NCBI RefSeq assembly: GCF_003018115.1 | Contig: NZ_CP027457.1 | Length of the DNA stretch: 64,000 nt | Reading direction: 5' to 3' (one strand) | Source: Escherichia coli | GTDB lineage: Bacteria > Pseudomonadota > Gammaproteobacteria > Enterobacterales > Enterobacteriaceae | Part shown: piece by piece, positions 1 through 64,000 of the stretch | Layout: the number at the start of each line of letters is the position of its first letter | Position numbering within the stretch: position 1 is the stretch's first letter | The notes under the pieces: generated by a model | Told to the model about the DNA's origin: nothing | The model's database searches: none | What the model saw: the letters and a program-made list of their open reading frames with translations, nothing else | Program-made: the position numbers and the translations under genes

Positions 1-74
1 AGCTGCACCGCACCGACGCCAACGGTAATCGTATTAAACTGCGTTTCGCCACGATGCTGGCACGTAAAAAATGA
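1..74 (+). CDS. tehB: 3' end of tellurite-resistance methyltransferase TehB (partial, runs off window start)
   Basis: Open frame from window edge ending ...NGNRIKLRFATMLARKK-stop; position immediately upstream of ydcL as in K-12. Recalled from memory, not searched. Confidence 0.5.
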   Translation, partial: LHRTDANGNRIKLRFATMLARKK

Positions 75-377
75 CCCGGTAAGAACAAAGCGCGTGAAAA
101 TTCCCCACGCTGAGATGGTTTACTGTTCTTCTTTTCGGTAAGCATATTTTTTATCGAAGGGATGTGAAATTAATCACAGTAGTCGAAGTTTTTTAGCAGC
201 TTAACTTACTGAAATTTAACTACTGATGATTGACTTAGCCCCTTTTTCGGCATTGACGATGTCGTCTGAAAAGGGGCTGAAAAATTTATTTTCACCAACA
301 CTTTTTTTTGCCACAACACGAAGCGGCGCTTTTTGCTATAACTTAAAAAGTAATATAATCATCTCAGGAAACTATTC

Positions 378-1051
378 ATGCGTACCACATCATTTGCGAA
401 AGTTGCAGCTTTATGCGGCTTGTTGGCTCTGTCTGGTTGTGCCTCTAAAATCACCCAGCCAGATAAATATTCTGGTTTTTTAAACAATTACTCTGATTTA
501 AAAGAAACAACCTCGGCTACAGGTAAACCGGTTTTACGTTGGGTAGACCCGAGTTTTGATCAAAGCAAATATGACAGCATCGTCTGGAACCCAATCACTT
601 ATTATCCGGTACCGAAACCTTCGACCCAGGTAGGGCAGAAAGTTCTGGATAAAATTTTGAACTATACCAACACCGAAATGAAAGAAGCGATAGCGCAGCG
701 TAAACCACTGGTTACCACCGCTGGGCCGCGTAGTCTGATTTTCCGTGGGGCCATTACCGGTGTAGATACCAGCAAAGAAGGGCTGCAATTCTATGAAGTG
801 GTTCCTGTTGCATTAGTGGTTGCGGGGACGCAAATGAAATGGCTACAGGCCACCGTACCATGGATACTCGCCTCTATTTTGAAGGTGAGCTGATTGATGC
901 AGCGACTAATAAACCGGTTATCAAAGTCGTTCGTCAGGGCGAAGGTAAAGACCTGAATAACGAAAGTACGCCAATGGCTTTCGAAAATATTAAACAAGTT
1001 ATTGATGACATGGCGACCGATGCCACCATGTTTGACGTTAACAAAAAGTAG
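378..1051 (+). pseudogene. ydcL: Lipoprotein YdcL, frameshifted (two overlapping ORFs 378..893 and 839..1051 in different frames)
   Basis: N-terminal signal peptide plus lipobox (LALSGC); both ORFs read as one protein family, joined near ...GTQMK / MATGHRTMD; the shift falls in an A-run (caaatgaaatgg) around 830-840. Confidence 0.6.
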
Positions 1052-1059
1052 TTCCAGAC

Positions 1060-1086
1060 GCGCCATCGTTAGATGGCGCTTTTTAT
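1060..1086 (+). terminator. Rho-independent terminator downstream of ydcL
   Basis: Stem gcgccatc / gatggcgc with a 4-nt loop followed by TTTTTAT. Confidence 0.55.
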
Positions 1087-1347
1087 CCGGTGCGCCGTAA
1101 AACCCCATCCTTCAGGGCGGGGATATAAGGCGCGGTTTTCCACCTGACCAGGTGTTTGCTGTTGTTCAATGTATTGGCGGATGACGGATATTGGCGCACC
1201 TCCGCAGCTACTGGCAAAATAGCCAGGACTCCACAAAACGCCTTTGTAGTAATACCTGACTGCAATATCTGGTCGATCTCGTCGCAGTAACCTACCCGAT
1301 ACGCCTTTGAGGCTGTTTACCAGACTGGATATCGCCAGTTTGGGAGG

Positions 1348-1575
1348 TTAGTTAATTAACAAATGGACGTGATCTGGTTCGCCATCCATTTCAACCAGTT
1401 CAGCTTCAAAATAAGCACATACATTTGAAAAGTAAGTGTGTAGTTTTTCTGTCGCGTCATGGTCAAAAATCTGGCGTCGGTATCTGGTGACAAAGACCAG
1501 GTGAACATGCATCAGGAAAACACAATGCCTTCCACGCCGGATATCGGTTTCTTTTTTCACAGACCAAAGTATCAT
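1348..1575 (-). pseudogene. insP: IS200/IS605-family TnpA (HUH transposase), C-terminally truncated
   Basis: 75 aa with HVHLVFVTRYRRQIF and EPDHVHLLI motifs typical of the TnpA N-terminal half; ends before the catalytic Tyr region. Confidence 0.6.
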
Positions 1576-1582
1576 TTGACCT

Positions 1583-2791
1583 GTGAAACGATTACAGGCA
1601 TTTAAATTCCAGTTAAGACCAGGTGGTCAACAGAAGTGTGAAATGAGGCGCTTCGCAGGCGCATGTCGTTTCGTTTTCAATCGTGCTCTGGCACGTCAGA
1701 ATGAGAATCATGAGGCCGGTAATAAATACATCCCTTACGGGAAAATGGCTTCCTGGCTGGTTGAGTGGAAAAATGCCACTGAAACGCAATGGCTTAAAGA
1801 TTCTCCCTCACAGCCATTGCAACAGTCACTGAAAGACCTTGAGCGGGCTTACAAAAACTTCTTCCGGAAGCGGGCTGCTTTTCCCCGATTCAAAAAGCGG
1901 GGACAGAATGATGCATTCCGCTACCCGCAGGGCGTTAAGCTCGATCAGGAAAACAGCCGTATTTTTCTGCCGAAACTGGGCTGGATGCGCTACCGGAATA
2001 GCCGTCAGGTCACGGGTGTTGTGAAAAATGTCACTGTCAGCCAGTCCTGCGGTAAGTGGTACATCAGTATTCAGACAGAAAGTGAAGTATCAACTCCGGT
2101 TCACCCTTCAGCATCAATGATCGGGCTGGATGCTGGCGTGGCTAAACTCGCCACGCTGTCAGATGGCACAGTCTTTGAGCCTGTAAACAGTTTTCAGAAA
2201 AACCAGAAGACGCTGGCGAGACTTCAGCGACAGTTAAGCCGCAAGGTCAAATTCAGCAACAACTGGCAGAAGCAGAAACGCAAAATACAGCGACTGCATT
2301 CCTGTATCGCAAATATCCGCAGGGACTACCTTCACAAAGTCACAACGGCCGTCAGCAAAAACCACGCAATGATAGTCATTGAGGATTTGAAGGTCAGCAA
2401 CATGTCAAAGTCAGCAGCGGGTACGGTCAGCCAGCCGGGGCGCAATGTCCGGGCAAAATCAGGTTTAAACCGTTCGATACTGGATCAGGGCTGGTATGAA
2501 ATGCGCCGCCAGCTTGAGTACAAGCAGCTCTGGCGTGGCGGTCAGGTGCTTGCTGTTCCGCCAGCGTATACAAGCCAGCGTTGCGCGTACTGTGGTCATA
2601 CAGCGAAAGAGAACCGCCTGTCACAAAGTAAATTCAGATGCCATGTATGTGGATATACAGCGAACGCCGATGTAAATGGCGCTCGTAACATTTTAGCGGC
2701 GGGGCACGCCGTTCTTGCCTGTGGAGAGATGGTGCAGTCAGGCCGCCCGTTGAAGCAGGAACCCACCGAAATGATTCAGGCGACAGCCTGA
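1583..2791 (+). CDS. insQ: IS609 TnpB (OrfB, RuvC-like RNA-guided nuclease family)
   Basis: 402-aa ORF from a GTG start; N-terminal AFKFQLRP motif and C-terminal Cys-rich zinc finger (CAYCGH...CHVCGY). K-12 annotation would start at the internal Met at 1643 (382 aa). Confidence 0.8.
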
Positions 2792-2830
2792 ACGTAGCAG
2801 GGATCCACGTCCTTCAGGGCGTGGAGGATG

Positions 2831-4006
2831 TCAATATCGGTTTCTGTCAGCGATTAAATTCAACACCACGTAACAAACGCCTCCGGCAATTAATCCCCAG
2901 AACGCTGAACCAATCCCGACCAGCGTTAATCCACTTGCCGTTACCAGAAATGCCACCACCGCCGCGTCGCGCTCACGCTCATTATGCAGCGCCTGATACA
3001 AACTGCCGCCAATGGTACTTAACAGCGCCAGACCTGCCAGCATCTGGATCCAACTTACGGGCAGGGCAGCCATCATCCCGGTAATGGCACTACCAAACAG
3101 ACCTGCGAGCAAATAGAAAATGCCTGCAACGGCAGCGGCCAGCCAACGTTGATCTTTATCCGGATGCGCTTCCGGGCTTTGGCAAATAGCTGCGGTGATT
3201 GCCGCAATACCGACGGAATAAACGCCGAAAGGGGAAAAAACCAGTGCCAGCAATCCAGTAAATACAATTAATGGCGAAACAGGAGCCGAATATCCGGCTG
3301 CTTTCATTGCTGCGATACCCGGTGCGTTTTGCGATGCCATCGTCACCAGAAAAAGGGGGAGTGCAACGCTCAGGCTGTGAGCAAACGAAAAATCAGGGGT
3401 AATATAAGTGGGGAGAACGGGTTTAAAGACAACATCAGTTGTGACAACGTCACCTTGCGCGATAACGATCACGATCCCAATAATCATCGCGGCAATTACC
3501 GCATAGCGCGGCGCAACGGCCTTGGTTGCCAGCCATACCAGCAACATACTTCCACACAACGTAAATTGACAGTCCAGACTGGCAAACGCCTGTAAACCAA
3601 AGCGTAATAAAATCCCGGCAAGCATTGCCGCCGCAAGCGAGTGCGGAATAATGCGCATCAGACGAGCAAAGAGTCCCGTTATGCCGCAGAGGACTATTAA
3701 CGCGTTGGTGACAATAAAAACGCCGATGGCTTCGTTAAGTGTTAGTCCCTGCAATCCGGTGACCAACAAAGCCGCGCCAGGCGTTGACCATGCGGTGAGA
3801 ACAGGTACGCGATACCATAATGTCAGAGTCAGCGTACTGACGCCCATTGCCAGCCCCAGCGCCGTCATCCAGCCAGAGATTTGTGCAGTGGAGGCTCCGG
3901 CGACAATCGCTGCTTGCCAGATTATTGCCGCTGAACTGGCGTAGCCAATTAATACCGCCAGAAACCCCGCCAGTAGCGTGGGTGGAGGAACAGAAAACAG
4001 ACGCAT
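2831..4006 (-). CDS. ydcO: BenE-family inner membrane transporter YdcO
   Basis: Highly hydrophobic multi-pass protein; start set to ATG at 4006 (MRLFSVPPPT..., 391 aa) with GAGGTG Shine-Dalgarno; the track ORF extends upstream to 4129. Confidence 0.8.
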   Translation of the reverse strand: MRLFSVPPPTLLAGFLAVLIGYASSAAIIWQAAIVAGASTAQISGWMTALGLAMGVSTLTLTLWYRVPVLTAWSTPGAALLVTGLQGLTLNEAIGVFIVTNALIVLCGITGLFARLMRIIPHSLAAAMLAGILLRFGLQAFASLDCQFTLCGSMLLVWLATKAVAPRYAVIAAMIIGIVIVIAQGDVVTTDVVFKPVLPTYITPDFSFAHSLSVALPLFLVTMASQNAPGIAAMKAAGYSAPVSPLIVFTGLLALVFSPFGVYSVGIAAITAAICQSPEAHPDKDQRWLAAAVAGIFYLLAGLFGSAITGMMAALPVSWIQMLAGLALLSTIGGSLYQALHNERERDAAVVAFLVTASGLTLVGIGSAFWGLIAGGVCYVVLNLIADRNRY

Positions 4007-4097
4007 AGTCACCTCGTGCGTTATAGCGTACAGGCACCGTAGCATTTGTCCGTTATAACGCACAAGTGATAAACTTCCGTTTTGCCGGAGGAGTCGC

Positions 4098-4634
4098 ATG
4101 GAAAATCTCGCTCGCTTTTTATCCACCACACTTAAACAACTACGTCAGCAGCGCGGCTGGAGTCTTTCGCGACTGGCAGAAGCGACGGGCGTTTCTAAAG
4201 CAATGTTAGGACAGATTGAGCGTAATGAGTCCAGCCCGACGGTCGCGACATTATGGAAAATTGCCACTGGGTTGAACGTGCCCTTTTCGACATTTATTTC
4301 TCCGCCACAGTCCGCTACGCCTTCAGTTTATGATCCACAACAGCAGGCGATGGTGATCACTTCGCTGTTTCCTTATGATCCACAACTCTGCTTTGAACAC
4401 TTCTCGATTCAGATGGCACCCGGTGCAATAAGCGAATCGACGCCCCATGAGAAGGGGGTAATCGAACATGTCGTCGTCATTGATGGACAACTTGATCTGT
4501 GCGTTGATGGTGAATGGCAGAGCCTTAATTGTGGGGAAGGCGCTCGATTTGCTGCAGACGTCACGCATATCTATCGTAATGGTGGGGAGCAAATCGTACA
4601 TTTTCATTCCCTCATCCATTACCCGCGCAGTTAA
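4098..4634 (+). CDS. ydcN: HTH (XRE-type)/cupin-domain transcriptional regulator YdcN
   Basis: 178-aa ORF; N-terminal HTH (LSRLAEATGVSKAMLGQIERNESSP); divergent from ydcO. Confidence 0.8.
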   Translation: MENLARFLSTTLKQLRQQRGWSLSRLAEATGVSKAMLGQIERNESSPTVATLWKIATGLNVPFSTFISPPQSATPSVYDPQQQAMVITSLFPYDPQLCFEHFSIQMAPGAISESTPHEKGVIEHVVVIDGQLDLCVDGEWQSLNCGEGARFAADVTHIYRNGGEQIVHFHSLIHYPRS

Positions 4635-4706
4635 GCGGGAAAACTATTTCGCAACGTCGCGCTTGTGGCTAAAATAGCCGCCATTTTTCAGCTACTGGAT
4701 AAGAAT

Positions 4707-6668
4707 GTGACCGTATCTTCTCATCGACTTGAACTGTTAAGCCCGGCACGCGATGCCGCCATTGCCCGCGAAGCTATTTTGCACGGTGCCGATGCTGTTT
4801 ATATCGGCGGCCCTGGTTTTGGTGCCCGTCATAATGCCAGTAATAGCCTGAAAGATATTGCCGAGCTGGTGCCGTTTGCCCATCGTTATGGTGCAAAAAT
4901 TTTCGTCACGCTTAACACCATTTTGCATGATGATGAGCTGGAACCCGCGCAACGGCTGATTACTGACCTCTACCAGACCGGTGTCGATGCGCTGATTGTT
5001 CAGGATATGGGGATTCTGGAACTTGATATTCCGCCGATTGAACTGCACGCCAGTACGCAGTGCGACATTCGTACAGTAGAAAAAGCGAAGTTCCTCTCTG
5101 ATGTTGGCTTCACGCAGATTGTGCTGGCGCGAGAGCTGAATCTTGAGCAGATCCGCGCGATTCACCAGGCCACGGACGCGACCATTGAATTCTTTATTCA
5201 TGGGGCACTGTGCGTGGCCTATTCGGGTCAGTGCTACATTTCTCATGCGCAAACAGGGCGTAGCGCCAACCGTGGCGATTGCTCGCAGGCGTGCCGTTTG
5301 CCATACACATTGAAAGACGATCAGGGGCGGGTGGTTTCCTATGAAAAACATCTGCTGTCGATGAAAGATAACGATCAAACTGCCAACCTCGGCGCGCTGA
5401 TTGATGCTGGTGTACGCTCCTTCAAGATTGAAGGGCGTTACAAAGATATGAGCTACGTGAAGAATATCACCGCCCATTATCGCCAGATGCTGGATGCCAT
5501 TATTGAAGAACGTGGCGATCTGACGCGCGCTTCATCAGGTCGTACTGAACATTTCTTTGTTCCATCGACGGAAAAGACTTTCCATCGTGGTAGCACAGAT
5601 TATTTTGTGAATGCCCGTAAAGGCGATATTGGCGCGTTCGATTCGCCGAAATTTATCGGCCTGCCGGTGGGTGAAGTATTGAAAGTGGCGAAAGATCATC
5701 TCGATGTTGCCGTTACCGAGCCACTGGCAAATGGCGATGGCCTGAACGTGTTGATTAAACGTGAAGTCGTCGGTTTTCGTGCCAATACGGTCGAGAAAAC
5801 CGGAGAAAATCAGTACCGCGTCTGGCCCAATGAAATGCCAGCAGATTTGCACAAAATTCGCCCGCATCACCCACTAAACCGTAATCTTGATCATAACTGG
5901 CAGCAGGCACTGACAAAAACCTCCAGCGAACGTCGGGTGGCGGTAGACATTGAACTGGGCGGCTGGCAGGAACAACTGATTCTGACCCTCACCAGTGAAG
6001 AGGGGGTCAGCATCACGCATACGCTGGATGGGCAGTTCGACGAAGCCAATAACGCCGAAAAAGCAATGAACAATCTGAAGGATGGTCTGGCAAAACTGGG
6101 GCAAACCATCTATTACGCCCGCGATGTGCAAATTAATTTGCCGGGGGCGCTGTTTGTACCAAACAGTCTGTTAAACCAGTTCCGCCGCGAAGCCGCCGAC
6201 ATGCTGGATGCTGCACGTCTTGCCAGTTACCAGCGCGGCAGCCGTAAACCGGTTGCTGATCCTGCGCCGGTTTATCCGCAAACGCATCTGAGTTTCCTCG
6301 CGAACGTTTACAACCAGAAAGCGCGTGAATTTTATCATCGCTATGGTGTGCAGCTGATTGACGCGGCGTATGAGGCACATGAAGAGAAGGGCGAAGTCCC
6401 GGTGATGATCACCAAGCATTGTCTGCGCTTTGCCTTTAATCTGTGCCCGAAACAGGCGAAAGGCAATATCAAAAGCTGGAAGGCGACGCCAATGCAACTG
6501 GTTAACGGCGATGAAGTATTAACGCTAAAGTTTGATTGCCGCCCATGCGAGATGCACGTCATTGGCAAAATCAAAAATCACATACTGAAAATGCCGTTAC
6601 CGGGAAGCGTAGTGGCATCCGTAAGTCCGGATGAGCTGCTGAAAACATTGCCGAAGCGAAAAGGGTAA
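4707..6668 (+). CDS. ydcP: Peptidase U32-family protein YdcP/RlhA
   Basis: Long conserved ORF; start assigned to the second GTG (653 aa); track start 4665 is also GTG. Confidence 0.8.
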   Translation: MTVSSHRLELLSPARDAAIAREAILHGADAVYIGGPGFGARHNASNSLKDIAELVPFAHRYGAKIFVTLNTILHDDELEPAQRLITDLYQTGVDALIVQDMGILELDIPPIELHASTQCDIRTVEKAKFLSDVGFTQIVLARELNLEQIRAIHQATDATIEFFIHGALCVAYSGQCYISHAQTGRSANRGDCSQACRLPYTLKDDQGRVVSYEKHLLSMKDNDQTANLGALIDAGVRSFKIEGRYKDMSYVKNITAHYRQMLDAIIEERGDLTRASSGRTEHFFVPSTEKTFHRGSTDYFVNARKGDIGAFDSPKFIGLPVGEVLKVAKDHLDVAVTEPLANGDGLNVLIKREVVGFRANTVEKTGENQYRVWPNEMPADLHKIRPHHPLNRNLDHNWQQALTKTSSERRVAVDIELGGWQEQLILTLTSEEGVSITHTLDGQFDEANNAEKAMNNLKDGLAKLGQTIYYARDVQINLPGALFVPNSLLNQFRREAADMLDAARLASYQRGSRKPVADPAPVYPQTHLSFLANVYNQKAREFYHRYGVQLIDAAYEAHEEKGEVPVMITKHCLRFAFNLCPKQAKGNIKSWKATPMQLVNGDEVLTLKFDCRPCEMHVIGKIKNHILKMPLPGSVVASVSPDELLKTLPKRKG

Positions 6669-6716
6669 AACGCCAGTTTTCTGGTTACTCACAACTTATT
6701 GAATCTGCATGATATT

Positions 6717-6752
6717 GCCTGCCGGGTAAGGCGTTACGCCGCATCCGGCATC
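6717..6752. repeat. REP (repetitive extragenic palindrome) element
   Basis: gccgggtaaggcgttacgccgcatccggca - classic REP consensus with imperfect dyad. Confidence 0.6.
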
Positions 6753-6759
6753 AAACGAC

Positions 6760-6990
6760 TCAACGTTGTCCCGCTTCTGGTTTGCGCGATTTTTGCCAGT
6801 AAAAATGCTCGCGCAAACCTTCCGCCGACTCTTCCGCCACAGCACGCAATTCATCGCTGTCCGCTTCATGACGCAGCTGATGATCCACATTCTTTACCCA
6901 CACAAATTCATGTCCTTTGTGCCCTGCCATGAGTTGTCCTGAGAACAGCGCACACGTTAATAAGACAACCGATAACGCCTTCGTAAACAT
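6760..6990 (-). CDS. yncJ: Small secreted protein YncJ (DUF2554)
   Basis: 76-aa ORF with N-terminal signal peptide (MFTKALSVVLLTCALFSGQLMA). Confidence 0.7.
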   Translation of the reverse strand: MFTKALSVVLLTCALFSGQLMAGHKGHEFVWVKNVDHQLRHEADSDELRAVAEESAEGLREHFYWQKSRKPEAGQR

Positions 6991-7211
6991 CCTGCCACCT
7001 TTTTTTTACCTTTTGCCGCTATGATGCCGATCGTTTCTTGAGGTTATTATTCAGTTTTGCAAATTAGCGCAAAGAAATTCTGGAATCTTCCTTCCTGATT
7101 TTGCATTGCATTCTGCCGTTGCGGCAATTTAGTGCTATTTTCGAGCAAATTACACACGGAGGTAAACACTAATGTTTACTTTGTTGATATACTCAGCGGC
7201 AGGGAGGCGAT

Positions 7212-7388
7212 GTGAAACAAAGCGAGTTCAGACGTTGGCTCGAATCTCAGGGCGTCGATGTAGCGAATGGCAGCAACCATTTGAAAGTCAGGTTTCATGG
7301 GATGCGCAGTGTCATGCCGCGTCACCCCTGCGATGAGATTAAAGAACCATTGCGTAAAGCAATCCAGAAACAACTCGGTTTGAGTTAA
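7212..7388 (+). CDS. hicA: HicA mRNA interferase toxin (type II toxin-antitoxin)
   Basis: 58-aa ORF from a GTG start (VKQSEFRRWLESQGV...), absent from the track because it is under 60 aa; GGAGG Shine-Dalgarno 5 nt upstream; directly upstream of hicB. Confidence 0.75.
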   Translation: MKQSEFRRWLESQGVDVANGSNHLKVRFHGMRSVMPRHPCDEIKEPLRKAIQKQLGLS

Positions 7389-7433
7389 TCGCCAATTAAA
7401 AAGGTTAATGACATGCGAGAGACAGTCGAAATT

Positions 7434-7850
<417 letters not shown>

Positions 7851-7928
7851 TAACAGTTAATGAAAAGTTGTCATTTTTAACAACTGATATAGACTGCCGA
7901 ATCATCTGCACATAATTACGATTCGATA

Positions 7929-9335
7929 ATGAAAAAATATCAGCAGCTTGCAGAACAATTACGCGAGCAGATTGCGTCTGGTATCTGGCAATCCGGCGAT
8001 CGTTTGCCTTCGTTGCGTGACCAGGTGGCGCTTTCTGGCATGAGCTTTATGACTGTCAGCCATGCCTATCAGTTGCTCGAAAGTCAGGGACATATTATCG
8101 CGCGACCGCAGTCGGGTTATTACGTTGCGCCACAGGCAATAAAAATGCCGAAAGCGCCAGTCATTCCAGTCACTCGAGATGAAGCAGTCGATATCAACAC
8201 CTATATTTTTGATATGTTGCAGGCCAGTCGCGATCCGTCGGTAGTTCCGTTTGCCTCGGCCTTTCCCGACCCGCGACTTTTCCCCCTCCAACAACTAAAC
8301 CGCTCGCTGGCGCAGGTAAGCAAAACCGCCACGGCGATGAGCGTGATTGAAAACTTGCCGCCAGGAAACGCAGAACTGCGTCAGGCTATTGCCCGTCGCT
8401 ATGCCTTACAGGGCATCACCATTTCTCCTGATGAAATTGTCATTACTGCCGGGGCGTTAGAGGCATTAAACCTCAGTTTGCAAGCGGTAACTGAACCGGG
8501 CGATTGGGTGATAGTAGAGAATCCTTGTTTCTACGGCGCGTTGCAGGCGCTGGAGCGGCTACGGCTGAAGGCGTTATCGGTGGCGACGGATGTTAAAGAA
8601 GGGATCGATCTTCAGGCGCTGGAACTGGCGTTGCAGGAGTATCCGGTGAAAGCGTGCTGGCTGATGACTAATAGCCAGAATCCACTCGGATTTACCTTAA
8701 CGCCGCAAAAAAAAGCACAACTGGTGGCGTTGCTCAATCAGTACAACGTAGCGCTGATTGAAGATGACGTTTACAGCGAACTTTATTTTGGACGGGAAAA
8801 ACCGCTGCCTGCGAAAGCGTGGGATCGCCACGATGGCGTTTTGCATTGCTCTTCGTTTTCGAAATGTCTGGTGCCTGGTTTTCGTATTGGTTGGGTCGCC
8901 GCCGGAAAACATGCACGTAAAATTCAACGATTGCAGTTGATGAGTACGCTTTCCACCAGCTCACCGATGCAGCTTGCGCTGGTAGATTACCTTTCCACGC
9001 GCCGATACGACGCCCATCTTCGTCGCCTGCGTCGCCAGCTTGCGGAACGTAAACAACGTGCCTGGCAGGCACTGCTGCGTTATCTGCCTGCGGAAGTGAA
9101 AATTCATCATAATGACAGCGGCTATTTTCTCTGGCTGGAGCTCCCCGAACCGTTAGATGCCGGCGAATTAAGCCTGGCGGCACTGACGCATCATATCAGT
9201 ATTGCGCCGGGTAAAATGTTTTCTACCGGTGAAAACTGGTCACGTTTTTTTCGTTTTAATACCGCGTGGCAGTGGGGAGAACGTGAAGAACAGGCGGTAA
9301 AACAATTAGGCAAACTTATTCAAGAACGGCTGTAA
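7929..9335 (+). CDS. ydcR: MocR/GntR-family regulator with aminotransferase-like domain YdcR
   Basis: 468-aa ORF; N-terminal GntR HTH followed by a PLP-fold domain containing a SFSK motif. Confidence 0.85.
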   Translation: MKKYQQLAEQLREQIASGIWQSGDRLPSLRDQVALSGMSFMTVSHAYQLLESQGHIIARPQSGYYVAPQAIKMPKAPVIPVTRDEAVDINTYIFDMLQASRDPSVVPFASAFPDPRLFPLQQLNRSLAQVSKTATAMSVIENLPPGNAELRQAIARRYALQGITISPDEIVITAGALEALNLSLQAVTEPGDWVIVENPCFYGALQALERLRLKALSVATDVKEGIDLQALELALQEYPVKACWLMTNSQNPLGFTLTPQKKAQLVALLNQYNVALIEDDVYSELYFGREKPLPAKAWDRHDGVLHCSSFSKCLVPGFRIGWVAAGKHARKIQRLQLMSTLSTSSPMQLALVDYLSTRRYDAHLRRLRRQLAERKQRAWQALLRYLPAEVKIHHNDSGYFLWLELPEPLDAGELSLAALTHHISIAPGKMFSTGENWSRFFRFNTAWQWGEREEQAVKQLGKLIQERL

Positions 9336-9579
9336 TAGCGTTTAATTTAATTCCTCTTAGATTGGGTAATATGAATTTCGAATAGCAGTCATATTTCCTA
9401 ACTCCTTGACTATACTCCAGAAGATAACCTTACAGACGGCATAATGCGCGGTAGCTCACAACCTGATTAAATTTTCTCAGGGGCGAAGGTGTGCCTGCAA
9501 GCCGCCGTCTATGGTTAAACAAGGAGATATTTTTACGGCACGGCGGCTGAACAATTAATTACGACAGGAGTAAGACCTT

Positions 9580-10725
9580 ATGAGCAAGACATTTGCCCGC
9601 AGCAGCCTGTGTGCGCTCAGCATGACAATAATGACCGCTCACGCCGCCGAACCGCCTACCAATTTAGATAAACCGGAAGGGCGACTGGATATTATCGCCT
9701 GGCCGGGATATATCGAACGCGGACAAACTGATAAACAATACGACTGGGTAACGCAATTCGAAAAAGAGACAGGCTGCGCGGTGAATGTTAAAACCGCCGC
9801 GACTTCCGATGAAATGGTCAGTCTGATGACCAAAGGGGGTTACGATCTGGTTACGGCATCCGGCGATGCCTCGCTGCGTTTGATTATGGGTAAACGCGTG
9901 CAGCCGATTAATACCGCCTTGATTACCAACTGGAAAACGCTCGATCCGCGCGTGGTTAAAGGCGACTGGTTTAACGTTGGCGGCAAAGTTTACGGTACAC
10001 CTTACCAATGGGGGCCGAACCTGCTGATGTACAACACTAAAACCTTCCCGACGCCGCCGGATAGCTGGCAAGTGGTTTTTGTTGAGCAAAATCTGCAGGA
10101 CGGCAAGAGCAATAAAGGCCGCGTTCAGGCTTATGATGGCCCTATCTACATTGCGGACGCTGCGTTGTTCGTTAAAGCCACTCAGCCGCAGTTGGGCATC
10201 AGCGATCCGTATCAACTCACCGAAGAACAGTACCAGGCGGTGCTGAAAGTGCTGCGCGCTCAACATAGTTTGATCCATCGCTACTGGCATGACACTACCG
10301 TGCAAATGAGCGATTTCAAAAACGAGGGTGTGGTTGCTTCCAGTGCATGGCCCTATCAGGCCAACGCCTTGAAAGCCGAAGGCCAGCCTGTTGCTACCGT
10401 TTTCCCGAAGGAGGGTGTTACCGGTTGGGCTGATACCACCATGCTGCATAGCGAAGCGAAACATCCGGTTTGCGCCTACAAATGGATGAACTGGTCATTA
10501 ACGCCAAAAGTGCAGGGCGATGTGGCGGCCTGGTTTGGCTCGTTACCGGTAGTGCCGGAAGGGTGTAAAGCCAGTCCGTTATTAGGCGAAAAAGGTTGTG
10601 AAACCAACGGTTTTAACTATTTCGACAAAATCGCCTTCTGGAAAACGCCTATAGCAGAAGGGGGCAAGTTTGTTCCCTACAGTCGCTGGACGCAGGATTA
10701 CATTGCCATTATGGGCGGTCGCTAA
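9580..10725 (+). CDS. ydcS: Periplasmic polyamine-type substrate-binding protein YdcS (ABC transporter)
   Basis: 381-aa ORF with signal peptide; first gene of the ydcSTUV-patD cluster. Confidence 0.85.
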   Translation: MSKTFARSSLCALSMTIMTAHAAEPPTNLDKPEGRLDIIAWPGYIERGQTDKQYDWVTQFEKETGCAVNVKTAATSDEMVSLMTKGGYDLVTASGDASLRLIMGKRVQPINTALITNWKTLDPRVVKGDWFNVGGKVYGTPYQWGPNLLMYNTKTFPTPPDSWQVVFVEQNLQDGKSNKGRVQAYDGPIYIADAALFVKATQPQLGISDPYQLTEEQYQAVLKVLRAQHSLIHRYWHDTTVQMSDFKNEGVVASSAWPYQANALKAEGQPVATVFPKEGVTGWADTTMLHSEAKHPVCAYKWMNWSLTPKVQGDVAAWFGSLPVVPEGCKASPLLGEKGCETNGFNYFDKIAFWKTPIAEGGKFVPYSRWTQDYIAIMGGR

Positions 10726-10742
10726 CTTCGCTGGGGTGCTTT

Positions 10743-11756
10743 ATGACGTACGCAGTGGAGTTTGACAACGTCTCGCGGTTGTACGGTGACGTGCGCGCAG
10801 TAGATGGCGTCAGTATTGCGATAAAAGATGGTGAGTTCTTCTCTATGCTGGGGCCGTCCGGCTCCGGCAAAACCACCTGCCTGCGCCTGATTGCTGGCTT
10901 CGAACAGCTTTCCGGCGGGGCTATCTCTATCTTTGGTAAACCCGCCAGCAATCTGCCACCGTGGGAGCGGGACGTGAATACTGTCTTTCAGGACTACGCG
11001 CTATTTCCGCATATGTCGATTCTTGACAATGTCGCCTATGGGCTGATGGTCAAAGGCGTGAATAAAAAGCAGCGGCACGCAATGGCGCAAGAGGCGCTGG
11101 AGAAAGTGGCGTTGGGGTTTGTACAGCAACGTAAACCGTCACAACTTTCTGGTGGTCAGCGCCAGCGGGTTGCTATCGCCAGAGCATTGGTGAATGAACC
11201 GCGCGTATTGCTGTTGGATGAACCGCTCGGCGCACTGGATCTCAAATTGCGTGAGCAGATGCAGCTGGAACTGAAAAAACTGCAACAGTCTCTCGGTATC
11301 ACTTTTATCTTCGTTACCCACGATCAGGGCGAAGCATTATCGATGTCCGATCGTGTGGCGGTTTTCAATAATGGACGCATTGAGCAGGTCGATTCCCCGC
11401 GCGATCTCTATATGCGCCCGCGCACGCCGTTTGTTGCCGGGTTCGTTGGTACATCGAATGTTTTTGATGGACTGATGGCAGAGAAACTTTGTGGCATGAC
11501 GGGAAGCTTCGCCCTGCGGCCGGAACATATCCGCCTCAACACCCCTGGTGAACTGCAGGCCAATGGCACGATCCAGGCGGTGCAATATCAGGGCGCGGCA
11601 ACTCGTTTTGAACTGAAATTGAACGGCGGTGAAAAACTGCTGGTGAGTCAGGCCAATATGACAGGCGAAGAACTGCCTGCCACGCTCACGCCCGGACAAC
11701 AGGTGATGGTTTCCTGGTCGCGTGATGTGATGGTGCCGCTGGTTGAGGAGAGGTGA
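10743..11756 (+). CDS. ydcT: ABC transporter ATP-binding protein YdcT
   Basis: Walker A (GPSGSGKTT), ABC signature (LSGGQRQR), Walker B (LLLDEP). Confidence 0.9.
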   Translation: MTYAVEFDNVSRLYGDVRAVDGVSIAIKDGEFFSMLGPSGSGKTTCLRLIAGFEQLSGGAISIFGKPASNLPPWERDVNTVFQDYALFPHMSILDNVAYGLMVKGVNKKQRHAMAQEALEKVALGFVQQRKPSQLSGGQRQRVAIARALVNEPRVLLLDEPLGALDLKLREQMQLELKKLQQSLGITFIFVTHDQGEALSMSDRVAVFNNGRIEQVDSPRDLYMRPRTPFVAGFVGTSNVFDGLMAEKLCGMTGSFALRPEHIRLNTPGELQANGTIQAVQYQGAATRFELKLNGGEKLLVSQANMTGEELPATLTPGQQVMVSWSRDVMVPLVEER

Positions 11757-12698
11757 ATGGCGATGAACGTATTGCAATCACCTTCACGTCCAGGTCTGGG
11801 TAAGGTGTCCGGTTTCTTCTGGCGGAATCCGGGGCTGGGGCTGTTTTTGCTGCTGCTTGGCCCGCTAATGTGGTTTGGCATTGTCTATTTCGGCTCGCTG
11901 CTAACGCTGTTATGGCAGGGCTTTTATACCTTTGACGATTTCACCATGTCGGTAACGCCGGAACTGACGCTGGCGAACATCCGTGCGCTGTTTAATCCGG
12001 CGAATTACGACATCATTCTCCGCACGCTGACTATGGCTGTGGCAGTCACTATCGCCAGCGCCATTCTGGCTTTTCCAATGGCGTGGTATATGGCGCGCTA
12101 TACCAGCGGGAAAATGAAAGCGTTTTTTTATATTGCGGTAATGTTGCCGATGTGGGCGAGCTACATTGTTAAAGCCTATGCCTGGACGTTATTGCTGGCA
12201 AAAGATGGCGTGGCTCAGTGGTTTTTACAACATCTTGGGCTGGAACCACTGCTGACAGCGTTCCTTACATTACCTGCGGTGGGCGGCAATACGCTGTCAA
12301 CTTCCGGGCTGGGGCGCTTTCTGGTGTTTCTCTATATCTGGCTGCCGTTCATGATCCTGCCCGTGCAGGCGGCGCTTGAGCGTTTGCCGCCGTCATTGTT
12401 GCAGGCGTCAGCTGATCTCGGCGCACGTCCACGACAAACCTTTCGCTATGTGGTGCTGCCGCTGGCGATCCCGGGTATTGCCGCTGGCTCTATCTTTACC
12501 TTCTCACTCACACTGGGCGATTTTATCGTCCCGCAGCTGGTTGGCCCGCCAGGATATTTTATCGGCAATATGGTTTATTCCCAGCAGGGGGCGATTGGCA
12601 ATATGCCGATGGCGGCGGCATTCACCCTGGTGCCGATTGTTCTTATCGCACTGTACCTGGCGTTCGTGAAACGTCTGGGAGCGTTCGATGCACTCTGA
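11757..12698 (+). CDS. ydcU: ABC transporter permease YdcU
   Basis: 313-aa hydrophobic ORF; start abuts the ydcT stop. Confidence 0.85.
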
Positions 12699-13482
12699 AC
12701 GCGCACCGTTTCTCCTCAAACTGGCGGCCTGGGGCGGCGTTGTTTTCCTACATTTTCCCATCCTGATAATCGCCGCCTATGCGTTTAACACTGAAGATGC
12801 GGCATTTAGTTTTCCACCGCAAGGCCTGACGCTGCGCTGGTTTGGCGTGGCAGCACAGCGTAGTGATATTCTTGATTCCGTGACACTGTCACTTAAAGTG
12901 GCAGCGCTGGCGACATTAATCGCGCTGGTGTTAGGGACGCTGGCAGCTGCCGCGCTGTGGCGACGAGACTTTTTCGGCAAAAACGCCATTTCGCTGTTAC
13001 TGCTGCTGCCCATTGCGCTGCCGGGCATTGTCACTGGTCTGGCGTTATTAACCGCCTTTAAAACCATCAATCTGGAGCCGGGATTTTTCACCATCGTGGT
13101 CGGTCATGCGACTTTTTGCGTAGTGGTGGTGTTTAACAATGTCATCGCCCGTTTTCGCCGCACCTCCTGGAGTCTGGTTGAGGCGTCAATGGATCTTGGG
13201 GCCAATGGCTGGCAAACCTTCCGCTACGTAGTGTTGCCGAATCTCAGTTCGGCGTTACTGGCAGGAGGAATGCTGGCGTTTGCCTTGTCGTTCGATGAAA
13301 TCATCGTTACGACCTTTACGGCAGGTCATGAACGAACGTTACCGTTGTGGTTGCTCAATCAGCTTGGGCGACCGCGTGATGTACCGGTAACCAACGTGGT
13401 GGCACTGCTGGTTATGTTGGTAACAACCTTGCCGATCCTGGGGGCCTGGTGGCTAACCCGCGAAGGCGACAATGGTCAATAA
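12688..13482 (+). CDS. ydcV: ABC transporter permease YdcV
   Basis: 264-aa hydrophobic ORF overlapping ydcU by 11 nt (translational coupling). Confidence 0.85.
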
Positions 13483-13503
13483 CCACTGATACAGGAAAAT
13501 GCT

Positions 13504-14928
13504 ATGCAACATAAGTTACTGATTAACGGAGAACTGGTTAGCGGCGAAGGGGAAAAACAGCCTGTCTATAATCCGGCAACGGGGGACGTTTTACTGGAGA
13601 TTGCCGAGGCATCCGCAGAGCAGGTCGATGCTGCTGTGCGCGCGGCAGATGCAGCATTTGCCGAATGGGGGCAAACCACGCCGAAAGTGCGTGCGGAATG
13701 TCTGCTGAAACTGGCTGATGTTATCGAAGAAAATGGTCAGGTTTTTGCCGAACTGGAGTCCCGTAATTGTGGCAAACCGCTGCATAGTGCGTTCAATGAT
13801 GAAATCCCGGCGATTGTCGATGTTTTTCGCTTTTTCGCGGGTGCGGCGCGCTGTCTGAATGGTCTGGCGGCAGGTGAATATCTTGAAGGTCATACTTCGA
13901 TGATCCGTCGCGATCCGTTGGGGGTCGTGGCTTCTATCGCACCGTGGAATTATCCGCTGATGATGGCAGCGTGGAAACTGGCTCCGGCGCTGGCGGCAGG
14001 GAACTGCGTAGTGCTTAAACCATCAGAAATTACCCCGCTGACCGCGTTGAAGTTGGCGGAGCTGGCGAAAGATATCTTCCCGGCAGGCGTGATTAACGTA
14101 CTGTTTGGCAGAGGCAAAACGGTGGGCGATCCGCTGACCGGACATCCTAAAGTGCGGATGGTGTCGCTGACGGGCTCTATCGCCACCGGCGAGCACATCA
14201 TCAGCCATACCGCGCCCTCCATTAAGCGTACTCATATGGAACTTGGTGGCAAAGCGCCAGTGATTGTTTTTGATGATGCGGATATTGAAGCAGTGGTCGA
14301 AGGTGTACGTACATTTGGCTATTACAATGCCGGACAGGATTGTACTGCGGCTTGTCGGATCTACGCGCAAAAAGGCATTTACGATACGCTGGTGGAAAAA
14401 CTGGGTGCTGCGGTGGCAACGTTAAAATCTGGTGCGCCGGATGACGAGTCTACGGAGCTTGGACCTTTAAGCTCGCTGGCGCATCTCGAACGCGTCAGCA
14501 AGGCAGTAGAAGAGGCGAAAGCGACAGGGCATATCAAAGTGATCACCGGTGGTGAAAAGCGCAAGGGTAATGGCTATTACTATGCGCCGACGCTGCTGGC
14601 TGGCGCATTACAGGACGATGCCATCGTGCAAAAAGAGGTATTTGGTCCAGTAGTGAGTGTTACGCCCTTCGACAACGAAGAACAGGTGGTGAACTGGGCG
14701 AATGACAGCCAGTACGGACTTGCATCTTCGGTATGGACGAAAGATGTGGGCAGGGCGCATCGCGTCAGCGCACGGCTGCAATATGGTTGTACCTGGGTCA
14801 ATACCCATTTTATGCTGGTGAGTGAAATGCCGCACGGTGGGCAGAAACTTTCTGGTTACGGCAAGGATATGTCACTTTATGGGCTGGAGGATTACACCGT
14901 CGTCCGCCACGTCATGGTTAAACATTAA
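13504..14928 (+). CDS. patD: Gamma-aminobutyraldehyde dehydrogenase PatD (YdcW/Prr)
   Basis: 474-aa aldehyde dehydrogenase-family ORF with catalytic Cys motif (GQDCTAA) and MELGGKAP. Confidence 0.9.
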
Positions 14929-14967
14929 GGATAATATTGCAGATCGTAAGAGTATGAGATGATCTTG

Positions 14968-15001
14968 CGTACTGTCAGAGCACTGATTTCTCTGACAGTA
15001 C
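14968..15001. terminator. Perfect 13-bp inverted repeat between convergent patD and yncL (bidirectional terminator candidate)
   Basis: cgtactgtcagag - cactgatttc - ctctgacagtacg; no clear T-tract, so terminator function is inferred. Confidence 0.45.
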
Positions 15002-15024
15002 GTGCTGCGTGCAAAATCACTACA

Positions 15025-15120
15025 TCAAATAAACCAGCCAAATCTCATAGAGATAAGAGTAAACAAACCAACAGCAGCAAAGACATTTATCAGTACTACA
15101 GTTCTACTGGAAACATTCAT
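15025..15120 (-). CDS. yncL: 31-aa single-pass membrane small protein YncL
   Basis: Hand-translated minus-strand ORF MNVSSRTVVLINVFAAVGLFTLISMRFGWFI-stop; too short for the track. Confidence 0.65.
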   Translation of the reverse strand: MNVSSRTVVLINVFAAVGLFTLISMRFGWFI

Positions 15121-15314
15121 TTTTGCCACCTTTTATCATTGCCCCTATGTGTATAGTACGGGTTAAGAAAATCCGCAATAATACTCATTCTGAAGATGGA
15201 TAAGGGCAAGTTGCTGTTTGATGATTTTTTCTCAAACCGGTGAAAAAACTTGATGCACGTCAAAAAATGACGCATATTTGCGCGCGTTTTATTCATCTGG
15301 CTGGACGCCCGTAC

Positions 15315-15488
15315 ATGTCTCTCTATCAACATATGCTTGTTTTTTATGCGGTTATGGCAGCAATCGCATTTCTTATCACCTGGTTTCTTTCTCACGATAA
15401 GAAACGCATCCGTTTCTTAAGCGCCTTTCTGGTGGGGGCAACATGGCCGATGAGTTTCCCGGTGGCGCTGTTGTTTTCACTGTTTTAA
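15315..15488 (+). CDS. ortT: Small membrane toxin OrtT (YdcX)
   Basis: 57-aa ORF (MSLYQHMLVFYAVMAAIAFLITWFL...) inside track ORF 15240..15488. Confidence 0.7.
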   Translation: MSLYQHMLVFYAVMAAIAFLITWFLSHDKKRIRFLSAFLVGATWPMSFPVALLFSLF

Positions 15489-15573
15489 ATCTTACTCACT
15501 GGCTTGACGGCACCACGCAGACTTATATCATTTGGATGAATCGATAAATTTCACAAGTGGCTAAGGAGAAAGT

Positions 15574-15807
15574 ATGTCGCATCTGGATGAAGTCATCGCG
15601 CGCGTGGATGCCGCGATTGAAGAGAGCGTCATTGCCCATATGAACGAATTATTAATCGCCCTGAGCGATGACGCGGAGTTAAGTCGGGAAGATCGCTACA
15701 CCCAGCAGCAGCGTTTGCGCACCGCTATTGCTCATCACGGTCGCAAGCATAAAGAAGATATGGAAGCGCGCCATGAACAGTTAACCAAAGGCGGCACCAT
15801 CCTGTGA
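15574..15807 (+). CDS. ydcY: Uncharacterized protein YdcY
   Basis: 77-aa ORF with GGAGA Shine-Dalgarno; conserved position. Confidence 0.75.
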   Translation: MSHLDEVIARVDAAIEESVIAHMNELLIALSDDAELSREDRYTQQQRLRTAIAHHGRKHKEDMEARHEQLTKGGTIL

Positions 15808-16257
15808 TTAAAATGAGCGTCTGGCTACCAACCAGGCGCCAACCACAAGTAAAATTGCGCCACAAATTGGGCCGAACAACGCCCGTAGTGGTACGCCATG
15901 ACTGCGGAAGATATCCAGAACCAGACCGCCAATCAGCTGGCTGGCGACCAGTACTGCAATAGTTGTCGCCGCTCCCACATTCTGATATCCGCTGATACTG
16001 GCGAAGACAAAAAACGATCCCAGCAAGCCAGGTATAAGTGTCCACCAGCGCACGCTGGACACCAGTTCGCCAAACCCCGCCATACCTTGTTTAAACCATA
16101 AAATAGAAACAAAGAGCACAATCCCCACCAGTGAGTTCAGCAACATGGCGATGAGAATGGTAGAGGAGGTCTGGGTGATGCGCACCATCAGCGTGTTCTG
16201 GACTACCAGACCAATTCCGGCGGCAATCAAAAAGGCAAGGGTGAGCGACTGATTCAT
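15808..16257 (-). CDS. ydcZ: DMT-superfamily inner membrane protein YdcZ
   Basis: 149-aa hydrophobic ORF, convergent and abutting ydcY. Confidence 0.8.
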   Translation of the reverse strand: MNQSLTLAFLIAAGIGLVVQNTLMVRITQTSSTILIAMLLNSLVGIVLFVSILWFKQGMAGFGELVSSVRWWTLIPGLLGSFFVFASISGYQNVGAATTIAVLVASQLIGGLVLDIFRSHGVPLRALFGPICGAILLVVGAWLVARRSF

Positions 16258-16772
16258 CCAATCGCGTCCGGTTCAGTGCGTTCGTCGAGTTGCAACTGCA
16301 TAAATGTCAGATCCAGCCAGCGCCCAAATTTAGTGCCCACCTGCGGCATTTGTGCGGTGACGACAAATCCCAGCGACTGGTGCAGATGCAGCGAGGCCTG
16401 ATTTTGCGATTCGATCCCGGCGACCATGACATGCTTCCCGCAATCCCGCGCTTCATCAATCAATCGGCTTAACAATTTACGCCCCAGACCTTTGCCCTGA
16501 TGATCGGGATGGACATAAACCGAATGTTCCACGGTATGGCGAAAACCATCGAAACTACGCCAGTCGCCAAATGAGGCATATCCCGTCACTACGCCATCTT
16601 CTTCACTTACCAGCACCGGATAACCTGCTATGGTCCGCGCTTCAAACCAGGCAATGCGGTTATCTGCATCAACCGTTTGGTCATTCCAGATAGCCGCCGT
16701 ATACAACACGGCGTGGTTATAAATTTCCGCAATGGCAGCACAATCGGCTTTGCGGGCAAAACGGATGGACAT
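16254..16772 (-). CDS. mnaT: GNAT-family N-acetyltransferase MnaT (YncA)
   Basis: Start set to ATG at 16772 (MSIRFARKADC..., 172 aa); overlaps the ydcZ start by 4 nt. Confidence 0.8.
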   Translation of the reverse strand: MSIRFARKADCAAIAEIYNHAVLYTAAIWNDQTVDADNRIAWFEARTIAGYPVLVSEEDGVVTGYASFGDWRSFDGFRHTVEHSVYVHPDHQGKGLGRKLLSRLIDEARDCGKHVMVAGIESQNQASLHLHQSLGFVVTAQMPQVGTKFGRWLDLTFMQLQLDERTEPDAIG

Positions 16773-16952
16773 GTCTGGCCTCGATAAAATAATGATGATG
16801 ATGTTATCAATACTATCGAAAACAGCCCGAAGCAACGGATTCCTCGATGAAATTATTGCGTGTTGCAGAGGGGATGTGACGGCTGCAAACAAAACCAATC
16901 CCGTGAGCCTGCTACTATTGATGGATTCATGCCAAAAGCACAGGAGAGCATT

Positions 16953-17990
16953 ATGGGGCAACAAAAGCAGCGTAATCGACGTTGGGTTCTGGCCTCGCGT
17001 CCACATGGCGCACCGGTTCCGGAGAATTTCCGTCTTGAAGAAGATGATGTCGCCACACCGGGTGAAGGACAGGTGTTACTGCGCACAGTTTATTTGTCCC
17101 TGGACCCGTATATGCGTGGACGTATGAGCGATGAGCCATCTTATTCACCGCCTGTTGATATTGGCGGCGTGATGGTCGGCGGCACGGTGAGCCGTGTTGT
17201 GGAGTCGAATCATCCTGATTATCAGCCTGGCGACTGGGTGCTGGGCTACAGTGGATGGCAGGACTATGACATATCCAGTGGTGATGATCTGGTGAAACTT
17301 GGCGATCATCCGCAAAATCCATCGTGGTCGCTGGGTGTGCTGGGGATGCCAGGCTTTACCGCTTATATGGGGCTGCTGGATATCGGTCAGCCTAAAGAGG
17401 GCGAAACGTTGGTGGTAGCTGCGGCGACAGGTCCTGTGGGAGCAACGGTGGGGCAAATCGGCAAACTTAAAGGTTGCAGGGTGGTGGGGGTTGCCGGTGG
17501 CGCGGAAAAATGCCGCCATGCTATCGAGGTGCTGGGCTTCGATGTTTGTCTTGATCACCACGCGGATGATTTTGCCGAACAACTGGTGAAAGCGTGCCCA
17601 AAAGGTATTGATATCTATTATGAAAACGTGGGCGGTAAGGTATTTGATGCAGTGCTACCATTACTTAATACATCTGCGCGCATTCCCGTTTGTGGCTTAG
17701 TGAGCAGCTATAACGCTACAGAGCTACCACCCGGTCCGGATCGTTTACCCCTGTTGATGGCAACGGTGCTGAAAAAACGTATTCGCTTGCAAGGGTTTAT
17801 TATCGCTCAGGATTATGGTCACCGCATCCATGAGTTTCAGAAGGAGATGGGGCAATGGGTGAAAGAGGATAAAATCCACTACCACGAAGATATTACTGAT
17901 GGTTTAGAGAATGCGCCACAGACGTTTATCGGCCTGCTGAAGGGTAAAAACTTCGGCAAAGTGGTGATCCGCGTCGCGGGTGATGATTAA
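16953..17990 (+). CDS. curA: NADPH-dependent curcumin/dihydrocurcumin reductase CurA (YncB)
   Basis: Medium-chain dehydrogenase/reductase fold with nucleotide-binding glycine motif (AAATGPVGATVGQ); start at internal ATG (MGQQKQRNRR..., 345 aa). Confidence 0.85.
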   Translation: MGQQKQRNRRWVLASRPHGAPVPENFRLEEDDVATPGEGQVLLRTVYLSLDPYMRGRMSDEPSYSPPVDIGGVMVGGTVSRVVESNHPDYQPGDWVLGYSGWQDYDISSGDDLVKLGDHPQNPSWSLGVLGMPGFTAYMGLLDIGQPKEGETLVVAAATGPVGATVGQIGKLKGCRVVGVAGGAEKCRHAIEVLGFDVCLDHHADDFAEQLVKACPKGIDIYYENVGGKVFDAVLPLLNTSARIPVCGLVSSYNATELPPGPDRLPLLMATVLKKRIRLQGFIIAQDYGHRIHEFQKEMGQWVKEDKIHYHEDITDGLENAPQTFIGLLKGKNFGKVVIRVAGDD

Positions 17991-18187
17991 AGTTTCAACG
18001 GCGGCGTAAGCCGCCATAAAAATCCAGGCAAAAAGCTTATTTTCAGCTTTAATTAACTAACCACGTCATTGTTCTGCTGCTAATAACAACAAAGGTGGGT
18101 GGTTTATGATTATTCACTTTAATACACCAGGTGAACTCCTTCTGCCGTGCAGGCAGGGTTGGACAGAAAACACGCGAAGGAATTAAA

Positions 18188-18853
18188 ATGCCTGGAATGG
18201 GAAAAATGAAACATGTCAGTTTGACTCTGCAGGTTGAGAACGACCTGAAACATCAGCTTAGTATTGGCGCATTAAAACCTGGCGCACGCCTGATTACTAA
18301 AAATCTGGCGGAGCAATTAGGTATGAGTATTACACCTGTGCGTGAAGCATTATTACGTCTGGTTTCGGTGAATGCGCTTTCTGTCGCACCTGCACAAGCA
18401 TTTACAGTTCCGGAAGTGGGGAAACGTCAATTAGACGAAATCAATCGGATCCGCTACGAACTGGAATTAATGGCAGTTGCTCTGACTGTTGAAAACCTCA
18501 CCCCGCAAGACCTGGCGGAACTCCAGGAATTGCTCGAGAAATTACAGCAGGCGCAAGAAAAGGGCGACATGGAACAAATCATTAATGTAAACAGGCTATT
18601 TCGCTTAGCGATTTATCATCGCTCAAATATGCCCATCCTGTGTGAGATGATTGAGCAACTGTGGGTCAGGATGGGGCCTGGTTTACATTATCTCTATGAA
18701 GCGATTAATCCAGCGGAATTACGGGAGCATATAGAAAACTATCATCTGTTACTCGCTGCGTTAAAAGCAAAAGACAAAGAGGGATGCAGACATTGTCTTG
18801 CTGAAATTATGCAACAAAATATTGCTATTTTATACCAGCAATACAATCGTTAA
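18188..18853 (+). CDS. mcbR: GntR-family transcriptional regulator McbR (YncC)
   Basis: Start at ATG 18188 (MPGMGKMKH..., 221 aa) after an AAGGA Shine-Dalgarno. Confidence 0.8.
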   Translation: MPGMGKMKHVSLTLQVENDLKHQLSIGALKPGARLITKNLAEQLGMSITPVREALLRLVSVNALSVAPAQAFTVPEVGKRQLDEINRIRYELELMAVALTVENLTPQDLAELQELLEKLQQAQEKGDMEQIINVNRLFRLAIYHRSNMPILCEMIEQLWVRMGPGLHYLYEAINPAELREHIENYHLLLAALKAKDKEGCRHCLAEIMQQNIAILYQQYNR

Positions 18854-18858
18854 AGTAA

Positions 18859-18880
18859 ATGCCCGGCAAATACCGGGCAT
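18859..18880. terminator. Hairpin between convergent mcbR and yncD (bidirectional terminator candidate)
   Basis: gcccgg caaata ccgggc flanked by A/T runs. Confidence 0.5.
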
Positions 18881-18888
18881 CAAGGTAA

Positions 18889-20991
18889 TTACTCAAATCT
18901 CCACGCAATATTCATGCCGACACCATAATTTCGTCCGGGCGAAGGTTCGTAATATCGCCCGTTTGACTCATTGACAATGACAGAACCAACGTATTCTTTA
19001 TCGAATAAATTATCGACACGACCAAATAAATCCACAGTTAAATTGTGGTAATTGTATTTATACCCGGTGAATAAGCCGACGAGAGTATAAGACGGCGCTT
19101 TTGCCGTATTTTCATCATCTGCCATAATATCGCCCATATAACGCGCTTCCGTGCCTGCATACCAACCATCTTCCGGTACATAACCTATCGACGCAAAGCC
19201 CATATTACGGGCGATCCCTGGCATCCGATTACCGTTACAATCCTGTTCATTGCAAACATTGCTGCGATAGGTCGCATCAAGCCAGGTCCAGGACGCGTTT
19301 ACGCGAAAATCTCCTGCGAAACGTTGATCCCATGCCAGTTCAGCGCCTTGACGACGGGTCTTTCCGGCATTTTTGTAAGTCGTACGCCCACCGCTACTGC
19401 TATCGACAACAATTTCATCATCAGTGTCGGTCTGAAACAATGCGAGACTAAGCAGCCCATCACCAATACGCGTTTTACTGCCGATCTCAATTGTATCGTT
19501 GGTGGATGGTTTTAAACCAAAGTTCATACCGCTTTGCCCATCAGCACGATAAGACAGCTCATTAATCGTCGGCGTTTCAAAACCTCGCCCGGCTGCCAGA
19601 TAGATATTCCAGGCATCGGTCATTGCATATTTTAACGAACCGGCAGGTAGCCATTTATGATAACTGGCATCACCGCTGTCATCGCCGTTACCCGGAGTAA
19701 CGTAATGGTCGTTGGAATCAAACCACACGGAGCTGTAGCGCACGCCAGCATCCAGCGACAGTTTTTCGCTCAGCTGCCACTGCGTCTGTAAATAGGGATC
19801 GATGTTCCACATCAGATTGCGTTCGTCGCGACGCAACTCACCTTTTTGCCCGTACTCCGGCATGCCGCTATTCAGGCGGAAGTTATTGTAGCCCTTGCGG
19901 TTTTCACTCATGTTTTCGTAGTTCAGGCCGGTAGTGAACGTGACCGGAACGCCCAGTTCACCACGGTGTGTCCAGCGGCTGTCTATCCCCTGGTAATGGC
20001 GTTGCAGGGTAATCACGCCGCCCGCATGTGACGGGTTAAGTTGTGGTGCCATGGGTATTGACTGGTACTGGGTCGTTTCTCGCTCTCCGGCATACATCAT
20101 CACACTCATATCATCTTGCGCGCTCAGGCTACGTTCATAGCGCAACCCAGCCTGAGTTTGCTTGATGGTTTTTCGCGTGTCGTACTGTTCAGCGCGTGGC
20201 GCGTGTTGCGGATTCGCCTTCCATTCTGCTTCGGTTAGCCCACCTGGGTCATCTGCTTTGATATCCACGCTATTGAAAATCAGGCTTACTTTGCTGGCGT
20301 CATCAATGCGTACGCCCAGTTTGGCATTGGCTAAATTTTTCTGTGCGCCGCTATGGTCACGATAGCCGTGGGTCGTAAAACGCGTGGTTGAGACGGTGTA
20401 ATCGACATCGCCGGGCTGTGTGCCGTCGCCCGTTGCACCCGTTGCTTTGAGCCCATAGCGCCAGCTGCCAAAACTGCCGTAGTAACTGCTGGCTTCAATG
20501 GTTGGTGGCTGTTGCCCGGTCTGGGTGGTGACATTCATTACACCGCCAGACGCGTTGCCATACAGGGCAGAGAAGGGGCCACGCAGCACTTCCACATTTT
20601 GCACACTGCTTAAATCGATGTTGGATGTTTGCCCTTGCCCGTCGGGCATGGTAGCGGGAATACCGTCCACATACAGGCGAATACCGCGAATTCCGTAAGT
20701 GGAGCGGGAGCCAAATCCGCGAATCGACAGCTGTAAATCTTGCGCATAGTTCTGCCGATTTTGTACCTGCAAACCAGGCACGCTGGTCAGTGATTCGGAC
20801 AAGTTAATGCGCGGTGTTGCCAGGCGCATCTCCTCGCCATCCACCACGCTTACTGCTGCTGGGGTATCCAGTTCTGAAACCACCTGCGGTGCGGCACTGA
20901 CAATCATGGTCTGTTCATCAGCGGCAAAAACAACGGGGGAAAGGGCAAGTAGTGCGGGCAAAACGGTCTGTCGGACGGAAAAAATCTTCAT
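18889..20991 (-). CDS. yncD: TonB-dependent outer membrane receptor YncD
   Basis: 700-aa ORF with signal peptide, plug domain and C-terminal aromatic residue (…WRFE) typical of TonB-dependent beta-barrels. Confidence 0.9.
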   Translation of the reverse strand: MKIFSVRQTVLPALLALSPVVFAADEQTMIVSAAPQVVSELDTPAAVSVVDGEEMRLATPRINLSESLTSVPGLQVQNRQNYAQDLQLSIRGFGSRSTYGIRGIRLYVDGIPATMPDGQGQTSNIDLSSVQNVEVLRGPFSALYGNASGGVMNVTTQTGQQPPTIEASSYYGSFGSWRYGLKATGATGDGTQPGDVDYTVSTTRFTTHGYRDHSGAQKNLANAKLGVRIDDASKVSLIFNSVDIKADDPGGLTEAEWKANPQHAPRAEQYDTRKTIKQTQAGLRYERSLSAQDDMSVMMYAGERETTQYQSIPMAPQLNPSHAGGVITLQRHYQGIDSRWTHRGELGVPVTFTTGLNYENMSENRKGYNNFRLNSGMPEYGQKGELRRDERNLMWNIDPYLQTQWQLSEKLSLDAGVRYSSVWFDSNDHYVTPGNGDDSGDASYHKWLPAGSLKYAMTDAWNIYLAAGRGFETPTINELSYRADGQSGMNFGLKPSTNDTIEIGSKTRIGDGLLSLALFQTDTDDEIVVDSSSGGRTTYKNAGKTRRQGAELAWDQRFAGDFRVNASWTWLDATYRSNVCNEQDCNGNRMPGIARNMGFASIGYVPEDGWYAGTEARYMGDIMADDENTAKAPSYTLVGLFTGYKYNYHNLTVDLFGRVDNLFDKEYVGSVIVNESNGRYYEPSPGRNYGVGMNIAWRFE

Positions 20992-21124
20992 GAAAAAAGC
21001 CAGGTTAAGAATGGGAAAACGCCGTTATGGTAATGAAATTGTAAATTTATGGAAAACGAAACGGCACGATACGTTAAGTAATTGAGAAAATTGTAGTCGT
21101 AACGGCAAGAAATGCTCCACATTT

Positions 21125-21145
21125 GAGAAAATAATGATTACCATT
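21125..21145. promoter_or_regulatory. Candidate Fur box in the yncD-yncE divergent promoter region
   Basis: gagaaaataatgattaccatt resembles the Fur consensus GATAATGATAATCATTATC; both flanking genes are iron-related by family. Site inferred by eye. Confidence 0.4.
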
Positions 21146-21232
21146 CCCATTTATAACAAGAGCGTAACGATGATTACGCTTAGCGAAGCATTGTGAAGCA
21201 GCAAAAATATCGGTTCATCAAAGGGAGTCGTC

Positions 21233-22294
21233 ATGCATTTACGTCATCTGTTTTCATCGCGCCTGCGTGGTTCATTACTGTTAGGTTCATTGCTTGTTGC
21301 TTCATCATTCAGTACGCAGGCCGCAGAAGAAATGCTGCGTAAAGCGGTAGGTAAAGGTGCCTACGAAATGGCTTATAGCCAGCAAGAAAACGCACTGTGG
21401 CTCGCCACTTCGCAAAGCCGCAAACTGGATAAAGGTGGCGTGGTTTATCGTCTTGATCCGGTCACTCTGGAAGTGACGCAGGCGATCCATAACGATCTCA
21501 AGCCGTTTGGTGCCACCATCAATAACACGACTCAGACGTTGTGGTTTGGTAACACCGTAAACAGCGCGGTCACGGCGATAGATGCCAAAACGGGCGAAGT
21601 GAAAGGCCGTCTGGTGCTGGATGATCGTAAGCGCACGGAAGAGGTGCGCCCGCTGCAACCGCGTGAGCTGGTAGCTGATGATGCCACGAACACCGTTTAC
21701 ATCAGTGGTATTGGTAAAGAGAGCGTGATTTGGGTCGTTGATGGCGAGAATATCAAACTGAAAACCGCCATCCAGAACACCGGTAAAATGAGTACCGGTC
21801 TGGCGCTGGATAGCAAAGGCAAACGTCTTTACACCACTAACGCTGACGGCGAATTGATTACCATCGACACCGCCGACAATAAAATCCTCAGCCGTAAAAA
21901 GCTGCTGGATGACGGCAAAGAGCACTTCTTTATCAACATTAGCCTTGATACCGCCAGGCAGCGTGCATTTATCACCGATTCTAAAGCCGCAGAAGTGTTA
22001 GTGGTCGATACCCGTAATGGCAATATTCTGGCGAAGGTTGCGGCACCGGAATCACTGGCTGTGCTGTTTAACCCAGCGCGTAATGAAGCCTACGTAACGC
22101 ATCGTCAGGCAGGTAAAGTCAGTGTGATTGACGCGAAAAGCTATAAAGTGGTGAAAACGTTCGATACGCCGACTCATCCGAACAGCCTGGCGCTGTCTGC
22201 CGATGGCAAAACGCTGTATGTCAGTGTAAAACAAAAATCCACTAAACAGCAGGAAGCTACCCAGCCGGACGATGTGATTCGTATTGCGCTGTAA
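21233..22294 (+). CDS. yncE: Periplasmic beta-propeller protein YncE
   Basis: 353-aa ORF with signal peptide. Confidence 0.85.
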   Translation: MHLRHLFSSRLRGSLLLGSLLVASSFSTQAAEEMLRKAVGKGAYEMAYSQQENALWLATSQSRKLDKGGVVYRLDPVTLEVTQAIHNDLKPFGATINNTTQTLWFGNTVNSAVTAIDAKTGEVKGRLVLDDRKRTEEVRPLQPRELVADDATNTVYISGIGKESVIWVVDGENIKLKTAIQNTGKMSTGLALDSKGKRLYTTNADGELITIDTADNKILSRKKLLDDGKEHFFINISLDTARQRAFITDSKAAEVLVVDTRNGNILAKVAAPESLAVLFNPARNEAYVTHRQAGKVSVIDAKSYKVVKTFDTPTHPNSLALSADGKTLYVSVKQKSTKQQEATQPDDVIRIAL

Positions 22295-22377
22295 TAGATT
22301 TGGCGAGGGTGAAAACGGAGAGACTTGCCTGACTTTTTTCACGCCGTATCCGGCACTTTCGTCAGTAATCTGAATTT

Positions 22378-22402
22378 GCCCGGCACGTAGCCGGGCAATT
22401 TT
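22378..22402. terminator. Bidirectional rho-independent terminator between yncE and ansP
   Basis: gcccggc acgta gccgggc followed by AATTTT and preceded by its complement. Confidence 0.6.
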
Positions 22403-22406
22403 GCAA

Positions 22407-23906
22407 TTAACTCGCCGTTTCAGGCTTAAACACAATTTCCTGTTTTTCTTCATCTTCCTCGACGACTGGCGCAGTGCTGTGAATTTCGGCAACGCGTTTG
22501 CGCACACCAAACCAACCCACAACCAGCAGAAGGCCAATAATCGGCAGCGAAGCAATGGTATAAGTCCCGTTCGGGTAATCGAACGCCATCAGCACCAGTA
22601 CGCTCAGCAAAAACAATAACGTCAGCCAGGAAGTGAAGGGGGCACCGGGGAGTTTAAAACTGACATCTGCCGCTTTACCTTCTTTAATAGCCTTACGCAG
22701 ACGCATCTGGCAAACGATGATAAACGCCCATGAAGCGATGATTCCCAGCGACGCGAAGTTCAACACAATCTCAAATACGCGTGACGGCACCAGATAGTTG
22801 AGGAATACGCCGACGACATACACAACCAGTGTCGCCAGAATCCCGGCATACGGCACATGCTGACGGCTCATTTTCGCCATAAAACTCGGTGCGGAACCGC
22901 CCATCGCCATTGAGCGCAGAATACGCCCGGTGCAGTACAGGCCTGAGTTCAGGCTGGAGAGTGCAGCGGTCAGCACCACAATATTCATAATGCTGCCGAT
23001 ATACGGCACGCCAAGTTTAGAGAAGAAAGTCACAAAAGGACTCTGCCCGGCCTGGTATGCATTCCACGGCAGCAATAGCACCAGCAGAACCACCGAACCC
23101 ACATAGAACAGACCGATACGCCAAATAACACTGTTGATCGCTTTCGGCACCATCGTCTGTGGATCTTTACATTCACCAGCCGCAGTACCTACCAGTTCAA
23201 TCGATGCAAAGGCAAAAACCACCCCCTGGATAAGCACCAGTGCAGGCAGCAGCCCGTGCGGGAAGAAACCGCCATTATCGGTAATTAAATGGAACCCTGT
23301 GGTATTACCATCCAGCGGCTGACCACTACCGAGGAACACCGTACCCACCACCAGGAAGATCACAATAGCGAGCACTTTAATGAGTGCAAACCAGAACTCC
23401 ATCTCTGCGAACCATTTCACACCGATCATGTTCATGGTGCCTACGATGGTCAGCGCAGCGAGCGCAAAGACCCACTGCGGCACGTCGCCAAACGCCCCCC
23501 AGTAATGCATATACAGCGCTACAGCGGTGATATCGACAATCCCCGTCATCGCCCAGTTGATGAAATACATCCAGCCAGCAACATAAGCGGCTTTCTCACC
23601 CAAAAACTCACGGGCATAAGAGACAAAACTGCCACTGGAAGGGCGGTGTAACACCAGCTCACCCAATGCACGTAGAATAAAAAATGAAAACAGGCCGCAG
23701 ATCAAATAGACCAGTGCCAGTGCGGGCCCCGCCATTTGCAGTCGGGCTCCTGCACCTAAAAACAAGCCGGTGCCAATCGCGCCGCCAATGGCGATCATCT
23801 GTACCTGGCGATTGCCCATCGCTTTGTGATACCCCTCTTCGTGGGCATTAAGCCAGCGGCGTTTCGCGGCGTGTTGATCTGAAGTGTCGGTGTCGTGTTT
23901 ACTCAT
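22407..23906 (-). CDS. ansP: L-asparagine permease AnsP (APC family)
   Basis: Start at ATG 23906 (MSKHDTDTSD..., 499 aa) with GGGAGAG Shine-Dalgarno; 12-TM amino-acid permease pattern. Confidence 0.85.
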   Translation of the reverse strand: MSKHDTDTSDQHAAKRRWLNAHEEGYHKAMGNRQVQMIAIGGAIGTGLFLGAGARLQMAGPALALVYLICGLFSFFILRALGELVLHRPSSGSFVSYAREFLGEKAAYVAGWMYFINWAMTGIVDITAVALYMHYWGAFGDVPQWVFALAALTIVGTMNMIGVKWFAEMEFWFALIKVLAIVIFLVVGTVFLGSGQPLDGNTTGFHLITDNGGFFPHGLLPALVLIQGVVFAFASIELVGTAAGECKDPQTMVPKAINSVIWRIGLFYVGSVVLLVLLLPWNAYQAGQSPFVTFFSKLGVPYIGSIMNIVVLTAALSSLNSGLYCTGRILRSMAMGGSAPSFMAKMSRQHVPYAGILATLVVYVVGVFLNYLVPSRVFEIVLNFASLGIIASWAFIIVCQMRLRKAIKEGKAADVSFKLPGAPFTSWLTLLFLLSVLVLMAFDYPNGTYTIASLPIIGLLLVVGWFGVRKRVAEIHSTAPVVEEDEEKQEIVFKPETAS

Positions 23907-24172
23907 TGCTCTCCCTGATTGCTTTAATGAAAAAGTCATATAAGTTGCCATGAACAATGTTTATTCATCCTGGCGATGATAGTTATCACCATTATTCTTT
24001 ATGGGTATAAAACTATCGGCGCAGCATCCTACCCGTTATCGATAAACGATGCAAAACATCCCCTTACAATCCTGAAGGGGAATAATACAACTGACGAAAA
24101 AATGACAAATCCTTTTGCTGGTTAACCTGTGTACTGTCCTACACTTAATCTTTAAAAGATTGTGAGGGGCAT

Positions 24173-24790
24173 ATGATTAAGGTGTATGGCGTACCCGGAT
24201 GGGGCTCTACAATCAGTGAGCTGATGCTAACACTGGCTGATATTCCTTATCAGTTCTTTGATGTCAGTGGTTTTGACCACGAGGGAACTTCACGCGAGTT
24301 ATTGAAAACCCTGAACCCGTTGTGTCAGATTCCGACACTGGCGCTGGAAAATGACGAGATTATGACGGAGACAGCGGCGATTGCATTGATGGTTCTCGAT
24401 CGTCGCCCGGACCTTGCGCCACCGGTTGGGCGCGCCGAACGTCAGCTGTTTCAACGGCTATTGGTCTGGCTGGTTGCTAATGTCTATCCAACATTCACTT
24501 TCGCCGATTACCCTGAGCGTTGGGCTCCTGACGCACCTGAACAGTTAAAGAAGAATGTTATTGAATATCGAAAATCGCTTTATATCTGGTTGAATTCGCA
24601 GCTCACTGCTGAACCTTATGCGTTTGGTGAGCAACTAACGCTGGTGGACTGTTATCTTTGCACTATGCGCACATGGGGGCCTGGGCATGAATGGTTTCAG
24701 GATAATGCCACGAATATCAGTGCGATTGCTGATGCTGTATGTCAGTTACCGAAATTACAAGAAGTATTAAAAAGGAATGAAATTATTTGA
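24173..24790 (+). CDS. yncG: Glutathione S-transferase-like protein YncG
   Basis: 205-aa ORF with GST-type N-terminal thioredoxin-like fold signature. Confidence 0.8.
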   Translation: MIKVYGVPGWGSTISELMLTLADIPYQFFDVSGFDHEGTSRELLKTLNPLCQIPTLALENDEIMTETAAIALMVLDRRPDLAPPVGRAERQLFQRLLVWLVANVYPTFTFADYPERWAPDAPEQLKKNVIEYRKSLYIWLNSQLTAEPYAFGEQLTLVDCYLCTMRTWGPGHEWFQDNATNISAIADAVCQLPKLQEVLKRNEII

Positions 24791-24865
24791 GTGGGATACC
24801 AGAAGATTATGTTATTTATTATTCAGTAACTTTATCCACAATGATGGGCGTAATTAATTAAATTC

Positions 24866-25078
24866 ATGGTATGTTTTTTAATTTATATCACTCTCCTTTT
24901 CATTCAGCGTGTCTATTTCATTTCCTCTGAAAAGAAACTAACTATTCACATTGTGCAGATGGTTCAGTTGTTATCACAGGCATTCTATAATCTCAAAATG
25001 TTTTTAATGATGGATATGCTCGGAGTTGGAGATGCAATTAATATTAATACAAATAAAAATATCCGGCAGGTATGCTAA
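24866..25078 (+). CDS. yncH: Small uncharacterized protein, possibly YncH
   Basis: 70-aa ORF in the AT-rich region upstream of the vgrG/rhs island; assignment by position and length only. Confidence 0.4.
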   Translation: MVCFLIYITLLFIQRVYFISSEKKLTIHIVQMVQLLSQAFYNLKMFLMMDMLGVGDAININTNKNIRQVC

Positions 25079-25897
25079 AAGGATAAATGGCGTTCTCTGT
25101 ATTTATTCGCAATTATCTGTAGGACAAATATGGAGAGCTTGATGAGTCAGAGCTAAAACAGCAATTGATTAATAAACATGTTGATTTATTCAAGAAAATG
25201 GATGTATTTTAAATGTTGATTCTTAATATAACCTAATCAATAGATTATCAAGTGAGAGCTACACATTATTGGAGGGGCAGGGGAAAACACCATTTTGGGA
25301 ACAATGCATCAGGTACTCTTACCACTGAAGCAAGATCATCCGGCACCAGGTGGTGGTGCAGTGCTTTGGAAATGGTCCCCTCGGGGGAGTTGTCATTATT
25401 TTCTATGCTATTTGCTTATTATATTCATCAGGTGAATTTAATAAATTCCTAATTTGAAATATCCACTATTAAGCTAGTGTTTAACGACGTTAAGATGGCA
25501 ATGTGCAGATCATGTTATCAGGGTGGGGCGGTAGCGTATATTCCTTATACAAACCATCATTCATTTCAATGATTGTTATTGAATTATTTATTGTTGTGAA
25601 TAAAAAGACATTATGAATATTGGTTTGACTTTGCATATCAGGTTTTTTATTACTCGCTGTAATGTACGAGCCTGTCGTGAATAACGTCGAGAACCCATCC
25701 GTTGCGTTTGTGATTATTTTGTTGACTAAACAGACACCCGTTTCTCTGAAGTAAAATCCCAGACTAAATCATCACATAACCATGACATTTTTCTGATATT
25801 CCCCGGTAACGCCAGATGTCGACTCGCTTATCTCATCCGCCCGACATGTTGTACATGCAATATGTGCGGATTATTATTCATTTTCACGGAGGTTGCT

Positions 25898-28006
25898 ATG
25901 TCAACCGGATTACGTTTCACACTGGAAGTGGACGGCCTGCCACCGGACGCTTTTGCGGTGGTTTCCTTTCATCTCACCCAGTCACTCTCTTCACTCTTTT
26001 CCCTCGATCTCTCCCTGGTCAGCCAGCAGTTTCTCTCCCTTGAATTTGCGCAGGTGCTGGACAAAATGGCCTACCTGACAATATGGCAGGGTGATGATGT
26101 ACAGCGCCGGGTGAAAGGTGTGGTGACCTGGTTTGAACTGGGGGAGAACGACAAAAACCAGATGCTGTACAGCATGAAGGTGCACCCGCCGCTGTGGCGT
26201 GCCGGTCTGCGCCAGAACTTCCGTATCTTCCAGAACGAGGACATCAAAAGCATCCTCGGCACGATATTGCAGGAAAACGGGGTGACCGAGTGGAGTCCGC
26301 TGTTCAGTGAACCGCATCCTTCCCGTGAGTTTTGTGTCCAGTACGGTGAGACTGATTACGATTTCCTGTGCCGGATGGCGGCGGAGGAAGGCATCTTCTT
26401 TTATGAGGAGCATGCTTACAAAAGTACCGACCAGAGCCTGGTGCTGTGCGACACGGTCCGCCATCTGCCCGAATCTTTTGAAATCCCCTGGAACCCGAAC
26501 CCCCGTACCGAGGTGAGCACCCTCTGCATCAGCCAGTTTCGCTACAGCGCACAAATCCGCCCTTCTTCCGTGGTGACCAAAGACTACACCTTTAAACGCC
26601 CCGGCTGGGCAGGACGTTTTGATCAGGAAGGCCAGCACCAGGATTACCAGCGCACGCAGTATGAGGTGTATGACTACCCCGGACGTTTCAAGGGCGCCCA
26701 CGGGCAGAACTTTGCCCGCTGGCAGATGGAGGGCTGGCGAAACAATGCAGAAACCGCGCGGGGAATGAGTCGCTCGCCGGAGATATGGCCGGGACGGCGA
26801 ATTGTGCTGACGGGGCATCCGCAGGCGAACCTGAACCGGGAATGGCAGGTGGTGGCGAGCGATCTTCACGGCGAACAGCCGCAGGCGGTACCGGGACGCA
26901 GGGGTTCAGGCACCACGCTGGATAACCATTTTGCGGTAATACCGGCAGACCGGACATGGCGACCACAGCCGTTGCTGAAACCGCTGGTGGATGGCCCGCA
27001 GAGCGCCGTCGTGACGGGACCGGCAGGCGAGGAAATCTTCTGCGACGAACATGGTCGCGTGCGGGTGAAATTTAACTGGGACCGCTATAACCCGTCAAAC
27101 CAGGACAGTTCATGCTGGATCCGTGTGGCACAGGCGTGGGCAGGCACCGGCTTTGGCAACCTGGCGATACCGCGTGTGGGTCAGGAGGTGATTGTGGACT
27201 TCCTCAACGGCGATCCGGACCAGCCGATTATTATGGGGCGTACCTACCACCAGGAAAACCGCACACCCGGCAGCCTGCCGGGGACGAAGACGCAGATGAC
27301 CATTCGTTCGAAAACCTATAAGGGCAGCGGGTTTAATGAACTGAAGTTTGACGATGCGACAGGGAAAGAACAGGTCTACATCCACGCGCAGAAGAACATG
27401 AACACCGAGGTGCTGAATAACCGCACCACGGATGTGATAAACAACCATGCTGAGACCATTGGCAACAATCAGATGATTGCGGTTACCAACAATCAGATAC
27501 AGACGGTGGGCGTTAACCAGATAGAGACGGTGGGCAGTAACCAGATCATTAACGTGGGTTCTGTTCAGGTGGAAACGATTGGACTTGTTCGTGCGCTGAC
27601 CGTGGGCGTGGCGTACCAGACGACGGTAGGTGGCATTATGAACACTTCGGTGGCTCTGATGCAGTCCTCGCAGATCGGTTTGCATAAATCGTTGAGGGTC
27701 GGGCTGGGTTATGACGTCAAAGTCGGAAATAACGTTACCTTCACCGTTGGTAAAACGAAAAAGGATGATACCGGGCAGACCGCGATTTACTCCGCCGGTG
27801 AGCATCTGGAGCTCTGCTGTGGTAAGGCAAAGCTGGTGCTGACAAAGGACGGTCAAATTTTTCTCAACGGCACAAAAATTCATTTGCAGGGTAAGGAGCA
27901 GGTTAATGGTGACTCACTGTTGATTAACTGGAACTGTGCAGCCTCGAAATCCCCACCGAAGACCCCTGATGAAAAGCAGGATACGCCGGATATGAGAGAG
28001 TACTGA
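25898..28006 (+). CDS. vgrG: Type VI secretion spike protein VgrG (Rhs-element vgr gene)
   Basis: Start at ATG 25898 (MSTGLRFTLEVDG...) after GGAGG; gp27/gp5-like regions and C-terminal Val-Gly repeats (IQTVGVNQIETVGSNQIINVGSVQVETIG). Confidence 0.85.
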   Translation: MSTGLRFTLEVDGLPPDAFAVVSFHLTQSLSSLFSLDLSLVSQQFLSLEFAQVLDKMAYLTIWQGDDVQRRVKGVVTWFELGENDKNQMLYSMKVHPPLWRAGLRQNFRIFQNEDIKSILGTILQENGVTEWSPLFSEPHPSREFCVQYGETDYDFLCRMAAEEGIFFYEEHAYKSTDQSLVLCDTVRHLPESFEIPWNPNPRTEVSTLCISQFRYSAQIRPSSVVTKDYTFKRPGWAGRFDQEGQHQDYQRTQYEVYDYPGRFKGAHGQNFARWQMEGWRNNAETARGMSRSPEIWPGRRIVLTGHPQANLNREWQVVASDLHGEQPQAVPGRRGSGTTLDNHFAVIPADRTWRPQPLLKPLVDGPQSAVVTGPAGEEIFCDEHGRVRVKFNWDRYNPSNQDSSCWIRVAQAWAGTGFGNLAIPRVGQEVIVDFLNGDPDQPIIMGRTYHQENRTPGSLPGTKTQMTIRSKTYKGSGFNELKFDDATGKEQVYIHAQKNMNTEVLNNRTTDVINNHAETIGNNQMIAVTNNQIQTVGVNQIETVGSNQIINVGSVQVETIGLVRALTVGVAYQTTVGGIMNTSVALMQSSQIGLHKSLRVGLGYDVKVGNNVTFTVGKTKKDDTGQTAIYSAGEHLELCCGKAKLVLTKDGQIFLNGTKIHLQGKEQVNGDSLLINWNCAASKSPPKTPDEKQDTPDMREY

Positions 28007-28073
28007 TCCCGTACCTGTTCGATATTCATTAACAAACCAGCATTAAAAATAAACAGAAGAAGGAATTTGAATC

Positions 28074-31000
28074 ATGAGCGGAAAACCAGCGGCGCGTCAG
28101 GGAGATATGACTCAGTATGGCGGTCCCATTGTCCAGGGTTCGGCAGGTGTAAGAATTGGCGCGCCAACTGGCGTGGCGTGCTCGGTGTGTCCGGGCGGGA
28201 TGACCTCGGGCAACCCGGTGAACCCGCTGCTCGGTGCAAAAGTACAGCCCGGCGAGACGGACCTTGCGCTGCCCGGCCCGCTGCCGTTCATTCTCTCCCG
28301 CACCTACAGCAGCTACCGGACCCGGACGCCTGCACCGGTGGGCGTTTTCGGCCCCGGCTGGAAAGCGCCTTCTGATATCCGCTTACAGCTACGTGATGAC
28401 GGACTGATACTCAACGACAACGGCGGGCGGAGCATTCACTTTGAGCCGCTGCTGCCAGGGGAGGCGGTGTACAGCCGCAGCGAGTCCCTGTGGCTGGTGC
28501 GCGGTGGTAAGGCAGCACAGCCGGACGGCCATACGCTGGCACGGCTGTGGGCGTCGCTGCCGCCGGATATCCGGTTAAGCCCGCATCTTTACCTGGCGAC
28601 CAACAGCGCACAGGGGCCGTGGTGGATACTGGGGTGGTCTGAGCGGGTGCCGGGTGCTGAGGACGTACTGCCAGCGCCGCTGCCGCCGTACCGGGTGCTT
28701 ACCGGGATGGCGGACCGCTTCGGGCGGACGCTGACGTACCGGCGTGACGGACGGTGCCGGGCGTGAGTTCCGTCTGGTGCTGACCACACAGGCGCAGCGG
28801 GCGGAAGAGGCCCGGCAGCAGGCGGTCGTCGCCGGAGCAAAACGACCGGACATTCCTGATTCACTGCCGGAGAGCACAGAGTACGGCCCCGACAGGGGTA
28901 TCCGTCTTTCAGCGGTGTGGCTGATGCACGACCCGGCATACCCGGAGAATCTGCCCGGTGCGCCACTGGCGCGGTACACGTATACGGAAGCCGGTGAACT
29001 GCTGGCGGTATATGACCGCAGCAATACGCAGGTGCGTGCTTTCACGTATGACCCGCAGCACCCGGGCCGGATGGTGGCGCACCGTTACGCGGGAAGGCCG
29101 GAGATGCGCTACCGCTACGACGATACGGGGCGGGTGGTGGAGCAACTGAACCCGGCAGGGTTAAGCTACCGCTATCTTTATGAGCAGGACCGCATCACCG
29201 TCACCGACAGCCTGAACCGGCGTGAGGTGCTGCATACAGAAGGCGGGGCCGGGCTGAAGCGGGTGGTGAAAAAAGAACTGGCGGACGGCAGCGTCACGCG
29301 CAGCGGGTATGACCCGGTGGGGCGGCTTACGGCGCAGACGGACGCGGCGGGACGGCGGACAGAGTACGGTCTGAATGTGGTGTCAGTCGACATCACGGAT
29401 ATCACCACGCCGGACGGGCGGGAGACGAAATTTTACTATAACGACGGGAACCAGTTAACGGCAGTGGTGTACCCGGACGGGCTGGAGAGCAGCCGGGCAT
29501 ATGATGAGCTGGACAGGCTGGTAACGGAGACATCGCGCAGCGGGGAGACAGTACGCTACCGCTATGATGATGCGCACAGTGAATTACCGGCCACAACAAC
29601 AGATGCGACGGGCAGCACCCGGCAGATGACGTGGAGCCGCTACGGTCAGTTGCTGGCGTTCACCGACTGCTCGGGCTACCAGACCCGCTATGAATACGAC
29701 CGCTTCGGCCAGATGACGGCGGTCCACCGCGAGGAAGGCATCAGCCTTTACCGCCGCTATGACAACCGTGGCCGGTTAATCTCGGTGAAAGACGCACAGG
29801 GCCATGAAACGCGGTATGAATACAACGCCGCAGGCGACCTGACTGCCCTCATTACCCCGGACGGCAACCGGAGCGAGACACAGTACGATGCGTGGGGAAA
29901 GGCGGTCAGCACCACGCAGGGCGGGCTGACGCGCAGTATGGAATACGACCTTGCCGGACGCATCACCACGCTGACCAACGAGAACGGCAGCCGGAGTGAG
30001 TTTACCTACGATGCGCTTGACCGGCTGGTACAGCAGCGCGGCTTTGACGGGCGGACGCAACGTTACCACTATGACCTGACCGGAAAACTCACGCAGAGTG
30101 AAGATGAGGGGCTTGTCACCCTCTGGCACTACGACGAATCGGACCGCCTCACTCACCGCACGGTGAACGGCGAACCGGCAGAGCAGTGGCAGTATGATGG
30201 CCACGGCTGGCTGACAGAAATCAGCCACCTGAGCGAAGGCCATCAGGTGGCGGTGCATTACGGTTATGATGATAAGGGCCGCCTGGCCGGGGAGCGCCAG
30301 ACGGTGCATAACCCGGAGACGGGGGAACTGCTGTGGCAGCATGAGACAGAGCACGCATACAACGAACAGGGGCTGGCAAACCGCGTCACGCCGGACGGCC
30401 TGCCGCGGGTGGAGTGGCTGACCTACGGCAGCGGTTATCTTGCGGGGATGAAGCTGGGCGGGACACCTCTGGTCGAGTATACGCGGGACCGCCTGCACCG
30501 GGAAACTGCGCGCAGCTTTGGTAACGGAACGGGCAGTACAGCCGCATATGAACTGACCAGCACTTACACCCCCGCAGGCCGGTTACAGAGCCAGCACCTG
30601 AACAGCCTGATGTATGACCGTGACTACGTGTGGAATGACAACGGCGACCTGGTGCGCATCAGCGGCCCGCGACAGACGCGGGAATACGGCTACAGCGCCA
30701 CGGGCAGGCTGGAGAGCGTGCGCACCCTCGCACCGGACCTGGACATCCGCATCCCGTATGCCACCGACCCGGCGGGAAACCGGCTGCCGGACCCGGAGCT
30801 ACACCCGGACAGCACGCTCACGGCGTGGCCGGATAACCGCATCGCGGAGGATGCGCACTATGTTTACCACTATGATGAATACGGCAGGCTGACGGAGAAG
30901 ACGGACCGCATCCCGGCGGGTGTGATACGGACGGACGACGAGCGGACCCACCACTACCACTACGACAGCCAGCACCGTCTGGTGTTCTACACGCGGATAC

Positions 31001-32250
31001 AGCATGGCGAGCCGCAGGTGGAGAGCCGCTACCTCTGTGACCCGCTGGGACGGCGAATGGCGAAACGGGTATGGCGGCGGGAGCGTGACCTGACAGGATG
31101 GATGTCGCTGTCGCGTAAACCGGAGGTGACGTGGTATGGCTGGGACGGAGACAGGCTGACGACGGTACAGACAGACCAGACCCGTATCCAGACGGTCTAC
31201 CAGCCGGGGAGCTTCACGCCGCTCATCCGTATCGAGACAGAGAACGGCGAACGGGAGAAAATGCAGCGCCGCAGCCTAGCGGAGAAGTTACAGTCGGAAG
31301 GGAGTGAGGACGGTCACGGTGTGGTGTTCCCGGCTGAGCTGGTGAGGATGCTGGACAGGCTGGAGGAAGAAATCCGGGCAGGCCGCGTGAGCAGTGAAAG
31401 CCGGGCGTGGCTTGCGCAGTGCGGGCTGACGGTGGAGCAACTGGCCAGACAGGTGGAGCCGGAATACACACCGGCGCGAAAAGTTCATCTTTATCACTGC
31501 GACCACCGGGGCCTGCCGCTGGCGCTCATCAGCGAAGACGGCAATACGGCGTGGCGCGGGGAGTATGATGAATGGGGCAACCAGCTTAATGAGGAGAACC
31601 CGCATCATGTGTATCAGCCATACCGCCTGCCGGGGCAGCAGTATGATGAGGAGTCGGGGCTGTACTATAACCGCAACCGGTACTATGATCCGTTGCAGGG
31701 GAGGTATATTACCCAGGATCCGATTGGGCCAGTGGGGGGGTGGAATCCCTATAGTTATGTGCTTAATAATCCAGCCCAGTTTATTGACCCAACAGGTTTA
31801 ACTCAAGAGGACAATTGGACCTATGGTGAGGTAGGTAATAGCTGTGTTACGAGTCAACGCGATTTTACTCCCCCGCCCGGACTTGCGGATATGAAAGCCA
31901 GCATTGGCGCTGCCTGCTCAAGAAACAATGCTTCCAGAAACTGCCACCCCGTAGATGGTAGTAATGCTTCTGCACCATCGGATAAAGCCGCATGGGAAAA
32001 TATTCAAAATGCGACAAATGGTAAAGATTTATCTGGTGGTGGAAATATGTTTTGTGTAGGAAATGAGGACTGTGCGGTTGTTCATAGCTGTCGTGAAATA
32101 GTTAATGCTCGACACCCGGCAGGACGAGTGCGTGAACGTGTAACTCCGTTAACAACGTCAGGAACAGCAACGCTCAATGGAACAACAGTTTACTTTTATA
32201 ATGATCCCCGGAATGGTAATTGTCCTGCTCACGAATATATTCCTCAATAA
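28074..32250 (+). pseudogene. rhsE: PAAR-Rhs polymorphic toxin, copy 1, split by a frameshift near 28740-28766 (ORFs 28074..28766 and 28744..32250)
   Basis: N-terminal PAAR-like region, YD-repeat core, DPxGL boundary. Relative to copy 2 about 38 nt (encoding ...[12 protein letters not shown]...) is missing, shifting the frame. Symbol by K-12 position only. Confidence 0.7.
31801..32250 (+). other. Rhs copy 1 C-terminal variable toxin domain (CT1), function unknown
   Basis: About 149 aa following DPTGL at 31786..31800; drop in GC content; Cys-rich; no motif recognised. Confidence 0.6.
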
Positions 32251-32300
32251 AGAAAGGTGGCCAGACTAAGCTCTAGCCACATTTTTTGGAGATCCTTTTC

Positions 32301-32924
32301 ATGAAAAGGTTTTTTATAACATGTTGCGTTATGACATTATTTTTATTTGTTAAATGTAAAGCAGCGTGTGTAACTTCCTTATATGAGGTTCAGCAATCGC
32401 TCTTTACATACATTTATTTGATTAGACAAGACCCTGTTCATTTTGATTCATATATTAAGAATGTGCATAACGAATTAAAAATATTCCATGATATTGATAA
32501 AGCCATGAATATAGCCTCAGATATGGTCAAAATTATTGATATAAAGACCCGTTTATCATTTAATAATGATTTATATATATTACAAGGGGAGCGACAGTAT
32601 GCAATAGTTAAGAGTGAAGGGGAAAGTAGTCAATTAAAATCATCAGCATTTATCATATCTAATTACCCACCATTTAAAAACAAAGTTCTGTTAATTTTAT
32701 CCGCTACTAGTCCCGTTCAGTTGGTTATATTGTCTTTTGATCAATGTCTTAATGTGGAGGTGTTATTTGATTCAATGTCTCCAGTTTTCGCTAAGTATAG
32801 AGAAGATATTAGTGCAACATTACCATTATGGAAGGTTATTTTGACAAAAAATGATATAGAATTATATGAGTACCATAGAACAAATCCATACTCACTTAAC
32901 AAATTATTGAGCATGTCAAAATAA
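32301..32924 (+). CDS. Putative immunity protein for Rhs CT1 (signal peptide/lipoprotein-like)
   Basis: AT-rich ORF directly downstream of rhs; start at ATG 32301 (MKRFFITCCVMTLFLF...) after GGAG; hydrophobic N-terminus with Cys. Confidence 0.6.
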   Translation: MKRFFITCCVMTLFLFVKCKAACVTSLYEVQQSLFTYIYLIRQDPVHFDSYIKNVHNELKIFHDIDKAMNIASDMVKIIDIKTRLSFNNDLYILQGERQYAIVKSEGESSQLKSSAFIISNYPPFKNKVLLILSATSPVQLVILSFDQCLNVEVLFDSMSPVFAKYREDISATLPLWKVILTKNDIELYEYHRTNPYSLNKLLSMSK

Positions 32925-33121
32925 CGGTCAAGTATTCAACGTTGTAATATTATTCCTTTTGCTGAGTGTCTCGAACGGCTAAAGTTGACGTAAAATGCCA
33001 CGTTTTGTGGGCAAACCGAATCGGTTAAAAAGCATGGTCCGGGAAAAGCTAAACATCAGCGCTATCGGTGCCAAATGTGCAGCAGGCCTTTCCAGCCTGA
33101 TTACCAGGGCAGGGCGGGATC

Positions 33122-34410
33122 AGGGAAAGATCATCAGAAGTTCACTTTTTGTACTAAATAATTTGCATTTTATATTTAAAAATTGAGATATTCCTCATTA
33201 CCTGAAGCTGTTTTTTATTGCTTATACATGATCAAATACTCCTTACATAATTAAGGAGAACAAAATGGAACTTAAAAAATTGATGGAACATATTTCTATT
33301 ATCCCTGATTACAGACAAGCCTGGAAAGTGGAACATAAATTATCGGATATTCTACTGTTGACTATTTGTGCCGTTATTTCTGGTGCAGAAAGCTGGGAAG
33401 ATATAGAGGATTTTGGTGAAACACATCTCGATTTTTTGAAGCAATATGGTGATTTTGAAAATGGTATTCCTGTTCACGATACCATTGCCAGAGTTGTATC
33501 CTGTATCAGTCCTGCAAAATTTCACGAGTGCTTTATTAACTGGATGCGTGACTGCCATTCTTCAGATGATAAAGACGTCATTGCAATTGATGGAAAAACG
33601 CTCCGGCACTCTTATGACAAGAGTCGCCGCAGGGGAGCGATTCATGTCATTAGTGCGTTCTCAACAATGCACAGTCTGGTCATCGGACAGATCAGGACGG
33701 ATGAGAAATCTAATGAGATTACAGCTATCCCAGAACTTCTTAACATGCTGGATATTAAAGGAAAAATCATCACAACTGATGCGATGGGTTGCCAGAAAGA
33801 TATTGCAGAGAAGATACAAAAACAGGGAGGTGATTATTTATTCGCGGTAAAAGGAAACCAGGGGCGGCTAAATAAAGCCTTTGAGGAAAAATTTCCGCTG
33901 AAAGAATTAAATAATCCAGAGAATGACAGTTACGCAATTAGTGAAAAGAGTCACGGCAGAGAAGAAATCCGTCTTCATATTGTTTGCGATGTCCCTGATG
34001 AACTTATTGATTTCACGTTTGAATGGAAAGGGCTAAAGAAATTATGCGTGGCAGTCTCCTTTCGGTCCATAATAGCAGAACAAAAGAAAGAGCCAGAAAT
34101 GACGGTCAGATATTATATCAGTTCTGTTGATTTAACCGCAGAGAAGTTCGCCACAGCAATCCGAAACCACTGGCACGTGGAGAATAAGCTGCACTGGCGT
34201 CTGGACGTGGTAATGAATGAAGACGACTGCAAAATAAGAAGAGGAAATGCAGCAGAATTATTTTCAGGGATACGGCACATCGCTATTAATATTTTGACTA
34301 ATGATAAGGTATTCAAGGCAGGGTTAAGACGTAAGATGCGAAAAGCAGCCATGGACAGAAACTATCTGGCGTCAGTCCTTGCGGGGAGCGGGCTTTCGTA
34401 ATCTTGCCCT
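33122..34410 (+). mobile_element. H-repeat (H-rpt, ISAs1-family) element, copy 1
   Basis: About 1.29 kb unit bounded by imperfect inverted repeats AGGGAAAGAT ... ATCTTGCCCT; three near-identical copies in the window. Confidence 0.8.
33265..34401 (+). CDS. ISAs1-family transposase (H repeat-associated protein), copy 1
   Basis: 378-aa [31 protein letters not shown]...; DDE-type transposase family. Confidence 0.85.
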
Positions 34411-35114
34411 GGGGCAACCTGCTTAATGAGGAGAACCCACATCACCTGTATCAGCCATACCGCCTGCCGGGGCAGCAGCATGATGAGGAGTCAGGGCTTT
34501 ATTATAACCGTCACCGGTACTATGACCCGCTACAGGGGAGGTATATCACCCAGGATCCAATCGGGCTAAGAGGTGAATGGAATCTGTATAAATATCCATT
34601 AAACCCTGTTCGGTTTATAGATTCTTTGGGTTTAAAATTCCATGTTAACGGTGATCCAAGTGATTTTAATCAGGCTGTTGAGTATTTAAAACAAGATTCA
34701 CGAATGAAAGAAGCTATAGATTTTTTATCAAGCTCTGAAGAAACCATAAAGATAGAGTATATTGATGAAACCGACGTTAGATTTGACCTGGATAAAATGA
34801 CTATATATTGGAATAGTAAGGCGGCTTTATTTTGTTCAACTGATTTAAAATCGAAATCACAATCACCTGCATTAGGTTTGGGGCATGAGTTTGCTCATGC
34901 GCACTTATATCTTATTGATAAGGATGGTTATATGGGGCTTGTGAGACGTGCGGATGAACAATATAAAAATAAAGAAGAGGCGAGAGTTATCACTTTAATT
35001 GAACAGCATGCGGCGAAAACTTTAGGTGAGTGTACCAGAACAGCATATAATGGAGTGTATTATCGTGTGAATACACCAACGCAGACGGCAACAATAAATG
35101 GCACGCCAGAATAG
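34404..35114 (+). CDS. Orphan Rhs C-terminal fragment with HExxH (zincin-like metallopeptidase) toxin domain (orphan CT-a)
   Basis: Begins at the H-rpt right end with the rhs core 3' end ([18 protein letters not shown]...DPIGL...[13 protein letters not shown]), then a divergent domain containing [10 protein letters not shown]; probably lacks its own start codon. Confidence 0.65.
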
Positions 35115-35575
35115 TGAGATTTTTCATGATGAAATATTTGATGGCTTTATTGTCTCTATTTTCTGCTTCGGTATTGGGGATGGGGCGAGTGAATGATTTA
35201 TGTGGAATAGATAGTGTGAAAACGATAGAAATAATTAATCTTCCAGCATATGTTACCACCTTAACCCCGCTTAGCAAGGAAGGTCTCAAGAGAATATACA
35301 AACATAAAGTGGTGGTGAATGGGGTTAGCGATTTTTATGCTGGTGAGATAATTGATCTATTGCAAATGAAGTATTTCAGGAAGGAGGAGGATAACGATAT
35401 AAGATGGGGGGTTAACATTGTTTCGAATAAAAATAATAAATGTGAAATTTATTTTGATGGTTTTGGTGAATGTGGAAGCGTGAATGGCATTAATGTATGT
35501 TTTGAAAAAAATGAAATGATATATTGGATTAAAAAAGAAATCCCTTTTCTGTCGCAAGAAATAGATGGGCTTTAA
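35114..35575 (+). CDS. Putative secreted immunity protein for orphan CT-a
   Basis: ORF overlapping the toxin stop; likely start at ATG about 35126 (MMKYLMALLSLFSASVLG..., signal peptide); AT-rich. Confidence 0.6.
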   Translation: MRFFMMKYLMALLSLFSASVLGMGRVNDLCGIDSVKTIEIINLPAYVTTLTPLSKEGLKRIYKHKVVVNGVSDFYAGEIIDLLQMKYFRKEEDNDIRWGVNIVSNKNNKCEIYFDGFGECGSVNGINVCFEKNEMIYWIKKEIPFLSQEIDGL

Positions 35576-35651
35576 ATGGTAGGGCAATATTCAAAGACAG
35601 TATAGGTAACTATTTGTATGGACATGTAAGGTAAAAGAAAAGGAATAAACC

Positions 35652-38600
35652 ATGAGCGGAAAACCGGCGGCGCGGCAGGGCGACATGACCCGCAAGGGAC
35701 TGGATATTGTGCAGGGTTCAGCGGGTGTGCTGATAGGTGCGCCGACGGGAGTGGCCTGTTCGGTGTGTCCGGGAGGGATTACCTATGCTAACCCGGTGAA
35801 CCCGGTGCTGGGTGCGAAGGTGCTGCCGGGCGAGACGGACCTTGCGCTGCCCTGCCCGCTGCCGTTTATTCTTTTCCGCGCCTACAGCAGCTACCGGACC
35901 AGAACACCCGCGCCGGTGGGGGTGTTTGGTCCCGGCTGGAAAGCGCCCTTCGATATCCGCTTACAGATACGCGATGAAGGCCTGATACTCAACGACAGCG
36001 GCGGCAGGAGCATTCACTTTGAGCCGCTGTTTCCCGGCGAGATAAGCTACAGCCGCAGCGAGTCACTCTGGCTGGCGCGGGGCGGAGTAGCGGCGCAGCA
36101 CAGTTCGCAGCCGCTAAGCGCGCTCTGGCAGGTGCTGCCGGAAGATGTTCGCCTGAGTCCGCATGTGTACCTGGCGACAAACAGCCTTCAGGGGCCGTGG
36201 TGGATACTCAGCTGGCCGGAGCGGGTGCCGGGGGCGGACGAGGTGCTGCCGCCGGAGCCGCCCGCATACCGGGTGCTGACGGGCGTGGTGGACGGCTTCG
36301 GGCGGACGCTGGCCTTTCACCGGGCAGCGGAGGGTGACGTGGCGGGCGCGGTGACGGGGGTGACGGACGGCGCGGGCCGCCGTTTTCACCTGGTGCTGAC
36401 CACACAGGCGCAGCGGGCGGAAGAGGCCCGTAAACCGCACACCGCTTCGTTATCTTCCCCTGACAGTCCCCGCCCTCTCTCAGCTCCTTCCTTCCCCGAC
36501 ACGCTGCCCGCCGGTACAGAGTACGGTGCCGATAACGGTATCCGGCTGGAGGCGGTATGGCTGACACACGACCCGGCATACCCGGATGAACAGCCGACTG
36601 CGCCGCTGGCGCGCTACACGTACACGGCCGGTGGTGAACTGCGGGCGGTGTATGACCGCAGCGGGACGCAGGTGCGCGGGTTTACTTATGATGCGGAGCA
36701 CGCCGGGCGGATGGTGGCGCACCATTATGCGGGTAGGCCGGAGAGCCGCTACCGGTATGATGATACCGGTCGGGTGACGGAGCAGGTCAACCCGGAGGGG
36801 CTGGACTACCGCTTTGAGTACGGAGAGAGCCGGGTAATCATCACGGACAGCCTGAACCGGCGGGAGGTGCTGTACACGGAAGGCGAGGGTGGCCTGAAGC
36901 GGGTGGTGAAGAAGGAGCATGCCGACGGGAGCATCACCCGCAGCGAGTATGATGAGGCGGGGAGGCTGAAGGCGCAGACGGATGCGGCGGGGCGGCGGAC
37001 GGAGTACCGGCTGCATATGGCGTCTGGAAAGCTGACTTCAGTGGTACTGCCGGACGGCAGGACGGTACGGTATGGTTACAACAACCAGTTGCAACTGACG
37101 TCAGTGACATATCCGGATGGTTTACGCAGCAGCCGGAAATATGACCGTCAGGGCAGGCTGGCGGAAGAGACCTCGCGCAACGGTAACATTACGCGCTGGT
37201 TTTATGATTCTTCCCGCAGTGGCCTGCCCTGTGCGGTGGAAGACGGAACCGGGGTGAGGCGGAGAATAACGCGAAACCGGTACGGTCAGCTTCAGGCGTT
37301 TACGGACTGCTCGGGGTACACGACGCGGTATGAGTATGACCGGTACGGTCAACAAATCGCCGTTCACCGGGAAGAAGGCATCAGCACTTACAGCAGTTAT
37401 AACCCGCGCGGTCAACTGGTCAGTCAGAGGGATGCGCAGGGGCGTGAAACCCGTTATGAGTACAGCGCCGCAGGAGACCTGACAGCAACGGTATCACCGG
37501 ACGGTAAACGCAGCACCATCGCATATGATAAACGCGGGCGTCCGGTGAGTGTGACGGAAGGCGGTCTGACGCGCAGCATGGGGTATGACGCTGCCGGGCG
37601 CATCACCGTGCTGACCAACGAGAACGGCAGCCAGTCCACGTTCCGGTATGACCCGGTTGACAGGCTGACTGAACAGCGCGGTTTTGACGGCCGGACGCAA
37701 CGTTACCACTATGACCTGACCGGAAAACTCACACAGAGTGAAGACGAGGGGCTTATCACCCTCTGGCACTACGATGCGTCGGACCGCATCACGCACCGGA
37801 CGGTGAACGGCGACCCGGCAGAGCAGTGGCAGTATGATGAGCACGGGTGGTTAACCACCCTCAGCCATACCAGTGAAGGCCACCGCGTGTCGGTCCACTA
37901 CGGCTATGACGATAAAGGCCGCCTGACCAGTGAGCGCCAGACGGTGGAGAACCCGGAGACGGAGGAACTGCTGTGGCAGCATGAGACAGAGCACGCATAC
38001 AACGAGCAGGGGCTGGCAAACCGCGTCACGCCGGACAGCCTGCCGCCGGTGGAGTGGCTGACGTATGGCAGCGGCTATCTGGCGGGCATGAAGCTGGGCG
38101 GGACGCCGCTGCTGGAGTTCACGCGCGACCGCCTGCACCGTGAGACGGTGCGCAGCTTCGGCAGCAGGGCAGGCAGTAATGCCGCATATGAACTGACCAG
38201 CACATACACCCCCGCAGGCCAGTTACAGAGTCAGCACCTGAACAGCCTGGTATATGACCGTGACTACGGGTGGAATGACAACGGCGACCTGGTGCGCATC
38301 AGCGGCCCGCGACAGACGCGGGAATACGGCTACAGTGCCACGGGCAGGCTGGAGAGCGTGCGCACCCTCGCACCGGACCTGGACATCCGCATCCCGTATG
38401 CCACGGACCCGGCGGGCAACCGGCTGCCGGACCCGGAGCTGCACCCGGACAGTACCCTCACAGTGTGGCCGGATAACCGCATCGCGAAGGATGCGCACTA
38501 TGTTTACCACTACGATGAATACGGCAGACTGACGGAGAAGACGGACCGCATCCCGGCGGGTGTGATACGGACGGACGACGAGCGGACCCATCACTACCAT

Positions 38601-39845
38601 TACGACAGCCTGCACCGCCTGGTCCATTACATCCGTATCCAATATGAGGAGCCACTGGTGGAGAGCCGCTACCTCTATGATCCGCTGGGCCGCCGGACGG
38701 GTAAACGGGTGTGGCGGCGGGAGCGTGACCTGACGGGGTGGATGTCGCTGTCGCGTAAACCGGAGATGACATGGTACGGCTGGGACGGAGACCGCCTGAC
38801 GACGGTACAGACAGACACCACGCGAATCCAGACGGTCTACCTGCCGGGGAGCTTCACGCCGCTCATCCGCATCGAAACGGAGAACGGCGAACGGGAGAAA
38901 GCGCAGCGTCGCAGTCTGGCGGAGAAGTTACAGTCGGAAGGGAGTGAGGACGGTCACGGTGTGGTGTTCCCGCCTGAACTGGTGATGATGCTGGACAGGC
39001 TGGAGGGAGAGATACGGGCAGACCGCGTGAGCCGTGAAAGTCGCCAGTGGCTGGCGCAGTGCGGACTGACGGTGGAGCAACTGGCCAGACAGGTGGAGCC
39101 GGAATACACACCGGCGCGAAAAGTTCATCTCTATCACTGCGACCACCGTGGCCTGCCGCTGGCGCTCATCAGCGAAGACGGCAATATAGCGTGGAACGCG
39201 GAGTATGATGAGTGGGGCAACATGCTGAACGAGGAGAACCCGCATCACCTGTATCAGCCATACCGCCTTCCGGGTCAGCAGTACGATGAGGAGTCGGGGC
39301 TGTACTATAACCGGAACCGGTACTATGATCCGTTGCAGGGGAGGTATATCACCCAGGACCCGATAGGGCTGATGGGGGGATGGAACCCTTACCTTTATCC
39401 GTTAAATCCTGTCACAAATACTGACCCTCAGGGGTTAGAAGCGATTCTTCCTGGTCCGTTCCCCTTCCCAATTCCATTGCCAAAAAGTCCTGTACAGCAG
39501 GAAGCAGATGCAAATGCAGCAAAAACATTGACAAAATGGTGGAAAAACTTTGGAGATGCCATTAATAATCCGCCACCTCCTGGTAATTGTTCTAATGATT
39601 ATTATGAACATCTGAAAAATCAAAAAGAAGCTATTTGCAACCAAAAAAGAAAGTGTTACCCAACCGATAGTTGTGAAACTATACTTCAGAAAGGTGTGTA
39701 TGGTCTTGCTTGTGTATCAGCAAGGAATAATATTATGAATCAATGTTTTAATGGAGGTGATTTACGGCATCAGCTTGAAAGAGAAACGGTCAGGGGAACT
39801 ATGATGTCATGTACTACATTGGCTGTAATAAAAGGATGTTTATAA
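35652..39845 (+). CDS. Intact PAAR-Rhs polymorphic toxin, copy 2 (1397 aa)
   Basis: AAGGA Shine-Dalgarno; N-terminal PAAR-like region (CSVCPGG), YD repeats, conserved ...PxxxxDPxGL boundary (DPQGL at 39423..39437), variable C-terminus. Confidence 0.9.
39438..39845 (+). other. Rhs copy 2 C-terminal toxin domain (CT2), Cys-rich, function unknown
   Basis: About 135 aa after DPQGL; Pro-rich linker then Cys-rich segment (CSNDYYEHL...[14 protein letters not shown]...CVSARNN...C); AT-rich. Confidence 0.6.
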
Positions 39846-40370
39846 ATGGGAAAAGACGAGATCATAGATTATATTCAGAAAACGTTTTCTGAATATCCAG
39901 ATTATTTGAAAAATGGGGTCGTTGATGAAGACAACATTGCATATTGCCATGACGCTATAAACCTTTTTTCTGGAAAGAGTTGGATTGAATTAATGGCCAG
40001 TGATCTTTACCATTCTGAAGATGCTGTCATGTGTCTCACTAAACCAGCATTCTCATATTATATTGCAGCCTATTTAAAACTTTTTATTGAAAATTATTAC
40101 GAAGCTGATGCTTTAGTGGATACTATTTTAAATATGCTCACTCCTCCTGTTAGGAATGGTATCCCCAGCACTACATGGATAGCAAAAAATCTTGATTGCT
40201 TTAGTCGTAATAAAAGGGTGGCTATTTCTTTTACATTCCAATATTTATGTAATGAATATAATGATCCAAATACTGAAAAGGCGTTAAATATATATTGGGG
40301 ACAGTATCTGAATGAATCATTGCTTATTAAAAATGTACAGAACTCTAAAAATAAATGTAAATCACAGTAA
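39846..40370 (+). CDS. Putative cytoplasmic immunity protein for Rhs CT2
   Basis: 174-aa ORF whose ATG overlaps the rhs stop (TAAATG); no signal peptide; AT-rich. Confidence 0.65.
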   Translation: MGKDEIIDYIQKTFSEYPDYLKNGVVDEDNIAYCHDAINLFSGKSWIELMASDLYHSEDAVMCLTKPAFSYYIAAYLKLFIENYYEADALVDTILNMLTPPVRNGIPSTTWIAKNLDCFSRNKRVAISFTFQYLCNEYNDPNTEKALNIYWGQYLNESLLIKNVQNSKNKCKSQ

Positions 40371-40374
40371 GACA

Positions 40375-40575
40375 GAATCAAGCAGAAATCGTGGGCGTGG
40401 TTCGCACCCTGACGGAGGGTGTAGCGTGTACTAGATCACAGTGAGCGACATCAAAGCTTGGTCACGTTCTGGCATTACGATGAAGCCGACCGCCTGACGC
40501 ACCGTACCGTGAATGATGAAGATGCCGAGTGCTGGCAGTACAACGAACGGGGCTAGCTGACGGAAAAAGACGAGC
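40375..40575 (+). repeat. Degenerate vgrG-like and rhs-core-like sequence relics
   Basis: 40380..40440 translates to ...EIVGVVRTLTEGVA... (VgrG VG-repeat-like); 40455..40570 translates to [32 protein letters not shown]-stop (Rhs core-like, compare 30115..30230). Confidence 0.55.
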
Positions 40576-40582
40576 AGCGCAT

Positions 40583-41870
40583 AGGGAAAGATCATCAGAA
40601 GTTCACTTTTTGTACTAAATAATTCGCATTTTATGTTTAAAAATTGAGATATTCCTCATTACCTGAAGCTGTTTTTATTGCTTATACATGATCAAATACT
40701 CCTTACATAATTAAGGAGAACAAAATGGAACTTAAAAAACTGATGAAACATATTTCTATTATCCCCGATTACAGACAAGCCAGGAAAGTAGAACATAAAT
40801 TGTCAGATATTCTACTGTTGACTATTTGTGCCGTTATTTCTGGTGCAGAAGGCTGGGAAGATATAGAGGATTTTGGGGAAACACATCTCGATTTTTTGAA
40901 GCAATATGGTGATTTTGAAAATGGCATTCCTGTTCACGATACCATTGCCAGAGTTGTATCCTGTATCAGTCCTGCAAAATTTCACGAGTGCTTTATTAAC
41001 TGGATGCGTGACTGCCATTCTTCAGATGATAAAGACTTCATTGCAATTGATGGAAAAACGCTCCGGCACTCTTATGACAAGAGTCGCCGCAGGGGAGCGA
41101 TTCATGTCATTAGTGCGTTCTCAACAATGCACAGTCTGGTCATCGGACAGATCAAGACGGATGAGAAATCTAATGAGATTACAGCTATCCCAGAACTTCT
41201 TAACATGCTGGATATTAAAGGAAAAATCATCACAACTGATGTGATGGGTTGCCAGAAAGATATTGCAGAGAAGATACAAAAACAGGGAGGTGATTATTTA
41301 TTCGCGGTAAAAGGAAACCAGGGGCGGCTAAATAAAGCCTTTGAGGAAAAATTTCCGCTGAAAGAATTAAATAATCCAGAGCATGACAGTTACGCAATCA
41401 GTGAAAAGAGTCACAGCAGAGAAGAAATCCGTCTTCATATTGTTTGCGATGTCCCTGATGAACTTATTGATTTCACGTTTGAATGGAAAGAGCTGAAGAA
41501 ATTATGCGTGGCAGTCTCCTTTCGGTCAATAATAGCAGAACAAAAGAAAGAGCCAGAAATGACGGTCAGATATTATATCAGTTCTGCTGATTTAACCGCA
41601 GGGAAGTTCGCCACAGCAATCCGAAGCCACTGGCACGTGGAGAATAAGCTGCACTGGCGTCTGGACGTGGTAATGAATGAAGACGACTGCAAAATAAGAA
41701 GAGGAAATGCAGCAGAATTATTTTCAGGGATACGGCACATTGCTATTAATATTTTGACGAATGATAAGGTATTCAAGGCAGGGTTAAGACGTAAGATGCG
41801 AAAAGCAGCCATGGACAGAAACTATCTGGCGTCAGTCCTTGTGGGGAGCGGGCTTTCGTAATCTTGCCCT
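40583..41870 (+). mobile_element. H-repeat (ISAs1-family) element, copy 2
   Basis: Same terminal sequences as copy 1. Confidence 0.8.
40725..41861 (+). CDS. ISAs1-family transposase (H repeat-associated protein), copy 2
   Basis: 378-aa ORF nearly identical to copy 1 with a few substitutions. Confidence 0.85.
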
Positions 41871-42486
41871 GCCAGGGCAGCAACACGATGAGGAGTCGGG
41901 GCTGTATTATAACCGTCACCGGTACTACGATCCGTTGCAGGGGTGGTATATCATCCAGGACCCGATTGGGCTGAAGGGGGGATGGAATCTGTACCAATAT
42001 CCGCTGAATCCAGTGCAACACGTTGATCCATTAGGGCTTAGTACTATGATAATAGGTAACGGCCCCGTTCCTGATAATCCTTTTGGGCATGCTGCGGCGG
42101 CAAATCGATATGGATTAATGAGTTCGGGAACTGGGGATGAGATGGGAGCCTCTGTCTCTGATTATTTTAAAAAGATGCAACCCCGCAGAGATACCTGGAT
42201 TTGGATAATAGATACAACAGATGAAGAAGAACAATGTATGATGAATAAGGCAATAGACCTTAATAAAAAACTAAAAACTATTAACCTCGGGCCTCTTCCT
42301 GTTTTAAATAATTGTTTTAGCCGAACGAACATGATTTTTGAGGCGTGCGGGTTTAACAACCCCTCTATGAATACAAATGCGCCTATAAGCCTACAAGTGC
42401 TCGGTGAGCTTTATGGATATCAAAGATATATTATGCCTAAAGGTCCTTTCACTGGATTCCCATTTGAATTTCAAGAGGTAAAGTAA
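41839..42486 (+). CDS. Orphan Rhs C-terminal fragment with unknown toxin domain (orphan CT-b)
   Basis: From the H-rpt right end: [35 protein letters not shown]...[13 protein letters not shown], then a divergent about 149-aa domain ([10 protein letters not shown]..., two Cys). Confidence 0.6.
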
Positions 42487-42885
42487 ATGGAAATGCTTGG
42501 GAAGATATTATTGATAATTATTTCCATGATAATTATATCTTGTGATTATTATAATGCTGGCATGGACTATCAAGATAATATAGCCCTCGAGCAAGTCGTA
42601 ACATGGGATTCTGATAATATATTCACACCTAATATCTTTGAACATAATGGAAGATGTTTTATGAAGAAAAATGAAACATGGATGTTATTAAATGGAGATG
42701 CAACACCAAACATTAGAACAATGAGCAATAAGAAAATAGAATGCCTGGAGAAGAGTGAAGTAGAATGGGCTAGTAGGGTTTGCGACAGTATCACAGACAA
42801 GGAAAGGGAAAATCTGAAGGCATTAATATGTAGCAAACCAGCTAAATCAGTTAATACAGGCAAAAGACCAGCGTTAGGATATTGA
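42487..42885 (+). CDS. Putative lipoprotein immunity protein for orphan CT-b
   Basis: 132-aa ORF abutting the toxin stop; N-terminal hydrophobic segment ending in a lipobox-like IISC. Confidence 0.6.
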   Translation: MEMLGKILLIIISMIIISCDYYNAGMDYQDNIALEQVVTWDSDNIFTPNIFEHNGRCFMKKNETWMLLNGDATPNIRTMSNKKIECLEKSEVEWASRVCDSITDKERENLKALICSKPAKSVNTGKRPALGY

Positions 42886-42917
42886 AACCGGCACTGCACT
42901 CTATCACTATTACAATC

Positions 42918-44205
42918 AGGGAAAGATCATCAGAAGTTCACTCTTTGTACTAAATAATTCGCATTTTATGTTTAAAAATTGAGATATTCCTCATTACCTG
43001 AAGCTGTTTTTATTGCTTATACATGATCAAATACTCCTTACATAATTAAGGAGAACAAAATGGAACTTAAAAAACTGATGGAACATATTTCTATTATCCC
43101 CGATTACAGACAAGCCTGGAAAGTAGAACATAAATTGTCAGATATTCTACTGTTGACTATTTGTGCCGTCATTTCTGGTGCAGAGGGTTGGGAAGATATA
43201 GAGGATTTTGGTGAAACACATCTCGATTTTTTGAAGCAATATGGTGATTTTGAAAATGGTATTCCTGTTCACGATACCATTGCCAGAGTTGTATCCTGTA
43301 TCAGTCCTGCAAAATTTCACGAGTGCTTTATTAACTGGATGCGTGACTGCCATTCTTCAGATGATAAAGACGTCATTGCAATTGATGGAAAAACGCTCCG
43401 GCACTCTTATGACAAGAGTCGCCGCAGGGGAGCGATTCATGTCATTAGTGCGTTCTCAACAATGCACAGTCTGGTCATCGGACAGATCAAGACGGATGAG
43501 AAATCTAATGAGATTACAGCTATCCCAGAACTTCTTAACATGCTGGATATTAAAGGAAAAATCATCACAACTGATGCGATGGGTTGCCAGAAAGATATTG
43601 CAGAGAAGATACAAAAACAGGGAGGTGATTATTTATTCGCGGTAAAAGGAAACCAGGGGCGGCTAAATAAAGCCTTTGAGGAAAAATTTCCGCTGAAAGA
43701 ATTAAATAATCCAGAGCATGACAGTTACGCAATCAGTGAAAAGAGTCACAGCAGAGAAGAAATCCGTCTTCATATTGTTTGCGATGTCCCTGATGAACTT
43801 ATTGATTTCACGTTTGAATGGAAAGGGCTGAAGAAATTATGCGTGGCAGTCTCCTTTCGGTCCATAATAGCAGAACAAAAGAAAGAGCCAAAAATGACGG
43901 TCAGATATTATATCAGTTCTGCTGATTTAACCGCAGAGAAGTTCGCCACAGCAATCCGAAACCACTGGCACGTGGAGAATAAGCTGCACTGGCGTCTGGA
44001 CGTGGTAGTGAATGAAGACGACTGCAAAATAAGAAGAGGAAATGCAGCAGAATTATTTTCAGGGATACGGCACATTGCTATTAATATTTTGACGAATGAT
44101 AAGGTATTCAAGGCAGGGTTAAGACGTAAGATGCGAAAAGCAGCCATGGACAGAAACTATCTGGCGTCAGTCCTTGCGGGGAGCGGGCTTTCGTAATCTT
44201 GCCCT
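42918..44205 (+). mobile_element. H-repeat (ISAs1-family) element, copy 3
   Basis: Same terminal sequences; right flank is the native pptA upstream region. Confidence 0.8.
43060..44196 (+). CDS. ydcC: ISAs1-family transposase (H repeat-associated protein), copy 3
   Basis: 378-aa ORF; symbol by position next to pptA as in K-12. Confidence 0.8.
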
Positions 44206-44506
44206 GGTTCGTTAAGTTTTTCTGCATTGCCGGTAATTTTGGCATCTTCTTTGTCCGTGGCTTGTTTCAGCGTCTATAATGGGCATTAATAAATTGGCAA
44301 GCCGGGAACTTGATGTTTTCTTAATGGCATGTTGGCGAAGAATATATTCTGCAAGTTAACGTTTTTGTTGGCGCTTTATTTAAAACGGGGTAGTACAAAT
44401 ATGTACAAATTCAAGTAGGCATTATTGTCGTAAAAAAGCATCACCGGACACATGACATTCACAACGTGTGTTAATTTTACTGACATCTTTCCAAAGGAGC
44501 ACAATC

Positions 44507-44734
44507 ATGCCGCACATAGACATTAAATGTTTTCCACGTGAACTGGACGAACAACAAAAAGCAGCACTTGCTGCAGATATTACCGACGTTATTATTCGCC
44601 ATCTGAACAGTAAAGACAGTTCGATAAGCATTGCTCTACAACAGATTCAACCAGAATCATGGCAAGCTATCTGGGACGCCGAAATCGCGCCCCAAATGGA
44701 GGCTTTGATAAAGAAACCTGGTTACAGCATGTAA
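44507..44734 (+). CDS. pptA: Tautomerase PptA (4-oxalocrotonate tautomerase family)
   Basis: 75-aa [16 protein letters not shown]... with catalytic Pro2; AAGGAG Shine-Dalgarno. Confidence 0.8.
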
Positions 44735-44737
44735 TGC

Positions 44738-45307
44738 TTAACCTGCCGTAACTCGCTTGCCGCTGGTAACGAAGGTGCCAGCGCCTAAATGATGTAGTGT
44801 ATTGAGTTTATCATCATCAAACTGCCAGCGGCCTTCGACAAATACTCGTGCGTCTGCCGCTGCCGATACCACTTCGCCAAATAGCGTATCGTATTTTTCT
44901 TGCGCGGAGGTCGCAGGTAGCAATCGGCACTCCATCCACGCCAGACATTTTTCCTCGACCAGCGGCAAACCAAGCACCGGGCCTTTCACCACCGGAATGC
45001 CGTAGCAATTAAATTTATCTTCTTCACGACCCGACACACTTCCCACCGCCCACGTCCAGTTAGTTGCTGCAACGCCCGGGATAACGATGCCAAACTTACC
45101 GTTACGTTCAATCAACTCCCTGGTCCATGTCGATTTATCTACCACAATCGCCACGCGTGGAGGTTCAAACTCCACCGGCATTGACCAGGCTGCAGCCATA
45201 ATGTTACGCCGCTGGGATTGCTCATCGAAACTGGTGATCATGACAGTTGGGCCATGATTTAACAGACGGCTGGCATGGTGTAATTCGACGGGGATAAATC
45301 GGCTCAT
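44738..45307 (-). CDS. yddH: Flavin reductase-like protein YddH
   Basis: Start at ATG 45307 (MSRFIPVELHH..., 189 aa). Confidence 0.75.
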   Translation of the reverse strand: MSRFIPVELHHASRLLNHGPTVMITSFDEQSQRRNIMAAAWSMPVEFEPPRVAIVVDKSTWTRELIERNGKFGIVIPGVAATNWTWAVGSVSGREEDKFNCYGIPVVKGPVLGLPLVEEKCLAWMECRLLPATSAQEKYDTLFGEVVSAAADARVFVEGRWQFDDDKLNTLHHLGAGTFVTSGKRVTAG

Positions 45308-45479
45308 GGTATCGCCTCGCGAAGAAGGTTTTTTTAAGCGTAGCCCGTAACGCAATAAGTAACGAAATTAACGGGATTGGCGATTTGCGAACGTGATGCA
45401 TGTCCGCGATCGCACAAAATAGCCGGTGCGGCGTCTATTCCAGGTTATAAGTTGAGAAAACCACTAAGGGAAACGCCTG

Positions 45480-46325
45480 ATGACGCCCATTCTGAATCAC
45501 TATTTTGCCCGTATTAACTGGTCGGGAGCTGCTGCGGTCAATATTGATACGCTTCGTGCATTGCACCTGAAACACAATTGCACCATTCCGTTTGAAAACC
45601 TCGACGTTTTGCTGCCGAGGGAAATGCAGCTTGATGATCAATCGCTGGAAGAGAAACTGGTGATAGCCCGTCGTGGCGGTTACTGTTTTGAGCAGAATGG
45701 CGTGTTTGAGCGGGTGTTACGCGAGCTGGGGTTTAACGTTCGCAGCTTGTTAGGGCGTGTAGTGTTATCAAATCCGCCAGCATTACCGCCGCGCACCCAT
45801 CGTTTGCTGTTGGTGGAACTGGAAGAGGAAAAATGGATTTCTGATGTCGGTTTCGGTGGGCAGACGCTAACCGCGCCGATTCGTTTAGTTCCCGATCTCG
45901 TGCAGACCACGCCACACGGAGAGTATCGGTTGTTGCAGGAGGGTGATGATTGGGTGTTGCAGTTTAATCATCATCAGCACTGGCAGTCGATGTACCGTTT
46001 TGATCTCTGCGAGCAGCAACAAAGCGATTATGTGATGGGCAATTTCTGGTCGGCGCACTGGCCACAGTCGCATTTTCGCCATCATTTGCTGATGTGCCGC
46101 CATTTGCCGGACGGCGGCAAGCTGACACTGACCAATTTTCATTTTACCCATTATGAAAATGGGCACGCGGTGGAGCAGCGAAATCTACCGGATGTGGCGT
46201 CGTTATATGCCGTGATGCAGGAACAGTTTGGTCTGGGCGTGGATGATGCGAAACATGGCTTTACCGTGGATGAGTTAGCGCTGGTGATGGCAGCGTTTGA
46301 TACGCACCCGGAGGCGGGAAAATAA
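45480..46325 (+). CDS. nhoA: Arylamine N-acetyltransferase NhoA
   Basis: 281-aa ORF with NAT-family catalytic Cys context (RRGGYCFEQN). Confidence 0.85.
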   Translation: MTPILNHYFARINWSGAAAVNIDTLRALHLKHNCTIPFENLDVLLPREMQLDDQSLEEKLVIARRGGYCFEQNGVFERVLRELGFNVRSLLGRVVLSNPPALPPRTHRLLLVELEEEKWISDVGFGGQTLTAPIRLVPDLVQTTPHGEYRLLQEGDDWVLQFNHHQHWQSMYRFDLCEQQQSDYVMGNFWSAHWPQSHFRHHLLMCRHLPDGGKLTLTNFHFTHYENGHAVEQRNLPDVASLYAVMQEQFGLGVDDAKHGFTVDELALVMAAFDTHPEAGK

Positions 46326-46330
46326 TTTAT

Positions 46331-46412
46331 GTCAGGTTGCCGGATGCGGCGTAAATGCCTTATCCGGCATACATTAGCCCGGTTGTAGACCTGACAGGCG
46401 AAGCGCATCAGA
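46331..46412. repeat. REP element cluster (BIME-like)
   Basis: gccggatgcggcgtaaatgccttatccggc followed by a second palindromic unit (gacctgacaggcgaagcgcatcagac). Confidence 0.6.
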
Positions 46413-46420
46413 CAACGGTT

Positions 46421-47314
46421 TCAGAGTTCAATTGCCCATTCGGCATGAAACAAAATCACCGCTGTGCCTGAAATGGTGACTTTTTCCGGTTGGTTATCAC
46501 GAATTGTCACCGTCACTTCAATCACGCCGTCACGCCCCAATGCGCGCCCCTGATGGCCTTTAACACGCAGCACCTTGCCATCGTGGGGCAATACGTTGTG
46601 ATGTACCAACCATGCACCCATCGGGCCATTGGCATTGCCAGTCACCGGATCTTCCACAATACCAATGGCAGGCGAGAACATACGACCATCGGTTTCGTTT
46701 TTGCCTGGGCGGATCTGGAACGGGAAGAAACCATTGCAGCCAATCTGTTTGCTGATAGCGGTCAGCGCATTAAGGTCAGGCGAAAGGGCGTCGATATCCA
46801 CTTCCGGTTTCAGTGGGATCATCACTTTTGAGTGTCCTGTGGTTGCCACCTGAATTGGCAAGCCTGGCAGAATATCGTCCTCAGTGAGATGAAGCGCGTT
46901 GATAATCGCCGCACGTGTTTCACCTTCCAGCGGTGGCTCAAAGCCCGGCGTACCTTGTTCCAGCGAAATACGATAACCATCGTGGTGCTTTTCGATAGTC
47001 ACGCGATGTTTTCCTGCCAGCGATGTTTGCCAGACCGTGCAATTTCCTAAACCTAACACCTTCGCACGTACATAGTGCGCAGCTACTGTCGCGTGACCAC
47101 AAATCGGAACCTCAACGGTTGGCGTAAAGTAGCGGATGCGCACATCGCTGTCGTCGCTGTGCAGCAGAAAAGCAGTTTCCGAATGACCTAATTCGCGGGC
47201 GATAAGCTGCATTTGCACTTCGCTAAGATTATCGGCGGGGAAAACAACACCGGCAGAATTGCCGCGAAATGGTTGAGAGGTAAAAGCATCGACGTGGTAA
47301 ACCTGCGGTTTCAT
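46421..47314 (-). CDS. yddE: PhzF-family isomerase YddE
   Basis: 297-aa ORF; PhzF/DapF-like fold. Confidence 0.85.
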   Translation of the reverse strand: MKPQVYHVDAFTSQPFRGNSAGVVFPADNLSEVQMQLIARELGHSETAFLLHSDDSDVRIRYFTPTVEVPICGHATVAAHYVRAKVLGLGNCTVWQTSLAGKHRVTIEKHHDGYRISLEQGTPGFEPPLEGETRAAIINALHLTEDDILPGLPIQVATTGHSKVMIPLKPEVDIDALSPDLNALTAISKQIGCNGFFPFQIRPGKNETDGRMFSPAIGIVEDPVTGNANGPMGAWLVHHNVLPHDGKVLRVKGHQGRALGRDGVIEVTVTIRDNQPEKVTISGTAVILFHAEWAIEL

Positions 47315-47392
47315 TAACGTTCTCCTGTGACTGGAGAACTATCATAGCCTGCAAGTGGCCGGAGAGCGAAGGGCTATCCGGCCAGGGTGAAA

Positions 47393-48073
47393 TTATCGCC
47401 GCGAACGCACAATTTGATATCGACGAGTAAAGTACTCAAACGGCGCGCTCCACACATGCACCAGTCGGGTGAACGGGAATAGCAGGAAGATGGTCATTCC
47501 CAACACCAGATGTAGGCGGAAGACGAACGCTACGCCGTTGAGCATCTCTGACGATCCACCACGGAAAGTGACAATGCTTTGCGCCCAACCCACCAGCTTC
47601 ATCATTTCGCTACCATCAGGATACTGTGCTGAAAACGGTATGGTGCTTAGCCCCAACAGACACTGGACCAGCAAAATGCTCATGATGATGATATCCGGCG
47701 TAGTGGAAGTGGCACGCACACGCTGATTTGTCAGCCTGCGCCACAGCAGTCCTGCGCCGCCAATCAACGTCAACACACCGCAAATACCGCCGAGCACCAT
47801 CGCCATTAGTTGTTTCGCTGCCACTGGCAAAAACCACGCGTACATCCAGTGCGGCGTTAACATGCCGAACAGGTGCCCGAAGAAAATCCCCAAAATGCCA
47901 ATATGGAACAGATTCGACCATATCACCATCCCGCGTTTATCGAGCATCTGACTTGAGGAGGCGCGCCAGGTGTACTGCCCGTAGTCGTAGCGCAGCCAGC
48001 TGCCGAGGAAAAATACCGTCGCACAAATGTACGGGTAGATATCGTAAAAAAAGACGTTCAGATACTGAATCAT
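47393..48073 (-). CDS. narV: Respiratory nitrate reductase 2 gamma subunit NarV
   Basis: 226-aa hydrophobic heme b subunit; last gene of narZYWV. Confidence 0.9.
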
Positions 48074-48765
48074 TTCCCACCTCCCGCACTGATGTCGACA
48101 TATTGCGGCGCGACATCCTGGCTAAAGCGTCGCTGATATTGATTAAGCGGCGAGCTGTCACACGCCGTGGCGTTATCTTCAATAAACTTCACCTGTTCCT
48201 CTTCCCACACCGCATCCAGCGCCTGGGGGGTGTCATCACGCTCCTCACTGCGAATTTGTTTTGTGACACTGTCACTTGAAAGGGAGCTTCCTGCCAGTTG
48301 CAGCAGGGCGTCAAACAACGAAGACCAGGGTGCCTCGCGCTGTTTTAAGCGTCCGCCAAGCAGGGCGAGGATCGGCGCAACATTGAGTAATCCTTCTTTC
48401 GCCTGATCGTCAGGCAGTACGCTTAAGTACTCCAGATACAGCGGTAGATAATCGGGCAGTTCCCGACAATCCAGCTGCAGGCCGACCTTTTCATACTCCG
48501 CCAGCAGGTCCACCATTGCCTGGCCGCGATCGCGGGACTCGGCATGAACATGTTCGAACAGCAGCAGCGACGTGGTGCGCCCGCGGTCAAACACTTCGCA
48601 CCATTCGGCCTGTTTATCCAGCAGCGGCGCGTTAAGCAGGTTGCGGGTGAAATCCGTAAGCATCGGCGCGTCGCGGCGGATCAACGCCAGCGCGTCCTCC
48701 TTACATTCCCACAACAGCTCATCCGGATACTCCATCAACAGACCGATCACTTTGAGGATCTGCAT
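48070..48765 (-). CDS. narW: Nitrate reductase 2 assembly chaperone NarW
   Basis: 231-aa ORF; 4-nt overlap with narV. Confidence 0.9.
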
Positions 48766-50309
48766 TATTCGCCCTCCGCTTTGTCGCGCACTTCGGTGAT
48801 GTTGATGGCATCGATACGGCTACTGTTGAACAGGTTGAATTTGCTGTCCGAGCCGTGACAACCGTCGCCAAAGGTAAAACCGCAGCCGTTGCGTTCAGCG
48901 AAGGCATCGCCCGCCATTTCCCGATGACTGGTTGGAATGACAAAACGGTCTTCATAGTTGGCAATGGCGAGATAGCGATACATCTCTTCGACCTGGAGGA
49001 CGCTCAGGCCTACTTCGTCGATGGCACGAGTATCAGTAACGCCTTCCACGGTTTGTGAACGCATATAGTGGCGCATAGCCATCATCCGTTTCAGCGCCCG
49101 CAGTACCGGACCGGTATCACCGGCACTCAACATATTGGCAAGATATTGCACCGGAATACGCAGGCTTTCGATGGCGGGTAGCACGCCTTCGCTTTTCGGC
49201 AAACCGCCCGCATCAGCGTAAGACTGAATCGGTGACAGCGGAGGAACGTACCAGACCATCGGCAGGGTGCGGTATTCAGGGTGCAACGGTAGCGCCAGTT
49301 TCCAGTCCATCGCCATTTTGTAGACTGGCGAACGCTGGGCCGCTTCAATCACGTTTTGTGGAATACCTTGTTTCAGGGCTTCCTCGATCACTGAGGGATC
49401 GTGTGGATCGAGGAACACTTCGCACTGGCGCTCATAGAGGTCAACTTCGCGCTCGGTGCTTGCCGCTTCCTCAATGCGGTCGGCGTCGTAAAGCAGCACG
49501 CCCAGATACCGGATGCGACCCACGCAGGTTTCTGAGCATACGGTTGGTTGGCCTGACTCAATTCGCGGATAACAGAAGATACATTTTTCTGACTTGCCGC
49601 TTTTCCAGTTGAAGTAGATTTTTTTGTACGGACAACCGCTAATGCACAAACGCCAGCCACGGCATTTATCCTGATCAATCAGCACAATGCCGTCTTCTTC
49701 GCGTTTGTAGATAGCGCCGCTTGGGCAGGTCGCCACGCAACTGGGATTGAGGCAGTGTTCGCACAGGCGCGGCAGGTACATCATGAAGGTGTTTTCAAAC
49801 TGCCCGTACATCTCCTTTTGCATGGCCTCGAAGTTGCGGTCGCGGGCACGTTTTTCAAACTCGCCGCCCAGCAGTTCTTCCCAGTTTGGCCCCCAGATCA
49901 CTTTGTCCATCCGCTTACCGTCAATCAGCGAACGCGGGCGAGCAGTAGGGATATGTTTGCCTTTCGGTGCGCTATGCAAATGTTCGTAGTCGAAGGTGAA
50001 AGGTTCGTAGTAATCATCAATCTGCGGCACCACCGGGTTGGCGAAGATTTTGGTTATTACACCCATCTTGCTGCCCAGACGCGGGCGTATCTTGCCATTC
50101 ACATCACGCACCCAGCCGCCTTGCCACTCTTCCTGATCTTCCCAGTTTTTCGGATAACCAATGCCCGGTTTGGTTTCGACGTTGTTAAACCATGCGTACT
50201 CCATACCTTCGCGTCCGGTCCAGACGTTTTTACAGGTCACCGAACAGGTATGGCAGCCGATACATTTATCGAGATTAAGCACCATGCCGACTTGCGAACG
50301 TATTTTCAT
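48765..50309 (-). CDS. narY: Respiratory nitrate reductase 2 beta (Fe-S) subunit NarY
   Basis: 514-aa ORF with multiple ferredoxin-type Cys clusters. Confidence 0.9.
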   Translation of the reverse strand: MKIRSQVGMVLNLDKCIGCHTCSVTCKNVWTGREGMEYAWFNNVETKPGIGYPKNWEDQEEWQGGWVRDVNGKIRPRLGSKMGVITKIFANPVVPQIDDYYEPFTFDYEHLHSAPKGKHIPTARPRSLIDGKRMDKVIWGPNWEELLGGEFEKRARDRNFEAMQKEMYGQFENTFMMYLPRLCEHCLNPSCVATCPSGAIYKREEDGIVLIDQDKCRGWRLCISGCPYKKIYFNWKSGKSEKCIFCYPRIESGQPTVCSETCVGRIRYLGVLLYDADRIEEAASTEREVDLYERQCEVFLDPHDPSVIEEALKQGIPQNVIEAAQRSPVYKMAMDWKLALPLHPEYRTLPMVWYVPPLSPIQSYADAGGLPKSEGVLPAIESLRIPVQYLANMLSAGDTGPVLRALKRMMAMRHYMRSQTVEGVTDTRAIDEVGLSVLQVEEMYRYLAIANYEDRFVIPTSHREMAGDAFAERNGCGFTFGDGCHGSDSKFNLFNSSRIDAINITEVRDKAEGE

Positions 50310-53300
50310 TTTTTCGCCTCCTGTACCTGATCGCGACCTTCATCATCCAGCCAGTTAACGTTTTTCATCTTGCGGATCATGATGAATTCGTCGCGGTTCG
50401 AACCGACGGTGCCGTAGTAGTTAAAGCCCCAGGCCAGCTGTGCGTAACCGCCAATCATATGCGTTGGTTTCGGACAAACGCGGGTGACCGAGTTATGAAT
50501 ACCGCCGCGCATGCCAGTTACTTCCGAACCAGGAATATTCATAATGCGTTCCTGAGCGTGATACATCATGGTCATACCCGGCGGTACACGTTGGCTGACC
50601 ACCGCGCGGGCCGTCAGCGCGCCATTGGCGTTAAACACTTCCACCCAGTCGTTATCGACAATGGTTAGTTCACGGGCATCGGTTTCGCTGATCCAGACAA
50701 TCGGTCCACCGCGAGAGAGCGTCAGCATTAGCAGGTTTTCACTGTAGGTTGAGTGAATGCCCCATTTCTGGTGCGGCGTCAGGAAGTTAAGTGCTTTTTC
50801 CGGGAAGCCGTTTGGCGGGATCTGGCGCATCTCTCTGACGCTACGGGTGTCGATAGGCGGGCGATAAGCCACCAGGCTTTCACCAAAAGCACGCATCCAC
50901 GGATGATCCTGATAGAGCTGCTGGCGTCCCGACAGCGTGCGCCACGGAATTAACTCATGAACGTTGGTGTATCCCGCATTATAGGAGACGTGATCGCTTT
51001 CCAGACCAGACCATGTGGGGCTGGAGATAATTTTACGCGGCTGCGCCTGAATATCGCGAAAGCGAATCTTCTCGTCCTCTTTGTGCAGCGCCAGATGGGT
51101 ATGTTCGCGTCCGGTGATCTCGCCCAGCGCCTGCCACGCTTTAACTGCAACATGACCGTTTGTTTCTGGTGCCAGTGCCAGAATCACTTCTGAAGCGTCA
51201 ATGGCGGTGTCAATCAGCGGACGCCCCTGCGCTGGGCCATCACGCTTGGTGTAATTGAGTTTACCGAGGAAATCGATTTCATCCTGCGTATTCCACGAAA
51301 TCCCTTTACCGCCGTTGCCAAGTTTGTCCATCAATGGCCCGAGCGAGGTAAAGCGTTCATAGGTAGCAGGGTAGTCGCGCTCCACCGCCACAATATTGGG
51401 TGCGGTTTTACCTGGAATCAGATCGCATTCGCCTTTGCGCCAGTCGAGGACTTCACACGGCTGTGAGAGCTCTGCCGGAGAGTCGTGCAGCAGTGGTTGT
51501 AATACCACGTCGGTTTCTTTGCCAAGATGACCCACGCACACTTGCGAAAATGCTTTGGCAATACCTTTGTAGATTTCCCAGTCGCTGCGTGACTCCCAGG
51601 CCGGATCGACTGCCGCAGAAAGTGGATGAATAAACGGATGCATATCCGAGGTATTCATATCGTCTTTTTCGTACCAGGTGGCGGTAGGCAGAACAATATC
51701 GGAGAACAGGCAGGTGCTGGACATGCGGAAGTCGAGCGTCACCAGCAGGTCGAGCTTGCCTTCAATCGCCGCAGTTTGCCACTCGACTTCTTCCGGTTTG
51801 ATCCCGTCGCTGGCACCGAGTTCCTCGCCCTGAATCCCGCTTTCGGTCCCCAGCAGATACTTCTGCATATACTCGTGGCCTTTGCCGGAGGAGCCAAGCA
51901 GGTTAGAACGCCAGACAAACAAATTACGCGGATGATTGCTGCCGCTATCTGGTTGTTCGCAGGCCATACGTAAATCGCCCGATTTCAGCGCCTGGGCGGT
52001 AAATTCTGTGGGGGATAATCCTGCTTTGTCGGCTTCAGCTTTAATCCCGAGCGGGTTACGCCCCAGCTGCGGCGCAGAGGGCAGCCAGCCCATACGTTCG
52101 GCGCGAACGTTGAAATCAATCAGATGACCGCTGTACTTACTGGCATCGGCGAGCGGTGAAAGTAACTCCTGCGCAGAGACTTTTTCATAGCGCCATTGGC
52201 TGGAATGATTGTAGAAAAACGAGGTACTGTTCATCTGGCGCGGTGGGCGGTTCCAGTCGAGCGCAAAGGCCAGCGGCAACCAGCCGGTTTGTGGGCGCAG
52301 TTTTTCCTGACCGACATAGTGCGCCCAGCCGCCGCCGCTTTGCCCGACACAACCGCAGAAGATCAGCATATTGATCATCCCACGGTAGTTCATATCCATG
52401 TGATACCAGTGGTTGACGCCAGCACCGAGGATAATCATTGAGCGCCCATGCGTTTTATGGGCGGTATCGGCAAATTCGCGGGCGATGGTTTCAATATACT
52501 GGCGCGGTACGCCGGTAATTTGCTCACCCCAGGCTGGGGTGTACGGTTTGATTTCAGCGTAATCTTTCGCGCTGTTTTCATCTTCCAGCCCGCGATCGAG
52601 GCCGTAATTCGCCAGTACCAAATCATAAACGCTGACCACCGGACAGGTGTTGCCATCGACTAACGTCAGGTTTTTAACGGGCAATTGGCGCACCAGCACC
52701 GGATTGTGTTTTACGCTGCGAAAATGCGGATTTTCAATGCCGCCAAAGTAGGGGAAGGCCACGCCTGCAACAGCGTCATGTTGACCGAGCAGGGTTAACG
52801 TCAATTCGGTTTCCGTACCGGCGGCAATGGATTCCAGATTCCATTTGCCTTTTTCTCCCCAGCGGAAACCAATCGAACCGTTCGGCACTACCAATTCACC
52901 TGCGGTATTAACTGCTACGGTTTTCCACTGCGGATTGTTGCTTTCGCCCAGTCCATCCACCAGGTCAGACGCACGGATCATGCGCCCGGGAACGTAGCTA
53001 CCATCGTCGCGAGGCTCCAGCATTACCAGCATCGGCATGTCGCTATAGCGGCGGCAGTAGTTGATAAAGTAGTCGCTGGGATTATCGAGATGAAACTCTT
53101 TTAAAATCACATGGCCCATTGCCATCGCCAGGGCGCTATCAGTGCCTTGTTTTGGTGCCAGCCACTGGTCGCACAATTTGGCCACTTCAGAGTAGTCAGG
53201 GGTAATGGCGATAGTTTTGGTGCCTTTGTAGCGTACTTCGGTAAAGAAGTGGGCGTCCGGCGTACGTGTCTGCGGTACGTTAGACCCCCAGGCGATGATG

Positions 53301-54046
53301 TAACTGGAGTTATACCAGTCGGCAGATTCCGGTACGTCGGTTTGCTCGCCCCAGGTCATCGGCGAGGCGGGCGGCAGGTCGCAATACCAGTCGTAGAAGC
53401 TTAAACAGGTGCCACCTAATAGTGACAGATAACGTGTTCCGGCGGCGTAAGAAACCATCGACATCGCCGGGATCGGCGAGAAACCGGCAACGCGATCCGG
53501 GCCGTAGGTTTTGATGGTCCAGACGTTAGCGGCGGCAATCAGCTGGTTTAGTTCCTGCCAGTTGGAGCGGATAAACCCGCCGCGCCCACGCACTTGTTTG
53601 TAGCTCAGGCACTTTTGCGGATCGTTCATAATCGATGCCCACGCCAGTACCGGATCGCTGTGTTGTTTGAGGGCTTCGCGCCACAGTTCAATCAGTCGTT
53701 TACGAATGAGCGGGTATTTCAGGCGGTTAGCGCTGTAAAGATACCAGGAGTAACTTGCGCCACGCGGGCAGCCGCGAGGTTCATGATTGGGCAGGTCAGG
53801 GCGAGTGCGCGGGTAGTCGGTCTGTTGGATTTCCCAGGTCACCAGACCATTTTTAACGTAGATTTTCCAGCTACAGGAGCCTGTACAGTTAACACCGTGG
53901 GTGGAACGCACGATTTTGTCGAACTGCCAACGCTGGCGATAGCTGTCCTCCCAGTCGCGGTTGCTATGCATCACCTGTCCGTGACCATCGGCAAAGGTTT
54001 CGCCCTTTTGTTTGAAGTAGCGAAAGCGATCCAAAAGTTTACTCAT
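50306..54046 (-). CDS. narZ: Respiratory nitrate reductase 2 alpha (molybdopterin) subunit NarZ
   Basis: Start at ATG 54046 (MSKLLDRFRYFKQKGE..., 1246 aa) with GGAG; track ORF extends to 54169. Confidence 0.9.
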   Translation of the reverse strand: MSKLLDRFRYFKQKGETFADGHGQVMHSNRDWEDSYRQRWQFDKIVRSTHGVNCTGSCSWKIYVKNGLVTWEIQQTDYPRTRPDLPNHEPRGCPRGASYSWYLYSANRLKYPLIRKRLIELWREALKQHSDPVLAWASIMNDPQKCLSYKQVRGRGGFIRSNWQELNQLIAAANVWTIKTYGPDRVAGFSPIPAMSMVSYAAGTRYLSLLGGTCLSFYDWYCDLPPASPMTWGEQTDVPESADWYNSSYIIAWGSNVPQTRTPDAHFFTEVRYKGTKTIAITPDYSEVAKLCDQWLAPKQGTDSALAMAMGHVILKEFHLDNPSDYFINYCRRYSDMPMLVMLEPRDDGSYVPGRMIRASDLVDGLGESNNPQWKTVAVNTAGELVVPNGSIGFRWGEKGKWNLESIAAGTETELTLTLLGQHDAVAGVAFPYFGGIENPHFRSVKHNPVLVRQLPVKNLTLVDGNTCPVVSVYDLVLANYGLDRGLEDENSAKDYAEIKPYTPAWGEQITGVPRQYIETIAREFADTAHKTHGRSMIILGAGVNHWYHMDMNYRGMINMLIFCGCVGQSGGGWAHYVGQEKLRPQTGWLPLAFALDWNRPPRQMNSTSFFYNHSSQWRYEKVSAQELLSPLADASKYSGHLIDFNVRAERMGWLPSAPQLGRNPLGIKAEADKAGLSPTEFTAQALKSGDLRMACEQPDSGSNHPRNLFVWRSNLLGSSGKGHEYMQKYLLGTESGIQGEELGASDGIKPEEVEWQTAAIEGKLDLLVTLDFRMSSTCLFSDIVLPTATWYEKDDMNTSDMHPFIHPLSAAVDPAWESRSDWEIYKGIAKAFSQVCVGHLGKETDVVLQPLLHDSPAELSQPCEVLDWRKGECDLIPGKTAPNIVAVERDYPATYERFTSLGPLMDKLGNGGKGISWNTQDEIDFLGKLNYTKRDGPAQGRPLIDTAIDASEVILALAPETNGHVAVKAWQALGEITGREHTHLALHKEDEKIRFRDIQAQPRKIISSPTWSGLESDHVSYNAGYTNVHELIPWRTLSGRQQLYQDHPWMRAFGESLVAYRPPIDTRSVREMRQIPPNGFPEKALNFLTPHQKWGIHSTYSENLLMLTLSRGGPIVWISETDARELTIVDNDWVEVFNANGALTARAVVSQRVPPGMTMMYHAQERIMNIPGSEVTGMRGGIHNSVTRVCPKPTHMIGGYAQLAWGFNYYGTVGSNRDEFIMIRKMKNVNWLDDEGRDQVQEAKK

Positions 54047-54080
54047 GACATGACTCCTGCTCCAGGAATGAATTGGGATC

Positions 54081-54136
54081 TGATGCCTTGTCGGATGCGA
54101 CACGGTTGTAGCCTGATAAGACGTGTCAGGCATCGA
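54081..54136. repeat. REP-like palindromic element between narU and narZ
   Basis: cggatgcgacacg ... tagcctgataagacgtgtcaggcatc. Confidence 0.45.

Positions 54137-64000: not shown

What the first reader, a model, noticed from the sequence alone, without database searches (positions are those of the whole stretch)
820..900. ydcL lipoprotein gene carries a single-base frameshift
Two overlapping ORFs in different frames together span the expected lipoprotein. The junction (caaatgaaatgg) looks like the loss of one A from an A-run, which could be a genuine inactivation or a homopolymer sequencing error.
Basis: seen in the sequence. Interest (0 to 1): 0.35.

Follow-up and report, generated by a model that had tools for sequence, protein, structure and literature searches.

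The report
ydcL broken by 5-bp duplication
The E. coli lipoprotein gene ydcL in this window is knocked out by a five-base tandem duplication (AAATG copied twice), not by a lost A, and this is an ordinary, recent pseudogene seen in only this one genome.

Summary
Two ORFs (378..893 and 839..1051, frames offset by +2) together cover ydcL, a DUF3313 lipoprotein gene.

The proposed mechanism is wrong. The lesion is a perfect 5-bp tandem duplication, AAATG-AAATG (832-841). Deleting one copy makes the gene base-for-base identical to the intact 669-bp ydcL of E. coli F9792. None of about 5,300 complete E. coli genomes carries the duplication or the 6-base-longer form that a "lost A" would require.

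The product keeps residues 1-153, including the signal peptide and lipobox. It gains 18 wrong residues, stops at TGA 891-893, and loses 69 residues, the last third of the conserved domain.

A homopolymer read error cannot produce this change. The assembly is otherwise clean (3 indels in about 48 kb versus its closest relative), so the mutation is probably real. The exact truncated protein is on record on a single 5.0-Mb chromosome, so the allele is private and recent.

ydcL knockouts are viable, and other lineages have inactivated the gene independently, for example by an IS1203 insertion in strain 95JB1. Ordinary finding, low interest.

The parts
378..1051 (+). ydcL pseudogene (674 bp; intact allele is 669 bp, 222 aa, DUF3313 lipoprotein)
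   Evidence: Identical to F9792 ydcL once one AAATG copy is removed.
378..440 (+). Signal peptide and lipobox (L18-S19-G20-C21, Cys21 codon at 438-440), intact
   Evidence: Read directly from the sequence and translation. Ala at +2 implies outer-membrane sorting under the established +2 rule (own knowledge).
832..841 (+). Perfect tandem duplication (AAATG)x2; every reference has one copy. This is the frameshifting lesion, located just after codon Met153.
378..893 (+). ORF1: truncated product of 171 aa, made of native residues 1-153 plus an aberrant tail KWLQATVPWILASILKVS. Premature stop TGA at 891-893.
   Evidence: Pfam DUF3313 positions 1-126 of 187.
839..1051 (+). ORF2: 70-aa C-terminal remnant (native residues 153-222), starting at the ATG of the second repeat copy. 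It has no signal peptide and only a weak purine-rich GGGGA (825-829) upstream.
1060..1085 (+). Intrinsic terminator of ydcL (8-bp GC-rich stem GCGCCATC/GATGGCGC, then a T-run). The gene is monocistronic, so no polar effect is expected.
302..309 (+). T8 run about 70 nt upstream of the ydcL ATG. It is T7 in 5,394 of 5,396 complete genomes. Second rare change at this locus; effect unknown.
258..258 (+). Private T-to-G substitution in the apical loop of the tehB-ydcL intergenic hairpin (stem about 235-280)

Best explanation
In the recent ancestry of this one strain, a spontaneous 5-bp tandem duplication (AAATG to AAATGAAATG) arose just after codon 153 of ydcL. It is the kind of event made by replication slippage or template misalignment. 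It shifts the reading frame by +2. Translation from the normal start then yields a lipoprotein precursor with an intact signal peptide and lipobox and 153 native residues, followed by 18 wrong residues and a premature TGA at 891-893. The last 69 residues, one third of the conserved DUF3313 domain, are lost. Shown here: the nature of the lesion, its absence from other genomes, and the truncation. Inferred: the fragment is exported and lipidated but cannot fold and is degraded, so the strain is effectively a ydcL null. The knockout is viable, so the allele can persist as a neutral or mildly deleterious pseudogene.
For: The lesion is a duplication. Removing any 5-base register within 832-841 gives a sequence 100% identical to the 669-bp ydcL of F9792 (alignment).

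The allele is private. The best identity over the 80-bp junction is 75/80 in all 5,298 matching genomes. The exact 171-aa product is on record on one contig of 5,001,754 bp among about 15 billion proteins.

The event is recent. There is no other difference within the CDS from the closest relative.

The assembly is not indel-prone. There are 3 indels in about 48 kb of collinear sequence versus F9792, and one of them (47389) is the common allele.

A second slippage-type lesion lies in the same window. A 38-bp deletion between 10-bp direct repeats frameshifts an Rhs gene, and a homopolymer read error could not produce it.

The lost part is conserved. The 70-aa remnant alone scores 55 bits against Pfam DUF3313 positions 126-186 of 187.

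Loss is tolerated. The Keio ydcL mutant is viable but thermosensitive at 47 C, and Mg2+ rescues it (PMC3112155). Independent natural knockouts exist: an IS1203 insertion in 95JB1 and other truncations (P0009, P0011) plus a C-terminal remnant in Shigella dysenteriae.
Against: No reads are available, so a consensus or assembly artefact cannot be formally excluded. The allele is supported by one assembly only. Two other private or rare changes lie within 575 bp (G258, and the T8 run at 302-309). They could hint at a locally weaker consensus, although window-specific changes run at about 1 per kb across the first 9 kb. The fate of the truncated protein was not tested.
Confidence: 0.85

Rival explanations
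1. Sequencing or assembly artefact: the strain has intact ydcL and the extra AAATG was introduced during consensus calling or polishing.
For: The allele is seen in one assembly only. A rare homopolymer change (T8 versus T7) lies 530 bp upstream.
Against: A perfect 5-base tandem duplication in mixed sequence is not a typical platform error; those are mostly 1-2 base homopolymer changes (own knowledge). The assembly has only 3 indels in about 48 kb versus its closest relative, and one of these is the common natural allele.
Confidence: 0.1
2. One reading: loss of one A from an A-run (ancestral CAAATGAAAATGG), either real or a homopolymer error.
For: Adding one base would also restore a single open frame.
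Against: The implied ancestor would be 675 bp and encode two extra residues (K, M). No such allele exists among about 5,300 genomes, which all have CAAATGG. Removing 5 bases reproduces a real allele exactly.
Confidence: 0.01
3. Footprint of a mobile element: an element that makes 5-bp target-site duplications inserted at AAATG and later excised, leaving both copies of the target.
For: The duplication has no flanking microhomology beyond the unit itself (exactly 6 equivalent registers). ydcL is hit by an IS elsewhere (IS1203 in 95JB1).
Against: No element remnant lies between the copies. Clean excision that keeps both target copies is not the usual outcome in E. coli, which lacks end-joining (own knowledge). 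The neighbouring IS609 belongs to the IS200/IS605 family, which makes no target duplications (own knowledge).
Confidence: 0.03
4. Functional recoding or split gene: the two ORFs still yield functional YdcL, either by ribosomal frameshifting or as two separately translated pieces.
For: The duplicated ATG (839-841) starts the downstream ORF in the native frame.
Against: The arrangement is not conserved in any other genome. No slippery site was seen in the overlap on reading the sequence. The C-terminal piece has no signal peptide, so it could not reach the envelope where the lipidated N-terminal piece goes (inference). The upstream Shine-Dalgarno-like sequence is weak.
Confidence: 0.01

Closest known systems
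Intact ydcL of E. coli (WP_001261013.1; K-12 locus b1431; Pfam DUF3313, PF11769)
   Same: Same locus and synteny (tehAB - ydcL - IS609 remnant/insQ - ydcO). The DNA is identical to the F9792 allele apart from the duplication.
   Different: It carries 5 extra bases, so the product is truncated after residue 153 with an 18-residue aberrant tail.
Other natural ydcL pseudogenes (IS1203-interrupted ydcL in E. coli 95JB1/95NR1; truncated products P0009 of 130 aa and P0011 of 188 aa; 63-aa remnant in Shigella dysenteriae 1617)
   Same: The same gene is inactivated in wild strains. The 70-aa Met153-start ORF is called as a separate gene on 451 contigs.
   Different: The mutational events and positions differ (IS insertion, other frameshifts). 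None shares the AAATG duplication.
Short tandem-duplication frameshifts made by strand slippage, the classic case being the lacI CTGG hotspot (own knowledge, Farabaugh et al. 1978)
   Same: Gain of one copy of a 4-5 bp unit gives a frameshift and a null allele. In principle it can revert by losing one copy.
   Different: At lacI the unit is already repeated three times in the wild type, which makes it a hotspot. Here the wild type has a single AAATG, so this is a one-off event rather than a hotspot.

Membership tests
DUF3313 (PF11769) lipoprotein family / ydcL orthologue | Significant match to the Pfam DUF3313 profile | tested here: met
   The intact relative scores 213 bits over profile positions 1-186. 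Window ORF1 scores 144 bits (1-126) and ORF2 55 bits (126-186); the cut-off is 26.1.
DUF3313 (PF11769) lipoprotein family / ydcL orthologue | Orthologous position (tehB upstream; IS609 remnant and ydcO downstream) | tested here: met
Bacterial lipoprotein | N-terminal signal peptide ending in a lipobox [LVI][ASTVI][GAS]C | tested here: met
   MRTTSFAKVAALCGLLALSGC, with L-S-G-C at residues 18-21, read from the translation. No dedicated predictor was run.
Frameshift pseudogene | Intact single-frame orthologue in close relatives | tested here: met
   All 39 full-length rows listed span 736 bases and are annotated as ydcL. F9792, K-12, CFSAN004176, 1303 and C1 all encode the 222-aa protein.
Frameshift pseudogene | Indel whose length is not a multiple of three, followed by a premature stop | tested here: met
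   A +5 bp insertion at 832-841 and TGA at 891-893.
Homopolymer-run sequencing error | The length change is confined to a mononucleotide run | tested here: not met
   The inserted unit is AAATG. Each A3 run has the same length as in the reference.
Programmed ribosomal frameshift / recoding site | The two-frame arrangement is conserved among orthologues | tested here: not met
   None of 5,298 matching genomes shares it.
Phase-variable simple-sequence contingency locus | A multi-copy repeat tract whose copy number varies among strains | tested here: not met
   All other genomes have one copy and this one has two. Tandem Repeats Finder reports no array.

The most novel reading that the evidence does not exclude
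Loss of YdcL is not neutral but repeatedly selected in some pathogenic E. coli and Shigella lineages. The independent hits would be this duplication, the IS1203 insertion in 95JB1, the other truncations (P0009, P0011) and the Shigella remnant, for instance because YdcL is an envelope-exposed target. A weaker version: the two-copy AAATG acts as a revertible off-switch, since loss of one copy restores the gene exactly.
Probability: 0.05. Interest if true: 0.3.

Novelty: already known. Interest (0 to 1): 0.08.

Why it matters
It matters little beyond annotation. The gene should be labelled a frameshifted pseudogene caused by a 5-bp tandem duplication, not a homopolymer error and not two genes. 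The strain can be treated as a natural ydcL null. That could be marginally useful to anyone studying this uncharacterised outer-membrane-vesicle lipoprotein, whose knockout is heat-sensitive. The correction also shows that "two frames, one gene" cannot be assigned a mechanism without a reference alignment.

Tried and rejected
1. The "lost A" model. I rebuilt the implied ancestor (675 bp...QMKMATG...). No genome has it, so I rejected it.

2. Homopolymer error. The inserted unit is AAATG, so I rejected it.

3. Tandem Repeats Finder found nothing at 700-1000. Two copies of a 5-mer fall below its score threshold, so this says nothing against the duplication.

4. The look-up of encoding contigs returned no record for the 171-aa product, whereas listing of cluster members found it on one contig. 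I took the second result as the answer.

5. A mutation hotspot at ydcL. Three private or rare changes fall within 575 bp (258, 302, 832). Polarising against three genomes showed that window-specific changes run at about 1 per kb across the first 9 kb and include three in ydcO. The cluster is therefore not specific to ydcL. Four of the six window-specific point substitutions outside the rlhA cluster are transversions, and the isolated SNPs versus F9792 are mostly non-synonymous. The sample is too small to interpret.

6. Literature lead. [quoted passage not shown] A work with that theme, listed in the references of PMC8767447, is titled on a 'ydcl' mutation. From my own knowledge that gene is ydcI, a LysR-type regulator, so this looks like an I/l name confusion and is probably not about the lipoprotein. 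I did not confirm that it is the work the first paper cites.

7. No relative with a solved structure (best E-value 0.36). I did not run large homology searches or structure prediction because the Pfam split already shows a conserved third of the domain is lost.

8. Aligning the Rhs junction to the window's own paralog failed because the sequences are too diverged. An intact Rhs gene from strain RM8352 resolved it.

Full report
**What is in the sequence**

Window 378..893 (+) is a 171-aa ORF and 839..1051 (+) is a 70-aa ORF. They overlap over 839-893, and their frames differ by +2.

The surrounding genes are the E. coli tehAB - ydcL - IS609 remnant (tnpA pseudogene, intact insQ/tnpB) - ydcO neighbourhood.

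**What the lesion is**

A 741-base query covering the gene matched 5,411 of 5,426 complete E. coli genomes. Every full-length row listed spans 736 record bases, so the window is 5 bases longer than the references, not 1 base shorter.

Direct alignment with F9792 and K-12 shows ...GACGC-----AAATGGCT... in both references against ...GACGCAAATGAAATGGCT... in the window. Deleting any 5-base register within 832-841 yields a 669-bp gene that is 100% identical to F9792 ydcL. The lesion is therefore a perfect tandem duplication of AAATG, placed just after the codon for Met153.

Over an 80-base probe centred on the junction, the best identity in all 5,298 matching genomes is 75/80, which is exactly the 5-base gap. 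So neither the duplication nor the hypothetical "A-containing" ancestor exists in the collection.

**Consequence for the protein**

Intact YdcL is 222 aa. It has a signal peptide ending in the lipobox L-S-G-C (Cys21) and one DUF3313 domain covering residues 30-213.

The window's product keeps residues 1-153 (Pfam profile positions 1-126 of 187). It then reads KWLQATVPWILASILKVS and stops at TGA 891-893, and 69 native residues are lost.

The lost part is a conserved piece of the domain: the 70-aa remnant alone scores 55 bits, E = 1e-14. It starts at the ATG of the second repeat copy. It has no signal peptide and only a weak GGGGA upstream, so it could not join an exported N-terminal fragment; this is inference.

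A strong intrinsic terminator at 1060-1085 ends the gene, so no polar effect is expected. No relative has a solved structure.

**Real mutation or artefact?**

Without reads this cannot be settled, but the evidence favours a real mutation.
- A 5-base duplication in mixed sequence is not a homopolymer error.
- Against its closest relative (the O169:H41 ETEC lineage including F9792, 99.9% identical over the first 25 kb), the window shows only three indels in about 48 kb of collinear sequence.
- Of those three, one is this duplication. One is a T7-to-T8 change at 302-309, which is rare and shared by only 2 of 5,396 genomes. One is an A3/A4 difference at 47389, where the window carries a widespread allele (over 2,000 genomes match the 81-bp probe at 99% or better).
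- The window also holds a second slippage-type lesion that a homopolymer read error could not produce. A 38-bp deletion between two 10-bp direct repeats (ACCGGCGTGA) frameshifts the first Rhs core gene.
- The exact 171-aa product is recorded on one 5,001,754-bp NCBI contig among about 15 billion proteins. With no further change inside the CDS, the allele is private and recent.

**Is the locus a hotspot?**

Within window 1-1840 the only three differences from F9792 are T258G, the T8 run and the duplication. T258G is absent from all 5,399 matching genomes and lies in the apical loop of a stable intergenic hairpin.

Polarising against F9792, K-12 and strain C1 showed that window-specific changes continue at about one per kb through ydcO, rlhA and ydcR, then stop entirely from 8752 to 25830. 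The ydcL changes are therefore part of a generally more diverged first 9 kb, not a ydcL-specific cluster.

The isolated SNPs are mostly non-synonymous, as expected for very recent change not yet filtered by selection. The dense clusters at 4910-6146 and 46335-48703 are mostly synonymous, as expected for recombination imports.

**What is known about YdcL**

YdcL is an uncharacterised lipoprotein.
- It was among the outer-membrane-vesicle proteins chosen for immunogenicity testing (PMC10673343).
- Its level rises about two-fold in a cysB mutant (PMC6761508).
- It appears in a list of candidate fitness genes from a uropathogenic E. coli systemic-infection transposon screen (PMC3855560).
- The Keio knockout is viable but fails to grow at 47 C unless Mg2+ is added (PMC3112155).

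One paper describes ydcL as a persister-related transcriptional regulator. A reference list elsewhere holds a paper on small, slow persisters titled with a 'ydcl' mutation. From my own knowledge that gene is ydcI, so the description probably reflects a name confusion. I did not confirm that this is the work the first paper cites.

Natural ydcL knockouts of other kinds exist. There is an IS1203 insertion in 95JB1, different truncations (P0009, 130 aa; P0011, 188 aa) and a 63-aa remnant in Shigella dysenteriae 1617. The 70-aa Met153-start ORF is called separately on 451 contigs.

**Verdict**

This is an ordinary, recent, strain-private frameshift pseudogene of a dispensable envelope lipoprotein, made by a 5-bp tandem duplication.

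The lesion in the deposited sequence is certainly a duplication. That it is biologically real has a probability of about 0.85. Interest is low. The only more interesting reading is selected, recurrent loss of YdcL or a revertible switch, and nothing found here supports it beyond the existence of a few independent knockouts.

Noticed in passing
window 28074-32250 (junction at 28738-28747): The first Rhs core gene after vgrG is split into two ORFs, 28074..28766 (230 aa) and 28744..32250 (1168 aa). Relative to an intact Rhs core gene (E. coli O121 RM8352), the window lacks 38 bp lying between two 10-bp direct repeats (ACCGGCGTGA), a classic slippage deletion that shifts the frame. No complete genome showed the same deletion. 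The comparator is a paralogous locus, not the orthologue.
   Followed up: partly
window 302-309: A T8 run about 70 nt upstream of the ydcL start codon. Of 5,396 complete E. coli genomes, 5,394 have T7 and only CFSAN004176 and 1303 share T8, on unrelated haplotypes. It could be a real slippage change in the promoter-upstream region or a homopolymer consensus error.
   Followed up: partly
window 258 (hairpin about 235-280): A private T-to-G substitution, absent from all 5,399 matching genomes. It lies in the apical loop of a very stable tehB-ydcL intergenic hairpin (-26 kcal/mol, z = -4.7).
   Followed up: partly
window 2831-4129 (-), ydcO: Three window-specific substitutions (A2906T, C3571A, T3892A), all transversions. 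Two are non-synonymous (G146C and T39S in the BenE-family transporter YdcO). No complete genome matches this 1.1-kb segment at 100%.
   Followed up: partly
window 1069-2791: An IS609 (IS200/IS605 family) remnant lies directly after the ydcL terminator. The tnpA on the minus strand is a pseudogene with an internal stop, while the 402-aa insQ/TnpB ORF (1583..2791) is intact, as in K-12 and F9792.
   Followed up: no
window 4910-6146 and 46335-48703: Dense SNP clusters relative to F9792, mostly synonymous in rlhA (21 SNPs in 1.2 kb) and across narI-narW-narH. They sit in otherwise near-identical sequence and look like recombination imports. By contrast, 8752-25830 has no window-specific change at all.
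   Followed up: partly
window 25862-29131: The window keeps a full-length vgrG (25862..28006, 714 aa) and about 2.5 kb of sequence (26608-29131) that F9792 lacks. In F9792, vgrG and the Rhs gene are annotated as truncated fragments abutting each other. Three ISAs1/ISEc1 transposase ORFs of 378 aa each (33265..34401, 40725..41861, 43060..44196) punctuate the Rhs region.
   Followed up: no

Follow-up and report, generated by a model that had tools for sequence, protein, structure and literature searches.

A complete IS609 element between ydcL and ydcO

The window (the whole 64-kb stretch of E. coli DNA that was analysed) contains a complete 1748-bp IS609 element at positions 1087-2834, in the interval between the convergent genes ydcL and ydcO, which is also its site in E. 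coli K-12 MG1655. The element carries a disrupted tnpA gene for a Y1 HUH transposase, an intact tnpB gene (insQ) and, across the 3′ end of insQ and the right end, a predicted guide-RNA scaffold (Table 1). A sequence-only reading had earlier recognised an IS609-like element adjoining ydcO, and this identification was borne out: with the K-12 annotation as the reference, positions 1087-2834 differ from the feature 'insertion sequence:IS609' at 16 of 1748 positions (99.1% identity), and the ends match that 1748-bp feature in extent. Bases 1000-2900 of the window are 100% identical to E. coli strain F9792, and at least part of this segment was matched in 5423 of 5426 complete E. coli genomes.

Table 1. 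Positions, strands and supporting evidence for the features of the locus
Feature	Position	Strand	Basis
ydcL intrinsic terminator hairpin, GCGCCATC-GTTA-GATGGCGC	1060..1079	+	Terminator scan; same sequence in the Nissle 1917 empty site
TTTAT target pentanucleotide, predicted TAM for TnpB	1082..1086	+	Insertion-site comparison; relatives
IS609 left end	1087..1143	+	Boundary from empty site and off-locus copies
Left subterminal hairpin, TTCA loop	1103-1110/1115-1122	+	Hit by the terminal-hairpin segment of RNA model R1
tnpA (Y1 HUH transposase) pseudogene, full length	1144..1575	-	Pfam; alignment with intact TnpA; tblastn
insQ/tnpB, 402 aa, intact	1583..2791	+	Pfam; NCBIfam; structure alignment
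Predicted omega-RNA (reRNA) scaffold, 3′ tail GGAUGUCAA	2689..2834	+	Model R1; covariation; Rfam; MFE
Helix H1	2696-2701/2707-2712	+	Hand-drawn structure; covariation
Helix H2	2718-2721/2756-2759	+	Hand-drawn structure; covariation
Helix H3	2726-2728 plus 2730-2733, paired with 2742-2748	+	Hand-drawn structure; covariation
Helix H4, encloses tnpB stop TGA (2789-2791)	2775-2781/2786-2792	+	Hand-drawn structure; covariation
Helix H5 (9-bp stem, TTCA loop)	2804-2812/2817-2825	+	Hand-drawn structure; covariation
Right subterminal hairpin, TTCA loop; presumed TnpA recognition hairpin in DNA and last omega-RNA stem	2804..2825	+	Helix covariation
TCAA at the very end of the element (right cleavage site)	2831..2834	+	Right-end alignment
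Predicted 16-nt guide TATCGGTTTCTGTCAG, antisense to the last ydcO codons	2835..2850	+	TnpB/omega-RNA architecture

The ends were established from an empty site in E. coli Nissle 1917, which reads ...GATGGCGCTTTTTAT/TATCGGTTTCTGT... (the slash marking the insertion point), together with copies at two other loci, one within a TetR-family gene (L003) and one within a DUF3251 gene near tsx (L004). Similarity of these two copies to the window is confined to the segment from CCGGTGCGCC... through ...GGAGGATGTCAA. The element is therefore full length with both ends, and neither the extent of 1340-2830 given in the sequence-only reading nor its description as a remnant was upheld. Comparison of the empty site (...TTTAT/TATCGG) with the filled site (...TTTAT/IS/TATCGG) revealed no target-site duplication. 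In each of three independent E. coli insertions (the window, L003 and L004) the left end comes directly after the pentanucleotide TTTAT, which is present once in the empty site. Among relatives the pentanucleotide 5′ of the element is TTTAT, TTTAC or TTGAT. At ydcL/ydcO the T-tract of the ydcL terminator overlaps this target.

The element has a Y1 HUH gene, lacks terminal inverted repeats, made no duplication at its target and bears subterminal hairpins on the same strand at both ends, each with a TTCA loop; it is the already known, and already annotated, IS609 of the IS200/IS605 family. In the window copy the left-end hairpin contains a mismatch (A1107.C1118), where other copies have G at position 1107.

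The element had also been described as lying flush against the ydcO stop codon. It does adjoin ydcO, but this description understates the relationship, because the stop codon itself belongs to the element: the TGA of ydcO, read on the minus strand, is formed by element bases 2831-2833 (TCA on the plus strand). The end of ydcO reads CGA TAA in the empty site and CGA TAT TGA after insertion, with the gain of one Tyr codon. Given that the empty site originally read CGA TAA, the insertion split the ydcO TAA and the right end supplied a TGA in its place, and the lengths of the coding sequence (1173 nt in Nissle versus 1176 nt in filled strains) fit this account.

The transposase gene is a point-mutated pseudogene

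The tnpA gene had been interpreted as truncated, with the N-terminal half alone remaining. Both halves of the Y1_Tnp domain are however present, with Pfam positions 1-58 matched in 1351-1575 and positions 60-121 in 1072-1347, and between them lies a single in-frame TAA (1348-1350) that replaces Tyr76. The open reading frame at 1348-1575 comprises 75 codons, and reading through the TAA gives the remainder of TnpA in the same frame. Residues 1-143 are 96.5% identical by tblastn to the intact 143-aa IS609 TnpA of L003, WP_000604943.1, which scores 146 bits on the NCBIfam model transpos_IS200. The normal stop codon has additionally changed from TAG to CAG (1144-1146), so that the frame continues through the left end to position 1069 in the flank. 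RefSeq labels tnpA of strain F9792 'internal stop'. The window tnpA is thus a pseudogene created by point mutation and not by truncation.

The HUH motif (H69-V-H71) lies upstream of the TAA and the C-terminal part of TnpA downstream of it; in TnpA of IS608, which serves here as an analogy for IS609 TnpA, the C-terminal part carries the catalytic tyrosine helix. The earlier view that tnpA is non-functional holds, since the Tyr76 nonsense codon kills the gene; the window copy lacks the active TnpA of an autonomous transposon, and the element cannot excise unaided. The presence of both ends and both subterminal hairpins nevertheless makes mobilisation by TnpA acting in trans possible. The L004 copy, at another locus, has the same Tyr76 stop and has lost the normal stop codon in the same way as the window copy, which suggests either that an element moved in trans after the death of its tnpA or that gene conversion occurred. 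By whichever of the two routes they came to be shared, these lesions count against the element being 'probably immobile', a judgement that was too strong.

InsQ retains its catalytic and zinc-finger residues

In agreement with the sequence-only reading, the tnpB frame is intact and encodes a zinc finger. InsQ matches the Pfam families OrfB_IS605 (E=2e-34), the Cas12f1-like TNB zinc ribbon (E=1e-23) and, at its N-terminus, HTH_OrfB_IS605, and it scores 380 bits against the NCBIfam model guided_TnpB (cut-off 100). Residues 3-376 align to the ISDra2 TnpB structures 8H1J, 8BF8 and 8EXA (E=8e-55). Aligned with ISDra2 TnpB, all of the RuvC catalytic residues (D183, E267 and D363), which had been proposed as a check, are present, as are the four zinc-finger cysteines (Cys334, 337, 353 and 356; CxxC...CxxC).

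RefSeq already names InsQ an RNA-guided endonuclease, and in K-12 the annotation of b1432 is 'putative RNA-guided DNA endonuclease InsQ'. A literature search found no functional study of IS609, insQ, ydcM or b1432, including expression or cleavage, and the only use of ydcM encountered was as a Ter-region marker in qPCR; an 'IS609' TnpB was purified in PMC12781874, in whose text no result for it was found. A simple promoter scan returned no convincing sigma-70 promoter for tnpB and none for a separate omega-RNA.

A predicted guide-RNA scaffold runs from the tnpB 3′ end into the right end

A search for protein homologues was swamped by near-identical E. coli InsQ variants and yielded no diversity, and contigs were scanned instead, using one genome per species. 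This gave 80 related loci from gamma- and beta-proteobacteria with TnpB proteins 58-94% identical. Their right ends finish in GGAGGATGTCAA, complete ends having the consensus G(G/C)GAGGA(T/C/A)G(T/C)CAA: all 69 complete right ends terminate in ...GTCAA (...GCCAA in two), and beyond this point the sequences diverge. The 12 nt that follow the right hairpin are almost invariant across both proteobacterial classes.

Five helices were drawn by eye on a MAFFT alignment of 27 sequences, and a set of 82 sequences was aligned by the covariance model. In the 27 sequences and in the 82, the latter alignment being fitted to the model and so biased towards structure, with the MAFFT-based count in agreement, 93.7% and 95.4% of cells were paired (37-49% and 41-52% when the partners were slid), compensatory changes were found at 18 of 33 and 25 of 33 pairs (3-8 and 10-15 with slid partners), and the covariation score was 0.344 and 0.438 (at most 0.112 and 0.110 with slid partners). 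None of 500 shuffles equalled the observed covariation in either set. For the helix of the right-end hairpin, seven of nine pairs were compensatory and 96.6% were paired. The first three helices fall within the coding sequence of tnpB and the fourth surrounds its stop codon, so that four helices, separate from the TnpA hairpin, are located within or just past the open reading frame; they are maintained although the encoded residues vary.

The window copy matches the resulting covariance model (R1) with 164 bits (E=2.5e-45) over positions 2689-2834, and the 64 kb contain one other match, which falls on the left-end hairpin (1103-1122). The minimum free energy of the scaffold has a z-score of -3.15, and helix 3 of the window copy includes one mismatch (A2727.C2747). 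With 70 right ends aligned simply by MAFFT, RNAalifold recovered helix 1 only, because indels in the stop-codon and terminal hairpins caused misalignment.

Weak matches to three Rfam families were found at 2664-2844: HgcC (E=0.06; 22.2 bits, gathering threshold 50), sot0042 (E=0.41; 17 bits, threshold 88) and RAGATH-18 (E=0.19; 25.4 bits, threshold 44.9). Each of these RNA families is associated with tnpB 3′ ends, and the matches were treated as a lead only; scores of 17-25 bits against gathering thresholds of 45-88 place the IS609 scaffold outside all three. PMC4615843 describes sotRNA, HgcC and RAGATH-18 (RF02656, RF00062 and RF03064) as RNAs lying over tnpB 3′ ends with a terminal hairpin closed by a UUCA tetraloop, and reports transcripts that overlap such ends, among them some seen in E. 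coli K12 RNA-seq. RNAs derived from RAGATH-18 guide the TnpBs of IS607 (PMC11061315).

Taken together, these results make the conserved guide-RNA scaffold a well supported prediction. The sequence-only reading had anticipated such an RNA from the position of the right end and from a short hairpin (ccacg...cgtgg); the covariation in the 80 related loci and the sub-threshold Rfam matches agree with that proposal, and the hairpin is indeed present (2805-2809/2820-2824) as part of the longer H5 stem.

Elsewhere in the window, a weak mir-2001 match at 4008-4070 was rejected as an RNA; it corresponds to an inverted repeat in the ydcO-sutR intergenic region.

Proposed guide, target and mechanism

ISDra2 encodes its guide RNA where the 3′ end of tnpB meets the right end of the element, and uses the target motif of its left flank as the TAM. 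From the anatomy of the insertion site and this known TnpB architecture, we infer that TTTAT is the TAM of InsQ and that positions 2835-2850 specify its guide. The predicted guide occurs once in the window, and a search of the 64 kb for a further copy next to TTTAT found none. The empty allele of Nissle carries TTTAT followed by TATCGGTTTCTGTTAG, which has one mismatch to the guide, at position 14. TTTAT is the experimentally shown TAM of ISGst2 TnpB2, and RNA-guided cutting of the donor joint with this TAM was demonstrated for the same protein (bioRxiv 10.1101/2023.03.14.532601). Some TnpBs, for example HpyTnpB of IS608, were inactive in interference assays (bioRxiv 10.1101/2023.03.14.532601).

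The function of InsQ and its RNA can be read from these sequence features as follows. The tnpB transcript would be processed into an omega-RNA of about 150 nt, in which the scaffold (about 2689-2834) is followed by the 16 nt of flank at 2835-2850 as the guide. The TnpB-omega-RNA complex would then recognise TTTAT plus TATCGGTTTCTGTCAG, that is, the seamless donor joint left by excision or the empty ydcL/ydcO allele, and a cut at either would allow recombination with a filled copy to restore or spread the element. Excision or movement of the window copy would require TnpA supplied in trans by another IS609 copy; without TnpA no donor joint arises, and InsQ would consequently have no obvious substrate in a cell having this copy alone. 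Overall we consider it probable that the window copy is a structurally complete, non-autonomous IS609 that could be moved in trans by TnpA and whose TnpB-omega-RNA would cut the empty joint.

Repeated loss of tnpA and retention of insQ

The junction between the right end and ydcO that marks a filled site was detected in 3264 of the 5426 complete E. coli genomes (about 60%), and the empty junction in 2048 (38%). Complete E. coli genomes have a median of three places matching IS609, and the same element occurs at other loci and on plasmids in this species.

Fourteen copies at the ydcL/ydcO locus were compared, a small sample analysed with no phylogeny and consisting of the window, K-12 and 12 others chosen across the identity range. 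All 14 have a disrupted tnpA gene, and five different lesions account for this (a stop at Tyr76, Leu96 or Glu62, a 5-bp deletion and a 1-bp deletion), whereas insQ encodes 402 aa with all catalytic residues in every copy. If loss of function is assumed to be equally likely per base, the probability that all five events would strike tnpA (432 bp) and spare insQ (1209 bp) is p=0.0013. Variable sites make up 6.7% of tnpA, 7.0% of the left end, 3.9% of tnpB and 2.1% of the omega scaffold, and in a pooled contrast tnpB plus scaffold are less variable than tnpA plus left end (Fisher p=0.007). The ratio pN/pS is 0.42 for insQ and 0.51 for the dead tnpA; values this close indicate at most weak purifying selection on the protein. 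Because pN/pS fails to separate the two genes, the argument for retention draws on the loss-of-function counts and the site variability.

These patterns allow the proposal, which we hold tentatively and regard as doubtful, that selection kept InsQ and its scaffold throughout the history of the insertion at ydcL/ydcO while tnpA was lost at least five times. If this were true, InsQ would be a 'stranded' TnpB that persists by something other than its own transposase. It might then act as a drive allele, cutting the empty ydcL/ydcO allele during the exchange of DNA between strains, or alternatively represent an early stage of domestication.

Alternative explanations

The element could instead be an inert, decaying relic with no activity in this strain, in which insQ and the scaffold are intact owing to the short time elapsed or to gene conversion. 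Gene conversion is possible given the several IS609 copies in many genomes, and the death of tnpA in every locus copy sampled, the similar pN/pS of insQ and the pseudogene and the mismatched pairs of helix 3 and the left-end hairpin would all be expected of such a relic. It accounts less readily for five independent inactivations that all fall in the smaller gene, for the lower variability of tnpB and scaffold sites or for a catalytic triad retained in 14 of 14 copies, and we judge it unlikely. Still less probable is that the right-end hairpin serves solely as a DNA signal for TnpA, or as a terminator of tnpB, with no guide RNA being made; we regard this as extremely improbable. TnpA proteins of the IS608/ISDra2 kind recognise such hairpins in single-stranded DNA, and the near-identical left and right hairpins of IS609, on one strand and with the same loop, are what this explanation would predict. 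The presence of a matching hairpin at the left end indeed makes a double role for the H5 stem probable, as DNA for TnpA and as part of the RNA. A role in DNA alone would not, however, explain why helices 1-4, upstream of the hairpin and in or overlapping the tnpB frame, covary strongly despite amino-acid change, which favours an RNA over a hairpin read by TnpA, or why the 12 nt beyond the hairpin are so nearly invariant; moreover, no T-run follows the hairpin as in a terminator.

A further explanation is that InsQ and its RNA have been domesticated, being retained for a host function exerted on ydcO or against incoming DNA with the empty allele. Exapted TnpB homologues are known in the form of the TldR regulators (PMC10705468), and like them InsQ is a TnpB homologue that stays at one chromosomal position and has no working transposase beside it, in this case a position fixed in about 60% of E. 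coli genomes, where insQ survives the repeated loss of tnpA. TldRs, however, have lost their RuvC residues and adjoin the genes that they regulate, whereas InsQ keeps the nuclease triad in all 14 copies and sits inside a complete IS with both ends. The guide is merely the natural flank, as it would be for any IS copy, the empty site is intact in the 38% of genomes that are without the element, pN/pS is high, and in other parts of E. coli genomes, including plasmids, the element remains mobile. Domestication therefore appears very unlikely, and we favour the reading of the window copy as a non-autonomous IS609 with a predicted TnpB-omega-RNA that would cut the empty joint.

Comparison with known systems

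InsQ resembles ISDra2 TnpB of Deinococcus radiodurans (8H1J, 8BF8 and 8EXA) in its domain order, its D/E/D triad and its zinc finger. The two systems differ in their TAM, which is TTGAT in ISDra2 and predicted to be TTTAT at the window IS609, with TTGAT found in some distant relatives, and in the arrangement of their genes, tnpA and tnpB being divergent in IS609. ISGst2 TnpB2 of Geobacillus stearothermophilus has as its TAM the TTTAT predicted here and is the source of the donor-joint cleavage and homing model adopted (Meers et al., bioRxiv 10.1101/2023.03.14.532601); it belongs to another host and another IS, one that, unlike the window IS609, has a working TnpA.

As annotation the locus is routine, since the K-12 annotation already includes IS609, insQ and the tnpA pseudogene yncK at this site. 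The present analysis adds the exact ends and the TTTAT target, the stop codon that the element supplies to ydcO, a secondary structure supported by covariation for an IS609-type omega-RNA, and a small population sample in which tnpA was lost repeatedly and tnpB never. Should this pattern hold over thousands of genomes, E. coli would be a natural case for why tnpB genes far outnumber tnpA genes, and K-12 would be convenient for testing TnpB function at its native locus.

The K-12 element (NC_000913 1503161-1504908; yncK b4578 pseudogene and insQ b1432) is the closest counterpart, having the same locus, the same length of 1748 bp, the same ends, a dead tnpA and an intact insQ. The lesion in tnpA is a Leu96 stop in K-12 versus the Tyr76 stop of the window, and the two InsQ proteins differ at five residues (K18E, I180V, T210K, E312A and H354Q). 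Next to the element, ydcL of the window carries a 5-bp duplication relative to K-12.

Substitutions within E. coli copies of IS609

In the IS609 copy between ydcL and ydcO, the usual stop codon of the tnpA pseudogene is replaced by CAG at 1144-1146. The same substitution is common to the copy near tsx (L004) and to every copy at the ydcL/ydcO site, and the copy at a TetR-family gene (L003) has TAG there. The tnpA frame therefore continues across the left end and its hairpin into the flank, as far as 1069.

Extension of the tnpA reading frame in the window
Feature	Position	Strand
tnpA frame extension beyond lost stop	1069-1143	minus

The window copy and most E. coli copies carry two A.C mismatches, one in helix 3 of the predicted omega-RNA (2727/2747) and one in the left-end hairpin (1107/1118). 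The helix 3 pair is restored by G at 2727 in L004 and a further E. coli copy, L093, and the left-end pair by G at 1107 in L003, L004 and two others (L086 and L088).

Variant relatives of IS609

An IS609-like element of Citrobacter amalonaticus (L007, 1917-3252), with its left end just 84 nt 5′ of tnpB, is a natural tnpA-less derivative, in which the full omega-RNA scaffold persists (167 bits). At a locus from a Hahellaceae MAG (L029), the omega-RNA model matches a second time, more weakly, ~1.1 kb downstream of the element (4351-4471, 27 bits, E=2e-5); this match may represent an orphan right end or an orphan scaffold.

Many beta-proteobacterial and Photorhabdus relatives contain a 20-45-nt insertion that enlarges the terminal hairpin by adding stems (loci L031, L037, L042, L043, L046, L051, L054, L059, L063, L068-L070, L072-L074, L077, L078 and L083-L085). 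The enlarged hairpins retain their closing pairs, and the GGAGGATGTCAA tail is likewise conserved. In an Alcaligenaceae MAG (L071, 3250-4488), the right end of the relative is interrupted by a group II intron, inserted a few bases short of the terminus (junction GGAGGATG|TGTGCG...). An Rfam group-II-D1D4-3 match (3329-3497, 101 bits) is followed there by a reverse-transcriptase-like ORF (3624-4397).

Neighbouring genes

The ydcL gene, encoding a 222-aa lipoprotein, is broken into ORFs 378-893 and 839-1051 by a 5-bp tandem duplication (AAATG AAATG, 832-841) absent from strain F9792 and the other strains. Either ydcL is a pseudogene peculiar to this strain, or the sequence is in error at this point. 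Between ydcO and sutR, the inverted repeat GTGCGTTATAGCG...CGTTATAACGCAC (4008-4070) produced a spurious mir-2001 match, which was rejected; the repeat is plausibly an operator for the adjoining regulator SutR.

Follow-up and report, generated by a model that had tools for sequence, protein, structure and literature searches.

A covarying, U-less stem-loop at the 3' end of the yncL mRNA of Escherichia coli

Here, we describe a short chromosomal interval of E. coli in which two genes for small membrane proteins lie between patD and ydcY. All coordinates refer to the window, i.e. the whole stretch of 64,000 nucleotides of E. coli DNA that was analysed. The gene patD (13504–14928, plus strand), encoding gamma-aminobutyraldehyde dehydrogenase, is convergent with yncL (15025–15120, minus strand), which encodes a single-helix membrane protein of 31 amino acids (MNVSSRTVVLINVFAAVGLFTLISMRFGWFI) and is contained within a 34-amino-acid GTG ORF in the list of open reading frames. 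Divergent from yncL and separated from it by a spacer of 194 bp, ortT (15315–15488, plus strand) encodes a membrane toxin of 57 amino acids belonging to the GhoT/OrtT family, and ydcY (15574–15807, plus strand) follows. An 801-bp query around this interval was matched in 5,415 of 5,426 complete E. coli genomes, one of them at 100% identity, and RefSeq names patD, yncL, ortT and ydcY under the query in identical or near-identical E. coli genomes. The gene order of K-12 MG1655 is that of the window, to which 1,502,074 is added to obtain K-12 coordinates, and the two sequences are identical over 14890–15083.

The presence of a 31-amino-acid protein on the minus strand and a 57-amino-acid protein on the plus strand between patD and ydcY, previously proposed from the sequence alone, is confirmed by the ORF list, by RefSeq and by family profiles. 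YncL matched NCBIfam NF000537 over residues 1–30 with 72.5 bits (cutoff 35) and OrtT matched Pfam PF10753 over residues 4–57 with 96.9 bits (gathering threshold 22.1). YncL is strongly hydrophobic, reaching 2.42 in a 17-residue window, and is polymorphic at residue 13 (15082–15084), where the window strain has V, K-12 has F and several other Escherichia have L. Induction of YncL in stationary phase and under stress has been reported in the literature, its overproduction leads to membrane depolarisation, and OrtT has been described as an orphan toxin.

The interval between patD and yncL harbours a palindrome whose arms (14968–14980 and 14990–15002) are 100% complementary over 13 bp and enclose a loop of 9 nt (14981–14989), so that a stem-loop may form on both strands. 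The sequence-only reading had rightly called it a perfect 13-bp palindrome, but had placed its end at 15001, one base short of the true end at 15002. Located 39 nt past the patD stop codon and 22 nt past that of yncL, i.e. just beyond both, the stem-loop is thus placed between two convergent genes. The stem has 54% G+C and is predicted to fold with −22.5 kcal/mol on the plus strand and −21.6 kcal/mol on the minus strand (z about −4). It is the sole perfect hairpin with arms of at least 12 bp in the 64 kb, simulated windows giving an expectation of 0.025 hairpins with 13-bp arms, and a search allowing up to 3 mismatches found one match in the window and none in 100 shuffles. The next-longest perfect hairpins of the window (39871–39896 and 57135–57160) have arms of 11 bp and loops of 4 nt, and both are AT-rich (TTCAGAAAACG / CGTTTTCTGAA and TGATTTATCAC / GTGATAAATCA). 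Covariance models of Rfam gave no relevant match at E ≤ 10 over 14000–16500. A promoter-like match within the hairpin (14978–14951, minus strand), with 9 of 12 positions matching, was no better than chance and was discarded.

REP and BIME elements are families of extragenic palindromes that occur in many copies and stabilise the mRNA upstream of them. The yncL element is similar in being an intergenic palindrome that would be able to block 3' exonucleases, but it differs in being single-copy: across 5,411 E. coli genomes the hairpin had a median of one copy per genome and two at the highest, and on this count, together with its single match in the window, we discarded a REP-type repeat. Plasmid-labelled records of the E. 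coli genome collection account for six of the matches to the 96-bp hairpin region.

Two open reading frames on the plus strand run across yncL, one of 65 codons (14959–15156) that is antisense to yncL, and one of 54 codons with a GTG start (15002–15166) in the +1 register. The first had been set aside as spurious in the sequence-only reading, which held that yncL occupies the opposite strand in the same codon register. The register is as claimed (15025 − 14959 = 66 = 3 × 22), and the spurious nature of the ORF is borne out by its substitution pattern, by the loss of its ATG and by indels that shift its frame. In nine Escherichia sequences, 17 distinct substitutions were found in the yncL region; 12 of these are synonymous in the yncL frame, all at third positions, at a random-mutation expectation of 23% (P = 5e-5), and on this pattern the yncL frame is evidently under purifying selection. 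The same 17 substitutions are synonymous in 2 cases and non-synonymous in 15 when read in the 14959–15156 frame (P = 0.8). The ATG at 14959 is AAG in 9 of the 15 sequences compared, including 6 of 9 typical E. coli strains, and is lost also in E. albertii and in SCPM-O-B-8794, and in other species the frame is shifted by two indels, one of 2 nt in the loop and one of 1 nt at 15121, immediately 5' of the yncL ATG.

The 15002–15166 frame has 10 of 17 substitutions synonymous and a start codon that is not conserved. This frame looks conserved only as a shadow of yncL, with which it has its third codon positions in common, and the case illustrates how an antisense frame with common third positions can mimic purifying selection. 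The notion that one of these ORFs encodes a real small protein, with the hairpin lying inside coding sequence, may draw on this signal and on the absence of stop codons from the frame, where it overlaps yncL, in every Escherichia sequence that was compared. It is nevertheless hardly credible in view of the start codon lost in most strains, the frame-shifting indels, the 2 of 17 synonymous changes in the longer ORF and the shared third positions expected to produce the signal in the other. Furthermore, neither ORF had a family match in profile searches of Pfam and NCBIfam, a 17-residue window as hydrophobic as that of YncL or a recognisable domain, and no plus-strand gene is annotated over yncL in K-12 or in about 5,400 RefSeq genomes. 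By these comparisons both long antisense ORFs over this small-protein gene are most probably artefacts, i.e. non-coding shadows of yncL.

The evolution of the palindrome was followed with YdcY as bait, which yielded 80 enterobacterial loci. In only six of these, all from Escherichia, were yncL, ortT and patD found beside ydcY (E. coli E69, E. whittamii, Escherichia sp. MOD1-EC7003, E. albertii, 'E. coli' SCPM-O-B-8794 and Escherichia sp. E1V33), and the remaining 74 were uninformative on the hairpin. The alignment was complemented by six variant E. coli haplotypes. Eight central pairs of the stem are invariant, and compensatory changes have occurred at 4 of the 13 pairs, where C-G is replaced by U-A, G-C by A-U or C-G, U-A by C-G and U-A by A-U. 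Pair counting showed 98.7% of the cells to be paired and the 4 pairs to be altered on both sides; none of 500 shuffles reached the observed covariation and register-shifted controls were all far lower. The loop varies both in sequence and in length. These paired compensatory changes around a variable loop indicate that selection has acted on the structure rather than on the sequence. All orthologues retain a predicted stable fold on both strands (−20 to −29 kcal/mol), with G-U pairs possible on the plus strand only in two orthologues and on the minus strand only in one, a polarity that cannot decide which strand selection would favour. Two loop alleles are found at 14981–14983 within E. coli: CAC is carried by the window strain, K-12 and strains 1190 and ET76, and AGT, which extends the stem by 1–2 pairs, by the other E. 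coli strains examined and by all other species.

The compensatory changes also bear on the possibility that the palindrome serves at the level of DNA, as an operator for a dimeric regulator or as a cruciform or recombination site. The perfect dyad symmetry, the half-sites containing CTGT...ACAG and the junction, some 35 bp upstream, of a presence/absence polymorphism of about 1.3 kb would all suit such an element. However, paired changes in the stem, transversions among them, together with a central spacer that varies in sequence and length are expected of base-pairing and not of protein contacts. The site is located at the 3' ends of both genes and its promoter-like signal is not above chance, and the abundant RNA end found at the stem (see below) accounts for the palindrome directly. 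An element of this type is accordingly considered very improbable. The LexA box is CTGT-N8-ACAG; with a spacing of 19 nt between CTGT and ACAG instead of 8 nt, this particular operator was rejected.

Mapping of transcript ends around 14968–15001 had been suggested as a check on the palindrome, and published data now provide it. Term-seq by Adams et al. 2021 (PMC7815308, Supplementary file 1) places a 3' end on the minus strand at 14965 (K-12 1517039), which is 3 nt past the stem. The RNA terminus there reads ...CUCUGACAGUACGCAA, and the flank given in the Term-seq table is ...CGTACTGTCAGAGAAATCAGTGCTCTGACAGTACGCAA before and GATCATCTCA after the end (PMC7815308). The end is very abundant, with 75,265 reads in LB at OD 0.4 (logarithmic growth) against 536,300 in LB at OD 2.0 (stationary phase), and is present also in the third condition, M63 (PMC7815308). 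These 3'-end data, like the Rho data discussed below, derive from K-12 and not from the window strain, in which the sequence of the element is identical. The end defines a yncL 3' UTR of 60 nt (14965–15024, minus strand), from the stop codon to the mapped terminus and with the stem-loop included. In the published table the end is labelled 'antisense patD' and not yncL (PMC7815308), because the rule for a 'primary' end requires a distance of at most 50 nt from an ORF. The TERMITe supplements have no entry for the yncL locus.

Upstream of yncL, sequence inspection on the minus strand points to a putative Shine-Dalgarno sequence GGTGG (15126–15130), a candidate sigma-S-like −10 element C-TATACA (15150–15156) and a possible −35 element TTGCGG (15173–15178). 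The palindrome is the 3' stem-loop of the short yncL mRNA, a minus-strand transcript running from a predicted start at about 15146 to 14965 and measuring about 180 nt. A SELEX peak of RpoS holoenzyme has been reported in the yncL/ydcX spacer. In Salmonella, the yncL orthologue (STM14_1932) gives rise to a discrete short RNA, STnc1110, an orthologous sigma-S-dependent coding transcript for YncL (PMC5437024), and the sigma-S control of this RNA is in keeping with the steep increase of the E. coli 3' end in stationary phase. The rise of the reads at 14965 agrees likewise with the SELEX peak and with the reported induction of YncL. The two Salmonella loci retrieved with YdcY (L029 and L032) showed no yncL at distances of up to 4 kb from ydcY.

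An exhaustive phmmer search with YncL returned nine cluster representatives, and the two divergent ones (63% and 70% identity) that were placed on contigs (loci L089 and L094) again show yncL divergent from a gene of the OrtT family, with different outer flanks. The outer neighbour in these distant yncL-ortT loci is an alpha/beta hydrolase instead of ydcY. The CTATAC motif upstream of yncL is kept in these relatives, as a −10-like CTATAC/T at equal distance from the gene, and a hairpin is located 22–41 nt past the yncL stop codon in both. In L089 this is a textbook terminator composed of an A-tract, a GC stem and a U-tract, and L094 has a palindrome of 10 bp, unrelated and lacking a U-tract. 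The occurrence of hairpins after the yncL stop in both relatives suggests that a 3' hairpin is a constant need of the small yncL mRNA, which seems to be met by non-homologous sequences. In Klebsiella indica (L071), a homologue of ortT is present and no recognisable yncL was found in the 288 nt available upstream of it.

A stable hairpin in the short space between convergent genes calls to mind a canonical intrinsic terminator, which is often bidirectional and folds on both strands, and the palindrome could accordingly be taken for a Rho-independent terminator shared by patD and yncL. Such a role would be in line with its equal folding on the two strands, with the listing of patD-yncL among published pairs of convergent genes with overlapping transcripts, with the textbook terminator at the same place in L089 and with the G-U pairs that are valid on the plus strand only in two orthologues. 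The palindrome departs from canonical terminators, however, in its loop of 9 nt, its modest G+C content, the lack of U- and A-tracts and the offset of the RNA end. On both strands the stem lacks a U-tract after it and an A-tract before it: on the minus strand the first 8 nt past the stem (CAAGAUCA) contain one U and the stem is preceded by GCAGCA, and on the plus strand 3 of the 9 nt past the stem are U. A scan for consensus terminators did not call the site. The sequence CAAGAUCA past the stem and the location of the RNA end only 3 nt away, and not 7–9 nt into a U-run, make a poor fit to intrinsic termination. Moreover, no plus-strand end near 15003–15012 was reported in the three growth conditions of the Term-seq study (PMC7815308), and minus-strand transcription downstream of the hairpin is sensitive to bicyclomycin. 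A bidirectional terminator operating despite the missing U-tracts is thus unlikely, though worth considering.

Downstream of the hairpin, a zone antisense to patD (14679–14765, minus strand) has a reported Rho termination position at 14679 (K-12 1516753). This position is 286 nt beyond the 3' end and has a Rho score of 16.6 (P = 5e-21; PMC7815308, Supplementary file 2), a regional measure over 800-nt windows, and the bicyclomycin-sensitive antisense RNA could come from a promoter of its own instead of from yncL. Treatment with bicyclomycin raised the downstream reads at 1516753 from 9 to 72 and lowered the upstream reads from 220 to 106 (PMC7815308). Along the minus strand, C exceeds G in all 80-nt windows between 14965 and 14486 (25–38% against 18–24%), and the bias peaks at 14686–14765 with 38% C and 20% G.

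[quoted passage not shown] The yncL transcript resembles the members of this class in its precise and dominant 3' end past a stable stem-loop, in the absence of a U-rich tail and of an upstream A-tract and in the C-over-G bias downstream, and by the regional score it may do so in bicyclomycin-sensitive transcription beyond the stem-loop. It differs in that its protection from exonucleases and its dependence on Rho are deduced, and in that the published end carries the label 'antisense patD'. The U-less end, the Rho region, the C-over-G bias and the likeness to this class together favour the reading that the yncL palindrome protects, as a 3' stem-loop, a transcript terminated by Rho, i.e. a further case of an already described class, to which we assign a probability of about 0.72.

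According to this preferred reading, transcription of yncL would start at a sigma-S-type promoter and RNA polymerase would read through the U-less hairpin, to be terminated by Rho a few hundred nucleotides further on in C-rich sequence antisense to patD. The RNA terminated at 14679 would thereby be yncL read-through. Its tail would then be shortened by 3'-to-5' exonucleases until the stable 13-bp stem halts them, and the end at 14965 would be the product of this trimming, precise and abundant 3 nt beyond the stem. By fixing the 3' end and protecting the yncL mRNA, the stem-loop would contribute to the accumulation of the transcript in stationary phase.

The hairpin could conceivably work on the patD transcript too, given its equal predicted stability on the plus strand and the two orthologues with G-U pairs restricted to that strand. 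A more far-reaching proposal is that it constitutes the hinge, acting both ways, of an excludon formed by patD and yncL, in which it would stabilise the yncL mRNA and, together with Rho, set the reach of sigma-S-driven antisense transcription into patD. If true, the induction of the conserved, membrane-depolarising yncL-ortT pair in stationary phase would be coupled to lower putrescine catabolism, but we regard such an arrangement as distinctly doubtful.

The yncL locus is real but ordinary, and carries little weight beyond a tidier annotation. A very abundant published 3' end, so far labelled 'antisense patD', is now assigned to the yncL mRNA, the 3' UTR of which is thereby defined, and a probable new example, well backed by covariation, is added to the known class of protective stem-loops without U-tails.

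Other RNA ends and a polymorphism were observed in the immediate surroundings. The 3' end of the ydcY mRNA is located by Term-seq at 15844 (K-12 1517918, plus strand), inside the 3' end of the convergent gene ydcZ and directly past a U-less hairpin (GCGTCTGG...CCAGGCGC), which makes it the second such end at a distance of 0.9 kb. A weak 3' end designated 'orphan' is found at 15283 (K-12 1517357, plus strand), 32 nt upstream of the ortT start, in the sequence GCGCGCG followed by TTTTATT; it has an intrinsic-terminator score of 3.18 and a Rho score of 0.5, and may be a site of 5'-UTR attenuation for the toxin gene ortT. Between the patD stop and the hairpin (window 14920–14950; 1177–2512 in locus L002), an AT-rich insert of about 1.3 kb encoding a CatB-related O-acetyltransferase is present in 13 of 60 evenly spread E. 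coli rows, i.e. roughly a fifth, and in Escherichia sp. MOD1-EC7003. The motif TAAA[C/T]ATTAAG is common to both junctions of the insert, which suggests that it has been deleted or inserted through a short direct repeat.

Follow-up and report, generated by a model that had tools for sequence, protein, structure and literature searches.

Promoters of E. coli K-12 that are controlled by Fur, among them those of fhuF, cirA, sodA, entC and fecI, have been footprinted, and Chen et al. reported that a 6-bp spacing is the rule in the footprinted Fur clusters (Chen et al. 2007, PMC2189734). The yncE box analysed here shares with these promoters the palindromic 19-bp motif, with a score of 19.6 bits against a median of 19.7 bits, and it likewise has overlapping sites 6 bp apart and is bound under iron-replete conditions; it probably also covers the core promoter, which is predicted here. 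It differs from them in its right half, CCATTCCCATT, which is off the textbook consensus. The arrangement of the locus resembles that of fepA-fes, fepD-entS and fepB-entC, since Fur likewise binds in a short spacer that separates the gene of a TonB-dependent receptor from its divergent neighbour. In contrast to these systems, only the yncE arm responds reliably here, the receptor carries PQQ and not iron, and the box, which is ~115-150 bp away from the pqqU side, is kept where pqqU has been lost.

A further comparison is offered by cirA, which is under the dual control of Fur and RyhB, and by shiA, which is activated by RyhB. yncE is likewise repressed by Fur and its mRNA is raised by RyhB. 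In published data for strain CFT073, the expression of yncE was increased 147-fold in a fur mutant and 18-fold in a fur ryhB double mutant, which matches a cirA-like dual control. Under iron limitation the yncE transcript rises 16-fold, and ~3-fold of this rise is credited to RyhB. Compared with cirA and shiA, the pairing site that we propose in the yncE leader comes from complementarity and conservation.

Taken together, the motif score, the occupancy in vivo, the Fur-dependent expression of yncE and the conservation of the box support the view that Fur acts on the yncE promoter through this element as its operator, that the operator serves yncE and that any effect on pqqU is weak and strain- or condition-dependent. 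We give this reading a probability of roughly 0.93. The site is already known from McHugh et al. 2003, to whom a Fur box in the yncE promoter is credited, and from Fur ChIP studies; the original prediction of a Fur box at this place is correct and not new.

Sequence, conservation and occupancy of the yncE box

The window, which is the whole 64-kb stretch of DNA that was analysed, comes from an E. coli chromosome. The 241-bp intergenic spacer between pqqU (formerly yncD), on the minus strand, and yncE, on the plus strand, coincides exactly with positions 20992..21232. Several sequenced strains match the 801-bp stretch around the site at 100% identity, and this stretch was found in 5,411 of 5,426 complete genomes. 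The box had been predicted to lie between a TonB-dependent receptor gene and yncE, and the family assignments of the two flanking proteins agreed with this setting (PqqU, NF041535; YncE, NF052280). The cargo of PqqU/YncD is, however, PQQ (pyrroloquinoline quinone) and not iron (Grinter and Lithgow 2020; Hantke and Friz 2022). Because PqqU does not transport an iron-siderophore, the receptor gene gives no supporting context for iron regulation. The positions of the features are collected in Table 1.

Table 1. Positions in the 64-kb window of the flanking genes, the Fur-like sites and the predicted promoter and leader elements.
Feature	Position	Strand	Sequence or basis
Weak Fur-like site between yncL and ortT	15171..15189		8.4 bits, rank 15
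pqqU (formerly yncD)	18889..20991	-	700-aa ORF; NCBIfam NF041535, 1309 bits; TonB-dependent PQQ receptor
Second conserved block, beside pqqU	21024..21076		alignment; inverted repeat 21057..21076; consensus TATGTTAA..CTTTTGTAAAT.TTTTGAAAA.TTTAAC.GCACATT.CGTTAA
-10-like TAnCAT	21028..21033	-	within the pqqU-side conserved block
Predicted yncE -35 hexamer TCCACA	21116..21121	+	inferred; 4/6 match to TTGACA
Second overlapping Fur 19-mer	21127..21145		GAAAATAATGATTACCATT; 6 bp left of the primary 19-mer; 9.68 bits, rank 7 in the window
Best classical-consensus match	21130..21148		15/19; sole 4-mismatch match in the window
Primary Fur 19-mer	21133..21151		AATGATTACCATTCCCATT; 19.56 bits, rank 1 of 63,982 window positions
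Predicted yncE -10 hexamer TACCAT	21139..21144	+	inferred; 17-bp spacer; inside both Fur 19-mers
yncE 5' leader hairpin	21162..21179	+	GCGTAA-CGATGA-TTACGC; RNAalifold, 19 species
Leader motif complementary to RyhB	21185..21200	+	GAAGCATTGTGAAGCA; conserved; complementary to RyhB nt 44-58
yncE Shine-Dalgarno GGGAG	21223..21227	+	sequence reading; AAAGGGAG nearly invariant across genera
yncE	21233..22294	+	353-aa ORF; NCBIfam NF052280, 563 bits; periplasmic 7-bladed beta-propeller
Second-best matrix match	42510..42528		ATTGATAATTATTTCCATG; 15.4 bits; start of a small hypothetical gene in an A+T-rich Rhs / ISAs1-rich region

The classical consensus GATAATGATAATCATTATC with up to three mismatches had no match anywhere in the 64-kb window, and for this reason a weight matrix was built. 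The departure of the right half of the site from the textbook consensus explains why consensus searches of this stringency miss it. For training we used the MG1655 Fur regions with a DNase footprint that Chen et al. list (2007, PMC2189734, Table 3), 12 in number and none of them from yncE; the regions were taken from NC_000913.3 after correction of the version offset, and each was checked against the annotated genes. The matrix was learned de novo as a palindromic 19-mer by unseeded multi-start EM, and the starts with the best scores all arrived at the same motif, ATTGATAATCATTATCAAT (19.5 bits).

With this matrix the yncE site was the first-ranking position of the window, where fewer than 0.03 sites of at least 18 bits per 64 kb are expected by chance. 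The genuine footprinted sites had leave-one-out scores of 7.6-26.1 bits, with a median of 19.7 bits, and the yncE site, which scored 18.8-19.9 bits under every leave-one-out matrix, stands in the middle of their range. A score of 19.56 bits was reached by 10 of 20,000 dinucleotide-preserving shuffles of the spacer (frequency 5e-4). The predicted resemblance to the Fur consensus is thus beyond chance, and the weight-matrix scan that had been proposed as a check came out in its favour. The string quoted in the original prediction, gagaaaataatgattaccatt, is present at 21125..21145, inside the spacer. The box does fall within the quoted region, but the start of the strongest 19-mer is shifted rightwards by 8 bp relative to the quoted string, which corresponds approximately to the weaker, overlapping 19-mer. 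This left 19-mer reaches 18.9 bits in Citrobacter orthologues; in E. coli it is weak (9.7 bits), and binding of two Fur dimers is therefore not assured.

The conservation of the box was followed in a genome scan for YncE, which covered 80 loci of about 15 enterobacterial genera with 71-99% protein identity. Of 79 loci, 73 had a site of at least 12 bits within the 300 nt that precede yncE, and the apparent exceptions to this cut-off still carry the box, at 10.1 bits. The upstream site outscored the rest of the locus (~6.7 kb remaining of ~7 kb) in 76 of the 79. A typical orthologous site reads AATGATTAC[CT]ATTC[CTG]CATT and is located at -96..-106. The core TAATGATTRYYATTC, that is TAATGATT[AG][CT][CT]ATTC, was present in 78 of 78 loci or species with enough upstream sequence, at about -96 to -107 from the yncE ATG, or at about -55 to -59 in three loci with an uncertain ATG anchor. 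An alignment of 19 species from 15 genera showed that 14 of the 18 positions of 21132..21149 are invariant, while the neighbouring stretch 21079..21110 could not be aligned. Within E. coli, an identical 40-mer (21114..21153) occurs in at least 5,007 records, and every difference between the window, MG1655, W3110 and CFT073 falls outside the box.

Published data reveal that Fur occupies the site in vivo at exactly this position. Banerjee et al. reported a Fur ChIP-seq peak of CFT073 at 1711868, with a height of 845, which was assigned to yncD_1/yncE (Banerjee et al. 2020, PMC7157518). The alignment of the CFT073 spacer with the window is free of gaps, so that this peak corresponds to window position 21134. 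Gao et al. reported Fur ChIP-exo peaks at 1521238-1521250 in MG1655 and at 1524928-1524940 in W3110, both under iron-replete conditions (Gao et al. 2023, PMC10164565, Dataset 2). Measured from the yncE start as annotated in NC_000913.3 and NC_007779.1, the two peaks lie at -93..-81 relative to the ATG, which is 21140..21152 in the window. In the same study, binding at the site was found in the iron-replete condition ('R') only (PMC10164565). Beauchene et al. 2015 also reported that Fur is bound upstream of yncE. The ChIP data, which the original prediction had named as a second check, therefore agree with it in all three strains.

In the MG1655 sheet of Dataset 2 of PMC10164565, the peak coordinates and the labels for gene, TU and location are out of step by one row, beginning with P37. 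Thus the coordinates of the tonB site are tagged acnA, and the peak in the yncE spacer, P44, is tagged adhP. Because of this displacement, the coordinates and not the labels were used for the MG1655 ChIP-exo data.

The expression data follow the same direction. In addition to the CFT073 values given above, Gao et al. found log2FC values of yncE in fur mutants of 3.10 (8.6-fold) in MG1655 and 8.14 (282-fold) in W3110, and placed yncE within the Fur regulon of 8 of 9 strains, with log2FC of 3.1-8.1 (PMC10164565). It is also reported that a fur mutant overproduces the YncE protein.

The box might be thought a chance A+T-rich look-alike that happens to lie in a promoter region, with an iron response of yncE that arises indirectly. 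The A+T content of the spacer, 63%, and the failure of the classical consensus to match with up to three mismatches would be in line with such an explanation. Nevertheless, the low frequency among shuffled spacers, the top matrix score of 64 kb, the ChIP peaks of three strains centred on the site and its near-invariance across 15 genera beside the unalignable flank 21079..21110 speak against it so clearly that it is effectively refuted. Scarcely more credible is the view that the element is mainly the operator of another regulator with a similar A+T-rich palindrome, at which Fur is a bystander. Fur-like boxes can overlap the sites of other factors, and nothing specific favours this view here; the direct ChIP binding of Fur under iron-replete conditions only, the very large derepression of yncE in fur mutants and a score that is typical of Fur sites all argue against it. 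A Fur operator is the reading that we retain.

Other Fur-like positions of the window were of a different character. The second-best matrix match (42510) and the matches at 32632, 32559 and 55499 were set aside, as they are intragenic or lie in A+T-rich DNA associated with Rhs elements, and no evidence supports them. The weak site between yncL and ortT coincides with the W3110 ChIP-exo peak P53, which is labelled 'ydcX' and maps to ~15182..15194. Two MG1655 Fur ChIP-exo peaks, at 20846..20882 (in pqqU) and 1692..1710 (in insQ/ydcM), contained no Fur motif, and their best matrix scores were below 0. Downstream of yncH, the region ~25900..42000 harbors a vgrG/tssI fragment, several Rhs core and orphan fragments and copies of ISAs1/IS1, and a simple offset does not make it collinear with F9792, the closest complete genome.

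Predicted yncE promoter and leader

The yncE promoter elements in Table 1 were deduced from conservation. The predicted -35 hexamer is part of the block GCTCCACATT, which is conserved in 19 species and retained in the Citrobacter loci without pqqU. Of the 19 species in the alignment, 18 have TACTAT, TATTAT or TACCAT as the predicted -10 hexamer and Phytobacter has TGCTAT; the last two positions of the hexamer (A, T) are invariant and the first two are nearly so, and its spacing from the -35 block is fixed. A simple promoter scan with a threshold of 9/12 found no plus-strand promoter, and TCCACA-17-TACCAT reached only 8/12. Its conservation suggests that this pair is a plausible, if weak, sigma-70 promoter, and both the -10 element and the transcription start of yncE most likely fall within the Fur site.

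The analysis with RNAalifold predicted a hairpin in the 5' leader of yncE that is accompanied by compensatory double changes at all six stem pairs among the 19 species. The minus-strand image of this hairpin was also flagged by a terminator scan. As the conserved leader hairpin starts at 21162, the yncE transcript would begin upstream of this position.

Following these positions, the regulation may proceed as follows. When iron is sufficient, Fe2+-Fur dimers, possibly two of them, would bind the overlapping 19-mers, and the bound Fur would cover the promoter spacer, the predicted -10 element and the predicted start (~21151), so that RNA polymerase would be excluded. Exclusion by occlusion is proposed because both 19-mers cover the spacer, -10 and start in this predicted geometry. 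When iron falls, Fur would leave the operator and yncE would be transcribed at a high level. RyhB, which is itself repressed by Fur, would then lift the expression of yncE further through a putative complementary motif in the 5' leader.

This motif is complementary to RyhB nt 44-58 (GCUCACAUUGCUUCC; the RyhB sequence was taken from MG1655), and its GGAAGC.ATGT core is conserved in the 19-species alignment. In E. coli the complementarity is interrupted by one mismatch and one bulge; in Raoultella it extends over 11 contiguous pairs. The RNAduplex energy of full-length RyhB against the yncE leader was not significant, as 46 of 500 shuffles did as well. Because this full-length energy is uninformative, only the direct conserved complementarity is reported. 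On the grounds of complementarity and conservation, 21185..21200 is likely the RyhB pairing site, and this fits the published description of yncE as a RyhB-activated target.

The pqqU side of the spacer and the gene that the box serves

Nine Citrobacter loci carry yncE without an adjacent pqqU, and in these loci the box is at an unchanged distance from yncE. The pqqU-less Citrobacter loci with a complete Fur/RyhB leader module are L016, L017, L019, L021, L024, L026, L027, L031 and L085. In the loci without pqqU, the homology to E. coli starts at ~21085 and covers the -35-like block, the box, the leader and the ribosome-binding site, and the pqqU-proximal conserved block is gone. Since the box is kept at the same distance where pqqU is absent, it belongs with yncE. 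The E. albertii locus (L012) gave a match to no more of pqqU than its C-terminal part, and pqqU of CFT073 is a frameshifted pseudogene. These cases, together with the Citrobacter loci, indicate that the pairing of pqqU and yncE is not obligatory.

The response of pqqU to Fur is less uniform. In the fur mutants of W3110 and 042 its log2FC was 2.95 and 2.02, whereas in that of MG1655 it was 0.12 and not significant (PMC10164565). The spacers of MG1655 and W3110 are identical, yet the response differs. Grinter and Lithgow 2020 and Hantke and Friz 2022 described YncD as neither Fur- nor iron-regulated, and the derepression of pqqU in W3110 and 042 conflicts with these statements.

The original prediction placed the box in a divergent yncD-yncE promoter. 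The Fur box of yncE stands, but a shared operator was overstated, as pqqU is unchanged in the MG1655 fur mutant and the box is kept without pqqU. A truly bidirectional operator, at which the same bound Fur represses both yncE and pqqU as at fepA-fes, fepD-entS and fepB-entC, is in our view unlikely. It would account for the assignment of the W3110 ChIP-exo peak to both genes and for the increase of pqqU in the fur mutants of W3110 and 042, and a minus-strand promoter-like site scoring 9/12 (-35 21197..21192, -10 21175..21170) would give a transcript that crosses the box. This candidate was nevertheless rejected as a pqqU promoter, as it overlaps the RNA hairpin with the covarying stem and lacks conservation of its -35. 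Moreover, pqqU stays flat in the MG1655 fur mutant despite the identical K-12 spacers, two papers deny a Fur or iron regulation of YncD, and the centre of the box is ~145-150 bp away from the ATG of pqqU and lies upstream, by ~115-120 bp, of the -10-like element that is conserved on the pqqU side. The persistence of the box in loci that have no pqqU is also against it. The operator thus appears essentially one-sided, serving yncE, and the effect of Fur on pqqU may be weak, strain- or condition-dependent, or indirect.

A second conserved block is located beside pqqU, and it bears no resemblance to a Fur site. The Fur site does not overlap this promoter-like block, as the two are ~60-120 bp apart. 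The block contains the inverted repeat TTAACG-N8-CGTTAA at ~-45 from the conserved -10-like TAnCAT. The left arm of the repeat is degenerate in E. coli, where it reads GAAACG in the window, AAAACG in MG1655 and GTAACG in CFT073, and the variation within E. coli at 21057, 21058 and 21068 falls in this block. The block is lost in the Citrobacter loci without pqqU. Judged from the alignment, 21024..21076 is a candidate for the pqqU promoter and for an operator of another regulator.

It is conceivable, though we consider it rather doubtful, that the spacer consists of two separable modules, namely the yncE Fur/RyhB module (~21085..21232) and an undescribed pqqU operator (21024..21076) for another regulator that sets PQQ uptake, with Fur modulating pqqU only in some strains or conditions, such as W3110 and 042. 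If this is true, the two-module spacer would create a conditional link of iron status to PQQ scavenging.

The present analysis refines the known Fur site in that it is essentially an operator of yncE rather than a shared divergent one, and in that the neighbouring receptor is no iron transporter. The exact positions of the operator, the predicted promoter, the leader hairpin and the RyhB-complementary motif are useful for reporter design and for studies of YncE. yncE is among the most strongly Fur-repressed genes of E. coli, and its product is a conserved, immunogenic periplasmic protein.

Follow-up and report, generated by a model that had tools for sequence, protein, structure and literature searches.

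Genomic Setting and Modules of the yncG-vgrG Interval

The window analyzed here is a 64,000-nucleotide stretch of the Escherichia coli chromosome with the gene order pqqU-yncE-ansP-yncG-yncH-vgrG-rhsE. Positions 24791-25897 correspond precisely to the gap between yncG, which ends at 24790, and vgrG, whose ATG occupies 25898-25900. The GC content of this interval is 35.5% compared with 49.7% for the whole window, which places it at the 5th percentile of all 1107-bp windows. Its lowest 100-bp sub-windows contain 23-29% GC, and a GC-richer patch at 25250-25400 reaches 48-51%. An A+T content well above average is one of the properties of H-NS-silenced AT-rich regions, and the interval has it. The original prediction had described an AT-rich leader at these coordinates and proposed a GC-content plot as a check; the coordinates are exact and the plot places the interval far below the window average. 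The A/T tracts that it also singled out occur only as often as composition predicts: six runs of at least five A or T bases were observed, against about five by our own estimate of chance at 64.5% A+T, so the tracts are no additional feature.

The interval is 100% identical to the corresponding sequence of strain F9792 and is covered to at least 80% in 3539 of 5426 complete E. coli genomes. In the matched genomes, it is always flanked by yncG and the vgrG-rhs (rhsE) locus, downstream of pqqU-yncE-ansP. In K-12, the orthologous sequence shows 99.8% identity across 24791-25830, and a 498-bp query starting at 25400 is 100% identical to K-12 across 25400-25830. Beyond a deletion junction at 25830/25831, the K-12 sequence jumps into the rhs core, and the remaining leader, vgrG, and the 5′ part of rhsE have been lost.

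The interval is a composite of three modules and not the single 1.1-kb leader that had been proposed: yncH, a locus-specific spacer, and a vgrG-linked leader of about 490 bp. The first module, yncH (24866-25078, + strand), encodes a 70-aa DUF5445 protein that belongs to Pfam family PF17520 (E = 1.3e-39; 134 bits, with the gathering cutoff at 25). K-12 and other strains have the name in their annotations; in some strains the gene is frameshifted or interrupted by an internal stop, and its substitutions show no third-position bias. The earlier view that the interval contains only one credible small ORF, resembling yncH, is upheld in that yncH alone has family support (DUF5445) and the other small ORFs of the interval have no Pfam or NCBIfam match, with the qualification that yncH itself is disrupted in some strains.

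The spacer (25079-25408) includes the GC-richer patch and a weak terminator-like hairpin at 25376-25388. A slightly longer query (25079-25420) is present in 3575 genomes with a median of one copy per genome and a maximum of two. The spacer has no homology elsewhere within the window, its ORFs are without a Pfam or NCBIfam match, and the predicted RNA fold of the GC patch is no better than that of shuffled sequences (z = –0.85). Terminator-like sites are at chance level (one found, 1.2 expected). Given the single-copy median and the lack of similarity and structure, the GC-richer patch is treated here as unexplained filler.

The third module (25409-25897, + strand) is duplicated along with vgrG; the second copy, with about 78% identity, immediately precedes the cusS-adjacent vgrG. 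The module includes the Shine-Dalgarno sequence of vgrG, read as GGAGG at 25888-25892 (+ strand). The 703-aa product of vgrG (25898-28006, + strand) is the first of an island in which all genes are on the + strand, in the order vgrG, a split rhs, immunity-size ORFs, three ISAs1 copies, a second full rhs, and orphan tips. The island ends at about 44.2 kb, just short of yddH, and has a co-directional length of about 19 kb. The boundary of the variable cargo falls inside the interval, around 25409-25540, and not at the interval edges. The AT-rich interval is partly conserved backbone (yncH and the spacer), not island DNA throughout.

A Candidate ops Element in the vgrG-Linked Leader

The leader contains the sequence GGCGGTAGCGTA at 25527-25538 (+ strand), a candidate ops element, that is, a site of RfaH recruitment and polymerase pausing. 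It matches 11 of the 12 positions of the ops consensus GGCGGTAGCGTG, and the most conserved GGTAGNNT core is intact; both consensus and core were taken from the literature. The element reads in the same sense as vgrG and all of the island genes, on the + strand, which places it on the non-template strand, as expected of an RfaH-dependent ops leader. Some 360 nt of untranslated leader separate it from the vgrG ATG, and the ORFs that overlap it are unconserved in the paralog and have no family match. One-mismatch matches to ops occur three times in the window, where 0.18 are expected, and the match at 25527-25538 is the sole one that is both non-coding and intact in GGTAG. This element, which defines the leader, had been overlooked in the original prediction. 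Its position implies control of elongation in addition to initiation, and the relevant transcript start would therefore lie about 395 nt upstream of vgrG. We infer that 25409-25897 carries an RfaH-type ops leader, which may function as such in this strain.

The ops match is part of a 49-nt core (25491-25539) that is the best-conserved element of the leader and reads TAAGAT-N6-GTGCAGAT-N6-ATCAGGGTGGGGCGGTAGCGTAT. The conserved 5′ half, GTGCAGAT (25503-25510, + strand), is invariant in the alignments and begins near the predicted transcript start. Identity to the cusS-linked paralog, which has the same ops core with the variant ops AGCGGTAGCATA, is 94% in the core and 88.5% in the block upstream of it (25430-25490). 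It declines to 82.4% at 25540-25624 and to 62-74% in the distal segments (25625-25879), and is 83.3% around the Shine-Dalgarno sequence. The third-codon positions of the two vgrG paralogs are 77-94% identical, and the leader downstream of ops (62-82%), being no better conserved than these positions, shows no constraint of its own. The AT-rich block at 25430-25490 (+ strand) is also kept in type-B loci, E. albertii, and E. whittamii, and is a candidate –35, UP element, or activator region. A likeness to the RcsB box that was spotted by eye within this block was dropped as too weak.

Distribution of the Core

The core is carried by far more genomes than the remaining leader: a 60-bp query spanning most of it (25488-25547) matches 5291 of the 5426 E. 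coli genomes, 4047 of which keep at least 80%. Over the sequence families, the core has the consensus TAnnAT-N6-GTGCAGAT-N6(-13)-ATCAGGGTRGRGCGGTAGCRT. The region between ansP and yddH is a hotspot in which at least five different cargo sets alternate behind the core at the ansP-linked position. These comprise vgrG-rhsE, as in the window; a distinct VgrG-DcrB-Rhs set; a set of small hypothetical genes with a GNAT acetyltransferase; the PAAR-VgrG-DUF4123 modules of strain CFT073; and ISEc1 alone, inserted within the core in ST131-type genomes.

A scan covering one genome per species also recovered the core motif from E. albertii, E. whittamii (two loci), another Escherichia species, Superficieibacter, and Brenneria. 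Outside the motif, the flanks in these species are unrelated; the motif points in every case toward co-directional genes downstream of it, and the genes behind it in the other genera mostly lack Pfam families. A metagenome scan for new flank families returned 120 matches, all of them E. coli variants, and a plasmid search for the core returned only records resembling the E. coli chromosome.

The kind of element described here and its CFT073 ortholog are already known from published work. The sharing of one ops core by the rhsE-type and cusS-type leaders is a modest new observation, as are the near-universal presence of the cassette in E. coli at a cargo hotspot and the fixed spacing between the core and a –10-like hexamer, described below. 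A literature search found no paper linking RfaH or ops to rhsE or to Rhs elements.

Candidate Promoter, Predicted Transcript Start, and H-NS Binding

Published data for the K-12 ortholog bear on both silencing and initiation. Genomic SELEX marked H-NS sites in the K-12 yncH>rhsE spacer and showed that the sigma-70 RNA polymerase holoenzyme binds this spacer in vitro (Shimada, 2014), which makes a promoter there plausible. The K-12 ortholog is also bound by H-NS in ChIP-seq data (Kahramanoglou, 2011, as tabulated by Fitzgerald, 2023). The proposal of an H-NS-silenced entry point for horizontally acquired DNA is partly supported, by published H-NS binding and by the cargo hotspot, but needs amending in that the cargo boundary falls inside the interval. 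Similarly, the placement of the vgrG-rhs promoter within the interval is plausible from holoenzyme binding in vitro, although consensus promoter matches in the region are no more frequent than in shuffled sequences (3 found versus 5.9 expected). Many weaker promoter-like matches are present.

Two positions for the promoter can be considered. The sigma-70 promoter predicted by Shimada (2014), TTGACT-17-TATTAC at 25625-25653 (+ strand), lies downstream of ops, and transcripts initiated there would bypass RfaH. This stretch is 62% identical to the paralog, the least conserved part of the leader, and the paralog has an 8-nt deletion in the promoter spacer. On the other hand, a working ops requires that transcription begin upstream of 25527. 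The candidate –10 hexamer in that region is TAAGAT at 25491-25496 (+ strand), a TAnnnT sequence located 6 nt before GTGCAGAT. A TAnnnT sequence occurs at exactly this distance in all five flank families (TAAGAT, TATGAT, TACAAT, TAAAAT, and TAACCT), against a background of about 3% per position; in the cusS paralog, which belongs to the TAAGAT family, the gap is 7 nt and not 6. The –35 matches are weak (at most 4/6), the best being TTAAGC at 25469-25474, which fits a promoter that requires de-silencing or an activator. Judging from these sequence features, the –10 element would be at 25491-25496 and the start near 25503, which corresponds to about 1,527,577 in K-12 NC_000913.3, with ops at about +25 to +36.

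The supplements of the Cappable-seq and SMRT-Cappable-seq studies, whose tables are perhaps incomplete, hold no start entries for the region, and the transcription-unit start is given as NA in the CFT073 RfaH data set (Hustmyer, 2022; PMC9765446). A sigma-54 promoter was considered and rejected because the GG/GC spacing does not fit; a published RpoN SELEX peak at 1527534 is given in older coordinates and falls within rhsE, outside the leader.

Comparison With Known RfaH-Regulated Loci

The closest known counterpart is the c1882-c1889 locus of uropathogenic E. coli CFT073, which has been termed a "cryptic RfaH-regulated locus" (Hustmyer, 2022; PMC9765446). In that study, an ops of sequence GGCGGTAGCGTA was reported at 1715753, between a yncG remnant and c1882 (PAAR)/tssI, and the c1882 ops was counted among eight RfaH sites considered bona fide. 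H-NS binds the locus, and RfaH was detected over c1882-c1889 by ChIP-seq in an hns stpA double deletion, the signal appearing only without H-NS and StpA. Examination of the CFT073 record confirmed the ansP-linked gene order as published (yncG remnant, c1882 PAAR, and tssI/vgrG). The two loci occupy the same ansP-linked spot, share an identical 12-mer and 35 of 37 positions of a 37-nt core, are H-NS-bound (for the window, as its K-12 ortholog), and head a co-directional operon of Type VI secretion system (T6SS) spike and effector genes. They differ in cargo, with PAAR-VgrG-DUF4123 modules in CFT073 and vgrG-rhsE in the window, and the sequences before the –10-like hexamer and after ops are unrelated. 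Moreover, yncG is a remnant in CFT073, whereas yncG is intact and yncH present in the window. RfaH occupancy was shown for the CFT073 ortholog, and the ops of the window is a candidate by sequence. The predicted distance from transcript start to ops is about 25 nt here, compared with 67-817 nt in the CFT073 units.

The leaders of the JUMPStart/ops operons (rfaQ, rfb/wzx, wza, and kps) likewise have an ops on the non-template strand and a long untranslated leader. These operons are also long, horizontally acquired, H-NS-bound, and envelope-related, and a CAGGG...GCGGTAGCRT segment is similar. However, a further GGTAGC repeat (CAGTGy.yTGGTAGCTG...) is present in the canonical JUMPStart, and its CCAGGGGCGGTAGC lacks an insert of 3-4 nt, whereas the window's leader has one GGTAGC, the 3-4-nt insert, and an upstream half of GTGCAGAT-N6-ATCAGGGTRGRG. 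Set beside the leaders of wzx, wza, rfaQ, and kps in CFT073, it does not conform to the 39-bp canonical JUMPStart. The differing upstream half and the single GGTAGC make the window's ops leader a distinct context and not a canonical JUMPStart, although it would act in the manner of one.

RfaH and ops are also required by the sci1 T6SS of enteroaggregative E. coli (EAEC), and the GGCGGTAGCGTA variant adjoins a PAAR gene in EAEC 042 (Taillefer, Desjardins and Cascales, 2025 preprint). The likeness to sci1 ops1/ops2 lies in the RfaH/ops control of E. coli T6SS genes. The EAEC elements are internal, intergenic sites of a structural T6SS cluster and have been tested by mutagenesis, whereas the element in the window would lie in the predicted 5′ leader of an auxiliary vgrG-rhs island. 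H-NS-silenced xenogeneic regions in general share with the window's leader a low GC content, H-NS occupancy (published here for the K-12 counterpart), and numerous promoter-like sequences; unlike such generic regions, the leader has a specific candidate signal for counter-silencing during elongation.

A Proposed Mechanism and Its Alternatives

The reading that we favor, at a probability of roughly 65%, is that an H-NS-silenced weak promoter lies upstream of ops and that RfaH carries the polymerase through the leader and the island. The established role of RfaH is in long, H-NS-bound, horizontally acquired operons. AT-rich DNA coated by H-NS, and by StpA, would keep initiation off under laboratory conditions. 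When initiation does occur, the weak promoter with its –10 element TAAGAT (25491-25496) would yield a transcript from near 25503, and the polymerase would pause at the ops GGCGGTAGCGTA (25527-25538, about +25 to +36) and recruit RfaH, which would displace NusG on the polymerase. RfaH would then counter pausing, Rho-dependent termination, and H-NS-bridged roadblocks, and may allow the polymerase to pass the untranslated, C-rich leader of about 395 nt and the long co-directional vgrG-rhs-immunity-orphan island. As all of the island genes are co-directional, the unit to be read by the RfaH-modified polymerase would be about 19 kb. The composition, the modules, and the match, strand, and conservation of ops are observed in the window. 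The exact promoter and its start, the involvement of Rho, and function in this strain are steps that we infer. A plausible Rho-loading (rut) region is the C-rich, G-poor stretch at 25714-25817 (+ strand), where the C/G ratio is 2.0-2.3 in 78-nt windows. The predicted 5′ untranslated region of about 395 nt folds no better than shuffled sequences (z = –1.0). Ribosome recruitment by RfaH is not obviously needed, as vgrG has a good Shine-Dalgarno sequence.

How Rhs/VgrG effector islands, silent in the laboratory, come to be switched on is little understood. With an ops in the leader, relief of H-NS repression at the promoter would be insufficient by itself, and RfaH would be required to pass the 395-nt untranslated leader and an AT-patchy island of about 19 kb. 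An ops would also account for the near-universal presence of one short GC-rich motif in E. coli despite the swapped cargo genes.

The principal alternative is a plain H-NS-silenced leader that is controlled at initiation only, from one or more sigma-70 promoters such as that at 25625-25653, with ops a non-functional relic in this locus type. The AT-rich composition and the binding of H-NS and the polymerase holoenzyme to the K-12 spacer, where a promoter is predicted, agree with such a leader, as does the report of RfaH at just two operons in wild-type K-12. It follows from the latter that, under standard conditions, the copy in K-12 is either silent or without function. Nevertheless, the predicted promoter at 25625-25653 is conserved less than any other part of the leader (62%) and has the 8-nt spacer deletion in the paralog, whereas the ops core is the most conserved (94%) and persists over five cargo types and several genera. 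An identical ops is moreover occupied by RfaH in CFT073 after silencing is lifted, and we consider control at initiation only to be unlikely, if still the strongest of the competing accounts.

The core could instead be conserved as a DNA site, a recombination or insertion target at the left junction of cargo exchange, and not as a transcription signal. It does lie at the left edge of the variable cargo, both of its flanks differ in some locus types, ISEc1 is inserted inside it after ATCAGGG in ST131-type genomes, and an ISAs1-like end (CAGGGAAAGA) closely follows ops in CFT073. Such a role would not explain why the orientation to the downstream genes is fixed in every instance or why the exact ops sequence is RfaH-occupied in vivo in CFT073, nor would a –10-like hexamer at a fixed distance be expected at a crossover site; there is also no associated recombinase gene. 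A purely recombinational role is thus quite improbable, although a conserved leader can double as a homology anchor and the two roles are therefore compatible.

An unannotated small RNA or small protein as the source of conservation is a still poorer fit and is very improbable. Several ORFs of 30-66 aa are present, and the hairpin at 25376-25388 is followed by a T-rich run. However, indels of 1 and 4 nt in the paralog interrupt the two + strand ORFs and the single – strand ORF that overlie the core, and Pfam and NCBIfam matches are absent outside yncH, while on the RNA side a scan of 23900-26500 found no Rfam family at E ≤ 1, folding is no better than in shuffles (the two z-scores given above), and terminator-like sites are as frequent as by chance. 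Least credible of all is a PhoB-regulated promoter region that couples vgrG-rhs to phosphate limitation: a PhoB ChIP-seq peak at K-12 position 1527862 (window 25788) coincides with a Pho-box-like site, TATCAGAAAAATGTCATG (25783-25800, – strand), but the peak is weak, its score of 1 being the lowest class, and the position is flagged as H-NS-bound by Fitzgerald (2023), who deems such H-NS-bound AT-rich sites transcriptionally inert and a reflection of a shared AT preference.

Within the favored reading of an RfaH-dependent leader, we tentatively suggest, at somewhat less than even odds, that the core is a portable RfaH-dependent cassette that heads any T6SS effector/immunity cargo at ansP-yddH, of which the cusS paralog holds a copy with a variant ops. 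In that case K-12 would possess, before its rhsE remnant, a third RfaH target that is cryptic, and RfaH would co-regulate auxiliary vgrG-rhs modules with lipopolysaccharide, capsule, and the main T6SS. In Superficieibacter, Brenneria, and the second E. whittamii locus, the cassette would head arrays of small AT-rich genes, and these arrays may be orphan immunity genes that RfaH keeps expressible.

Alternative Cargo and Insertion at the Shared Core

The ansP/yncG-yddH interval (window 25409-44200) is a cargo hotspot, in which at least five alternative gene sets lie downstream of one shared core, the conserved 49-nt stretch (25491-25539) holding a candidate -10, the proposed start, and the putative RfaH recruitment site ops (25527-25538, plus strand). 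Across the window and comparison loci L005, L006, L007, and L031, these sets are vgrG-rhsE, a different VgrG-DcrB-Rhs set, small hypothetical genes accompanied by a GNAT acetyltransferase, a pair of PAAR-VgrG modules in the uropathogenic E. coli CFT073, and ISEc1 alone. The K-12 strains carry a deletion that fuses the leader at window 25830/25831 with sequence inside the rhs core, which explains their rhsE pseudogene and missing vgrG; K-12 keeps ops and the proposed promoter.

The core is also a site of insertion. ISEc1, an H-repeat of the ISAs1 family, interrupts it directly 3' of ATCAGGG in an ST131-type genome (L006 5001-5245), from which ops has been lost through the insertion. A similar insertion-sequence end (CAGGGAAAGA) lies 8 nt after ops in CFT073, and the two cases together suggest that the element prefers the core sequence as its target.

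Rhs Genes and Repeats Within the Island

The first Rhs gene, which opens with a PAAR-like N-terminus, consists of two overlapping ORFs in different frames (28074-28766 and 28744-32250) and may be frameshifted in the window strain. Three 378-aa ORFs (33265-34401, 40725-41861, and 43060-44196) alternate with orphan modules of rhs C-termini and with the second rhs of the island, a full-length one (35652-39845). Across the starts of these ORFs and just upstream, the sequence has 93-95% identity to the start of a K-12 ISAs1-family (ISEc5) transposase gene. Near-ops 12-mers (GGCGGGAGCGTG) occur within the rhs coding sequences at 31076-31087 and 38716-38727 on the plus strand. RfaH recruitment at these two sites is unlikely because the conserved GGTAG of ops is broken in both and the sites are translated.

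Divergence of the Leader and Its Upstream Neighbors

Between strains of the window's locus type (comparisons with L038, L039, and L040), the leader 3' of ops (25540-25897) shows just 0.3-1.1% divergence, against 1.2-4.7% in the spacer (25079-25408), yncH, and yncG. The low divergence after ops could reflect a recent sweep or gene conversion along with vgrG, or constraint. Substitutions in yncH (DUF5445; 24866-25078) lack third-position bias, and the annotation of some strains treats the gene as a pseudogene or gives it a displaced start, so it is uncertain whether yncH is a functional gene. For K-12, genomic SELEX is reported to give a weak FlhDC peak (intensity 11) in the spacer between yncH and rhsE; its old-coordinate position, 1525236, converts to approximately window 25138.

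Related Leaders and Motifs Elsewhere

The cusS-linked vgrG has a paralogous leader (L003 6001-6453) with the ops variant AGCGGTAGCATA, and leaders of this type form the commonest class among the metagenome matches, with 47 identical copies. In Superficieibacter, E. whittamii, and Brenneria, the core motif precedes arrays of small AT-rich genes (L010 3311-3878 on the minus strand, L016 2498-3760, L028 2878-5640, and L029), the E. whittamii array being located downstream of hrpA. These arrays may represent orphan immunity genes. Their members belong to no known families, apart from a single ComJ-like gene in Brenneria, ComJ being a family of nuclease inhibitors, and a DUF7021 gene in E. whittamii.

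Follow-up and report, generated by a model that had tools for sequence, protein, structure and literature searches.

The gene we call rhs copy 1, in a 64,000-nucleotide stretch of an Escherichia coli chromosome (NZ_CP027457.1; hereafter, the window), is most likely, with a probability of about 0.85, a true pseudogene of the vgrG-linked effector of the rhsE locus, split by the loss of 38 nt, and its pseudogenization is probably recent. Public genomes already include annotated examples of such an event, and even of this junction. The gene is part of an island of vgrG and rhs genes located between yncH and pptA, which is the rhsE locus of the E. coli chromosome. Directly 5' of it, an intact vgrG (25898–28006, plus strand) encodes a type VI secretion system (T6SS) spike protein with the Pfam domains Phage_GPD, Phage_base_V, and Gp5_trimer_C, and the T6SS core genes lie outside the window. 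The mechanical ORF of this vgrG begins at 25862, but a start at 25898, with a strong Shine-Dalgarno (SD) signal (−10.2 kcal/mol), gives it the length of its orthologs (2109 nt, annotated as “type VI secretion system Vgr family protein”). On the 3' side of copy 1, an ORF encoding a hypothetical protein of 197 aa (32331–32924, plus strand) is, by its position, a candidate immunity gene for the copy 1 toxin; it has no family match in Pfam or NCBIfam, and an orthologous 594-nt gene annotated as “hypothetical protein” also stands 3' of the rhs gene in NZ_CM128562 and in strain F9792.

Further downstream lies rhs copy 2 (35652–39845, plus strand), an intact gene for a protein of 1397 aa with an Ntox16 tip, the exact sequence of which is found on 36 contigs in a collection of 15 billion proteins. 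The Ntox16 domain occupies residues 1310–1388 (39582–39818, E 6.2e-11), and the ORF that begins at the copy 2 stop codon (39846–40370) has a weak match to DUF6714 (17.4 bits for a cut-off of 27). Three ORFs encode ISAs1/H-repeat transposases of 378 aa (33265–34401, 40725–41861, and 43060–44196), the first two followed by 5'-truncated rhs tip fragments (34404–35114 and 41839–42486, respectively); these transposase genes and tip fragments represent the usual array of orphan modules of Rhs elements. A search for Rfam families across 20000–46000 of the window found none.

Copy 1 and copy 2 align at the DNA level with one gap of exactly 38 columns, located after window position 28737, and the same 38-nt gap appears when copy 1 is compared with two intact E. 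coli orthologs from the same locus (NZ_CM128562 and NZ_LR536431); the deletion of about 38 nt that an earlier note had proposed to split copy 1 is, therefore, of precisely that length. In these two orthologs, as in rhsD of K-12, the 10-bp sequence ACCGGCGTGA occurs twice with a period of 38 nt, and the intact alleles read ...GACGT ACCGGCGTGA GGCCGCCGGTGACCTGGCCGGGGAAATC ACCGGCGTGA CGGACGG... at this place. Alignments to them show a single retained ACCGGCGTGA in the window (28738–28747, plus strand), within or at the edges of which the deletion junction falls, and the 38 nt lost (ACCGGCGTGAGGCCGCCGGTGACCTGGCCGGGGAAATC in the intact alleles) correspond to one repeat plus the 28-nt spacer. At the corresponding place in copy 2, this pair of 10-bp repeats is missing. 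When the 38 nt are put back, copy 1 becomes a single ORF of 1404 aa with no further stop, so that their loss is the only lesion of the gene. The loss of one repeat together with the spacer is what replication slippage on short direct repeats classically produces. With two repeats in the ancestral arrangement and a derived one that keeps one of them and has lost exactly the other plus the spacer, we infer that a slipped-strand deletion produced the 38-nt loss. The intact gene contains seven pairs of close direct repeats of at least 10 bp, and because of the YD-repeat periodicity the spacing is divisible by three in five of them, only those 38 and 95 nt apart being out of frame. Concerning a possible DNA hairpin joining the two repeats, a 9-bp inverted repeat is present but its fold is no better than those of shuffled sequences (z −1.55). 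Length variation is also found in the variable stretch past the deletion site, where the window has one GCGGAAGAGGCCCGGCAGCAG (28801–28821) and the intact allele of VREC0864 has two in perfect tandem, a 21-nt length polymorphism that keeps the frame.

As a consequence of the deletion, the ORF list contains two entries for copy 1, 28074–28766 (230 aa) and 28744–32250 (1168 aa), both on the plus strand, versus the single ORF of copy 2. The first encodes 224 native residues followed by six frameshifted ones (DGRCRA) and a TGA codon, and contains the PAAR-like N-terminus, the DUF6531 plug (E 8.8e-20), and the first hairpins of the shell. This premature stop codon (28764–28766, plus strand, in the shifted frame) is owed partly to a G-to-T change specific to the window, at a position where both BE311, a carrier of the same junction described below, and VREC0864 have G; in the native downstream frame the change is synonymous (CGG to CGT). 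The +1 frame is open from 28735 through 32250, with its first GTG at 28744, and encodes the YD-repeat shell, the RHS-associated core up to about 31800, and a C-terminal toxin tip of 149 aa (31801–32247) for which we found no Pfam or NCBIfam match. The second ORF matches PF05593 (RHS_repeat, E 1.3e-69), PF03527 (E 6.6e-16), TIGR01643, and TIGR03696, and thus has the YD/RHS repeats and the RHS-associated core ahead of a variable C-terminal tip. Translation reproduced the reading-frame strings given for both copies in the earlier note, and the N-terminal module is indeed parted from the shell and the toxin, as it had stated, with the first ORF matching positions 1–226 of the RHS_core profile NF041261 (491 bits) and the second, positions 237–1261 (2136.8 bits). 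In copy 2 and in an intact ortholog, the whole profile (1–1261) is matched by one protein, with 2605 and 2723 bits, respectively. Membership in this equivalog family (1261 positions, cut-off of 2000 bits) refers to one polypeptide extending over the whole profile, and copy 1 encodes no such polypeptide. Copy 1 is a disrupted member of the RHS element core family, in the sense that its DNA belongs to the family and no single product does.

The break falls inside the shell, between Arg224 and Glu225, about 175 residues past the PAAR-like N-terminus and about 100 past the plug domain (DUF6531, residues 46–123 in Pfam), and not just after the PAAR region, where the note had placed it. The Pfam family PAAR_motif (PF05488) itself matches only residues 2–20, over profile positions 51–69, with 16 bits (E 0.015) and hence below the gathering cut-off of 27, although the literal letters PAAR are present. 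Among proteins of solved structure, the best sequence match to the N-terminal region is Tse5 (8cp6, 3e-121), which consists of a PAAR-like N-terminal fragment (residues 1–47), a self-cleavage site at K47|P48, a DUF6531 plug (48–124), and then the barrel (PMC10684867). P48 of Tse5 aligns with P48 of copy 1, which puts the cleavage site at residues 47/48 here, and on this layout the frameshift lies about 100 residues into the barrel. In an alignment of 22 diverse homologs, the deleted segment is located between two invariant hairpin turns, D214-R-F-G217-R and D239-G-x-G242-R243. An AlphaFold2 model of residues 1–430 of the repaired protein (mean pLDDT 84, with blocks of 90–97 in this region) has strands 219–224 and 234–238 linked by a loop (225–233), so that, according to the model, the deletion takes out this loop and most of strand 234–238, that is, part of a β-hairpin of the shell. 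Residues 252–266, just downstream of the deletion, are modeled as a helix. Among PDB structures, the model is most similar to the shell of Tse5 (8cp6_B; TMq 0.68, Foldseek E 7.7e-31) and next to 7q97, 8qja, and 7pq5, and the succession of a DUF6531 plug and a β-barrel like those of solved Rhs shells corresponds to the T6SS Rhs effector fold of the Tse5/RhsA/Rhs1 type.

These observations can be combined into a simple course of events. During replication, the nascent strand would have slipped between the two ACCGGCGTGA copies 38 nt apart, losing one repeat and the 28-nt spacer and, as 38 is not divisible by three, shifting the frame. The ribosome would then leave the native frame after Arg224, add six wrong residues, and stop at 28764–28766, having made only a stub of 230 aa that comprises the PAAR-like N-terminus, the N-terminal plug, and some 100 shell residues. 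The rest of the shell, the aspartyl-protease plug, and the toxin would remain in the +1 frame with no start of their own, and would not be expected to be made in useful amounts. Loss of function would follow, together with relaxed selection in a lineage presumably devoid of a T6SS, a loss shown for F9792 only. Two points speak against a pseudogene, namely that the downstream frame of 1168 codons is still fully open and that vgrG is intact, and because of them the event must be either very recent or have left a remainder that is under some selection. Nevertheless, among the three possibilities mentioned in the earlier note (a true pseudogene, a sequencing error, or a two-part protein), the first is well supported by a deletion bounded by repeats, by the fact that this is the sole lesion, and by the absence of a downstream start signal.

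The second of these possibilities, in its broader form, is that the 38 nt are truly present in the strain and were lost during consensus building or library amplification, or are missing only in a minority of the sequenced culture. We consider it unlikely. It is true that, in the collection of 15 billion proteins, a single contig carries proteins identical to the 230-aa and 1168-aa products, leaving this allele without an independent replicate, and that the region is rich in multiple copies of rhs and ISAs1. Moreover, over 29500–31500 the rhs core differs by 3–9% from that of F9792, the closest relative on the flanks, whereas the flanks are identical, which makes a mis-assembly of paralogs conceivable. 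Against this, read errors concern single bases or homopolymers, whereas the loss of 38 nt with its limits set precisely by 10-bp direct repeats has the signature of a biological deletion and argues strongly against an artefact, no second disruption of the frame exists across 4.2 kb, and no other rhs copy in the window carries this junction and could have served as the template of a chimera. The same junction also exists in several complete assemblies of another, unrelated E. coli clone.

A 60-nt junction probe found full-length matches in four of 5426 complete E. coli genomes (BE311, F41, K99S, and EC24.26), in each of which the same 38 nt are missing from this locus, with the same junction, 3' of an intact vgrG. 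Three of these carriers, which we compared, are 100% identical over 10 kb and so belong to one clone, ACCGGCGTGA being present once in BE311, F41, and EC24.26, and in them RefSeq labels the gene “RHS element core protein, frameshifted”. Their rhs allele is nevertheless a different one, with 95.3% identity over the locus and a ydcD-type tip, and it has no TGA at the position of that in the window, such that the shifted frame continues for about 30 codons more. The flanks of the junction in the window are closer to the intact VREC0864 allele than to BE311, which, together with the difference between alleles, points to an independent origin in two lineages; the 38-nt deletion has probably arisen twice at the same repeat. 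Beyond these four genomes, the exact 36-nt junction had no match in 100,044 species-representative genomes or in JGI metagenome contigs.

The toxin tip of the allele in the window and the downstream gene (31500–33000) show one mismatch per 500-nt bin with E. coli strain 2824, and the nearest intact alleles reach only ~96% identity over the 5' 1.3 kb. Compared with F9792, the core (29500–31500) has 24–47 mismatches per 500 nt, against 0–1 in the flanks and in the tip/immunity region (31500–33000). This mosaicism suggests gene conversion among rhs paralogs or, possibly, the mixing of paralogs in one of the assemblies. Since the nearest intact alleles are at ~96% identity and the core is mosaic with respect to F9792, estimates of dN/dS or of the age of the allele would be meaningless. 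In a search among representatives, several database Rhs proteins (P0061, P0068, and P0070–P0073) were derivatives with in-frame internal deletions, in which the N-terminal region (residues ~193–230) is fused either to the DPxGL region or to the distal core. Repeat-mediated collapse of rhs genes is, on this evidence, frequent.

Less probable than an artefact is that a functional effector is still made from the split gene. Its N-terminal fragment of 230 aa and a C-terminal fragment re-initiated at GTG 28744 or 28777 would form a non-covalent cocoon that could be loaded on VgrG, the former docking on the spike and recruiting the shell and toxin. Termination-reinitiation is geometrically possible, as the two frames overlap by 32 nt (28735–28766) with a GTG 20 nt before and another 11 nt after the stop codon, and both the downstream ORF and vgrG are intact. 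Rhs fragments are known to stay associated after the natural N-terminal cleavage, and the barrel of Tc toxins is lengthened and closed by a second protein (PMC8636562, PMC10684867), the TcB/TcC cocoon being split at a designed interface (PMC8636562); a frameshift with loss of a strand is like neither of these cases. Should copy 1 nevertheless work in this way, a T6SS Rhs cocoon would tolerate a breakage in its first turn, just as the Tc cocoon is naturally made of two proteins. However, the two pieces are not complementary, given that 13 residues including a modeled β-strand are missing and six wrong ones are added, and the natural cleavage site aligns to 47/48, at the plug boundary, and not to 224. 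There is no sign of a ribosome-binding site either: SD pairing upstream of GTG 28744 and 28777 amounts to −3.2 and −3.3 kcal/mol, respectively, against a background median of −3.3, in comparison with −5.6 to −10.2 kcal/mol for real starts in the window, and no promoter-like sites were found in 27800–29300. Likewise, the split is not conserved, since full-length homologs are single chains and, among 2542 representative homologs, the ends of fragments are scattered without any accumulation at residues 222–237. The three other carriers compared, which have no stop codon nearby, are annotated as pseudogenes. The note's suggestion of a two-part protein is, consequently, very improbable for a break situated in a β-hairpin with neither a ribosome-binding signal nor a split conserved among homologs. 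A programmed +1 recoding event joining the overlapping frames into a nearly full-length protein deserves practically no credence, in spite of the +1 position of the second ORF relative to the first and the rare CGG codons in the overlap, because the overlap (ACG TAC CGG CGT GAC GGA CGG TGC CGG GCG TGA), read directly, contains no known +1 slippery motif, no SD-like stimulator precedes it, no Rfam element was found, the recoded product would still miss 13 shell residues, and the arrangement is missing from 5422 of the 5426 complete genomes; we have rejected it for its lack of motif, stimulator, and conservation.

The pseudogene interpretation can also be placed in the context of the decay seen in F9792, the closest complete genome according to the flanks; window positions 9500–15000 (patD and ydcS-V) are 100% identical to O169:H41-type strains, F9792 among them. 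In this genome (NZ_CP024273.1, 1562000–1586000), a separate deletion of 2522 bp, with TGG microhomology, has removed the equivalent of window positions 26609–29130 and joined the 5' third of vgrG (up to nucleotide ~711) to the rhs core, so that the site of the 38-nt deletion is gone too. The aspV T6SS cluster of F9792 (NZ_CP024273.1, 129100–138600) is a remnant in which hcp is intact, a gene with a VasL domain is frameshifted, and a C-terminal fragment of TssM abuts a 5'-truncated rhs followed by ISAs1. If the strain of the window shares the T6SS loss of F9792, its vgrG–rhs island would be an orphan under relaxed selection.

Several implications, mainly for annotation, follow from considering copy 1 as a pseudogene. 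The two ORFs should be joined in a single entry marked as an rhs pseudogene with a frameshift, instead of being described as genes for a small PAAR/DUF6531 protein and for an Rhs protein lacking its N-terminus. The vgrG-proximal effector is probably dead in this strain, in which case copy 2, with its Ntox16 tip, would be the only complete Rhs protein encoded in the window. More generally, the case illustrates that deletion hot spots are inherent in the repetitive coding sequence of rhs genes; two E. coli lineages seem to have lost the 38 nt independently of each other through one and the same pair of 10-bp repeats. Orphan Rhs modules have been described as a recombination reservoir in Salmonella (PMC3967940) and, by analogy, the broken copy 1 may serve as a reservoir of toxin/immunity modules for recombination.

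The closest known systems are the “RHS element core proteins” encoded at the rhsE locus of other E. coli strains (WP_134439952.1 in NZ_LR536431 and WP_446847537.1 in NZ_CM128562), which occupy the same site (yncH–vgrG–rhs–ISAs1–pptA) and have ~92–94% nucleotide identity across the whole gene and the same domain order. They differ in being intact ORFs of 1411 aa with both ACCGGCGTGA copies, whereas the gene of the window is split and devoid of the 38 nt. Tse5 of Pseudomonas aeruginosa also resembles copy 1, with a short PAAR-like N-terminus, a P-V-N-P cleavage-site motif at position 48, a DUF6531 plug, and a YD barrel. Nevertheless, Tse5 is produced as one chain that cleaves itself at K47|P48 and L1168|I1169, whereas the discontinuity of copy 1 is genetic, lies at 224/225 inside the barrel, and involves the loss of residues. 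A naturally split cocoon of the TcB/TcC type would be expected to have a translation start for each part, a split at a structural boundary, and conservation of the split among homologs, which is not what copy 1 shows. Other decayed loci offer parallels for its fate. The rhsE gene of K-12 is a pseudogene and an example of the decay of Rhs loci by deletion. A rhsG–tssM deletion has been described for ST410-B/H24 (PMC10711316), in which a T6SS/Rhs locus has likewise decayed by deletion and to which the tssM–rhs junction of F9792 is similar. The deletions in K-12 rhsE and ST410-B/H24 are of kilobase scale, whereas copy 1 was most likely inactivated by a slippage event of only 38 nt.

Follow-up and report, generated by a model that had tools for sequence, protein, structure and literature searches.

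The window, a 64,000-nt stretch of Escherichia coli DNA (GCF_003018115.1, contig NZ_CP027457.1), holds two rhs genes in tandem downstream of a type VI secretion system (T6SS) spike gene; all features described here lie on the + strand. Gene order (yncG-yncH-vgrG-rhs...H-rpt-pptA) and synteny with many annotated genomes and with K-12 rhsE, itself only a 3′ remnant, place the locus at the RhsE site. The spike gene, vgrG (25862-28006; 714 aa), lies directly upstream of the first rhs core and matches Phage_GPD, Gp5_trimer_C and Phage_base_V in Pfam and TIGR03361 in NCBIfam (625.7 bits). The rhs genes, whose family membership is supported by RHS/YD repeats and DUF6531, would both encode shell proteins bearing polymorphic C-terminal toxins for type VI secretion. 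Annotation of the examined parts of the locus lists no T6SS core genes, and delivery would depend on a T6SS encoded elsewhere.

Alignment of the window with itself (blastn) pairs 28052-31751 with 35633-39391 (3779 columns, E = 0), confirming the kilobase-scale direct repeat of the original prediction; the two copies have the same orientation and lie 7.6 kb apart. A global MAFFT alignment extends them to about 31800 and 39440, where homology of the two genes ends. Both are rhs cores, as had been proposed: NCBIfam RHS_core (NF041261; cut-off 2000 bits) matches core 2 over its full length (profile positions 1-1261, 2604.9 bits) and core 1 in two pieces split by a frameshift (1-226, 491 bits; 237-1261, 2136.8 bits). 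They had been described as highly similar but not identical, with scattered substitutions. Nonidentical they are, but an identity of 79.5% by blastn, or 79.9% over ungapped columns, is not high similarity and, with a longest exact run of 68 nt, falls short of the high-90s identity over kilobases that marks a near-identical segmental duplication. Nor are the substitutions evenly spread; 200-nt windows range from 56% identity (29389-29589) to 96.5% (30589-30789), with averages of ~70% over 28855-30120 and ~89% over 30121-31761. For the 5′ ~2 kb (~70% identical) Ks comes to 0.8-1.3 and for the 3′ ~1.6 kb (~89%) to 0.31-0.37, whereas Ka/Ks is similar in both parts (0.14-0.28); ancestry, not constraint, thus lies behind the two levels of identity.

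Core 1 (28052-31800; 63.1% G+C) is of the RhsD/E type: it is 92.0% identical to K-12 rhsD, 89.4% to the rhsE remnant and 77.0% to rhsA, and so groups with rhsD and rhsE, not rhsA, in the RhsD-E subfamily (Wang et al. 1998, as cited in PMC2935791). Its gene is a pseudogene, divided between two open reading frames (ORFs; 28074-28766 and 28744-32250). The predicted indel near 28740 was confirmed: compared with core 2, core 1 is missing 38 nt at the junction between 28737 and 28738 (site 28728-28747). All of the closest intact homologues carry these 38 nt (three aligned: L002, L003, and L004), flanked there by a 10-nt direct repeat, ACCGGCGTGA, of which core 1 keeps one copy, and putting them back brings both ORFs into one frame. 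The deletion is known from the present sequence only, the region in which it lies being absent from its closest relatives. To judge from these alignments, core 1 was probably inactivated by deletion between the 10-nt repeats. Two further indels against core 2 follow, with 25 nt absent at 28818 and 1 nt extra at 28844. In the enterotoxigenic (ETEC) relatives, loss of window positions 26608-29131, the sole deletion observed among close relatives, joins vgrG to core 1 at a 7-nt microhomology, and so is a case of illegitimate, not homologous, recombination. The vgrG-linked gene has decayed by different lesions in sister lineages: 38 nt here and a 2.5-kb vgrG-core deletion in O169:H41 ETEC. Silencing by selection is an improbable alternative to neutral decay for these two lesions.

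Farther along, core 1 differs from the ETEC core 1 at 147 sites clustered in 29430-31229, against 23 across the next 11 kb (Poisson P = 3e-175). At 82 differing sites/kb from the sister ETEC genomes, compared with 2/kb nearby, this 1.8-kb tract was replaced after the O169:H41 ETEC lineage branched off. A search of 5426 complete E. coli genomes returned no donor for 29430-31230 (best match 96.3%). Core 2 was rejected as the donor, as it matches the window at 51 of the 147 sites, ETEC at 76 and neither at 20.

Core 2 (35633-39440; 62.8% G+C) lies within an intact gene (35652-39845; 1397 aa) and is 81.2% identical to K-12 rhsD. Informative sites make it H-type up to about 37760 (341 H vs. 7 D) and D/E-type from about 37770 (36 H vs. 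200 D; Fisher P = 2e-107), where "H-type" is a lineage label made here that implies no assignment to the RhsG/RhsH subfamily. The 5′ 2.1 kb is 93-99% identical to a second-position core of the RhsE locus (90-3040), 83-99% to an RhsG-locus core (PCN033), and 58-80% to D/E cores; the 3′ 1.6 kb is D/E-like. The 5′ part comes from a second lineage, which also occupies the second position of the RhsE and RhsG loci elsewhere, and the 3′ part was probably gained through old recombination between lineages. An H-type 5′ part joined to a D/E-type 3′ part accounts for the step from ~70% to ~89% identity with core 1. Which core is the recombinant is less certain: it could be the 90-3040 core 2 and not that of the window; however, a D/E-like 3′ half occurs likewise in PCN033 G2, a further H-type core.

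We conclude with considerable confidence that the E. coli RhsE locus here carries a composite Rhs element, in which two tandem paralogous rhs genes of different lineages bear the marks of old inter-lineage recombination. The kilobase repeat itself reflects paralogy, through the shared 3.7-kb core, together with that recombination, and not a recent duplication. The RhsE-RhsH tandem described for ECOR-45 (Wang, Zhao and Hill 1998) presumably represents the same arrangement. Three rhs subfamilies are recognized in E. coli, rhsABCF, rhsDE, and rhsGH (PMC2935791), and a tandem of two core types at the RhsE locus has already been reported: Jackson et al. found two core types at "position 6", both together in E. 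coli SE11 and S. sonnei (Jackson et al. 2009, PMC2935791).

Each GC-rich core of ~3.7 kb is followed by a nonhomologous AT-rich extension, CT1 (31800-32250; 45.5% G+C) or CT2 (39440-39845; 37.7% G+C). The boundary follows the pattern DPxG-(18)-DPxG(L), with DPIG...DPTGL in core 1, DPIG...DPQGL in core 2, and DPIG...DPLGL in a displaced tip, orphan 2; orphan 1 has DPIG...DSLGL. Orphan 1 (34404-35114) has a 200-nt core-end fragment (34410-34609; NF041261 profile positions 1187-1261) abutting the first H-rpt copy and continues into a tip with the motif HEFAH (HExxH). Orphan 2 (41839-42486) has a 147-nt core-end fragment (41868-42014) abutting the second H-rpt copy, then its tip; it is 99.5% identical to an orphan of TB06051, which retains 1.4 kb of core. 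CT2 carries an Ntox16 toxin domain (PF15523, E = 6.2e-11); CT1, the orphan tips, and the putative immunity proteins all lacked a family match in Pfam and NCBIfam. The small AT-rich ORFs after each tip are candidate immunity genes: 32286-32924 for CT1 (29.7% G+C; proposed from position, with a 197-aa hypothetical protein, WP_223718882.1, in relatives), 35114-35575 after orphan 1, 39846-40370 for CT2 (174 aa; likewise from position), and 42487-42885 for orphan 2 (132 aa). An ORF in the position of 35114-35575, immediately ahead of an H-type core, goes by the name "RHS element protein dsORF-h1" in some genomes. The CT1 module is found in 11 of 5426 genomes and the CT2 module in 5 of 5426 complete genomes, all of them O169:H41 ETEC with two cores.

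Three H-rpt copies punctuate the locus, at 33119-34412, 40583-41871, and 42915-44207, the last being the final element before pptA. They are ~1.3-kb elements of the ISAs1 family, each with an intact 378-aa transposase ORF (33265-34401, 40725-41861, and 43060-44196; NF033564, cut-off 70 bits, scores 415 bits for copy 1). At 1.29 kb each, they are 97.5-98.4% identical to one another and share exact runs of up to 301 nt. An IS1 transposase gene fragment (32966-33116) precedes the first copy, its annotation transferred through the colinear alignment from a 100%-identical ETEC sequence (L001 9836-9986). No inverted repeats of at least 60 nt were found within 20-48 kb.

The original prediction held that the cores, together with the H-rpt copies, are recombination substrates that could delete or reshuffle the intervening toxin modules. 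That the cores recombine is borne out by their mosaic structure and by the replaced 1.8-kb tract; deletion between them is not, as no product was found. Cores 1 and 2 share 14 exact runs of at least 26 nt, all but one in the 3′ third, and because the 5′ 2 kb is only ~70% identical they are a poor deletion substrate whose usable homology is the 3′ third. Searches through the CT1 and CT2 modules recovered no deletion product of core 1 with core 2, or of H-rpt with H-rpt, and no fusion of the two cores was found. Reshuffling of toxin modules has general support, in that the same CT1-immunity module occurs in other layouts elsewhere. The CT1 layouts of other strains differ in ways that cannot be traced to any one homologous deletion within the window layout; in TB06051, for example, 1.4 kb of core stands where the window has 147 nt. 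The H-rpt copies, by identity and length of exact runs, are the better substrates. Future homologous exchange between the cores would be rare and confined to the 3′ third, and toxin modules would more likely be deleted or reshuffled through the three H-rpt copies or by illegitimate events.

The equal length, shared orientation, and proximity of the cores, and a 3′ third averaging ~89% identity, in places as high as 96.5%, would also be expected if a single rhs gene had recently been duplicated in tandem and had since diverged, leaving highly similar copies prone to unequal crossing-over and assembly collapse. Such an origin is highly improbable given an overall identity of 80%, a 5′ 2 kb at ~70%, and Ks near 1; moreover, each core is far closer to relatives in other genomes (core 1 to K-12 rhsD at 92%; the 5′ part of core 2 to the 90-3040 second core and PCN033 G2 at 93-99%) than to its neighbour. 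On identity and phylogenetic pattern together, this candidate was ruled out. A further idea, that assembly error produced the two-core layout or the 38-nt deletion, draws on the difficulty that three 1.29-kb repeats (~98% identical) and two paralogous cores pose for short-read assemblers, and on the deletion being known from this sequence only. We regard it as extremely unlikely: the layout recurs, in matching order over 29131-48000, in five complete genomes that were assembled independently; L001 aligns colinearly at 98.6% identity; the 5′ 2.2 kb of core 2 is 99.7-100% identical in all five; and the deletion has the signature of slipped-strand mispairing between direct repeats, not of a homopolymer error. 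The collapse-prone assembly that had been anticipated is therefore unlikely for cores 80% identical, and the risk in short-read assembly lies with the H-rpt copies.

Ongoing gene conversion between the adjacent cores, maintaining the similarity of the 3′ 1.6 kb in an active unit that moves tips between genes, would fit the last ~600 nt, where core 1 is the best match of core 2 among 12 sampled cores; over columns 2324-2923 of alignment A2 (core 1 ~31100-31700) the two are 91-94% identical, against 81-93% for the others. The first core of 90-3040, 99-100% identical to the window core 2 over columns 1724-2323, also suggests exchange between first and second cores where the layout is related. We nevertheless find ongoing conversion quite unlikely. 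The Ks of the 3′ part, still 0.31-0.37, makes any conversion old, and core 1 is no better a match to core 2 than is the E-type core from an unrelated genome (79.6% and 80.2%, respectively, over the whole core; 80.9% for both over the A2 region). At the 147 sites that separate the window and ETEC core 1, core 2 is consistent with neither lineage, and, unlike core 1, it has hardly changed between the two (99.3-100% identity). Some local conversion between the neighbouring cores may have touched the last ~600 nt. It also seems doubtful that recurrent exchange keeps the shared 3′ 1.6 kb as a landing pad for tips, and that selection silenced the vgrG-linked rhs and spared the rare Ntox16 effector.

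As a composite element with two core lineages, the locus is of a known kind and leaves the current understanding of Rhs elements unchanged. It resembles the RhsE locus that Jackson et al. (2009, PMC2935791) described as "position 6" in its yncH...pptA site with vgrG upstream, in pairing one rhsD-like core (rhsD being position 3) with one of a second type, and in its H-rpt copies and AT-rich tips with small ORFs downstream. Unlike the reported RhsE tandems, it has a private frameshifting 38-nt deletion in the vgrG-linked core, a second core that is chimeric between lineages and bears a rare Ntox16 tip, and three H-rpt copies with two orphan tips. It thereby adds a clear example of an inter-lineage chimeric core in E. 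coli and one of vgrG-linked gene decay via two different lesions in sister lineages.

The rhsA, rhsB, and rhsC genes of K-12 were the original "rearrangement hot spots" (Lin, Capage and Hill 1984, cited in PMC2935791 and PMC3967940). Like them, the window offers direct 3.7-kb cores as possible portable homology for RecA-dependent rearrangement. The cores of that K-12 subfamily are nearly identical to each other and far apart on the chromosome; those here are 80% identical, share exact runs of at most 68 nt, and lie 7.6 kb apart. Almost identical cores have also been described at positions 5 and 9-11, and clade I cores of separate loci were judged to recombine with one another seldom, if ever (Jackson et al. 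2009, PMC2935791). The repeat is real but ordinary, and a weaker recombination target than predicted; the main value of the analysis is a correction, namely that annotators and assemblers should not take the two cores for near-identical repeats, the real risk to assembly and of rearrangement being the three H-rpt copies.

The orphans recall those of Salmonella Typhimurium, in which a full-length rhs is followed by orphan core-ends with alternative tips and immunity genes (Koskiniemi et al. 2014, PMC3967940); by analogy, recombination in the shared core-end would fuse an orphan tip onto the full-length gene. The LT2 orphan shares 522 bp with the full-length gene at 95% identity (PMC3967940), unlike the orphans here, which share 120-200 nt with the core ends at 79-86% (longest exact run 35 nt), short of the several hundred base pairs of near-identity of an LT2-type switching cassette, and which each have an H-rpt directly upstream. 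The locus also agrees with the C-terminal displacement model (Jackson et al. 2009) in its conserved GC-rich core, nonhomologous AT-rich tips, hyperconserved DPxG-(18)-DPxG boundary, and displaced tips downstream. Set against that model, it has two dissociated tips and clearly mosaic cores, and it adds an example of dissociated toxin tips at a clade I locus.

Self-comparison of the window recovers a single long direct repeat (28052-31751 versus 35633-39391; 3779 columns, 79.5% identity, 99 gap positions, E = 0), as had been predicted at this place. It is formed by two rhs cores: the vgrG-linked core 1 (28052-31800) and core 2 (35633-39440). The repeat is far beyond chance, but the original prediction was too strong in calling the cores highly similar; in a global alignment, identity is 79.9% across 3742 ungapped columns, with six gaps, and it is bimodal. 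The substitutions, described as scattered, are very uneven: identity per 200-nt window runs from 56% (29389-29589) to 96.5% (30589-30789), and codon-aligned identity is 70.6% in 28855-30120 and 89.3% in 30121-31761. The indel noted near 28740 is present, core 1 lacking 38 nt at 28737 relative to core 2; core 1 also lacks 25 nt at 28818 and has 1 nt more at 28844, and the other three gaps, of 3 nt each, lie at the ends. Self-comparison also finds four short core-end fragments (31573-31772, 34410-34609, 39213-39412, and 41868-42014) with 83-86% identity.

Twelve cores were aligned from about nt 780 onward to where the core ends. In this alignment core 1 shares 92.0% identity with K-12 rhsD, 77.0% with rhsA, and 89-92.5% with the other first-position cores of the locus and the K-12 rhsE remnant; for core 2 the values are 81.2% with rhsD and 72.5% with rhsA. 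The similarity profile of core 2 in 150-column windows of this alignment changes at column about 1273. Up to that column, core 2 shares 93-99% identity with the second core of 90-3040 at the same locus, 83-99% with the second core that PCN033 has at its RhsG locus, and only 58-80% with every core of the rhsD/rhsE lineage (D/E-type). Past it, core 2 matches D/E-type cores at 81-100% identity, reaching 99-100% with the first core of 90-3040 in columns 1724-2323, and the second core of 90-3040 remains divergent in this part. We use H-type as a working label for the second-core lineage. At informative sites, where the second core of 90-3040 and the D/E consensus differ, core 2 carries the H-type state at 341 of 348 before about 37760 in the window and the D/E state at 200 of 236 after it (best breakpoint, Fisher p = 2e-107). 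Synonymous divergence (Ks) between cores 1 and 2 drops from 0.8-1.3 in the 5' part to 0.31-0.37 in the 3' part, with a similar Ka/Ks (0.14-0.28) all along. The two identity levels thus stem from different ancestry and not from different constraint. Judged from the alignments, the cores represent two different lineages and core 2 reads as a chimera. This pattern makes the kilobase repeat one of paralogy between two old lineages, together with an old exchange of the 3' 1.6 kb; recent duplication as its source is excluded by the lineage split and the Ks pattern.

The flanks and gene order (pqqU-yncE-ansP-yncG-yncH-vgrG-rhs ... H-rpt-pptA-yddH-nhoA) identify the locus as RhsE of E. coli; at the same site K-12 carries the rhsE remnant, ydcD, yncI, and ydcC. 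Downstream of vgrG (25862-28006), rhs gene 1 is split into two ORFs (28074-28766 and 28744-32250) and followed by a small AT-rich ORF, an IS1 fragment, and H-rpt 1 (33119-34412), the first of three ISAs1-family repeat copies. Next come orphan 1 (34404-35114), a core-end fragment with an HExxH tip, and a small ORF; the intact rhs gene 2 (35652-39845; 1397 aa), with an Ntox16 tip, and a small ORF; H-rpt 2 (40583-41871); orphan 2 (41839-42486), a second core-end fragment with a tip and its own small ORF; and H-rpt 3 (42915-44207), beyond which lies pptA. The H-rpt copies are 1.29 kb each and 97.8-98.7% identical in the self-comparison. G+C is 63% in the cores and 37-46% in the tips, and a DPxG...DPxGL boundary motif closes every core and core fragment, reading DSLGL in orphan 1; the whole is the textbook composite known for Rhs elements (PMC2935791). 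An HEFAH (HExxH) motif in the orphan 1 tip suggests a zinc-metallopeptidase-type toxin; the tip matched no family in Pfam or NCBIfam. Each H-rpt copy directly adjoins a 3' rhs core fragment, at a core position that differs case by case (34410 and 41868 in the window; L010 16602; L011 12710). In core 1 equivalents, the window junctions correspond to 31573 and 31626 and the TB06051 junction to about 30370, and the junction in 2014C-3075 leaves a 1.78-kb core fragment; the differences suggest IS-adjacent deletions of varied depth and not one target site.

The nearest relatives of the window among 5426 complete E. coli genomes, a reference set separate from the window's own genome, are five O169:H41-type ETEC genomes, with 99.8% identity to it over 1-20000 and 100% over the C-terminal tip of rhs gene 1 (CT1) and its candidate immunity ORF (imm1); the 5' 2.2 kb of core 2 is 100% identical in four of the five and 99.7% in the other. 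In the ETEC region matching 1-20000, the annotation of the ydc genes, which lie upstream of the locus, includes insQ (an IS200/IS605-type TnpB of the RNA-guided endonuclease family).

Relative to VREC0864, 55989, and OkiPb01676, which carry its closest intact homologues, core 1 is missing 38 nt at the 28737/28738 junction. The missing segment, as seen in these intact genes, starts with ACCGGCGTGA, and the retained sequence opens with the identical 10 nt, a pattern typical of deletion between short direct repeats. A length of 38 nt is not divisible by 3 and so shifts the frame; the two ORFs of rhs gene 1 fall in one frame once the 38 nt are restored. The NCBIfam core profile matches core 1 at positions 1-226 and 237-1261, a split that indicates no other lesion; core 1 is a pseudogene. 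In the five ETEC relatives 2.5 kb (26608-29131) is gone, which fuses mid-vgrG to core 1 at a 7-nt microhomology (seen both as a 7-nt overlap of the two alignment blocks and in the junction sequences; 6001-6007 in L001, one of the five). The vgrG-linked gene thus carries a different inactivating illegitimate deletion in each of two sister lineages, and the ETEC lesion disables the vgrG-rhs pair. Just past the frameshift site, the core has a length-variable patch among strains (window 28800-28830; 9650-10010 in L003, the VREC0864 region); VREC0864 carries a 21-nt tandem duplication there (GCAGCAGGCGGAAGAGGCCCG) relative to core 1, and other cores have wholly different sequence.

The chimera and a comparison with the ETEC lineage give good evidence that rhs cores recombine. 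In that comparison core 1 shows 147 differences, clustered in 29430-31229 (82 per kb), and the 11 kb that follow hold 23 (2 per kb; Poisson p = 3e-175). Core 2, by contrast, has 99.3-100% identity between the lineages. Core 2 was rejected as a simple donor of the tract, since at the 147 sites it sides with the window in 51, with ETEC in 76, and with neither in 20. The best donor match among the 5426 genomes was 96.3%.

The cores had also been proposed as substrates whose recombination could delete or reshuffle the toxin modules between them. They have been shaped by recombination, as the chimera and the 147-site tract indicate, but they are a weak deletion substrate. Their exact runs of at least 26 nt number 14, all but one within 30052-31710, and the longest is 68 nt; for RecBCD recombination in E. 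coli, 25 nt is the commonly quoted minimal processing segment. The H-rpt copies, proposed in the same role, are the stronger substrate, with exact runs as long as 301 nt and about three times the matched positions above the 25-nt threshold (706-860 for H-rpt pairs versus 274 for the cores). Moreover, the 38-nt frameshift lies upstream of the usable homology, so a crossover between cores 1 and 2 would keep it and, by the coordinates, would swap the only intact rhs gene for a frameshifted fusion. Tracing the CT1- and CT2-immunity modules (CT2, the tip of rhs gene 2) through the complete E. coli genomes revealed no core-by-core deletion of intervening modules. The CT2 module occurs only in the five ETEC genomes, each with two cores. 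The CT1 module occurs in 11 genomes in several layouts: on a single intact core in TB06051, on a core in second position in D8, and on an H-rpt-truncated core in 2014C-3075; none of these three is a simple homologous deletion of the window layout. The orphans have 120-200 nt in common with the core ends at 79-86% identity (longest run 35 nt), whereas the documented Salmonella orphan switch involves 522 bp at 95% identity (PMC3967940).

The region had been considered prone to assembly collapse. For the cores this is unlikely at 80% identity, and the order of 29131-48000 is repeated in five independently assembled complete genomes, a check that covers 29131 onward and thus lies outside the 38-nt deletion site, which is deleted in those genomes. 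The H-rpt copies are the realistic short-read problem.

In some genomes a small ORF just upstream of H-type cores bears the NCBI name "RHS element protein dsORF-h1". Wang, Zhao and Hill are said to have described, in 1998, RhsH of ECOR-45 in tandem with RhsE, and 22-29% divergence between subfamilies; the ORF name is consistent with that tandem. Three E. coli rhs subfamilies (rhsABCF, rhsDE, and rhsGH) are cited in Jackson et al. 2009 (PMC2935791), where "position 6" rhs genes split in the network, most grouping with position 3 (rhsD) and some with position 1; the two-core arrangement of the window is that reported there for "position 6". The type of element, its locus, and its tandem arrangement are all known already. 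The same study judged that clade I cores at different loci rarely recombine, if at all, and describes dissociated tips as generally absent from E. coli clade I loci, whereas the window has clearly mosaic cores and two dissociated tips. Only two points are mildly unusual: the chimeric second core with its rare Ntox16 tip, and the inactivation of the vgrG-linked gene by two different lesions in sister lineages.

Differences from the ETEC relatives also cluster elsewhere. In the left flank (20602-26608), all 32 differences from L001 lie within 580 nt of vgrG (25924-26501) and none in the preceding 5.3 kb; the segment resembles a recombination tract imported separately. Downstream of the Rhs element, about 56 clustered differences in housekeeping genes of the yddE to narI region (46250-47750) probably mark an unrelated imported tract. 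The putative immunity gene of orphan 2 (ORF 42487-42885) has a 39-nt in-frame indel between window and ETEC at about 42500-42750, its product being 132 aa in the window, TB06051, and D8 and 119 aa in ETEC.
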